A DNA stretch of 45,359 nucleotides from Catajapyx aquilonaris (taxonomy: Eukaryota). Numbering within the stretch: the first letter of the stretch is position 1; each line of letters opens with the position of its first letter. The stretch is taken from positions 1 through 45,359 of the forward strand of contig JYFJ02003189.1 in assembly GCA_000934665.2 (NCBI GenBank). Direction: 5' to 3'. The position numbers and the translations under genes were made by a program. Below, one piece after another: positions 1 through 45,359 of the stretch. The notes under the pieces were generated by a model. It saw only the letters and a program-made list of their open reading frames with translations. It made no database searches and was not told where the DNA came from.

Positions 1-337
1 GGCAACAGCAGAGCCATCTAGCAACAAAAGTCCGCCTCCTAGGAGACGCATGGATAGCCAACAGTGGTTCTGTTGTTGCCAGGTTATGGCGTATCGCATT
101 GCTGTTTGCTTACAACGACTCGATACACCATAACCTGGCAACAACTGTGCGCCATCTATCAACAAAACAGTCCGCTCGCCTAGCACCTCTTGCGTGACGT
201 GTCTGAGCGCACCCGTTCCTTGTCTATGAACCCCCTCTAGATGGCGTTTCCGGACACGGGTTCCTATGTCAAAAATATTTGTCTTGGTCTCCTCTATTAC
301 CCCTGAAAGTCTTTGCAGAGTTACAATAAACACCCTG
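1..337. mobile_element. Tc1/mariner-type MITE, right part (left end outside window)
   Basis: Ends in CACCCTG followed by TA (331-339). Contains an internal palindrome GTTGCCAGGTTATGG..TATCG / CGATA..CCATAACCTGGCAAC around 75-145 and a duplicated GCCATCTA.CAACAAAA motif. Confidence 0.65.
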
Positions 338-350
338 TATATGTGATCAG

Positions 351-666
351 GTCTTGACTAAGGTCTGGGGACGGAAGTCTGTGGTTTTACTGTAGCTGTG
401 GGGACCAGTTCCAATTGTGGGGACATTTGTCGGTCCCCACAGTCTCACACACGCGAAGTGTACCATTACAGTGGGGACATGTGTAAATTAGTGGGGACAT
501 GTCCCCACTATTTTCATTTGTAGGGTTTCACAAAAGTCCATTTTTCTCAGCCTAGGTTACTTAGGGTAGGGTAGGTTAGGTAGGGTAGGTTAGGTAGGTT
601 AGGTTAGATCAGTTTACACTCGCAGTGAAAAGTGATCAATGTCCGTCCCCACGCCTTAGTCAAGAC
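351..666. mobile_element. Non-autonomous inverted-repeat element carrying a TTAGG/GTAGG array
   Basis: Terminal inverted repeats GTCTTGACTAAGG..TGGGGACGGA (351-375) and TCCGTCCCCACGCCTTAGTCAAGAC (642-666). Many internal GTGGGGAC/GTCCCCAC motifs. Telomere-like array at 553-607. Followed by (GT)n at 676-697. Confidence 0.65.
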
Positions 667-697
667 AAGAGCGATTGTGTGTGTGTGTGTGTGTGTG

Positions 698-973
698 GTC
701 AGACATTGCTATCCTTGTGAGGATATTTTTCGCAAGTTTCCTATCCTTGTGAGGACCGAAAACCTTACGAGGACTTTTTTCAGGCCCTCATAACGTACAC
801 AGTCCTCACAAGGATGGCGGAAAATCAAACCAAGACCTCCTTTTTACTGTGAAAAAATAGGTCACCAAAATTTCGTGTGTATTTTGTAGGTTAGGTTAGG
901 TTAGGTTAGGTTAGGTTAGTTTTAAATTTTTATTTTTGCCAGACCCTCACAAGGATAGCACTTTATAACATGG
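698..973. mobile_element. Non-autonomous element between two (GT)n tracts, with a (TTAGG)n array
   Basis: Perfect 16-bp subterminal inverted repeat TGCTATCCTTGTGAGG (707-722) / CCTCACAAGGATAGCA (945-960), with internal copies of the same motif. (TTAGG)5 at 891-915. (GT)n on both flanks (676-697, 974-991). Confidence 0.7.
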
Positions 974-1231
974 GTGTGTGTGTGTGTGTGTATGTAACTG
1001 CACATTTGTGGGGGAACTCCTCTTAGACAGCCCATGAATGCATTGCTGATGGAGTTGGCCTTGCAAGAGCCTGGTGGTAGAGGGCAGCTTTGCAGTTTCC
1101 AACAAGACTCCTATAGATTTCCCAGACATGTGACACATACCAAGTGAGAGGGAACCACCAGCCATGATGTTGGTATAGGCCTATAGGGTTATAGGAAATC
1201 CACTGAAGGGGAAAAAAACAAACACTTTTAA

Positions 1232-2353
1232 CCCTTTGTCTCCTCATCGATAATGCACTCTCTGGGTGGTGGTTTAAAAAGAGCGCCCTAGGTGAAAATC
1301 GCTGGATCTGGCACCATTGGTTTCGCTCTCGTTTCATGCACTACAGGGGGCTGAACATTGCGAGACATACCAACCTACTCTGCATATCGAGAGAGGGCAT
1401 CAACTGCCTCATATACTATGCACAAGATGGTGAAGTCATCCTAATTGTGACATCTACGCGGTTATTTTAAGGCGGCTTCCACGCCTCTAAAAAATCCAAG
1501 ATAATTCTACATGATTGCCCAGTCTCTCTGATGAATTATGAAAACTTGAAGTGTCCGTTAAAAAAATGTTAAAGGTCCCGTTTAAAAAGAAGTAATGTGA
1601 TCTGCCAGGTGCAACAAAAGGCAGCTCAGGTGTAAAGTGGGCAACGCCCAGAGCTCGGAGCAGTCCGCCTGGCCAATTAGGAGTGAGGAGACTCTTTACA
1701 ACCAAAATGGCGCTGGGGGAGATTGCCTACCCTTCACAGATCATTCCGATTTTCCCCCCGGCGAAATGTACGTTGCAGAATTTAGGGAATTTTTAAAGTG
1801 ATTTTCAGCTGCACGTCCACATACTTTATATTTGATATTTAACGAGGTTGGCCCAGCATTGCCTTTCAACCTCCAAGGATAGGGAAGGAAGGAAGCGGCT
1901 GTGGCCTATTATACGGAAGCGACCCCGGAATTATCCTAGAAAGACAGTGGAAAACCACAGAAAACCACGGTCAAGGTTGCCGGCACCGGGATTCGAACCC
2001 AGGACCTCCTGATTAGCAGTCGGACGCCTTATCCACTATGCCAACCTGCTTCGGTACGTCCACATACCGAGAAATATGCGGCAGGAAGCTCTGTGTATTT
2101 AAATTCATGCAGTAAGTGTTTGTTTCGGTTTGTTTACAATGAATAAGACCTTCGGCCGATGACGTCGCGCCATTAAAAATATCACGCGAGTGGCGTAAAT
2201 ACTCATGAACATAGAGACTATGAACATTTCCTAAGGCTATGGTGAAAGAAATTTCCGTCTGGGTTATACCAATGAATTTTTTTAAAAAAACTATTTTGTT
2301 TGGTTGTATTATGTATTATAATACAACCAAAATGGGCTGTGGGAGACAAAGGG
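1232..2353. mobile_element. piggyBac-type non-autonomous DNA transposon
   Basis: TTAA target duplication at 1228-1231 and 2354-2357. Perfect 12-bp TIR CCCTTTGTCTCC / GGAGACAAAGGG. No transposase ORF. Confidence 0.85.
1825..2055 (-). mobile_element. tRNA-derived SINE nested in the piggyBac-type element
   Basis: Minus strand has Pol III A box TGGCATAGTGG and B box GGTTCGAATCC, a body GGTTTTCTGTGGTTTTCC...AGGCCACAGCCGCTTCCTTCC typical of insect SINEs, and an A-rich tail. 12-bp TSD ACGTCCACATAC at 1813-1824 and 2056-2067. Confidence 0.9.
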
Positions 2354-2933
2354 TTAAAATGCTGATGAGAATTATCTCATTTTCTCCACTGCAGTATGGC
2401 AACATTTCAGAACATAATTGCTCATCACATGCAACCCAAACTGCCAGAGCCTTGCCGAGCTGCCTGACACATTCACTTTAAGCACACTCGAGTCTCTTGC
2501 ACCTCAATAACAACATACCAGCATTTTCCCCCCTGCACCCATGTGGAAAAATGGTAAAAAGGGACCAGTCCTTACTCCTTAGGACATGATGGCTATGCCT
2601 AATCAAAGCCTACTCAATGTGTCACAATAGATATGGGAAGGACAGAACTGCCAGCTGCGATGTGGCTCCCACTGCTTTGACACACATCATGCCATGTTGC
2701 GTGGGCTTTCTTTGGACACATCAACCATGATGGCAAGTTTGGTGCACATAGTAGCTTACCCTTAGTTTAACAGCTTTAGTTTTTAGGGATCTATGCAAGA
2801 AGTACGTAAGTGCAATTGCATTCCAAACACCAAAATTGCCCCTTTCGAGTTCCATGGTTCAATTCTGAGTAAATTCCAAAAGTTGGAAAGCAAAAATCAT
2901 CACATGTCTTAATTCCTTAGCATACTGATATAC

Positions 2934-3535
2934 CTGTTGGTCTTGTAGCTGCACATGTCACATGAGTAGAGTTCCATGTCAATGACATGTGCCCTCCATA
3001 AGTGCACACTCACAGTCCTCCACCTGGAAAACACTTCAGTGCATTCAGGACACTCAAAGCACCCACTACGATGGCATCGTCGGTGATATTCAATGTTATC
3101 ATGAGACTTCATCCGCACTGCACAGCCTTCCTGGTTGCACTTGTACCCCAGTTCCTTCTCACCTAGACGTATTGATGGATTAATCTTTCGCAATGCAGTA
3201 ATACCCATGTTTTTCGAACCTCTTGGTCGCCCCCGCCGTTTTGAATTTTCAGTTTCTTTTGTGTCAGAGTCTGAACTTTGGTCCTCACGACTGTCCATAT
3301 CACTTGGGTCACCTTTACTTTCACTGTCATGTCTTGGTGCCAATGCAATATACATAGCGCCAGATGACTCCTCACCATCACTGCTGTCATCAATTAGTTT
3401 CATAACTTCACAATGTTCATCACTCTCAGATTCGTTGCACGCCTTCTTTTCTTCCAGGCTATACACTTTAATTGCATCTTGATTGTCCATGTAAGTTTGG
3501 TGTTGTGGAGGAGCATCTTTCTTCTTCTTCTTGCC
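2934..3535 (-). CDS. C2H2 zinc-finger protein, coding exon 3 (AT-hook plus start of the C2H2 array); gene apparently continues beyond the left edge
   Basis: Acceptor TTTTCCTGCAG|GGC (phase 0) and donor AG|GTATAT (phase 2). Encodes the AT-hook KRRGRPRGSK, fingers CNQEGC..H..CH and CPEC..HLWRAH, and the first half of a third finger CDMC. No further zinc-finger exon was recognised in 1-2933. Confidence 0.92.
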
Positions 3536-3622
3536 CTGCAGGAAAATAAACCATGCAAGTTAAGGGTTCAATTTTGTGCAAATCATAGAAATTACTGAGT
3601 AATTAGCATTATAATTTTAATA

Positions 3623-3855
3623 CAGTAAAACCTCGATATAATGCTATCCCGCTTTTAATGCTCCTTTTTTCTGGTCCCTTGATCAGCCCCATAAGGCCCA
3701 ATGGTAAATTTTCCCGCTAATAGCGATTCCCACTTTTAATGCTTTCCCAATATACTGCTCGGTTTCCCTTGTCCCCAGACACACTTATCGTACTTCCCGC
3801 ATATAACGCTACTTTTGGGCGGTCCCGTAAAGAGCGTTATATTGAGGTTTTACTG
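3623..3855. mobile_element. pogo/Tc1-mariner-type MITE
   Basis: TIRs CAGTAAAACCTCGATATAATGCT / AGCGTTATATTGAGGTTTTACTG, flanked by TA on both sides. Confidence 0.9.
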
Positions 3856-4442
3856 TATAACGAATGCAGCAATCAAGTATCTCATTACCCGACGATGCAT
3901 TGACCTGCTCGTATAAAAGTAATTTGACTAGGAGCCTGGTATAACCCAGGAAGTCGACCAGCTAGTGTAGAGAGGTGTAAATTTAGTGATTTTCTTCCTC
4001 CCTTAAAAATTACTTAAACTATTAATCTTAATCACTATTGCAGATCTACACATGCCTCGTGCAGAGGGGCAAAACAAAATGCAAGATTAAAGCAAAGTAT
4101 AAAAATGAACTCATGCTCATTAATAAGTAATTAAACCTTGCTCAGAGAAAAGGGGGTATGTCATGTTTTGTGACAAACCAGGAATGCATCCGTCTTGAAG
4201 GTCCACCAGCTTGGGCACAAACAGAATTTAGGGTCATACTTATGATGATAATTACTAATTACTTTATTAAGAAGATAAGACAACTAAGAACACGATGCAT
4301 GGAAGGAAGTACAAGGAAGAGGTCATGGCCTTTTTACAGGATATCCTCCTGCAATAATCTTCGCAATAATGGAAAAGATTGGACCACCTCAAAGTTAAAC
4401 ATTAAGTTAAACATCTCCAGATAGTAATCAAATTACTCTCAC

Positions 4443-6062
4443 CTTGATCTCTTTGTCCAGCTGAGCAAGTGCTGCAGACATCACTTTATCCAGTAACACT
4501 TGCAGCTTCGCTTCATTCATCTTGTGGTCTTGTACCAAGTGCACCTTAAGTGGTTTCTGGCTGAAAAACACATTGGAGCACCCAGGGCACTGCAACTTTG
4601 GCAAGCGTTGCCTCTGCTTATGCTTCTCCCCATCACTGTCTTCATCCTCCAACTCCATGTCTGATTGAGTCATGTCTCCTTTGTGCTCTTCATCAATGTG
4701 TCTTGACACCCCATCTTTGTCCATGCACAAAAAGGGGCAGAACTTACACTTGAAACAAGCTACTTGTTGCACTAGTCCTGTACGCCGTTTTGGAACTCGC
4801 AGCTCTATCTTAGATTTAGCACCTGCCCTCTTCTTTGCCTTCTCTGCACTCTTGTGTGCAGCAACAATTTTACTCATGTTTTTGCCCTTACCACTATGAT
4901 GTCGCTTGTACAGTGTGTCAGGAGGAACTGACTCAATATCACCATTATTTCTGTACTGTATGTCAGAATTGAAATAATCACCATCTACCATTATGTCTGT
5001 AGTTCCACTCACACCATCCACTTCCATCAATGACGATGGTTCACTAAATGTGTACGAGTTGGTGGACGGAGCCTGACTAAAATGAGGTGAAAACGAATTT
5101 GGCACAGTCTTTTTGTCATCCACCAAGGTTACAGTAGTCACAGGTGAATACGATGGTTGTGAAGATGTCATGACAGGATCGGAAGAAAGGAAATTTGCCA
5201 ATGTTGCAGCAACACGAGTGTCACCAAGGTCGTGCAGTGGTGGTAACCGAACTAATGATGCATCTTCATTGCTGCCTATTTGCAGGTCATCGTCAGTCTG
5301 TGTCACTGCACTTATTTTATGGGATTGACGTGATGTTCTATTAGAGCCCAGTACATTTAGATCAAGGGTTAGTGCATCAGCCAAGAGTCCAGATGGAAAT
5401 GACCCACTCAGTTCTGAGGTTGAGAGAGAAGAAAGCACAGAGCAAATTTGATTGGAAGATATATTGGGTAAAAAGGACTTCTGTCCAAGCATGTCTGACT
5501 GGGATGGTGGAAACATTGTTGATGAACTCCCAGGTGAAGATTTCACTGCACCTAAGTCATGGAGGTAGAGATCTGATATTGGATGAAGCATTGATTTCAC
5601 TTCTGACACTGGTGGTAATGGTTTCGTCAATGATCGATGTGGGGGTGGCGCCAGCAGGTCAAGTGATCCAAGTGAAGTATCTGCCTTAGACAGTGAATCC
5701 ATAGCCATTACAGACATATCAGACGTGAAAGGTGGTGCTGAAGTGATCACTAGGTCATCAGTCACAGTTGGTGAACGGGACATCCCACTTGTCATGATGT
5801 CTGTTGTTGAAAGTGGTAAGTCTGGTATTGATGATGATGTGGGTGGGAGGCTATCAGCTTGAGATATTCCACGGGGTGGAAGAGAGGAGGTTGGTGAGTC
5901 AGCAAGGTCAACCACCATCACTGGAAGATGCAATGACGTGGACTTGGTCTGCTTCGGCTCCTTTCCTGTAGGACCAGGCAATGATGGCGCTAGTTCAAGG
6001 TGGTTCACCGGAGAAGCAATTGGGTGTTTGTCGTGAACTATGGAGTTTGCCATTGTAAATGC
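4443..6062 (-). CDS. C2H2 zinc-finger protein, coding exon 2 (540 codons: S/P/T-rich region plus two spaced C2H2 fingers)
   Basis: Lies within the 557-aa ORF. Acceptor TTTTACAG|GCA and donor AAG|GTGAGA, both phase 0. Fingers CKFC-x12-H-x4-H and CPGC-x12-H-x4-H. In frame with both flanking exons. Confidence 0.93.
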
Positions 6063-6528
6063 CTGTAAAATGAAACAAAAATGAATATTAGTTTCTCCCA
6101 CAAAAAGGTGGTCCCTTGATGTGGCTAGAAACAGAAGTCATATTAAGTGCCCTATTGCTGAAGCATTAAAGTGGGTATTCTACAAAACAAACAACATGAT
6201 TATACCCTAACCAGGTATACATGGTGCAGCTGTCCGGCAACTGTCTTCCAAAAACCCCTGAACAGTAACCTGCAAACTCCACATGGTTGTACCATTGCAA
6301 ACTATGATGATTATAATAATGCTGAATTTTAAGATATGCCAGTAACAATGCAATAAACATGACTCCCATTACAACCAATACAATTCCAAACTAAACATAA
6401 GACACACAAGACCAGTGTTTTTCCACAAAAACATTTTTAAAAACCAATATACTGTATAGGATGCCAAAAACTTGCCTACACTTCTGATCCAAAAAAGTAT
6501 TTTCCCTGCCAATAAAATAAAATCAATA

Positions 6529-6935
6529 CAGGGTGGCCATAATTAAATGGACAGTACTCTTATGCCATCTGCAGCTCGTTCTAACAACCGGAATGGCGCC
6601 AAATTTGGTAGGGAAACTAATGAAGACACAGGAAGAAAGAATCTGTGATAAAAAGCAGTAGTTCCAAATGCCTCCAATAGGACAAAATGTCGCGTTGTGC
6701 AATGTAAAAAACAGTTGTACATTCACCAAAAATCACTGTTTGGTGTAGCTTCACAGATTTCATCATAGAACCATTATTTTTTGAGAGCATTACACCGACA
6801 GGACCAGTAACCTGTTCCATTACCGCACTGCAATATTGCAACATGCTGACCAGTTTCGTCATTCTTCAGCTTCAGCAAAGACAATGTCTGGGTGAGTTAA
6901 TTTTTATGCAAGATGGAACACCACCACCACAGTGC
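6529..6935 (+). pseudogene. Internally deleted Tc1/mariner-superfamily transposon with a transposase catalytic-domain remnant
   Basis: Left end TA|CAGGGTGGCCATAA at 6527. From 6720 the plus frame reads HSPKITVWCSFTDFIIEPLFFE...QYCNMLTSFVILQLQQRQCLGELIFMQDGTPPP, matching the VWC..GP.FF..Y..ML..FQQDGAPPH signature. Confidence 0.8.
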
Positions 6936-7276
6936 TCGAATGGTAGTTGTAATGATCAAATAAGGGATTTCTAGGTTTTTACCTACTTTTTATTTTGTAG
7001 GCAGAACACCGGAACCAAAATATCTATCAGTTTCATAATACAAGGAACTCAAAAATCATAGTTTTATAAAACCTAAAATTGCCAATTTCAGACGTTGGGA
7101 CCTAAATGGCCTATTATTAGCGCTTATTTTCACCAATTTACGCCTTTTTTGTAATTTTTCGGCAGTTTTTACGTGTTTTCCGTTCAAGTCATCCCTCCTA
7201 CTTCAACCTGTGAATAGCGAAGGAGCTGTAGCCTGTAGACATGCTGGATGAACTGGCTGTACAAGACATTTAACTT

Positions 7277-7362
7277 TTCAGGAATGGTCCAGTTGCTCTG
7301 TGTTATGTCGAAAGGTCATTTTCAGTGTATAAAGTTGTACTGTCACACAGGCCTCACCGACA
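7277..7362 (+). pseudogene. hAT-like transposase C-terminal remnant
   Basis: Plus frame reads FRNGPVALCYVERSFSVYKVVLSHRPHR, resembling the P..S..VERSFS.YK..LS..R dimerisation-region motif. Confidence 0.55.

Positions 7363-7363
<1 letters not shown>

Positions 7364-7428
<65 letters not shown>
7364..7428. repeat. (AAT)n microsatellite
   Basis: About 21 perfect AAT units. Confidence 0.98.
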
Positions 7429-7430
<2 letters not shown>

Positions 7431-7750
7431 CTAAAATATGGAACAACTGCTAATTTGTTAATGTGTTGCAAAATTACATGGCCAAGAGTAGGCTGCAATG
7501 GCTGCATGGGACTGAAAATAAATTAGGACCTGCTTGATTGTTAGTGCCTATTTAAGAGCTTATTTTAACTGTCTTCAGGACCTAAATGCCCACCTATTTG
7601 AGGGTTTTTTAGAACATAGAAATCCGTTCTTTGGTAATGATGTTAACCGCCCCAGCTTCTTAGAAATATGTGAAAGTCCAATTGATAAAGACACCAATGC
7701 TAGTTCACAAGGGAATAACTAGTAATGTTACGTTAGGTTATCATACATAC

Positions 7751-8008
7751 AAGTTTAAGGGACTCTGGAGACAAATTCCATATCCCAGCGACATGATTGC
7801 TGTCATGGGTCAAAGTGACATCCCGGTCTGCATCAATCCCATGCAAGTCAGACTGGTTGACCTGCTCAGTGGGCAAGGCAGCATCTATCAGGTTGACGAC
7901 TTGGTGCTCATCACTTGGTATGTTTTCCACTGCTGGTTCATCCTGGATAGTTGAACATGATGGAATCATAGCCATTCTTCCCTCCTGTCCTGCTTTTGAT
8001 ACTTTCAT
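7751..8008 (-). CDS. C2H2 zinc-finger protein, first coding exon (exon 7751-8066, ATG at 8008)
   Basis: Acceptor TCTTTTCAG| at 8067. In-frame TGA upstream of the ATG within the exon. ATG in CAAAATG context. Phase-0 donor CTT|GTATGT matches the phase-0 acceptor at 6062. Encodes 86 aa. Confidence 0.75.
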
Positions 8009-8159
8009 TTTGCAAGTCTTCTTTTCAGGTGAGGGGCTTCAAGCCAAACCATAGCAGAAACCATATCTGAAAAGACCTATATATTAATATGAAGTACGAG
8101 TTATTTTGCAACCAGCTTGTCATGTTAATGGTCACTCAACAATGCCAATGTGCCATCAT

Positions 8160-8229
8160 TGCCCTCACCAGGAATTGAACCTAGGACCACCAGCTTTGTG
8201 CTGTTGCTCTCCCACTGAGCTATGAGAAC
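8160..8229 (-). other. tRNA-like element (pseudo-tRNA / tailless SINE head), copy 1
   Basis: GTTCTCATAGCTCAGTGGGAGAGC...CTAGGTTCAATTCCTGGTGAGGGC. Acceptor, D and T stems pair, but the anticodon loop is shortened. Confidence 0.7.
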
Positions 8230-8256
8230 TGGTGGCAACATTGAAAACAACACATG

Positions 8257-8700
8257 AGGTACTATATCGCTCAAAAACATAGGAGACGAACTTGACTCCA
8301 GTACAGCCTGCACTTGAATGTGCAGAATCATCTCTATGTTTTTGAGCGATATAGTACATTCACACGGGCACGAAATTCCTAGCAAGTGCTTGGAAAGTTT
8401 TATTCCAGGTTTTGTCACCCGTCCAAACGAGAAAGTAAAACTCGGAAAGTCTGCCACAAATTGGAAAAGATTCCAAGTTGGAGAAAGTAGGAATCTCGCT
8501 CCAACATGGAATGTGGGGTCACGTGACTTCCGTGTGCAAGTGCTTCAGGGGCGCATGCCTCCATTCCCTCCCCTCCACTCCTCTCTCCTGCTCTTTTTCT
8601 CCCTCTCATTGTTGGGTTGCATGGGTGGGGCATTTCATCTGTTTTAACCTGGCTCGTGAGGCCAATTGCGACTGGGAAGTTGGAAAATATTTGTAATCTA
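8257..8700. mobile_element. Older truncated copy of a PIF/Harbinger-like MITE, interrupted in its TIR
   Basis: Begins AGGTA[insertion]CATTCACACGGGCACGAAATTCCTAG. It is the diverged reverse complement of 8765-9108 over about 345 bp. Confidence 0.8.
8262..8354. mobile_element. 93-bp TA-targeting MITE
   Basis: Perfect TIR CTATATCGCTCAAAAACATAG / CTATGTTTTTGAGCGATATAG with TA duplicated at 8260-8261 and 8355-8356. Confidence 0.85.
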
Positions 8701-8701
8701 C

Positions 8702-9108
8702 AGGTACGTTCACATGGGCGCGAAATTCTTAGGAAAGTGCTGGAAAGTAGATTCCACTAAAAGTAGATTCCAAGTAATTTCCAACTTCCCAGTGACAGTA
8801 GTCCACACGAGCCAGGTTAAAACAGATGAAACGCGCCACCCTCGCAACCCAACGAGAGGGGGGAAAAGAGTAGGGGGGAAGTGGAGGGAGGGAACGGCGA
8901 CATGCACCCCTGAAGCGCATGCGCTCAGAAGTCACGTGACCCCACTTTCCATGTTGGAGTGAGATTCCTACTTTCTCCAACTAGGAATCTTTTCCAACTT
9001 CGGGCAGACTTTCCAAGTTTGTACTTTCCTGTTTGGGTGGGTGACAAAACCTGGAATTCAACTTTCCAGGCACTTTCCTAGGAATTTCGCGCCCATGTGA
9101 ACGTACCT
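8702..9108. mobile_element. Complete MITE, PIF/Harbinger-like (superfamily tentative)
   Basis: Near-perfect TIRs AGGTACGTTCACATGGGCGCGAAATTC.TAGGAAAGTGC / GCACTTTCCTAGGAATTTCGCGCCCATGTGAACGTACCT. TSD not clear. Confidence 0.85.
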
Positions 9109-9160
9109 ATGAAGTATATGCAGTAAGCCAAAACTTTACAACATATTCTTTATTAGCTTT

Positions 9161-9287
9161 AGGCTGATTGGATCATGCCTGTCACATTTTAATGGCCTGT
9201 ATTTCATTGTTTATTATTTATAAAAGAATTACCAACAATGAAATTCAGGCTTTTAAAAGTTTACAGCCACTGATACAATCTGGCCTG
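9161..9287. mobile_element. Small degenerate foldback/MITE
   Basis: Inverted arms TTTTAATGGCCTGTATTTCATTGTT / AACAATGAAATTCAGGCTTTTAAAA. Confidence 0.45.
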
Positions 9288-9419
9288 CATCATGGACTGT
9301 AAATGCTTTTGGGGTGACTATAATTATACAGTCCATTAACTCTAGGCCTGCCTGCCGGTCTTGACTCACTCCACAGCTGATTTGTCATCTGGACAATACA
9401 AAATGAGACTGAAGGAAGC

Positions 9420-9568
9420 ATTAGGTATTATAAGTAATCTAGAGATGATTAAAAGTATAATGGAAGATGTGCATACATTATATGCACATACTAAGCCTTT
9501 TCATACACGGGACTTCAGCATCCACAGTGGGCTTAGAACCAATCCCCGTGGATACAGAGGGCACCCTG
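9420..9568. mobile_element. pogo/Tigger-family terminal fragment (MER2-like)
   Basis: Reverse strand reads CAGGGTGCCCTCTGTATCCACGGGGATTGGTTC...GGATGCTGAAGTCCC...AATCATCTCTAGATTACTTATAATACCTAAT, which resembles my recollection of the MER2/Tigger end. Not database-checked. Confidence 0.7.
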
Positions 9569-9572
9569 CATA

Positions 9573-9812
9573 CAGGGTGTTCCAAGTTTGTGGGTCGTTT
9601 TTAGTTATCACTAACATCGTCCGAAGTAGCTATTTTGTGTAGCTTGTTGCACCCCGATCCAGGTCCCCATTACTTCCAGGAGGTCAAATATAGCTCTTTG
9701 AATAGAATAGGGCAGCTGGTTAGGGGCACAAAAATATAATAATAATTAAAACAATAAAGCTTCGAGCGAAATTCCCCATAACTAAAAGTACTAATGTACT
9801 TGGAACATCCTG
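9573..9812. mobile_element. Tc1/mariner-type MITE
   Basis: TIRs CAGGGTGTTCCAAGT / ACTTGGAACATCCTG. TA on the left, TG (possibly mutated TA) on the right. Confidence 0.7.
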
Positions 9813-10980
9813 TGTACGTGAACTAATACTTATTGATACAAGTTAAATCTTGCTTAGAAAGTTGGGGGAAGGCTGCATTTCGTCAAACATTGTGAAGTGA
9901 CAGTATTGAGTCCTCACTAATGGCTGCTGACTGATGAGGGAGTGTCCGAAGGGCTCTACTTCCCGACGTTCCCGTTCTTGGAAGATACTACAATTTTCAC
10001 TTATCATGTTCTTCACAGGTAAAGTATGGACAAAACCCTCCTCTATGTTGGCATATTATGCCTTATACTGGCATGCCACGTGTAATAAAATTTAAAAATA
10101 AAATCAATTGACATGAAAAATAATTAAAATCAAACTATCAAAACTAAAAATAATAAAGATGAAAGATTATGAAAATAAAACCTCACCAATACGAACTTCA
10201 CTTTGGTGTGGTGGAGTTACTTCAGTGTCTCCTCCTTCAGTGTCTCCACAGTTTCACTTGTGGTAACTGTTAAGTATTACTTACAGGCCAGAAAGTTCTT
10301 TTTGGGATAGGAGACAGCCAGAGCTCTTTTCTCTCTCTTGTTCTCACTCCATCTCTCTCTTTATCCCGTCTTTTTGCCTTGGCTTGTTTGGCTTCTTCCT
10401 ACACAAAATAATAAATACATAAATAAATAAAAATAACAACATATTCCTATATTCCAATTACAAACTATTTCATTATAGACAGAGCGTGAGGATGGCATGA
10501 AAGTGGGAAATATTGAGAAAACATAATCATGGCAAAAGCATTCCCTTCCTCAGTCCCGTCCTCACCACATTTCTGGTCAGCTGTTGTTGTTCGGTGCTGA
10601 CTGGCATCCATACGAGCCCATAAAATGCCAAAGAGAGAAAAAGAAGAGAGAAAGAAAGAAGAAAGGAGGAAACAAAAATAATAGAAAGCAACTTATACTT
10701 GATTAACGTGATGGTGGGGGAATGCTGGTGATGAAGGTGGAGAATGTAATGTATGCTCTACCTACTGGAGTATGCATTCATGCCAAATTTTCCCATGAAA
10801 ATGAACCTTAACCAAATGTAACCTATGGATGAGACGAGATTACTATGCATATTACATCCTGGGAACACCACCTTGTGAGCAACACATTTGCTCATGACTG
10901 TGCTGCTCTTGGCTGGTGGACAGGTATAGTTTGAATGACCTCATTTTATAATTGATTACAAATACTATAAATTATATTAA

Positions 10981-11262
10981 CCCTGGAACCGTGCTGTGCC
11001 TACGGGTATTACGGCAACCGTGCCGTGGGGTCTTTTCGGACCCCACTATATTTTAATTTTTATTAATTATTATATAATACTTTTCGATGTATTGACTATA
11101 TACAATTATTCTTTGAACAATGCCTAAAATGATCGCTAATTCAAAATAAACCTGCACTTCCTGTTACATGCTGTAAAAAAAAATGGCAAAAGTTCATTGT
11201 AATAATAATTTTAATGCATTTTTTTCCTTGGGGTCCAAAAAGACCCCATGGCACCGTTCCAG
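10981..11262. mobile_element. piggyBac-like MITE remnant
   Basis: Left end TTAA|CCCTGGAACCGTGC. Inverted subterminal motif TGGGGTCTTTTCGGACCCCA / TGGGGTCCAAAAAGACCCCA followed by GCACCGTTCCAG. Right TTAA not found. Confidence 0.55.
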
Positions 11263-12870
11263 CACCATATAAAGGCAAAATGAGCATGGTTTTGGATCCC
11301 ATATCTGGAAATCGTAAAGAGTCCATCCATCCACTCGCCAAAGTCTCTTCAAGCACCAGGTGCGCTAGTGGTTGCGAGAGAAAAATTCGCTCACACATCT
11401 CACCCACATATGATCTAACGTAAGCTGGCGCAGATGTGCGCAAACACATCGCAACGTTGCAATGTGCGCCAGTGTTAACATTCACCTTGCTTTAGCTTAT
11501 TGTACCTGCTTCCGCAGTCTACCACCGCTACAGCATACACTACCATTTCCAAGCCCGACATCAATACTCAACAGCTCCGCGTATCAACCTGCCACTCCTT
11601 AGTGACAGCCAACTACCTCACCCTCTTCAGCATACCTTCCTCTAGCTGACACACCAACCTGGACAACCCATGTTAACATTGCCCCCTACACACATCCATG
11701 GCTTGGTCAGTGAGTGACGTCACATGCCAAAAGCAAGGGCGAGGCAAACACTCCGAAAGTGTCCGTCCACTCACCCATATGTCCCAGAGGGATGTATACA
11801 GCCAGGGGCGACCGGCTGCCCCTCACCGGACAGGCACAGGGTAGTCCCCTCCCCAGCCGGGAAGCTTTTCGGCTGCTAACCGGGTTGATCAGTTACAAAC
11901 ACTACTAATGCTGCGAGAAGCCATCTTGCGTGAGGGACCTGCGACGGGGACACTCTCACAATGGGCACCGGCGTCCTCTGATTGGTTCCCCACCCACGCC
12001 CCGGGCTCCAATCAGCGAAGGGTTTACAGCCAGCACGTGCAGGTAAAGGAGGGAGATGGAGCAGGCTGGGAAATACCAAATGATTGATGACAGACAGATG
12101 TTGCATAACTTAGATTAGTGCAACATGGGGGGTGGTTATTATTATTTGAGTGTAGGAAATAAAATTGATTCAAGTAAAACCTGAGTTGCTTTTATGGGAT
12201 GTGAATATTTATTTACAACAGTGTATTGCCATCTAGCGGAGAGGTTGTGGAAATGAAGAGCGCGAGTTTAAATATGCATAAACCAGGGCATACAACTACT
12301 GCACAGGTAATGCAATGTAAATTGTCTACGCAATGCCGAGTCGGTCAAAATGGGATTGGCTGCACCTGGGGAACCTTATTTTCTAATTGGTGTAGTTGCC
12401 TTTGAGTTACAGTGCGGCTAAGATAATCAGTTTTATGCAGAGAAAATGTAGAAGAAATATGCCGCAGATGACCCAGTCTGACTTTTCCCATTACTACACT
12501 CCCAAATGGGTCGCTGATTAATCAATTTTATTGGGGTTACAATTTTTGTGAAAAAAATTTTTAAACAAATAATAATAATATTACCCTAAAATGATCAGTT
12601 GTTACTCCTTTGACACTTATTACAAGTGGTATCCAAGGCAGTTTTTCCAGTAGGCTGCTCCAGTGCTCCACCTAGAAAGTACATTCGAGCGTTTAAAAAA
12701 AGAGGTTTGGGTGACCTCATATTATTGGCATTTTTTCAGTGCTCATGACCTAAGTATGACGTACGGTACGTACACATGCTGGATGCTGCAGGAGAGCAAG
12801 GTAACCACGGTGAACTGGTAAGCCCACATGGTACAAAAAGGATTGCGGCATCCAGGGACCTAGGCAGTAG

Positions 12871-13014
12871 GTAGGCGTAGGCAAATTGTCATAAACTAGT
12901 TGAATATCCCTGGCCTCCAGCTTTAGGTTAACTTAGTAGGTTAACTTAGTAGGCGTAGGCAAATTGTCATAAACTAGTTGAATATTCCTGGCCTCCAGCT
13001 TTAGGTTAACTTAG
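12871..13014. repeat. Tandem duplication, period 78 bp
   Basis: GTAGGCGTAGGCAAATTGTCATAAACTAGTTGAATAT(C/T)CCTGGCCTCCAGCTTTAGGTTAACTTAG at 12871 and 12949, one mismatch. Confidence 0.9.
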
Positions 13015-14333
13015 GTTAACCTGGCATGATTTTATAAAGTGTTGGAAAGTTAATTTCAGCTGCCATATGTGCTCTCGTACAAAATCCACGATTTCGGCTA
13101 TGACTTCTAAAGTACTTATATTAAATGAACTTCATGATGAGACAGCCCACTGTATACGCTTGTAATGCCCCCTCGAAGTTATGCTATACATTGTATAAAA
13201 ATAATTGTTATTATCTCTGTCAGTCTCAGGGAACAATAGATTACTCAGAAAATAAGCTTCCATCTACTAATGCTATAAAAATCGAAGAAAAAAATTATCG
13301 GAGGTACTTATGCAGAGCAATATGTAGCCATGTGCAATTGAAAAAGTTGTACGGTAAATTCGCAACATTCGGCAGCAATCATCTCTGTATCCTTTGTTTG
13401 CAATATATTTTAGCTTTCAATTTTCTATTAGGCCTATACCCTGCCTATACTCGCTCATTTGCGCAAAAAAAATCTAACTAAGTAAACAGAGGAAAAAAGC
13501 TGCCCTACAAATTCCCTATCTCTCTTTCTATAATTAATTAGGAAAATCTCCCATTAGGCCTATAGGTATTCACATAGACACATACATAATCCAACATAAT
13601 CGGTGAGTTATTAGCTCTTGGTGATATTCGCCTTACGTACTTTGTATTGTCACAACCGGGCCTAACAATCATGAAGTTCGTAGAAATCCGTGTCCGGCAT
13701 CCATCAGGTTGCTTACGTATACCTTCGCCAGCAGTCAGTTACATACCGTAGTAGTCACATTATTATTTTTATGTCCGTCCAATCACACCTGATACAACTT
13801 ATAGGGGGACAGGTAACCACAAATGTCTGGATCACCAAAATAATGTGGTTGTTTATGATAAGCACGGGTTACAGGCTTAGGGGTTGGAAAATGCCCCCAT
13901 CATTATTGTGTATGCAGATGAAGGTCTCTATGTCAAAATGCACATAATTATGGGGTGCTGCAACACCAAGCTATGCGATTAGTCATAAAATCTGGTTTAT
14001 CTCTTGCTTCCAGCAAACTAAGCCTACCACAGCAGGCATATTCTATTGTAGGCCTATAGGCTGTGTAACTTCATTCGTGTGCCTGATACAGAATTATAGA
14101 AAATTAAAACGTTTATTCCTACCACACCTGTCTCGATAATGAACGCCCAAATAGCTCAAGTGAGAATATCAGATATAGCCTATAGCGCTGTAGGATGAGT
14201 CTAACAACTAACAAGTAGGCTTATTCGCGAACAGGTGTGGATGCCATCAAAGTGGCAATTCTGCAGTTTGCAAGTTGTCCAATAATGGCAGACCTCTAGT
14301 TGATTCAGGTGTTTCGTCAATCAAACTACAGAC

Positions 14334-14558
14334 CTTGTAAAGTAGCGTCTAATAATTAGGATCTTCTCAAAGCTGATCCGCAGGGGTTTGGCGCTGGCGG
14401 AGGTTACTTGGAAACATTGTGGATTCTCCACATCCATCCAAAATATGAAGAGACACCTTCGGGCTCGGCTTCATGGAGTGACAAAGAGAAGTCAGCTGGG
14501 GAGGAGATCTTGGAGAGATTGAATTATTCTTTCTGATGTTCCGGTTTGACATGTTGTC
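14334..14558 (-). other. Candidate 5'UTR/uORF exon of the zinc-finger gene
   Basis: Acceptor TATCTTCAG|GAC and donor CAAG|GTCTGT. Non-repetitive, higher-GC island with a 63-codon frame ending TGA at 14367. No homology recognised. Confidence 0.4.
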
Positions 14559-15173
14559 CTGAAGATAGACCGTGAGATAGACCAAATATGTATGGCTCTA
14601 CGTAGAAAAATAACAATTTTTCTTTTCCTTTTGTCTAGCTTTTCTTATTCATGCTGCTATAGTGTCTAATATGCCACTCGTAATCGAATATCACATGTCA
14701 AATTGTCAAAATAGGCAAAACAGATTTTCCTTGGGTGTCTACCGTACATACAGCCAGAATAATTGAAGGGTGTGGTGGAAAAACAGGATAAGTCCATTTT
14801 TGTTACTTGCGATAAAATACAGAAAAACTGAATTCCCGGAAAATTTCAAAAATGTTTCTAATTATATTTTTTCTTGAATAGGATGATACCAAAATCAACA
14901 TGCACCAGAATATGCAGTTTGTACGATGCTGTTACTACCACATTCTACAGTGGAGTATAATGTGGACAAGTCTTGTTTTAGCACTGAATCAGAATCAGAC
15001 ATGTCCAAATAAATAATTATTTTTGTGTGTATGTTATGAGCATGGACAAATTTTTTCTCAATTATAGGCATACATATAGTGTTACAAACTCATCACCTAA
15101 TTCATCATCAGAAATGCAGATTCGTCATCACACTGTTCAGCCATACTGCAGGGCAGTGATTATACTAACTAAT

Positions 15174-15830
15174 GGGGCATTCCACGTCAACTCGGACCAC
15201 TTTTCCGACAAATATTTTCCGATTTCGACCAAAATTCATGGGTTTGTAGCAGTCGTCGTTGTGTGTAAGGAATTGAGATTTCGTCCCTTTGTGACACGTG
15301 GTTGCGAAACTATAGGGTGTGTAATTGCGATTTTTCACTCATTTGATGCTGTCAGGGCTTCTAATGGAGGCCCGTGACCTCTGAACCCCTAAAGTGAATC
15401 CAAATCTGATACGTGATTTTGGAAGCTCTTTTAAATACCTTTAATAATATCGCATTGAAAATAGCCGGTATAAAATATTTCAATTTCAATATGGCGGCGA
15501 AATTTTGATTTTAATATAACTCAAAGTTCGCTATTTTTGGGATTTTTTGAATGGACCTCAAAATGAAGCGTGAAATGTGTGCTTCATGTTTCCGAAAAGT
15601 CTAGGAGGTGACTTTTGGAATTTCACCAGCTAGAGGGCGAAAACGCATCCGGTGCGGGCTCTGGACAGTACGCTGGTCACTTGGGAGGGCTATATTACCT
15701 CAGTGGACTACATGACAGGTCTGATTTTTGTACCAAAAGATGCAGAATGGTCACAAGATGGTAGAACCACCCATAATTCATTTTCGGCCAAAAGTGGACA
15801 GATCCGGATTTTCCACCAAACCCTTCAATT
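15174..15830. mobile_element. DNA-transposon remnant with GGG(G/T)CATTCCAC end (Sola2-like, tentative)
   Basis: Begins GGGGCATTCCACGTCAAC followed by TE-like subterminal sequence. Right boundary not defined. Confidence 0.35.
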
Positions 15831-16189
15831 CCTGTAAAGCAGGGACATGCTAACACTGAAGACCTGAAATGAAGAATGATCCCAGCCACAATGGAATGAT
15901 TTCGAGATAATTATGCAAGTTGGATTTGAAGATTACATTATCACTAGTGGAGTTGTGGAATAATTTTTTTTACATAACTCATATATTTCCAGGGAACCGT
16001 AATTGCTATAACAAAAACCTGATGACCAACAAAAATTACAAGTCAAAGTTCACATTTACAAGGCCCAAATCAATTTCGCCCAAGATGTGACTAAACAAAA
16101 CGTTCAACATTTCAGGTCTTCAGGTGTTGATACCAATGACGTAGAGAAAATAGACCTCTCAACCGGCAGCGGCCAGATTGAATCGAATT

Positions 16190-16700
16190 GAAAATCCGGC
16201 GGCCATGACACTAGAGGGAAATAATAATTGCGGGAAATTTCGCAAATCAGGTTAAAATGAGGCTTTGCTGGGACAGCAAGTTCATATAGGGAGATTATAT
16301 TCAACAAATATTTAACACTGAAACTGTTTTAGATTTCGGATCTAGCGTGTCAAAATAGGTTCTAAATTCAACTTCCAGTAAAGACCACTTCGGTTTTCCG
16401 CAGTTTCCCGGGTTCACTCTATCCTTGTACAGGCGGGTAACCTTATGATTTAGATTTTGAAATTAGTTTCCTGAAATAACTACCACAATAACTACCAAAA
16501 ACCCTGAATACTGAGTTAAGTACAAGCAACCACGCATTTGGAACGTGATTTGATTTACTCTGGTCGCCATGACAGTAACGGAAAAACAATGGATTTTTCG
16601 GGTTCAGGTTGATGGGGCTAGCGGTCTCTACCACGGACGAAATTTATTTTTCATTGGTTGATAGAGTGAAACCTGTGTGCAACGGAGTCGCACCTTTTCC
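16190..16700 (-). promoter_or_regulatory. Candidate promoter/first exon of the zinc-finger gene
   Basis: CpG-containing unique region downstream of the DUSP 3' end. YY1/Pho-like CATGGCG and ATGGCCGCC motifs and a CCAAT on the minus strand. Donor AGA|GTAAAT at 16558. Confidence 0.35.
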
Positions 16701-18761
16701 ATGTTTTCCTTACTGAGCAGGTTTCCGTTAGGTAAGGCAAAAATACACTGAAAGCAAGGGTAAAAATCTATAATGGGCAAGTTGCTGCTACAGACAGGCT
16801 CTGCTTTATCGAGCAGTAATGAGTGCAAAATGGAACTTAATTATTTGAAATAAAACAACGCGTGTCGATGGTACAATTCCCATATTTCTTGCTTTTTTAT
16901 TTGTCGAAAATATAATAAACATTAATAAGGGAAAGTGCCACACGCATATGCAATTATTTTGATTCCAAGCACCTTAATAGGAGTCACTGCGTCCGCTTCT
17001 CATCTATAAAAGCATATGCCGATCCTATTAACACACAACAATACGTAAGGTTTCCATACTTTTTTTTACGTAACACTGAGTTGCTAAATAATTTATCTGT
17101 GAGCAACTAACAGGAGTCTCTGATACAGAGACGAGGCAATTAATGCGCTTTTTCTTAAAGTGAAACAAAACCATTGTGTCTATTTCCTCCAGTTAAACCT
17201 AGACTCGAGAGACTCATGCGAGATTATTGCCGAGGTAACAATGCTCCATTTCAGTGCATGTAGGTGAGGTCTATGTATATGGTCTAGGATTGGCTTCGGT
17301 ACTGTATTACTTTTTTTTTTTTAATCGGATGAAGTATAGAAGTTGAAAGACAGTGCCGTATAGTTCCAGGATCGCCTGTGGTCGTATGCGACCAAAACAA
17401 TGCGGCAAAATAAATGACAGGCCAGCGAAAATGGTATACCACAGTACAGTACAGAAACATTCTTGTCACTAAGTCCCTTTGTGGGACGATACCTTGTTAA
17501 AACCTCTGACTGAATTGAGAATCAAAAGCCATTCCCGCCACCACACACTTGGATGGATCCAAAGATACATAGCAGGAAGAGATGGGAAATACAAGTATAG
17601 AAAATGCTCGAAGAGAGTCTTTCTTTCAAAACTCCTCCGTTGAACTAAACAAGTGGACGGTTTGGTATGCAACATTCATCTCTTCTCTCATACACAGCCA
17701 TGTCTAACATGTCCATCTCTTAAAAAAATAAACATCGCAGCACCAGCATCAGCACCATGTTTAGATTATAACGATATCCGTCAACAACCAACAGAATTGT
17801 TAACCACCATTAAACATGATCAAACATGACCAACATGATTTTATCTCTTTTTTCCAGAAAATAGTTCTTATACTTTGTAAAGAATTTCTCTTTTCCACTA
17901 GCTCTGCTCTCATCCCTCATTTTGTCGATCCCAGCGAAGCTTGTAGAGAAGATAGGCAGTAGCAGTCGTGTACCGTGATAATGGTAAGATTATGTGTCCT
18001 TGCAAAGTTGCATATGATAATGTCGCAAGCAGAGGCTGAGCATTCGCACATTTTGTGGCTTGATTCACGTAGATAACACTTGACCAGCAAGTGAAAAGCG
18101 AATTAATGAAATACTCTGACTAAAATAACCTCCCACGTCCCTGACCCCGGGCATAATTTCCCACCTTTTACTTATGGGTCAAGCCCGTATATAGTCGCAT
18201 CCACATAGTTACATGTGATTGACAAATCCTTTCCTGCACCTCGGATGAAAGCTCCGTACAAAACAGGTAGAAAGAAATGGTGAAAAGTCTCATCGGAACG
18301 AGCCAATATGTATTACAAAACAAACTGGTCCTCGAGTGACTACTGCAGTGGAATCTGCTTGTAACGGAACTAACAGATCAGGAAGATACCTCTGTTACAA
18401 ACTATTTGGTTAAACGGTGCTATATCAACGGTGCATAAATCTCAGAAATTTCCGTCAAAAGTGTTTCCCACTGCAAATGATTGAGCTCACATTGTGAAGC
18501 GCCTCTTCATCTATAAACAAGATAGTGTCAAACTATGTCACGCCGTGTGTCAATTTGTGAAAGGGCGATGCGATCTAGAGGAGCGGACCTTGGGTCGGAC
18601 TTGTCAACAAAAGGACGCGGAGGGTGCAAAGAGTGGGTGTTTTACGGACCGCCACTGTCGGTGAGCCTGGTGGTAGGTCACCTTCTGGAGGGGCAGTGGA
18701 TTGCCCAGAGTGTTCCGTACAGCTCCCAGAGGTCGGGTCGACGGGAGCTGCTTCCTCCTAG

Positions 18762-19045
18762 TCATGGCGGGCGGGATGGGGGTGGAGGTCGGGTAGAGGA
18801 CCCGGAGCGACCCGCCAATCCACTGGTGCTGCCCCGCCATGGGGTGCGGGCCGATTGCGAGCGAGTCGGCAGGGCGGTGAGTGATGGAGCAGGTGATGGC
18901 CCACGGGAGGCTTCCCTGGAGGTGGGAAGTGACGACGATGAGGCGGACATCGCTGTCGTTAGTCTCCCTCGTCGAAGGTCCCATGGTCCCGGAGGAACCG
19001 CAGGAGGGTCGCCTCCGGACACGCGCGGGGACGGCGACGTTGACC
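18762..19045 (-). CDS. DUSP22: DUSP22/15-like phosphatase, terminal coding exon (S/P/R-rich tail)
   Basis: Acceptor GCCAG|GG completes the phase-1 codon from 20383 (AGG). Reads STSPSPRVSGG...RPPPPSRPP to TGA at 18762-18764. GC-rich. Confidence 0.7.
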
Positions 19046-19157
19046 CTGGCATATATCATATAGTATTCATCATACCGGTACTTGATCTTATCATGATCTT
19101 ATGCACTTATAGAGGAGGCGTTGTCAACTCCAGTACACCTTACTATCGGCGTTTGCG

Positions 19158-19231
19158 TGCTCTCACCAGGATTCGAACCTGGGACCTCCGGCTTGAATAA
19201 GCCGTTGCTCTTCCAACTGAGCTATGAGAGA
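19158..19231 (-). other. tRNA-like element with near-complete cloverleaf but 8-nt anticodon loop, copy 2
   Basis: TCTCTCA TA GCTC AGTTGGAA GAGC A ACGGC TTATTCAA GCCGG AGGTC CCAGG TTCGAAT CCTGG TGAGAGC A. Intact A and B boxes. Confidence 0.75.
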
Positions 19232-20382
19232 GCGTTTGTCGTACAGCGAATAATTAATTACGAAGGAATGATCACAGACCGGCTGCCACAGAGTTGGCTC
19301 GCTCGTCATTGAATTTAGTCGCATTATGATATAAATGGTATAGTCCTACAGCTCTGTGACAGACGTTCCCTAGAGGCTTGTTGACAATGCTTGTTATTCT
19401 GCGTTTGTGTATAGGTTGTAGACTGTGTTCGCGTGTAAGCCAAAAGTGAGCTGTCCACCTTCATTTTGAAAGCGTGAAGATACCGCCTGCAGCGTGCGCG
19501 GCAGGTATTTTTGTAATAACGTGAAGCATTCAAGCCACTTTATACCATGATCATATCAAAAGTACAAGACAATCGCAGTTTTCTTTGACTCTATAAGAGT
19601 TTTTCTGACTTGCGATTGATTGACTGTCATGTGGCGGATGTGGAAGCTCGTTTTTGCTTTACACGCAGCATAATATACAGTATATAGCTTGATCAAATGA
19701 AAACGATATTGTGCCACAAAAATGTTTTTTAAAACCCCTGAATTGGGATGGCATACTACAGGGACGGTTGAAGACTAGTAGGCCTATTGTACTCATAAAT
19801 TCAGACAGTGTGTCGATAAGAGTTGTGTGAGTGGGGCAGCATCATATTAAAGATGGCGGTGACCTTTTCACACCGTCCACAGAAGGTTTTGTGCATAGAA
19901 TGACAAAATCCATCGAAATTTTTTTGAGAATGAATTAGTAATATGGACCTGTCACGTATCTCGCAGCCAGGTGTCTAGGAGTGGTGTAAAATGTTCTCGA
20001 TGTCACAGCGCGAATCTCCTGGCCTGGCTGCGGCTACTCTGACATTCTGCTGTCACTAAATTCTGGATGTCATTTGACACTGCTCATGTACATGTGATTG
20101 CAATATACATGACAGATCTTAATTTGTCTGCATTTTCCAAAACATTTCGATGGGTTTTGTTCCTCCTGTTCACATAACAGTTATATCTGGTTGCATATAT
20201 CTGAAGGGGTCGTCTTTCAACAGATGCTTCCTGACTCACTTTCGAAGAACACTCTGAACTTATGAGCATCATTATGAAGCCTCTAGTGTTCCTGTTAAAC
20301 TATCCCAAACTGCGGGTCTTAAAAACAATTGTTGCGCTTTTATTGTTCTTATTTGATCCACCCTGGTATAAGCACAGCTTAC

Positions 20383-20627
20383 TCTGAGTGTTCCGAGGCG
20401 ATGGCGACCGCGCTTCAACGGCAGCTGGCAAGGAACGTACCGACGAAAAAAAGTCGTTACGCTCCCTGGAGCGGTACAGTACGCAAGGCACGCGTTGCAG
20501 AGACGACGTGGAGGATGATGGCGACGACGGTTGACGTTGCCATGCTCTTGGGGATGCTGGGGCTGACCTTGCTGATGAGGTCAGCTCAGAATCGACCGAC
20601 TGCTGGCAAGGCTTGCGTCGAAATATC
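20383..20627 (-). CDS. DUSP22: DUSP22/15-like phosphatase, penultimate exon
   Basis: Acceptor TACTCGTAG|G completes the phase-2 Arg codon. Reads IFRRKPCQQ...RSAPASPR...SPSPRNTQ. Donor CAGA|GTAAGC (phase 1). Confidence 0.7.
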
Positions 20628-20676
20628 CTACGAGTACAACTGTCAGTTTGCTGGTACCAGTGCGCATTCTGCATAC

Positions 20677-20852
20677 CTATTAGTTGAATTCCGGCATGCT
20701 CCGGATGGGCACACGCGTGGCAGACACCTTCCTTCGCAGATGGAGCGTGAAAGCATCAGATTGTTGTAGGATGATAGCAGCTTTCGGCAGGTTTCTTCAT
20801 CGTTCTCAGACAGAGGACTGTCTGGGTACTTCTCCAGTATCCGACGTCGTTC
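20677..20852 (-). CDS. DUSP22: DUSP22/15-like phosphatase, post-catalytic exon
   Basis: Acceptor CTTCTGCAG|GAA. Reads ERRRILEKYPDSPLSENDEETCRKLL...CEGRCLPRVCPSGACRNSTN, resembling the segment that follows the catalytic domain in DUSP22/15 proteins. Donor AG|GTATGC. Missed by the ORF track. Confidence 0.88.
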
Positions 20853-21787
20853 CTGCAGAAGGACATTACTCCAATTAACAAAATGGAAAATGATATCGCA
20901 CTCTTACTGGTGACCAAAGCTGATGTGAATACATCTCTTATGGTTGCAATCCTGGGGCTAAACGTGACACTTTACGGGGCCGTAAAAAATTTATGGCCAT
21001 ATCGCATCACCGTAATCCGAGGGATTAAATCCTTGAAGGAATGACTACGAAGGGACCAATGCAACTGTCAAGCAGGCTATCGATCTGCCTGCAGTGGTGG
21101 TGCCCAGAAAACCGGTAAATGCTTTTCATCATTTCGCGACTATAGTGGACATGATGCTGTCATTAGAGATGCACATCTGCCTTGCCTGTTATGACATTTC
21201 GACATTTTCTGATAGTGAGGTTTTCCTCTTCAGGGTGTCGAAATATCGCAGCTGAACGGATTATTTTATAAATATTTTTTGGCAAATTATTAGACACTCA
21301 TTCAATATTCTCTTACCCTTTTTACATAGTCGTACTGCTCAGTGTCATACGATGGTAAGGCAAAATACATTTGACGGCTCTCTGCATACTGTATTCCCAA
21401 ATATAGCAATAGCCTAGTACTAATACTCTTTGTGTGCTCTTGCATCTCCTTTGTAGCGACAGCGCCGAGCAAATTTTTTACGAGTCAGTTTGGATCATAA
21501 TGAATGCGCAAGTCGCAGTCAATCTCTAGTCATTTGGGAATATGTGTCACCAAAATAAGGGGACAAAAGTTCTACGATTTTAATATTCAACTGTATACAG
21601 TATAGGAACGTCATCAGCGTACAGATTGTGAACCCACCTTTAAACTTCTAGGCTATAATTAACAATTATTTTTGACTTCTACTGAAGCGCATAAATTGAT
21701 GTATGCCCTTTGAAAAATATGCATATAGAGAGACTTCCATTACTCATGCAAAATGTCACCAAAAGGTTACATATAGAACCGTTTTAC

Positions 21788-21959
21788 CTCATTCATGCGT
21801 GTGTTTTCAAATTCCTGCAGCTGCTTTTGAAATCCGATGTTGGGATTGGCCACCGCCCTTGCCCCTCGGACGATCTTGAGCGAGTCTTGCCAGTTGAAGC
21901 ATGTGACACTCATCACATAAGCCACGGCCACTGTCACGCTGCGTGACATGCCTGCCAAG
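21788..21959 (-). CDS. DUSP22: DUSP22/15-like phosphatase, catalytic P-loop exon
   Basis: Acceptor TTCCAG|C completes the catalytic Cys codon. Reads (C)LAGMSRSVTVAVAYVM...RAVANPNIGFQKQLQEFE. Donor GAG|GTAAAA. Confidence 0.96.
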
Positions 21960-22562
21960 CTGGAATAAAAAGAAAAACAAATCTCCACACCAGCATCTTT
22001 CCAGCACCCTAAATCAATTAATTAGTCTCATCGATTTATTTCCCAGGACGGATGGCCTCAATCCTGAAAACACGATCCGTTCGGTGTTCGGTTACACTCG
22101 ACGAACTCAATCTAGCATTGCAATTTAATCCCTAGTTACACAGATTTTTCATTTGCATGATAAAGATCAGCTGCATCAATATGCAACAATGGCTGATGAC
22201 GACATCAAGTACATGTGATGTAGTGTAACAAAAGGGCATCCCAGGAAACGATTGTTCATCACGTCAGGCTTTCATTTTTCTGATTTGTGCGAATAATCAC
22301 TTTTTTCCCAAAAAGATATGATTTTTACTGAATAGTCTATTTAATACCGTGGTTCAGCTAAAATACGTAGATGGCTTATGATGGTGCAGAAGAGTAGACC
22401 TCATGGTATATCGTGTTGTACCATACTGTAAGGATTAACTACTATTATCCTTATCTCAGGAACAAAAATAAAATGTTATCAAGAGATTGCCGTGCCTTTA
22501 CCCTTCTAGTTCACTGGACTTGGCTGCCGGGTTGGTATGATATGTGTTACGTGATACTAATA

Positions 22563-22838
22563 CAGTGTTGGATATTAATCGCGTCATACTGCTTGCGACA
22601 TTTCTGAAGCGGCAGAAGTGCAAATCGAAGTGATAGAGTGTGAGCCGTGCGAGTAAGAAGAGGTAGGCCTTGAGTGACATCACCGGCTGGGGGGCAATGA
22701 AGAAAAGGCTTATCCCCACCAGTGACGTCACCCATACCATTTCTTACTCGCATGGCTCGCACTCTATCACTTCGATTTGCTCGTCTGCCGCTTCGGAAAA
22801 TGTCGCTAGCAGTATGACGTGATTAATGTCCAGCACTG
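22563..22838. mobile_element. Tc1/mariner-type foldback MITE
   Basis: TA|CAGTG...CACTG|TA with roughly 100-bp imperfect inverted arms. Confidence 0.88.
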
Positions 22839-25800
22839 TACCAGTACGTATGGGCCTGCTTAATTAATAACTATATTTTAATACCACACAGTTTACCATA
22901 CGCATCTTCAAGAACATCCATTATCCAATCAATGTGCTATCATTAACGCAGTTCTGAACTACTGAGTGTATAGTTTTCGCTGGCTGCTAATATTACGAGT
23001 AATTGTAATAAATCATACTGTGACAATAATAAACCAACATTAGTGTGCACTGCTTCTGGTGTTAATAGCTGCTGCTAACTTTAGCAGAAAGACAAAATAC
23101 TCACTGAACTTTAAAACAGTGCTATAATCGCTTGACGATCAACGAAAGTGAGTGCAACAATGGTTCTAATATGCCCCAGATTAGAATCGCCCCCACATAT
23201 AACTCCCGTGGAGTAACGGAGTCTGGACAATAATAGTTCTCACTTCCTCCTTTCGCGTGTGAAGGACAATAATTCCGGGTCAGCGACTTGGTAGCCAAGC
23301 AACGAGGCAATTTCTTTGCAGACGACGTACACAAGAACTAATCAATCCTTGTTGAAATGCAGCAAAGAAAACCCAGTCACCCGAATTCTCTCCGGGAAAT
23401 TAGACTCAAGGAAATGCCCCTTCCGAGCAAATGTCCGGTCCAGGTGTGGTGAATTTCAATAGAGAGCCAAATGAGAGGCTGTAGTGTGATCGATCAACCA
23501 CATCCGACAATACGTTCCATTAAGGTAGTCAGCTGTTAGATGCTCTTCGAAAATCTTCATTTTGAACCGGCAGTTTATGGGTGTGGTTCTCTCATCCTTA
23601 TTTCCTGTATGCCTTTCATGTACAGACCTCGTTATGTGTGCGATAAATGGGGACGCGTGGGTGGCTTTTGCGTAATGTCGGAAGTGAAAATGCGACCACG
23701 TTCGCCGTGATGTCAACAAGTGCACGCTAGAGGATTCTAGATTTTGACCTCAATTTTGAAGCTGGATAGGTCGGGATTGTACATGTGCCAAAACTCGTGT
23801 GTTCATTCAGGACTAGGATTTCAAGGCAGAACAAATATTGGATGAGGATGTCTACACGATGACACGATTCAAAATCACTTACGACGAAGAGATGACAATT
23901 TTTATTCATATTTAATGACGATCAAGGGACACTACTTCAGTAAATATTAACCGTACTGAATTGAGTATCAGGCCCCACAAGTGTTTTAAAAGCGACGGAA
24001 AAAAACTGCACGGTTTTTTCCTACTAACTTTTAGTAGTGTGGTAGGCCCCGGTGGAATCCCGCGCTCACTATACCCTGTGCTTAGGAATTAAAACTTTTT
24101 CTGTCCCTATTAAAACTCGTAGTGTTCCTGGGACCTACGTAAATGGACTGCAACACACTCCAGCATGTACCGGTAAATTAGGGGGAAAAATGGTTGTGAA
24201 TAGCAATAATAAGTAAACTCATTTCATTAGGCTTACCCACTTCTGAGCAATATACAGATATAGGCTTACCTATTGTTCACTATTTCACTGAAAGGGCGAA
24301 AATTATGAAATTTACTTTTGCAATGTGTATGGGATTTCAACATATCCAGTTTCCCCTTCTGATGTATCGTTGCCCTAAAAATTTGAGTTGCACATATATG
24401 TTTAAATGATACGAATCACTTACATAACTAGTGACGTTCCCGTATTCCAATACTGTTCCAGCCTCATACTGTACAGTTTATATAGCCACTTTTTTTCCTT
24501 TATAAAAAGCCCAGCGCAATTTCCACAAATCCATCTCGTTTTTATGTACCCCGCCCAACCATTTATGATTATAGGATCTATTTGCCTATACCTCCAAAAA
24601 ATCAATACACGTGGTCTCAAAAGGCAGGTTAGATCTTCATAGGTATAATCATCGTGGACCGTTCTCATATCAGCTGGCAATCTGGTCGGAACGCACTATA
24701 CAGTATACTGGACGACTTTGCTATGAAGGGGCGCACTCTTTTCAAAGACCTTCACGCTGCCTTGCCACCGGGCAACCAGTTAATTAGGGAGCTGTCAGAG
24801 GCATTCCTACTGGTACACACTACTGGCAAAAAAAAACTGCCTTGAAAAAAACTGGCATGAAGCGCCAATGCAACTGAGGTGATAATAAATATGATTAATC
24901 ATCGCTACTTATATGTTATTCGATATGTGCTTCTTTGTGAGCATACAAGAGAAATCTCACAAGTCTAATTATTGTGGTGGTTTTGAGTTATTTACACGAA
25001 TAAGTAGTACACGAATAGTATTCTGTTGATGGTGAAGTCGTCGAATCGTAATGAGACAGCTAGCCAGGATTTTCTGTCTTTACTACCATGTATGCAAATT
25101 GTTTGCTTTGAATTATCTCGAATTTTTTCCCGACTTAGAGGACTTCTATGCCCAGTTTTTAATCATCAGCTTATGTTCCGGTAACCCATTTTTGTCAAAA
25201 ATTACAACCAGACAGCGTTAAATACCTGATATTGGCCGTCATTAATCACTGGTACCAAATTTAATAACAGTTAAGATCGCACTTTAATTCCTCATAATTC
25301 TCCAGTACGACCTAATTAGCCAAAAAAAAATCCAACGATCAATTTTTGCATTTCGTTTGCGATAATAATCTCATTAAAATACCCACAGGACCTGACACCA
25401 TATAAATTCGCGGCGCATGTAGCTAATGAGACAAGATGATCTAATAATTTTTCCACAACTTCAGCCCAATCCGACTTGCATCATAAGCACCTTTCAGACA
25501 TGTGAAAATGAACCCAGTGAAAGGAATTAGGTCCTAAAGTGCTACTTTTGCTAATTCAGTTTCGCTCTGATGTATAGCATCGTCCCTCGACAATGTAAGT
25601 AAATGTCTGGGAAGATTGGCCGAGAATCAACTATTCAGATTGAGGGCGAGGCTAAATAGCACTTTTTTCTTATCTGTTCAACGTGCCTAATGAATACTAC
25701 TCCAAATGGCCCAATTTTAATTAGAACTGCTGGTGAAGGACTTTTCATTAATATATTAGTGGCAGCTGTTTCACTTAAGTATTTCATCGTTTCGGAGTGT

Positions 25801-26256
25801 TTGAAGCTTCCAATAAATACCTGCACATGATAAGGCTGGTGTAAACCTCATTTCCGTGATATGTTCGACGAGTAAAATAATTTATTAAAAGCTTACGTCA
25901 ACAGGATTAAACGTCCGTTTGAAATATGGCTGCTTTTAAGATAAGGACGCTCACTGAAACATGCAAGCGCTCAACAACGTTGATACCGTGTATCCCATCG
26001 AGTGTAGACGAATGTTGTCGTTCAGAGCAAAGGTGTTATGAAAATTTTACTTCCATGCATGCACTACAGTACCCACATCCTAACTTATTTAAAAATAGGC
26101 ATGTCCTAACATATAATATATATTTTATATTTATTTATCGTTATCGATATGATCGTATTATTATATTTTATATGTATAAATATTGAGACTTCTGTGGTTA
26201 AGCCATACAAGGTAGGGTTTCAAAAGAGCATTTCTTTTGTACCGCACTATACCCAC

Positions 26257-26325
26257 CGATCTGATTGGTGGAGCAGACCCCCCCCCCCNCCCCCCCCCCC
26301 ACCATCTGCTCCACCAATCAGATCG
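26257..26325. repeat. Perfect 21-bp inverted repeat around a poly-C tract
   Basis: CGATCTGATTGGTGGAGCAGA / TCTGCTCCACCAATCAGATCG. The loop contains an N. Confidence 0.8.
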
Positions 26326-27927
26326 CTTAGGGTGTCTGGTGTGGAGTGGAGGGGGAGAGGTCGCCTAATCCCTTTTTTGAGAAGTTATGCTGTGGGGACT
26401 GTATACTGTATATGAGCTCACAATTTAACAAGCAGTTTCTGAATCACCCTGTAAACTATGATAATTGCTTTGAATGATTCATCTGATATATACGGTACGT
26501 ATTGTTATAAATAGCTGGCTCGACAGTAAATTGTGCGTATAGTACTATTGTGACCGTTTAGAGTCACTATATTACTCCATCAGTTTTGACAAAGTGGGGA
26601 TTAGCGGCATATTTATTTCCACTCTAACCTCACATTAGTTGAATATAGTTGCGGCTGTTTCGAGCGTAACAACTTTGATTAAGGGCGGCAGAGGAAATAC
26701 CTGCACATGCAAACCTGTATACAGCAAGAGAATTAATAACAAAGTTTTGTAGAATATATTCTGCACAAAAAGTCATGCAAAGTTTTTTTTTACTTTGAAA
26801 ATTTGAAGGAGGGTTTCTTATAAAGCATTTTCTTAATATCTGTTGGTCTGCAGGGTATAGCCTATACCGAGAAGACTCACAAATATGCCGAGAAGCACGC
26901 AAAGGCCTATAGGCACGATAGGTTAGGGCTCGGAAAATTGCGACTTACGCAAATTACTAATAGCAGACACGGAAGCCCGCCCTTTCTCTCCCATTAAAGT
27001 TTTTTGCTCCTTCCCTTCGTGAGGTCTAGTATGATATAGTTGAGTCGTTAAAGTGACGGGAGCAGGGATAATTTAAAAATAGGTGTAGGCATCAATTTAT
27101 TTATCTCTTGGGTCTTTAAAAAACATATAAGTTGCACACACCTGTAATTTCATGGTTCAGATTTTTTTGATACATCATATAGAAACGCCGATTTTTTTTT
27201 TTTGCAGCAATCACTACAGTGCAATATCTGTAGGCGGTGCCGTACCCAATGTGATTAGTTCCTTCCGTCCTTTTCCTTGGCTGATTGGTCATAATTACAT
27301 AGTGCGGTGGCGAATGGCTTTTTAGGTGCCATAGCACCTACTCTCTATGATGAACCAATAAATAGGTAAAATTAAGATTTTCAGATTAGGTTCAGTTCAT
27401 AATCAACTTTAACTTTTGAGATATATTGAATTATGCTGATATTGTCAAAACATTGACCTGCCAATATGAGAATACACTACATGTTTACTGGACTTCGTAT
27501 AGGCTTTATGCTATTTCATTCACAGAATTATTGAGGTCGTATTTTAATAAAGCAGCTGTTGCAGAGGATTTAAATTATGGAACATTTTAAAAGAATAGTA
27601 CTTGCAATACTTTTGTTATCCTCGAGTTTTAAAATGCTGTACCGTACGCTATATCTCCTACGGGATATCCTCGCTAGAGTAGTTCTTCTCTTTATAATTC
27701 TCTGCGCTCAAACAACCGTGTTTCGAGTACTGTTGCATTACAGAAAAGATCTCTATTAAGACTTTACTATGCGCCTAGATAACAATTCTGTAGTTTGGCC
27801 TCGGCTCTAGCCTACTGCCCGCTCTGAAATGGTTCAAGTTATAGTATCGATCCTAGCACAGCTGACATCTGTTTTAAAGGCACTAGGACCTTGAGGCTGT
27901 ACATTTCTCTTGATTTCTTATTTTACA

Positions 27928-27995
27928 TGCCCTTACTAGGATTCGAACCTGGGACCTCCAGCCTGTTGGTGCTCTTCCAACTGACCTATAAGAGC
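27928..27995 (-). other. tRNA-like element, copy 3
   Basis: GCTCTTATAGGTCAGTTGGAAGAGC...GGAGGTCCCAGGTTCGAATCCTAGTAAGGGC. Acceptor stem fully paired; anticodon arm partly deleted. Confidence 0.7.
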
Positions 27996-29162
27996 ACATG
28001 GCTATTGTCTAGCATAGAAACCCTTCATGACCTTGGATAGAGCTGGCACAATCCTACTGTACTTCTCCCGCCCGCTTCATTAACGATGGTGATAATTACC
28101 CCTAAGCCAAACATTCCCATTGAGAAGTTGTTACATGCGGTGAATATTTAGCCAATTATGGGTTATACTGTCGCATATATATAGTGGAAAAACTACAGTA
28201 TGCGAGACCTAATATGTAATATGCTAGATATGAGTTTCAGATTTTGTGTTTGTATTATTATGTAGATGTTTGACTTCTGACTTGACAACTGCAATTTAAC
28301 TTGACTGCGTAGGAATACCTTGGGGAAATTTGATCCCCTTAACAAGTTGACAGGGTGCTGATACATCGCTCTGTTTCGACAATAATATGTATACGAAGTA
28401 ATTTGAATATAAAAGGACCGCTTATTTCGTAAAAGGGACATACTGGCGTACGGGTACAGAATGTATTTTTTGCTACGGTCTGAAATTGATGAGACACGCG
28501 CAGAGGCCAAATTAAAACTACGGAGTAATTAGTTTCTCCGTCACTAAAGAGGAAATTCTACGAGAAAATGTTCTAGCGTATAATGTATATCTTGGAAACC
28601 ATTTCAGACCATTAAATGTTTATACATGTATAAGCAAGTGCCTGGAATAACCTAATTGTAGGCTACAGTACTACTGTAGGCCTACATCAGAAAAGGTTGC
28701 TTTCTAGCTATTTTCTCATCGTACAGTAGTAGGCCTACAGTACCCTGCATTAATGGCCATGCACAGACATCGCCACCTGTCCAAGAACGAGCGGAAATAG
28801 GCGCCTGTGGGGTGCGTCCAAAATACTTGGACAGCTCAAGATATAGCGGTAGATTCAAACTCTTGCTACAAAGATGGATCACAGATATATCTGTGGGATG
28901 AATTATAAGGCCATTGCGATTCCTATCAATGTATTGAGGTTGTGAGCCAGTTATTACACGGACCGAGCGAATGCCTGTTAATCCACCGCGATATCTTGAG
29001 CCGTCTAGAGTGGACTTGTAAGCAGTCTTGATCATAAAGTATTTTGGACACAGCCCACCAGACGCCTAGTTCCGCTCAATCTGGCCAGATGGCAATGTCT
29101 GTGCATGGCCATTAATGCAGGGTACTGGTACACATTGGAGCACTTAAATTCCATTTCAACAT

Positions 29163-29377
29163 AGAGTATAGTGGTTAACGCCACAGCCTTAAGGTCCCGA
29201 GTTCGATCCCCGGGTCGGACGGAGGACACTTATTATGTGGAAGAGATTCGATGGGTTCTCGCCGTGTTTGCGTGGATTTTCTCGGGATTCTCCCGTTTCC
29301 TCTCACTACCAAAAACCCACCACACGAATGCCAGATAGCCTTAGTTGCTTTGGCACAACCAACAACCAACCAACCAA
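29163..29377 (+). mobile_element. tRNA-derived SINE with V-domain-like core and (CAAC)n tail
   Basis: B box GAGTTCGATCCC, core GTTCTCGCCGTGTTTGCGTGGATTTTCTCGGGATTCTCCCGTTTCCTCTCAC, (CAAC)n tail. 12-bp TSD CCATTTCAACAT at 29151-29162 and 29378-29389. Confidence 0.88.
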
Positions 29378-31290
29378 CCATTTCAACATCTAAAAAGGCT
29401 TATTATGCTGCGTAACTTTAGCCTGTCAGGACTGTTATAGTTGGGTTCAAAAATAATTACGCACATTCCCGTTATGGTTACCAGTGTTAGCAGGGGTTTT
29501 ACTTGTAAAGGACTACAGGCTACTGTCTATAGTATACCGTTATGTTATCATCACAGCTAACGATGTGTCGAAAGCTTTGCATAACTAATACGCTTCAATT
29601 TTCAAGCAAGCAAGGTGTTCACTATAATTATCAAGAAGTACCTTACGTATTACACAGGAATGGCCACTGACACTTTTAATGCTGGTGTGTAAGTGCAATA
29701 GAGAGTATGGTACAAATTAATTACGACGTAACTAATAAATAAAAAAAACAGAAACGATAACCCCTTTAATCATTACACTTAGCAAAAATCAAAGAGATTA
29801 AGGTGAATTCAGCATATTTTAATTACTGTAAGTCACAATCAAAAGTTAAGTGAATAAAGTTACGACTTACTCAAAATTAATCTTTTAACTCCACAGCTGT
29901 GACTGGTTACAATAATTATACTCGAAAAATCACTGTAAATTTTGGAGGTGGGTAGCAATAGCGAGAGTGACATATAGGCTATATATTTTTTGCGACATAC
30001 TCTGGGGAGTTCCCGTGGCAGTGGCCAGAGCGGCCAGAGGATATATAGCTATATAGGACGCGAGAGGCCAGGGGTTAGAAAGCCCCCACGGACAAATGAG
30101 GCCTCAGAATATGACGTCGACGTGATGGGAAAATCAGTGAAATGACCACGATCCCCTGAGGAGATTTTATAAAGTGATGTCTCCTGTGACGTCGTATATA
30201 GTGTACCGGTACCTTCATGAACATTGTCGCAAGTTTTACCCAACACCTTTATAAAACTATTGAAATGGTGGACGTTAGACTGTTATCATATACAGTAGTT
30301 AGGCTTACATTGTCATACATTTCGAGCATCTGTAACATTTCTTTTGCAGGAAACCTTGCTGTATTTATGCGACTGTTGGCATTCACTATACTATAAAAAT
30401 AATGTCTGAATTATGGAGCGATAAACTTCTAACTGGTTGTAATATTACGATAATGGCGTACTGAAAGGTTATCTTGGAAATAGTGTACGGACTGAAAATC
30501 AAACATGTCCTTGTAAAGAACTACAGTGGCCACGTGTTGCACAAATGCTGAATATACTTGAAAAAGAAATAATGCGCACTATCACACCTTCCCCTCCAGG
30601 CACCTGAACATTGCTATAATTACATTATGAGAAAGCAAGAATTATTTCAAGCCATAAAAAGATAATGGGCGGCTGGAATTTCTACAGCGTTGGCCCTGTC
30701 ATATACGTGGGAAAAGTTACAGGATAACTGTATCACATGACACGGTCAGGCAAGTCTGAATCGATGCTAGCTCTCCACCTGACACAGCCTTTCTCTGCCT
30801 ATTTATACCTGTGTGCCACAGGATGGTAGTGACGACACAAAAGAATTCCGCAGAGGATATTTTCAAGCTTGCCATAGCGCAACTTTTACCTGCAGTCTGG
30901 GACCCAGGTAAGGGAGAAGAAGAAAAAAAAAAATCCCATGGGTATGTGACGAATGGTTGGAGAGATTCGGTGCGGATGTACAGGACCGAGATAAGTCGGC
31001 ATACACTAGTCGACATCACTCTAAAAAAAAAGTCCCATCTTCTTTGCTTTTCGCAGATTGCGACAGATGAGGCCAGAATTGTGACGAATGAAATCATGGA
31101 GCTAGATTTATATATCGAGGCCCTGCGGTGACTTCTTCGACATGACATATTATGTGCAGCTGTAAATACGTTTCCTCACATCATCAGTATTGCATGGAAT
31201 AGGCGGGAGACTGTAGGGAAAGTCTACCGCAAAAAAAACTTCGAATAACACTTTACGCCAGAAGCGATTATTTCAGACGTTTAATAATAA

Positions 31291-31643
31291 CTAGGCACCA
31301 ACTTGCCAAAATTTGGCAAAATTGCGAAAGTGGAGAGAGAGAGAGACGGACCAGGCAGCGACATCCGACGGCGAAGTACCGAAGTAAGCGAGTCGCCACC
31401 CTGGAGGTAGCGCCCTGCTGCCGGAACGGCGTTTATGGGAACTCCGTGGAAAGGTCGCGGTGATTTGTTTAAAAGGCGGTCGTCGTTTTTTGCGTTTTAT
31501 AAATTCCCTGGACACTATTTCCAAAAAATCAAAGTGGTTTGCAAATATAGAAAAAGCGGGCTAAATTTTGAGGCAACTCCCAAAGCTGTAGCCCGTACGG
31601 TGCGGGGGGAGTTGCTGCCTCAGTCGGGTATTACTAATATAGT
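31291..31643 (-). mobile_element. Non-autonomous Helitron, copy 1
   Basis: Minus strand ends with hairpin TTGCCAAATTTTGGCAA then CTAG|T. 5' end A|ACTATATTA (TC start mutated). Homologous to 32711-33105. Confidence 0.8.
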
Positions 31644-32099
31644 TAACTTCGAGAACAGTTCATAATAATATTATTCGATGACTCAGCCTTCTCAATGCCG
31701 TCTCGGATTTTATTGTTGTCAACTGCTTGTTGTTAGCTGTTGATACAGAATGGAGATTTACATGAACGCTATAAATTGTCCTTTCTGAGCTGTCCTCGCA
31801 CGGAGCTCATTTAAATATCTTATAACTTAAATCGATAGTGTAACTTCTTAGGAAAGGTGATAAGCTAAGGGGAAAGGTCATGAAAGTTACTTTAGTTTAC
31901 TGTCTTGCATTCGAATTTTGCCAACTACGCACATTATAAGTTTCTAAGAAGAATCTGAATGTATCCGTACCCTTTGCCATTTCCTTCGACTTTACGTTAT
32001 GGAAGCATATTATGGAACATTATAAAACTTCATAAAATAATATAACTTATATGTTCGCAGAAAGTGAAGTTTTAAAAGCAATTTTTCTTTGCTTTTTAA

Positions 32100-32629
32100 A
32101 GTCTCGTGTCAACCAAAATTTTGGTGTTTCTATGTGCAATGACCTTCATAAAGAATTGATGAATGCTTACTCTCTTAACCCATTTTTATCCAAGGACAAA
32201 AATGTCGGTTAAATATGCTTTGTCCCGTCCGGTACCTAGATTAATTATCACTGTATCAATCACATGCAATAACTTAGTTTATGAATGAATATATATTTTA
32301 TTGATATGATACTCTTCCACAACATACTGAAAAATGTTTTTCTGAAATGTTCAAGAGAACAGAGTTATGCTATTATGTGTGCTACAATTCGTATGCATAT
32401 CCATTTCCTGTCCCGTCCGTTACCCGATTAAATGCAACTAAATCACCATGTTAAAACCTAAATTACCAACATCTGATGCTTTATAAATCTTAATACCATG
32501 AGTATATAATTATGTTGCTGTTGCAATGTTACATAATATATAAAAAAAGACTGATACCTTATACAATTTATATCTGAAAAAGCAAAATCCATTATTAATT
32601 TTGTCCCGTCCGTTACTGTGGAATGACCC
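32100..32629. mobile_element. DNA-transposon terminal fragment (GGGTCATTCCAC end)
   Basis: Ends GTGGAATGACCC. Subterminal motif TGTCCCGTCCG(G/T)TAC occurs three times (about 32221, 32409, 32602). Left boundary approximate. Confidence 0.5.
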
Positions 32630-32710
32630 ATATCTAGATTTAAATAGTAAAATGCATACCTGATCTAGAAGGAGCACCAACAGCAGATTTTTACAATGAT
32701 TAACATTCTA

Positions 32711-32760
32711 CTAGGCCAACTTGCCAAAATTTGGCAAAAAATGAGGCTAAAGTGCGAAAG

Positions 32761-32802
<42 letters not shown>

Positions 32803-33105
32803 AGGCAGCAGCATCGAAGCGACATCCGAAGGGGGGAGTACAGAAGTAAGCGAGTCGCCACCCAGCCAGTAACGCCACCCAGCACGTAATGGCAGAAATG
32901 GGAACTCCGTGGACCTGGCCTCGCCGCGTTTTTTTTTCGCGTTTTTTGAGTAGCCTATTACAAAATCCTTCGTGACCGTTTCTAAAAAACAAGTGGTTTG
33001 CAAATGTAGAAAACGCGAGCAAAATTTAGAGACCACCACTGCCAATGCTGTAGGCCCTACGGTGCGGGAAGAGTTTCCACGACAGTCGGGTATGAATAAT
33101 ATAGA
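32711..33105 (-). mobile_element. Non-autonomous Helitron, copy 2, with internal (GA)n
   Basis: Minus strand A|TCTATATT...hairpin TTGCCAAATTTTGGCAA...CCTAG|T, i.e. canonical TC and CTAG ends between A and T with no TSD. Confidence 0.85.
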
Positions 33106-35806
33106 TACACATAGACCTGCTTGTACTGTACTTGGTAGGCTACAACCAAAAATTATAAATGGAAGAATTTAAGATTTCATGAGAACTGACTTCCAGAAAA
33201 CTTCGCATTTTCAAGAGTCACCTATATGAGCATCTCTCACATGGACTGAAATGCCAAAATGAAAAAAAAATCGTCTATTTTTCAAATTCCTTTCCACTGA
33301 AACACCGTCAGCCAGTCTCTTCTTCTGTACTCCTTTAGTTTAAAAAAAATCACATGACCTTCATTCAGCGTAGCTGCCACAAGCAGTAGTCACCAATAGT
33401 CGCCATTTTTGTGCTCGAAACATTCCTTATCACTTATCCCTCTCACGTACTAATCCTCTTGGCAATGCACTCCTTTCATAGCAAAAACAGCCAAGCTACC
33501 CTGACCTTGTGCCCAGCTCTTTCAAGCGGTTTCGTCTCGGAATCGTTCCAAATGTGTTCGCTCTACTTGCCAATTCACATGGTACAAAAAACGACTTGGT
33601 AAATCGAAACACAAAGATGTTCGGAAAGCTCAGATTTTGTCGGATTGTGGCTGAAATTCGGGATATTTTTACAAAAGATATTTGAAAAATTATGCTCTCA
33701 TACAATGTGACTTTGGGCAACAACATATGAGATTTTATGAACATTTGGTCTCATGCAACATTGGTTATACAAAATGACTCCTCTTGCACATCCACTATGT
33801 GCAAAGTAAAATCAAGTCATTTTTATTGGTTTCAATTTTCGTGTAGGTTAGGTCCCTCAGACTGCATAATATCCTCAAGTTAAGGTGTTATTTGATTAAA
33901 TTGCCACAAATAAAGGGCATTTGTTCCGGTCTTGAACCTACAAAATCAACTGGGATTTTGTGACATTTAAGTGCAACCAATATCAAATGCCGTGGCGAAG
34001 AAAGATGGCGTGAGGGTGAGGGGAGGAGAAAATGTTGCGTCCCGAATACTTTCTTTATCCCACAATCCTTACGACATCCATCAGACTTAAGACACTGACG
34101 ACCACGTCTGACAATCCTCATCAGCCCAAAGGGAGCCAGACAGTCAGGTCCTATATATTGATGAATGAATTGCAAGACATGTCTACACTGACAAGATACT
34201 GCAAGGTAACGCAGAATAAGCTCCTTACTGCTTCAAAGTAATAAGTTATTACGAAAAGAACGCATCATAAAGCGATCCCTCATGGGAATAAATATCTTCG
34301 AATATTAAGGTGATTTTCTTGTAATTTCGACTCAAGTGTGGTGACAAGAATATGTTGGACCTATAGGCTACAGTACAATATTTTGATACTGCCATCAATA
34401 TTTTCCAGTGTGTAAAACAGCGAATAACATTACACCAAACCGCCCGACACAGGCTATCACTTTAAGTTTTGTGACCAGTAATGTAGCCATCTAGTCCATG
34501 ACGGCATTGGAAGTTTGGGCGTTACCATGGTAATTTATTGCAACTTCCTTCGTGATTGGTTATAAAGGTAAGTTGCTATGGTAACGCCCAAACTTCCGCT
34601 ACAGACGCAAATTAGACAACCCACATAAATATCTCCCTTCCTAATGATGTTTATGCACAGTAGGTCTATACACGTGCCAAACTTTTGGAATCTTCGCGAA
34701 AAGGCTATACGTGGGATATAAATATCCTGAGGCATCACTGCATGAAGGAAAGACGGCGCAGTACACCGTGAGTTTCAATTGCACCTCGTTTGGAAATTGT
34801 TCTATGCAGCAGTGCTTCTGCTACTTATATAGAGATCATTTACACAACACTGAGTAAACTGGAAGTTTCCAGCTCGTTTTATTTGGTTGCTAGGCACAGT
34901 ACTCTAGCACAGAGAGATCCAGACTGGACATCTGATGGTATGTCAACATGCATGGAATTTGTTGGCTCTTTTGAGTTCTTTTGTTTGGTGCCTACACAAT
35001 TCCTCCATGTTGACATGTAGTCAGATCAATCGAGGTTGGCGATACTTTGCTTACAGAAACCTATAGTAGTGGAAAGGGCGTAGATTGGGTTCAATTGACA
35101 TAATAAACTGTTAGCGACTAGTAAATGTGTAAGTAAAGAACTGTTATGTGCTGTCAGGTATTGGCACGTGTTCTCGAGTTCCACGTGCTATATCATGAAT
35201 ATCCTCCATCGTCATCTACAAATTTTGAAAGTCAGGCAAGAACCTAGGGGGTGACCAGGAAACGAAGGAATAGGTTTGGAGGCGAGAGTGCTCATTGTCG
35301 AAAATAAAATTTTGCAATAATAAAAATGCTTTTGTCAGAATGCATGTTTTTAACTGTGTATATGCATAATATATCGACTGGATATATGAACTGTACTTGT
35401 TTTATGATAACAAGTGCGAATGCACTGTATAATGTTATTTGTGCTAATTACCAGCACTCTCAAATATACCGTATAGAAAAAAAATGACGCAGCAGTAATA
35501 CGGAAAAGTTTATACTGATGATGGCGCAGTATATAGTCCACTACACTTTCAGAGTTATAGGCTAACTCTGAGTTTATTAACATATAGACTTGTAATATAA
35601 GCCATCACTTTCCTGGAGTTCCTTGGTACAGTGCCTACTGCGTGCAACATGACTGTACGTAATAATGAGTGCCTCTTGAAATTTAATTATAAAGTCGAGA
35701 CTGAATCAGAGCAGGCATTTTCTCGAAAAAGTATGAATCCAACGGCGCAATTTATTTTTTATGCAAGGTACACATGGAGAGTTTACTTTCTATTTTCCAT
35801 TCTGAA

Positions 35807-36317
35807 TAGAGCCTGTTGTGGGATCTGTGCATGCTCGCGTTCAAAATGCAATGTGTCCACCAAATGTCTGTGTTATAGTTGGTGGTCGGATGACTATTTT
35901 CAAAACAAGCTCTAAACCGGTGTTAATAATGTCTGTTAAAATGTCACGTTACAGGCTTTAGAAAATGAGTTTAAAAACAAAGTGCTTATTCAATATTGCC
36001 ATTATGATCAAACAAATTATATTTCACAAACTGTCCTCACATATCATTGTATATTATTACAAGCATTTCTGATATTAAGAATGAGTAACGTGACTGATAG
36101 GCTAGCACATTGATAACACGAGGTTGATTATTGTCATTCGTTGTTGAAAAATAATATTTTGCATAATGCATAACAAGGATCAGTCAACTTGTTCTACATT
36201 AAAGGTATTCTCAGCAGATGTTTTTTTGCTTGTAATTTATTTCAATGATTCGAGAAGGACGCACTGCATTTTGAACGTGGGCTACATATACATTACTAAC
36301 TGCCAGAGCATGCTCTA
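35807..36317. mobile_element. Old MITE with degenerate TIRs
   Basis: Ends TAGAGCCTG / CATGCTCTA. Subterminal inverted match GCTCGCGTTCAAAATGCAATGTGTCC / GGACGCACTGCATTTTGAACGTGGGC. No TSD. Confidence 0.45.
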
Positions 36318-37358
36318 GCTTTATGAACTGTACCCTCTACACTCAGAGGCCATGCAGGGATGCTTGCATTAAAACTTTCTGTTGCTATAATGACAGAGCA
36401 CTACATCGCTGTAGACCACTTCAGAGTTTTTAATTCAGTTATGCAATGCAAAAATTCATAGCTGTCCCAAGAAAATGCAGTGAATCAAAATATATGAATG
36501 TTGTAAAATAATAAAGGAGATGCGTTAAAAAACTTTCACATAGTGGTTTATAATCCTATGTGCGATATTGCTTTAGAAATCAGACGACCTTGGTTTTTGC
36601 TTCATGTGTTTGATTTGTACTGTATTGTAGCCTACGTCACACTGTTGAGTAACAAACCATTACCGTTACCATGCACTCTATAGGAAAGGATTTCTTTTCT
36701 TTGCACTGTCTGGTTGTGAGAATCAATACAGCACTCGCTCCTATCATGTCTATAAATGGACATAGATGTTCGTTGTTACCAAATTGGATTATTTTCCAGT
36801 GCTTCTAAAGTTGAATATGAAAATGCAGCAGGGAGGGTCCCAACTCCTCCCTCAGGCTACAACATACTGTAGGAAAAGCACTTGGAAATGTAAATAAATT
36901 GCATTCAATCAAATGATATCATGCTTTGCGTTCCATTAATTAATAATCAGACGTAGGAGGAACATTATCAAATTTTTATCTGTTATGTCACAAATTGCAC
37001 ACAACAATATTTGTATTTAACCATGACATTAACCTATAATTTTGGCTACATTGTGCAAAACTATCAACCACACATGTATTACGTTATTCCTGTAACATTC
37101 ACTGCTTGGTCTAGTGCTTAGGTAAATATATGAACACTAGAGCATATTTTCATGGGATATGGACGACATCACCTGAGTTGAACCCGGTTGAACCCCATTG
37201 ACCATGTGACTTTTCTCCCTTCCAAACACTGGTTTACCCCTAACACTGAATAGGCACGTCACAAGATAACATTCATATACTATAGTATTAAAGTCATCAA
37301 CATGTATGACTACTGTGACATATTGCAAACAGTAAGGAGAAACAGAAATTGGACTCAC

Positions 37359-37483
37359 CAATGAATAAGCACGTTTCCTCCTTTCAACCTGGCCGTATGG
37401 ATAAAGTCGTTGCAAACTGGGAAGAACTGGGTGAGGTTCTGCTGAGGCGAATCCGAAGCCAGGATGCATAGGTACTCCTTATC
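37359..37483 (-). CDS. DUSP22: DUSP22/15-like phosphatase, exon with general-acid Asp loop
   Basis: Acceptor TTTGCAG|GAT. Reads DKEYLCILASDSPQQNLTQFFPVCNDFIHTARLKGGNVLIH plus TG. Donor TG|GTGAGT. Missed by the ORF track. Confidence 0.96.
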
Positions 37484-37986
37484 CTGCAAACAGGGAAAGA
37501 GAATACTGGATTCCAGAGAGGCCTGCTTGACCTGGGAGATTCCTCTTTCAAAGTGGTTTTCTGCTCCCTTTCTGCCTCTAAATTGGATACAACTCCAGTC
37601 AAGCTAGGAGAGTGCCCCAAAGTGGAAGTCGACCGAATCCGAGAATCACTTCACAGCACAGATAGGGGATATATGCAATGGTATTATTGCATTGGTATCG
37701 AATGATTGCATTATCGCTTGCTTGAGTATTTCAATATTGCTCTCACAAAATGCGGCTTGTCCTGCAGAACCATCGCAACATGTGCCATCTGCAGTATGCC
37801 CTATAACACTGTGTAGTTATTAAAGTATGCTAAAATATTCATCTACCTTCAGGCAAATATTATGACAGTCATGTGAAATCATACTATTGTTTCATATGTA
37901 GAGTACTGTACCTGCCTGCAGTGCAGGTCATTCGTAATGCACGAAGTAATGCAAGGTAGAATATTTTTCTGCTGTGCCAGAATCAC

Positions 37987-38007
37987 GATGATGATGATGA
38001 TGATGAT
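37987..38007. repeat. (GAT)n microsatellite
   Basis: Seven GAT units. Confidence 0.9.
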
Positions 38008-38258
38008 GGCGTTGTGAATAGTAGACTACACTCTTTATAATGCATAATAATATCTGTATGTATCCTTCTTAATTAGATTATTTTCTAAAATACAGTACCG
38101 TGTACTGGAAGTGATTGGATTACTTCCATTGCAGGAGCTTACGAAACGAATGAAACGTAAAGGACGTGCCCAGCGTAAGGAGTGTATATCCGGCTTTACG
38201 TCAGGTTTATATTAAATACAACATGTTGAATGAATGTTAAGAGCTAACGCTAGTCTAA

Positions 38259-38363
38259 GGGCTTGTTGCATCAACGATGGTAATCCCAGAACAAGTCATT
38301 ATTCATATATTAATAACATAGAGATAATTTGTTCTGAATTTACCTAGTTTATGCCACCGGTCC
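38259..38363. mobile_element. Tourist/PIF-Harbinger-type MITE
   Basis: TAA duplicated on both sides. Degenerate TIRs GGGCTTGTTGCATCAAC / GTTTATGCCACCGGTCC with further inverted pairing inside. Confidence 0.6.
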
Positions 38364-38848
38364 TAAGTGCCATATCAAAAATTTAAATCAAAACAACAAT
38401 TAGCGCTTAACGCTTAGTTAAGTGATTAAAGAACAGACATTATATATATTCTCTTGTAAATAATAATTTTCCTTAAGTGTGGCTTCTGTAACATTTGTAA
38501 TTATACGGGCATTGCAGTATGGAGACTTTAGCGTTTATTTTGGCTCATCCTTTATGTGCAACATGGATAACTATCCACGCTCTAGCAGATGCCCTTGGTT
38601 AAAATTAAATAAATACGCATAACCAAAGACTCCAGATTCTCATTCTAAGGACCTATGACTACTTGAGGGTAGTGAGTTAACTTATAGTTCTAATCCAATA
38701 TTCAATATAAGCAATGAACCACGACTTATATGATTCCACACATCACCTAGAGGTGGAAGCCTAAGATGGGTTATTAATATATTATTAATCAACACGTCTA
38801 AATATTTGAGTATAAGACTGACGCAAATCCTTTGGCTACCTTGTGTAG

Positions 38849-39385
38849 GTACCGGAGAGATCCGGATGTGAGCGGTACACGGCTTGGGAAAGTTGCGTAT
38901 AAGCCTACCTGTACAACTGGAATTAGGTCAGCAGTAAATGCATTGAAGCCGCGGATTGATTCGTCGCCATGTGGAAGCAAAGCTGAAATCCACTGATGTC
39001 AAAAGTATGAACAACAGACTTGGAGGTGTACGGCAAGAAAAATGTCAAACAACACAGTCAATGTTCTGGATGACACGTATGATTGCACTGACGAAACTGA
39101 TGCGTGTCCTCGACATTGAGGAAATGTAACGAGAATGACTGATTGGTTGGAATGCTGTAGCGACCGATAGCTGGGGAATTCTGGGGATGTCCAGCAGAGT
39201 GGAAGCGGCTAATGGTCAAATGGGGGCGACAGTGGTTCGATGCTGACTGCGACATTGGGCGGAGGAAGGCGACTTATCCCAGTTTGAATCTGGTTCGACA
39301 ACTTACTCTCTCGTCGGGGGCAGGAGGTGAGTTAGCTTCCTCGTCAGGATCGGCATGGAGCCTGCACTTCTTGAATCTTATATGA
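38849..39385 (+). pseudogene. Possible highly decayed non-LTR retrotransposon endonuclease (APE) fragment
   Basis: Motif traces in the expected order across frames: YRRD, GVY, IAGEF (cf. GDFN) and DRH. Heavily frameshifted. Confidence 0.3.
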
Positions 39386-39992
39386 GCCGGAGGTTGACTG
39401 GGGAGAATGAGTACTGTTGGAATAGGAAGCTCCTCGGGAATGGGAGAAGTTAAGTGGTGCAAGGGCGTACGGTCTGGTAGACGACTTTAGAGGCCTATCT
39501 CACCTGGGGGGGGGGGGGGNGGTGGAACATTGAACAGTATCTATACGACACAAAAAGGAAATGGAAGAACTTCAACAATTTTCGTAAGAGGCAGCTCCGG
39601 ATTATTGAGAAATACTACCACGTAACTTTGCTGGTTTAATCTCTCACGGAATAGGGTGGACGTGGTGAAAGTCAAAGCTGCTGAATCCGTTTACCAAGTG
39701 TGTTTACAATCCGCTTATGCAACTATTTTAAGACTCTAGTACCTTCTTTTTGAGTCATCCTAGATGTAAGGTTTCTCTGGAGAACACCTGCATCAGGTAT
39801 TGGATCATAACTTGCGGCTTAACGAATCCGTGGCATATTTGAATCAACATGTAAGCTACACAACATTTTTATGATGTCGATAAAGAATATATTGAGTCAG
39901 ATGTGCATAACCTAATTGTAGAATAAGCAGAAAGGAGACTGGGTAAGGATCAAATAACTTCGATGTAAGTGTTAAATTTCTGAGCAGCAATA

Positions 39993-40267
39993 CAGGGTGT
40001 TAATCATAAGCGTGTCACCAGAAAAGGTGGTGGTAGAGGGCGCAGGTGTGAACATTTTTGCATAAGAAACTAGGGGTAGGAAACGCACCCTCACCGAGTT
40101 ACGCCCCTTTCAAGTTTGCGGCAGGCAGTGTGCAAGAGGCGTGCGGCACGCGACGGAGTGACTCGGTGAGGGTGCGTTTCCGATCCCTAGTTCCTTATGC
40201 AAAAATGCTCACACCTGCGCCCTCTACCACCACCTTTTCTGGTGACACGCTTAGCATTAACACCCTG
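39993..40267. mobile_element. Young Tc1/mariner-type foldback MITE
   Basis: TA|CAGGGTGTTAAT...ATTAACACCCTG|TA with about 115-bp near-perfect inverted arms. Confidence 0.92.
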
Positions 40268-40697
40268 TATTTTTCCATAGGGTGTTGTCCTTGCTCAAAT
40301 TATTAATTATTAATTATGGTGAAGTCTGAAGAATGCCTGTCTCGAGATGTACTGAAACACCATACTACATCAAGATTATGTTATACCGTCTCATTTTGCG
40401 GGCAGCAACATGGCTTCACTGCTAAAACCAGCTTCAGCAATCATAGTGAAACTTGGCTGGCCAAATACCACCCTACACGGAGCTTTTCATCCCCATGTGC
40501 CGCCAGCTCAACGCAGGCACTGATTCCAACGTAAATGAGACAAGTAGTCAACAAACAAACATGCAAGAGCTGGAATACTTCAACGTCAGCGCTGGCAGCA
40601 TCACTCATAAGCAAATGCCAGAAGTTGTACAGCATAACAATGTAGTGTATCGACATTGTTATTGTCAAGTTGATCATAAGTTGATTTTTAATGTTTA

Positions 40698-41655
40698 CTA
40701 GTTGCGATACCCGTTCTTCACACGGCAAGGGCACAACACAACACGACCAAAACACTGACTACAACTCCAACGAAAGAACATGCATACGGTATATTTTCTT
40801 TCCCAGAAGGCATGCAGAGAATATCGTAACTTGTTAATGCAGTTGAATCCGGTTGTAACAAACTCGAAAGGCCGGTTCCAGCATTCCATAAGGCCCTGTG
40901 TATTTTTACCCCTGACATAACATATTCTTTTTCATCTCACGTCGACTGTAACAGACCATTTCTTGGCCCCTCGGTGGAAAAATATGCTGCTTTAAATTAC
41001 TCAGCTTCCTTTCCCATGCTGGGCAGGAAGGCACAGAATACTGAAGAGCAGAAGAGGGGGGTGATTTTCGCATCCGTCACTGATCTCAGTTTCCTAATCG
41101 TAAGTTTTGCACCACAAAGTTGAGGCACACATGTGCTCTGTTCAGAAAATTACGCATTTTTCGTGTCCGGTATAATTGTCGGACTTACGGGTTTTTAAAT
41201 ATTTTCCAGTGAAACGCGATAGCAGACTCTTACAGTCGGATAGCTAGCGATGTGCAGGGGGGAGGGGGGGGGGAGGGACTGACGGGGTGAGGAGATGAAG
41301 ATGTATGTGTGGGGGGTAGGAGTACCAGCTGAGGTGCGAGTAAAACCAGGGATTACTGGATTATGAGTCAGTTAATCCCTGGTAAAAAAAAAATGCCGCT
41401 GACGAATACCAAATTTCGTATAAAACAAATAATTTCTAAATTTTGGACATTTAGACTCAAAAAAAAGTTATGTCTTCGGACTTTTCCTGGAATCAGGAGC
41501 ACGTAATATATCAGTGTGCCAAGTTTCAGGTCTCTCATAGGTGTGCAAGTGGGTTAGGTAGCCGTGACATACATACTGTACGTTGTACATACATACATAC
41601 TGTATGTCACGTATGTATACACATACTATAGAGATTAGAGATAATATTATAAAGA
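40698..41655 (-). mobile_element. Probable non-autonomous Helitron with (ACAT)n tract
   Basis: Plus strand A|CTAG followed by hairpin CCGT-TCTTCAC-ACGG at the left end. GTGCCAAGTTTCA motif and ACAT repeats, then GA|T at the right end (41641 or 41655). Continuity of the interior is not proven. Confidence 0.5.
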
Positions 41656-42705
41656 TGTTTTTACACCCAAAGACGGGATCTACTAAGATACGTAAAGCAA
41701 CGACCCAATTTGGCCTATACTAATAGGCAAAGGCTGACTTGGCCATCTGCGGCATAATTCAGCATTTTTCCTACGCAATACGCATACTTTGAAAAATCCT
41801 CTTCTCTTAGCCGCAAGTGCTGTAACTCTAAGGCAGCTCCACCAATAAGAAAATTCTGCCAGTTTTAGCCGGCAACAGTGACATGCGGTACACTATCTTC
41901 TCGACTATCGGTGACCAACGAGTGACCCAAATGAAGCTTTTGGCGTGGGCGGCACGTGATAATTAATGGGAATGTAATTGAAAGTTTCATAATTATTTCA
42001 TTTCCCCTGAAGCTAGTTCAAGTTCGGCGTAACTATGACCCGGCTCACTAGGATCGTATGTCAGTGGCAAATCAGTCTCATCGCATGCGAAAAGTCCCGG
42101 GTTTGATTTGCGGTGACAGTATTTCAGATTTTTTTTATAGCAACGATGCTTTGTTTCCGCAAATAATTGTTATCAATAATTTATACCAATTTGTGTTATT
42201 GCCATCATTCTATAGGTTGAGATATAATTTTTAAAAACTCCATATTAATGATCATGTAGGAGAGAGCACATTCCGCTCTGAAGATCGTACAATATTAAAA
42301 TTCTAAATGACCGGTGTTGTAACTTGGTCGCCAAAGTGCATCATAATGTATAGTACCGGTAACTTACATGGGAGTCAGCAAGGGAGTCAGAACCTACTAT
42401 TTCTCTGTTGGAGGTCGCTATAAGTTTTTTAAATTAAATAAATTTTCAAAATACTATATTCTGAATTCATACGCTACCCTTTCTCTATACGTCGTAAGTC
42501 AATGTAAAACTCTCGTAGTACTTCCACGGATTGCACTGTTAAATGTCAGTCGTATACTTCCCGTGACCTAGAATGTGGTCTGGTATATACCACGACCAAA
42601 ATATTCTTGGAGAGGTCGAGTTTCATAAGGGAGCAGGATTATTGAGAATACAGGCACGTGGGCTTGGTGGCTGATATTGGAATATCTGCTGTCGGGGGCA
42701 CTCAC

Positions 42706-42822
42706 AGGGAAGAGGCGGCGTGCTGCGTCATGGATGGCGATGATGTGCGTGATCTGATGCTTCTCCAGCTGGCTCGCGTCCTTCGAATCTCTGTAGTTGC
42801 CTACGTACAGTCCGGGCAGGAT
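42706..42822 (-). CDS. DUSP22: DUSP22/15-like phosphatase, first exon visible in the window (start-codon exon lies beyond 45359)
   Basis: Acceptor GGTTTCAG|ATC. Reads ILPGLYVGNYRDSKDASQLEKHQITHIIAIHDAARRLFP. Donor CCT|GTGAGT, phase 0. No MGNGMNK-like first exon seen in 42823-45359. Confidence 0.96.
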
Positions 42823-45359
42823 CTGAAACCATACAGAGCATGCCAATTAGTGTTATACTGTACCAGCAGGATGAGATGTCACTGACAATCAGATTGACCC
42901 TAAGATTACATGGCTGTTAGAGCGTGACAGTTGAAAAACAGGTCGGTTATTTTGTACCTCAGCTGTTTCGTTAACGTCAAAATAGATTGTGTGAGATTCT
43001 ATTTCGGAGTTGTTGCATTATAGGCCTACATTGCACAATGATTTATGAGTAACATCTTTTAATGTAGGTTGCGCCGCTGTAGATAGATATGTGTTTTATG
43101 GAGGTTTTATCTTTATTATTTTTATACCTATAGCAGAAAATAACGTCATTTTGATAACACTGCTAAGCACATGTGCTTAGAGCTGCACACGAGTGTCTTC
43201 ATTACGAATGATTCCCCAACAGGAAAAAGCCATGCAGGTATATCATAAAACGTACTTGCATCGATACAACTAGCCACAGCTCTTATTTCTAAATCTAAGT
43301 TAATTAACAATTATTGAGTGTCTCAATAGAACAAAAGTATGCAAAATTGTGTGGCATTCAGCATCTGTACATCGTGTTGGTGTAAAAGTTATCCTGCGGT
43401 ATGTCATGATGGCACGACCCTTTCGGTCACATTACTTCTGTAAGTAGTCCAAATAAGTTTTACTTTTAAAACTGCTTCAATCAAAACCTGGAAGGAATTT
43501 TGATTCTCAACTCACATTGGTTTTTGCTGAACTTTCCTTCACTTCAGATCGACAACAACCCCTTTTCTTAGGGCACAACGTCCTCCTTATGCGCCCATAT
43601 TTTCAATTTGTTTCTATAACTTATCGAAGAAGCACACGCCATTGGCACTTCTGCCACCCTGCAGCCTGCACCCAACGTATACTCCCAACGTGAGCCACAG
43701 ATGATGGCAGGGATTGGGGAGAATCCTTTAGGGCCCATTTCGAATGGTTTTGCGGTACTAGCACAGCCACGTAGACCAAAAGCTGGACTGCGAAGCTGTT
43801 ATCCTGGCTATTCAGGGCAATTTGTGTCTCTCCTCTGTATTCGAATATGTCTGACTTCCAGGATCAACTATATTCATATACGCTACACGTAGTTTAACAT
43901 AAAAATAATAATGTAGGTTACTGTTTATTACAGAAATTCGCGCACACGTATTAAACGCAGAAAAGGTAAACTAATGGTACTGAAATTATTCAGATTAACG
44001 ATGTAGGCTATATTTAAAAGGCTTGTGATTACGAACATAGGATTGGATATATGATTGTAGTTTGCAGTGGCAGAGAGAATGTATTGAATAATATCCGAAG
44101 TAAGTTTAGTGCGTCTGTTTCGGAGATAGTAACAGGTTTAATGGTAATTTTGGAATCTCGGATTCAAGATGCTGCAAAGCAGGAATCCGGTTGCATTGTT
44201 TGGTGGATCAGGATATCCTCAGCTTTGCATACATGCGATGGAGCGACTAATTAGGGCCCATGCATCATGTTCTTTATAAGTCATGTTGGCCAAAAATATT
44301 ATATAGGTGTATTATTGCTTTAACCAGAGAATGGCACTAACATCACAATGAGAAATAATGACTTCCAACAATGCCAACAATAAAACTACTGTATAATAGT
44401 TAAAGGCTGTAGTTACACCAGTACCATTCTCAGGTTGAAACAATAATAATACGCACTTGATTTAGTCAGCGCGAGCATTAAAAGCAGGTTCGTTGTGGAA
44501 CAGGGCTTAATATGCAACCTCTCATACTATATGCTGTTGACTTAGATGACTTTAATGAAAGGACATATTTTCTTTTGAAACATCGGTACAATATTTTGCG
44601 TATTTGAAACTCAGTGTTCCATAATAATTATTGACATGATGCCTTTGAATAATTGAACCGCTGTTTTATTTGCTGTGTTGCATATTTACATTATTGATTT
44701 TAAATACCGCGAATAAAACTACTTTATTCTGCTATCCAAATTCCATACCACTAACTCGAAAGTGAATATTCCGTGTGTTATACACTTTGCATGTTGAGAG
44801 CACACAACCATTTGGCCTACAAATCTAGCCTTCTGCAAACGTGTCCAAAGGCTACCGATGGCATTTGTAATTTTGGGACCGTTCGAACCCGCGTAAACCA
44901 GGGAGTAGCACTCAGAACTCTGTTTTCATTCCAGTTCTGTAGCAGAACCAACTGGACAGAAACCATATTCCCTCTCACTATGTTTACACCCTGAACATCA
45001 GATACGTAGACGGTGATACCAAACCTTTTTGGTCCGTAATCACGTCAGAGAGGAGCTTCTTCAAACACTCTCAAAACGGCTAAAGCCTGGTCCGAAAAGT
45101 TGACTTATGGTCAAGTACTCTTGATAAGTTGTTCCGCTGCTAGTTCAAGCTCAGGTTTATTTTCAACAGTGCCCAAGCTTCCTAAGTTGTATATAAAATA
45201 TACAGTATTTTATATTTAAATTACTTTGAACCACCAGCACTCTAGTAAGATGCAGGGGAAGACAGTAGTTAGCATAGGCTTATTACGGAGACTCATGGAA
45301 AAATTCCGCAGTGGCGCCACCGTCTATGCGAGTTTAACATGGGAAAGCGCCACTGCGGC

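What the first reader, a model, noticed from the sequence alone, without database searches (positions are those of the whole stretch)
18678..18764. DUSP stop codon has a full readthrough signature: UGA-CUAG plus a 3' stem-loop
Seen (mRNA sense): CCA TGA CTAG GAGGAAG CAGCTCCC GTCG ACC CGAC CTCT GGGAGCTG. The stop is UGA followed by CUAG. After an 11-nt spacer comes a perfect 8-bp stem (18750-18743 with 18727-18720) capped by a 4-bp stem. The frame stays open for 27 more codons (LGGSSSRRPDLWELYGTLWAIHCPSRR) to a second UGA-C at 18680-18678. Established: UGA-CUAG is the best-known leaky stop context in animals, 3'-adjacent stem-loops stimulate readthrough, and readthrough is common in insects. 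Inference: programmed readthrough appends a W/Y/L-rich motif to a disordered tail, possibly a docking or localisation signal. I know of no description of this for the DUSP22/15 family.
Basis: partly seen in the sequence, partly recalled or inferred. Interest (0 to 1): 0.75.

Follow-up and report, generated by a model that had tools for sequence, protein, structure and literature searches.

The report
Probable leaky stop on arthropod phosphatase
An arthropod gene for a DUSP22/15-type signalling phosphatase ends at a well-known leak-prone stop signal followed by a stable RNA hairpin, so some ribosomes probably add a 28-residue tail, a common trick in insects and crustaceans that is not yet shown, or shown to be conserved, for this gene.

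Summary
The minus strand has TGA-CTAG (18764-18758), an 8-bp stem 11 nt later (pairing probability about 1.0) and 27 open codons to a second TGA. Six exons splice into an intact 372-codon DUSP22/15-type frame ending at this TGA. A family motif fixes the frame and puts the stop where insect orthologues stop. In this genome CTAG follows 0.14% of TGAs and such a stem 1.1%, so chance is unlikely, though my criteria were set after the fact. The host falls outside winged insects; its SARM1 gene also ends in TGA-CTAG, and earlier scan notes list similar cases on other DNA of this genome. Conservation is not shown. Seven insect-type orthologous loci lack the motif and structure, and the Drosophila orthologue is only a tier-3 (mostly noise) candidate. 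One suggestive sign: the extension matches a 24-residue stretch in the tail of the nearest homologue (shuffle p 0.001; 0.013 over all 79 tails). No RNA data were available. Verdict: probable programmed readthrough (about 0.58), a new member of a known kind. The docking role is inference, and a hydrophobic degron or neutral leak remains open.

The parts
42706..42822 (-). DUSP22/15-type coding exon (first one found; the exon with the N-terminal MGNGM seen in homologues was not found in 43000-45359)
   Evidence: CAG acceptor and GTGAGT donor; homologous to P0002 and others; motif search for the first exon empty
37359..37483 (-). coding exon, DSPc domain up to the catalytic His
   Evidence: Pfam PF00782 E 1e-6; CAG/GTGAGT
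21788..21959 (-). coding exon, rest of the phosphatase signature motif and DSPc domain
   Evidence: Pfam PF00782 E 9.8e-13; 133 homologues, many named DUSP22/DUSP15; no close paralogue in the genome
20677..20852 (-). coding exon, Cys-rich C-x3-C-x4-C-P-x-G-x-C segment shared with arthropod homologues
   Evidence: 52 representatives at E <= 0.001; followed by a 49-nt intron
20383..20627 (-). coding exon, start of the Ser/Pro/Arg-rich tail; phase-1 donor GTAAGC at 20382
   Evidence: colinear with P0004
18765..19045 (-). coding part of the terminal exon, with the family motif S-x-P-x-S-R-x-x-S-R 56 residues before the stop
   Evidence: motif in 25 of 70 homologous tails and only in this frame here; G+C rises sharply at the acceptor; no RNA confirmation
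18758..18764 (-). first stop and context, UGA-CUAG
   Evidence: CTAG follows 13 of 9,430 TGA in sampled DNA
18720..18750 (-). inner hairpin: 8-bp stem, 4-nt bulge, 4-bp cap; starts 11 nt after the stop
18687..18758 (-). predicted multibranch fold (outer 5-bp stem enclosing three hairpins)
   Evidence: outer pairs have probability 0.67-0.92; prediction only
18681..18761 (-). 27-codon in-frame extension: Gly/Ser/Arg linker followed by a Trp/Tyr/Leu-rich core
   Evidence: no Pfam hit; single copy; match to P0004 residues about 122-146
18678..18680 (-). second in-frame stop, UGA-C (11 more codons follow to a TAA)
18604..18765 (-). overlapping 53-codon frame whose AUG overlaps the first stop (A-UGA); end of a 146-codon alternative frame of the terminal exon
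   Evidence: lacks the family motif; no Pfam hit

Best explanation
The terminal exon of a DUSP22/15-type phosphatase gene ends at a programmed leaky stop. Most ribosomes terminate at UGA and release the roughly 380-residue phosphatase with its disordered tail. UGA-CUAG slows release-factor action, and the hairpin 10-11 nt downstream sits at the mRNA entry channel. A near-cognate tRNA (Trp, Arg or Cys; recalled) then decodes the UGA in a few to perhaps 10-20% of events. The longer form gains 28 residues: a flexible Gly/Ser/Arg linker and a W/Y/L-rich core that most likely acts as a short binding motif changing where the phosphatase sits or how long it lasts. Shown: sequence, frame, stop position, fold prediction, rarity. 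From the literature: that these signals cause readthrough. Inferred: that it happens here, is selected, and what the tail does. The element looks lineage-specific, not shared with insects.
For: An intact six-exon frame ends at this TGA. The family motif lies 56 residues before it, against 36-227 residues (18 of 25 between 46 and 73) in homologues. CTAG follows 13 of 9,430 TGA and an 8-bp stem follows 104 of 9,365; if independent, that is about 1.5 in 100,000 TGAs, or roughly 0.1-0.2 genes per genome assuming 15,000-20,000 genes (my estimate). All 17 untested human UGA_CUAG contexts gave 1.3-6.7% readthrough (PMC5868278, passages). Stimulatory stems start 7-12 nt after the stop in several viruses and in Drosophila kelch (PMC3159437, passages). 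The SARM1 orthologue of this genome also ends in TGA-CTAG, and mosquito SARM1 is a listed readthrough candidate (PMC5100048 supplement). The extension aligns without gaps, 9 of 24 identical, to the tail of P0004, the nearest homologue on the tree: 11 of 10,000 shuffles pairwise, 13 of 1,000 over all 79 tails. No SECIS.
Against: No conservation could be shown. Four loci of one insect-type clade end TAA-C with a 50-codon frame; three loci of another end TAG-C with 13 codons; none has CTAG after the stop. The two 3' regions folded are unremarkable (z +1.8 and -0.2), with no double compensatory change among 45 pairs. Drosophila CG10089 is tier 3, called by 1 of 3 classifiers and not 'conserved SCR'; the authors treat tiers 3-4 as effectively negative sets, and 2,512 of 6,158 tested genes got such a call. 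CG10089 is absent from the Jungreis 2016 data file. High-confidence Drosophila extensions are depleted in Leu, Ile and Phe, whereas this one is hydrophobic. Its composition fits homologous tails worse in frame 0 than in the other two frames. The amphipathic pattern is not significant (p 0.14). Chance criteria were set after seeing the element. The P0004 match lies mid-tail, in an unnamed gene call that looks unspliced.
Confidence: 0.58

Rival explanations
1. Accidental leaky stop. UGA-CUAG and the hairpin arose by chance in a GC-rich exon. A percent or so of ribosomes read through, and the hydrophobic tail is cleared by quality control; nothing is selected.
For: Of 23 human UGA_CUAG genes only 4 have positive coding signatures. 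12 of 110 windows in this gene fold at z <= -2. No conservation in insect-type orthologues. Hydrophobic readthrough tails are degraded through SGTA-BAG6-RNF126 in worm and mammalian cells (PMC10364623, abstract). G+C stays high past the second stop, so it does not single out the extension.
Against: Joint rarity of motif and stem at the right spacing; a fold that spans almost exactly the region between the stops; the P0004 match; another TGA-CTAG gene end in this genome.
Confidence: 0.24
2. Splicing, not recoding. The TAG of CTAG is an alternative 3' splice site: joining the phase-1 donor at 20382 to 18757 gives the last 25 codons of the extension in frame with no readthrough. Or other donor/acceptor pairs put the exon in another frame, so this TGA is not the main stop.
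For: The 18757 acceptor is phase-compatible with the upstream donor. The acceptor at 19045 has a weak pyrimidine tract. A second donor at 20440 gives a 28-codon end, and skipping exon 20627-20383 opens a 146-codon frame running through the TGA.
Against: The 18757 site has 2 T in its 20-nt tract, against 5-15 at the other acceptors of the gene. The hairpin spacing fits a ribosome, not a splice site (inference).
Confidence: 0.11
3. Stop-start coupling. The stop overlaps an AUG (A-UGA) in a GCC-AUG context, so terminating ribosomes reinitiate on a 53-codon frame, and the hairpin helps hold them.
For: The AUG and the 53-codon frame exist; high G+C runs to about 18590, where that frame ends.
Against: Any UGA after a codon ending in A makes an AUG. 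The frame has no Pfam hit and scores poorly against tail composition after the second stop. No upstream reinitiation element was looked for or is known here.
Confidence: 0.04
4. UGA codes for selenocysteine, or the TGA is an assembly error or an edited codon.
For: Earlier scan notes report several selenoprotein genes in this genome (unchecked). No reads could be laid on the locus.
Against: No Rfam SECIS match in 13500-21000; 0 of 7 SECIS-like pattern hits had a paired helix. The stop lies where orthologues stop, and a one-base error would hardly land before CTAG.
Confidence: 0.03

Closest known systems
UGA_CUAG readthrough of OPRL1, OPRK1, AQP4, MAPK10, VDR, MDH1 and LDHB (PMC5868278, passages read)
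   Same: Identical stop and +4 to +7 context; short C-terminal extension.
   Different: Arthropod phosphatase gene; added 3' hairpin; conservation and efficiency not shown; no peroxisomal signal at the new C-terminus (ends -SRR; PTS1 consensus recalled).
3' stem-stimulated readthrough in alphaviruses, Drosophila kelch and headcase (PMC3159437, passages read)
   Same: UGA followed by a stem that starts 10-11 nt downstream, within the 7-12 nt spacers reported.
   Different: Compact local hairpin inside a multibranch fold instead of a long-loop 10-14-bp stem; no covariation support; extension of 27 codons instead of a second large domain.
Abundant readthrough of Pancrustacea (PMC5100048, passages, section 17 and data file; PMC13278127, sections 5, 6, 7, 9, 26 and one table row)
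   Same: TGA-C first stop, 3' structure, signalling gene with long introns and a disordered tail.
   Different: The orthologue is not in the fly/mosquito conserved lists; the extension is hydrophobic rather than disorder-promoting; the host lies outside the winged-insect clade and was not placed further.
Drosophila CG10089 (DUSP22/15 orthologue), tier-3 row in Supplementary Table T3 of PMC13278127
   Same: TGA first stop; extension listed as 81 nt, against 84 here with the second stop (81 without it).

Membership tests
DUSP22/DUSP15-type atypical dual-specificity phosphatase | DSPc domain with intact H-C-x5-R-S signature | tested here: met
   PF00782 on two exons; the joined frame has no internal stop; signature split across the 37359/21959 junction as in homologous loci
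DUSP22/DUSP15-type atypical dual-specificity phosphatase | Best homologues are DUSP22/15 orthologues | tested here: met
   62-70% identity over about 193 residues to full-length insect orthologues; names
DUSP22/DUSP15-type atypical dual-specificity phosphatase | N-terminal Met-Gly myristoylation motif (recalled) | tested here: inconclusive
   First exon not found in 43000-45359; the contig ends at 45359
Programmed UGA_CUAG readthrough | UGA-CUAG at the true end of the main reading frame | tested here: met
   genomic inference, no RNA
Programmed UGA_CUAG readthrough | Stop context conserved across related species | tested here: inconclusive
   Absent in 7 of 7 distant insect-type loci with a readable stop; no close relative available
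Programmed UGA_CUAG readthrough | Extension evolves as protein | tested here: inconclusive
   Match to the P0004 tail p 0.001, family-wise 0.013; match to the L005-type extension p 0.03-0.14; no database hit
Programmed UGA_CUAG readthrough | Measured readthrough above background (reporter, ribosome profiling, peptides) | not testable with these tools
   No such data reachable
Structure-stimulated readthrough | Stable stem starting about 7-12 nt 3' of the stop | tested here: met
   spacing range
Structure-stimulated readthrough | Covariation or mutational support for the stem | not testable with these tools
   No alignable orthologous 3' region (blastn empty)
Selenoprotein | SECIS element in the 3' UTR | tested here: not met
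   the UTR end is unknown, searched to 13500

The most novel reading that the evidence does not exclude
In this arthropod lineage a Trp-x6-Trp-x2-His docking motif belongs to the DUSP22/15 tail. The nearest homologue (P0004) carries it inside the ordinary reading frame, whereas this species has moved or copied it behind a structured leaky stop. Readthrough would then act as a switch that decides what share of the phosphatase carries the motif: a case of a constitutive motif brought under recoding control. The weaker Y-x3-W-A-[VI] likeness in the TAA-C extension of loci L005/L008/L009/L011 would then hint that the extension is old.
Probability: 0.13. Interest if true: 0.68.

Novelty: new member of a known kind. 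Interest (0 to 1): 0.42.

Why it matters
If real, it adds a MAP-kinase-pathway-type phosphatase (role recalled for mammalian DUSP22/15) to the genes with hidden readthrough isoforms and means annotations miss a C-terminal motif. It is also a compact natural element that combines the two classic stimulators, UGA-CUAG and a hairpin at the entry channel. That makes it a clean 90-nt reporter test of whether the two add up, in an arthropod outside the fly and mosquito models. It does not introduce a new mechanism.

Tried and rejected
RNA evidence: no RNA holder listed, so no reads were laid; this is no evidence either way. Relatives: the genome has none held; no look-alike scan windows; viral and prokaryotic contig scans gave no relative. 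The metagenome scan gave 35 loci, of which 7 had a readable orthologous stop; L007 stops at an intron and L013 showed no tail exon. Word-based protein searches with the Cys-rich exon and with the stop-spanning 42 residues found nothing; both are weak. No Y-x3-W-[AS]-[VI] motif in any homologous tail printed. BLASTP of the tail exons against P0004 was not significant. A codon-usage frame test was dropped because codon bias is weak here. Coding signature in the L005-type extension: 1-2 synonymous against 3-5 non-synonymous codon differences per pair of distinct sequences, no indels; inconclusive. Paralogue check: only distant DUSPs, and the extension is single-copy. Literature: 0 papers for readthrough + CG10089 or readthrough + DUSP22 + stop codon; 3 unrelated reviews for 'dual specificity phosphatase' + 'stop codon readthrough'. 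No hit in the bumblebee supplement or in the small supplement text held for the eLife ribosome-profiling paper (584 characters, so uninformative). The Makarova table was cut when stored and its PDF supplement could not be read, so further rows on CG10089 may exist. Most subscription journals are not searched.

Full report
Observation. The minus strand reads CCA TGA CTAG at 18767-18758. An 11-nt spacer leads to an 8-bp stem (18750-18743 with 18727-18720) capped by a 4-bp stem, and 27 sense codons run to TGA-C at 18680-18678. The stem has pairing probability 0.99-1.0 in three wider contexts. The 81 nt between the stops fold at z -2.9, with an outer 5-bp stem enclosing three hairpins. Fixed windows after the stop give z -0.8 (60 nt), -3.6 (75), -2.5 (84) and -2.7 (100). 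As a control, 12 of 110 sliding windows over the gene's 3' exons and UTR reach z <= -2, so folding alone is modest evidence. The outer stem begins 3 nt after the stop and would be melted inside a ribosome at the UGA; only the inner hairpin is placed to act (inference).

Chance. In the window plus 23 other loci of this genome, CTAG follows 13 of 9,430 TGA. A perfect stem of at least 8 bp starting 6-14 nt downstream follows 104 of 9,365 TGA, and 0.6% of 3,000 shuffles of the element itself. If independent, that is about 1.5 per 100,000 TGAs. With an assumed 15,000-20,000 genes, about half ending in TGA, it gives roughly 0.1-0.2 chance cases per genome. The thresholds were chosen after seeing the element, and the scan covers many genomes, so this favours but does not prove selection.

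The gene and its frame. Six exons with GT-AG borders (42822-42706, 37483-37359, 21959-21788, 20852-20677, 20627-20383, 19045 onward) join into 372 codons without a stop, ending at this TGA; the second stop is codon 401. Two exons hit Pfam DSPc, and homologues are named DUSP22/DUSP15. The motif S-x-P-x-S-R-x-x-S-R occurs in 25 of 70 homologous tails. So this TGA is the orthologous stop and not a premature one. A tail profile agreed only without composition correction. The junction into the terminal exon is inferred from DNA alone, and its acceptor is weak.

Host. On a tree of 33 core sequences the window protein falls outside a supported clade of 26 rows that holds all the named insects (95/93) and joins the unnamed P0004 (83/61, only 52 residues). 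The host is therefore probably an arthropod other than a winged insect; I did not place it further. This matters because abundant readthrough was found in most insects and Daphnia but not in a centipede or an arachnid (PMC5100048, section 17). Earlier scan notes list 23 readthrough-related findings in this genome, several said to be shared with insects (AI notes). I checked one: the SARM1 orthologue does end in TGA-CTAG, without a notable 3' fold (z 0.24), and mosquito SARM1 is a listed candidate with TGA-C. The six Toll-like genes fetched with it all end in TGA, none with CTAG. So the motif is in use at another gene end here.

Conservation. No close relative was reachable. Of 35 metagenome loci, 7 had a readable orthologous stop. 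L002-L004 (near-identical to the ant protein P0002) end TAG-C with 13 codons to the next stop. L005, L008, L009 and L011 end TAA-C with 50 open codons. All have C at +4; none has CTAG after the stop. The two 3' regions folded have z -0.2 and +1.8, with no double compensatory change. The 50-codon frame has no indels among three distinct sequences but no synonymous excess. Its Y-x3-W-A-V stretch resembles the window extension only weakly (shuffle p 0.03-0.14). Drosophila CG10089 has a TGA stop and an 81-nt extension in Supplementary Table T3 of PMC13278127, but in tier 3, by 1 of 3 classifiers. The authors treat tiers 3-4 as effectively negative sets, and 2,512 of 6,158 tested genes were called by at least one model. 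CG10089 is not in the Jungreis 2016 data file. Readthrough shared with insects is therefore not supported.

One positive sign. Among 79 homologous tails the extension scores highest against P0004 (44; next 33). The match is ungapped over 24 residues with 9 identities, in the pattern S-x-S-x2-P-x2-W-E-x5-W-x2-H-x2-S-R. Only 11 of 10,000 shuffles reach it pairwise, and 13 of 1,000 across all tails. P0004 is also the nearest row on the tree and the most identical hit (62%) of the Cys-rich exon. The stretch lies mid-tail in P0004, at a spot where the window's exon 20627-20383 keeps only the first Trp and lacks 16 residues. This may mean the extension carries a real motif of this lineage. But P0004 is an unnamed call on contigs under 6 kb that seems to run through an intron, so the stretch could be non-coding, and I could not fetch its DNA.

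Mechanism. All 17 previously untested human UGA_CUAG contexts gave 1.3-6.7% readthrough in reporters, against 0.7% for UGA_C alone (PMC5868278, passages). Stimulatory stems begin 7-12 nt after the stop in several viruses and kelch (PMC3159437, passages). If this is the stop of the mRNA, some leak is therefore very likely (I put it near 0.8). Whether it is selected is less sure (0.58). The added residues are a Gly/Ser/Arg linker and a hydrophobic core with two Trp and a Y-x-x-L. A binding motif is the likeliest role if functional, but the helix amphipathicity is not significant (p 0.14). High-confidence fly extensions avoid Leu, Ile and Phe (PMC13278127, section 7), and hydrophobic tails can be sent for degradation by BAG6 (PMC10364623, abstract only).

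Rivals. (1) Accidental leak with clearance of the product, 0.24. (2) Splicing, 0.11: the TAG in CTAG is a phase-compatible acceptor that would yield the last 25 codons without recoding, and other junctions open other frames; but its tract has only 2 T in 20 nt against 5-15 at the gene's other acceptors. (3) Stop-start coupling on the AUG overlapping the stop, 0.04. (4) Selenocysteine or sequence error, 0.03: no SECIS by Rfam or pattern.

Novelty. Searches for readthrough with DUSP22, CG10089 or 'dual specificity phosphatase' found no relevant paper, within a library that lacks most subscription journals. The only record is the weak tier-3 table row. The mechanism is well known and common in this part of the tree, so this is a new member of a known kind. 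It is a good, cheaply testable candidate whose conservation and function remain open. Interest 0.42.

Noticed in passing
window 20468-20429 (minus strand): A strong hairpin at the 3' end of exon 20627-20383 (z -4.8 in a 60-nt window; z -3.3) buries a possible alternative 5' splice site GTACGT at 20440. Use of that site would end the protein after 28 codons in another frame.
   Followed up: partly
window 20676-20628: Predicted intron of only 49 nt between the Cys-rich exon and the first tail exon.
   Followed up: no
window 19157-19231, 1972-2049, 8154-8229, 27922-27965: Four related tRNA-like copies, probably tRNA-derived SINE heads; one lies about 110 nt upstream of the terminal-exon acceptor.
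   Followed up: partly
L067, minus strand, stop at locus position about 935-933: The SARM1 orthologue of this genome ends in TGA-CTAG followed by a likely splice donor about 24 nt later, agreeing with an earlier scan note.
   Followed up: partly
L005:4104-4259, L008:12740-12895, L009:10545-10700, L011 from 9477: Insect-type DUSP22/15 orthologues end TAA-C followed by 50 open codons with no indels among three distinct sequences; an independent weak readthrough candidate.
   Followed up: partly
L061-L067: All seven TIR-domain genes fetched from this genome end in TGA, hinting at a strong TGA preference at stops.
   Followed up: no
window 2909-6137 (minus strand): Large exons (569 and 216 codons) of a C2H2 zinc-finger gene downstream of the phosphatase on the same strand.
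   Followed up: no
window 8384-9075, 22555-22846, 39989-40271: Long inverted repeats of MITE-like shape.
   Followed up: no
window 18604-19044 (minus strand): The terminal exon has a second frame open for 146 codons, reachable by skipping exon 20627-20383; it starts with an R-R-R-P-S stretch like that of homologous tails.
   Followed up: partly
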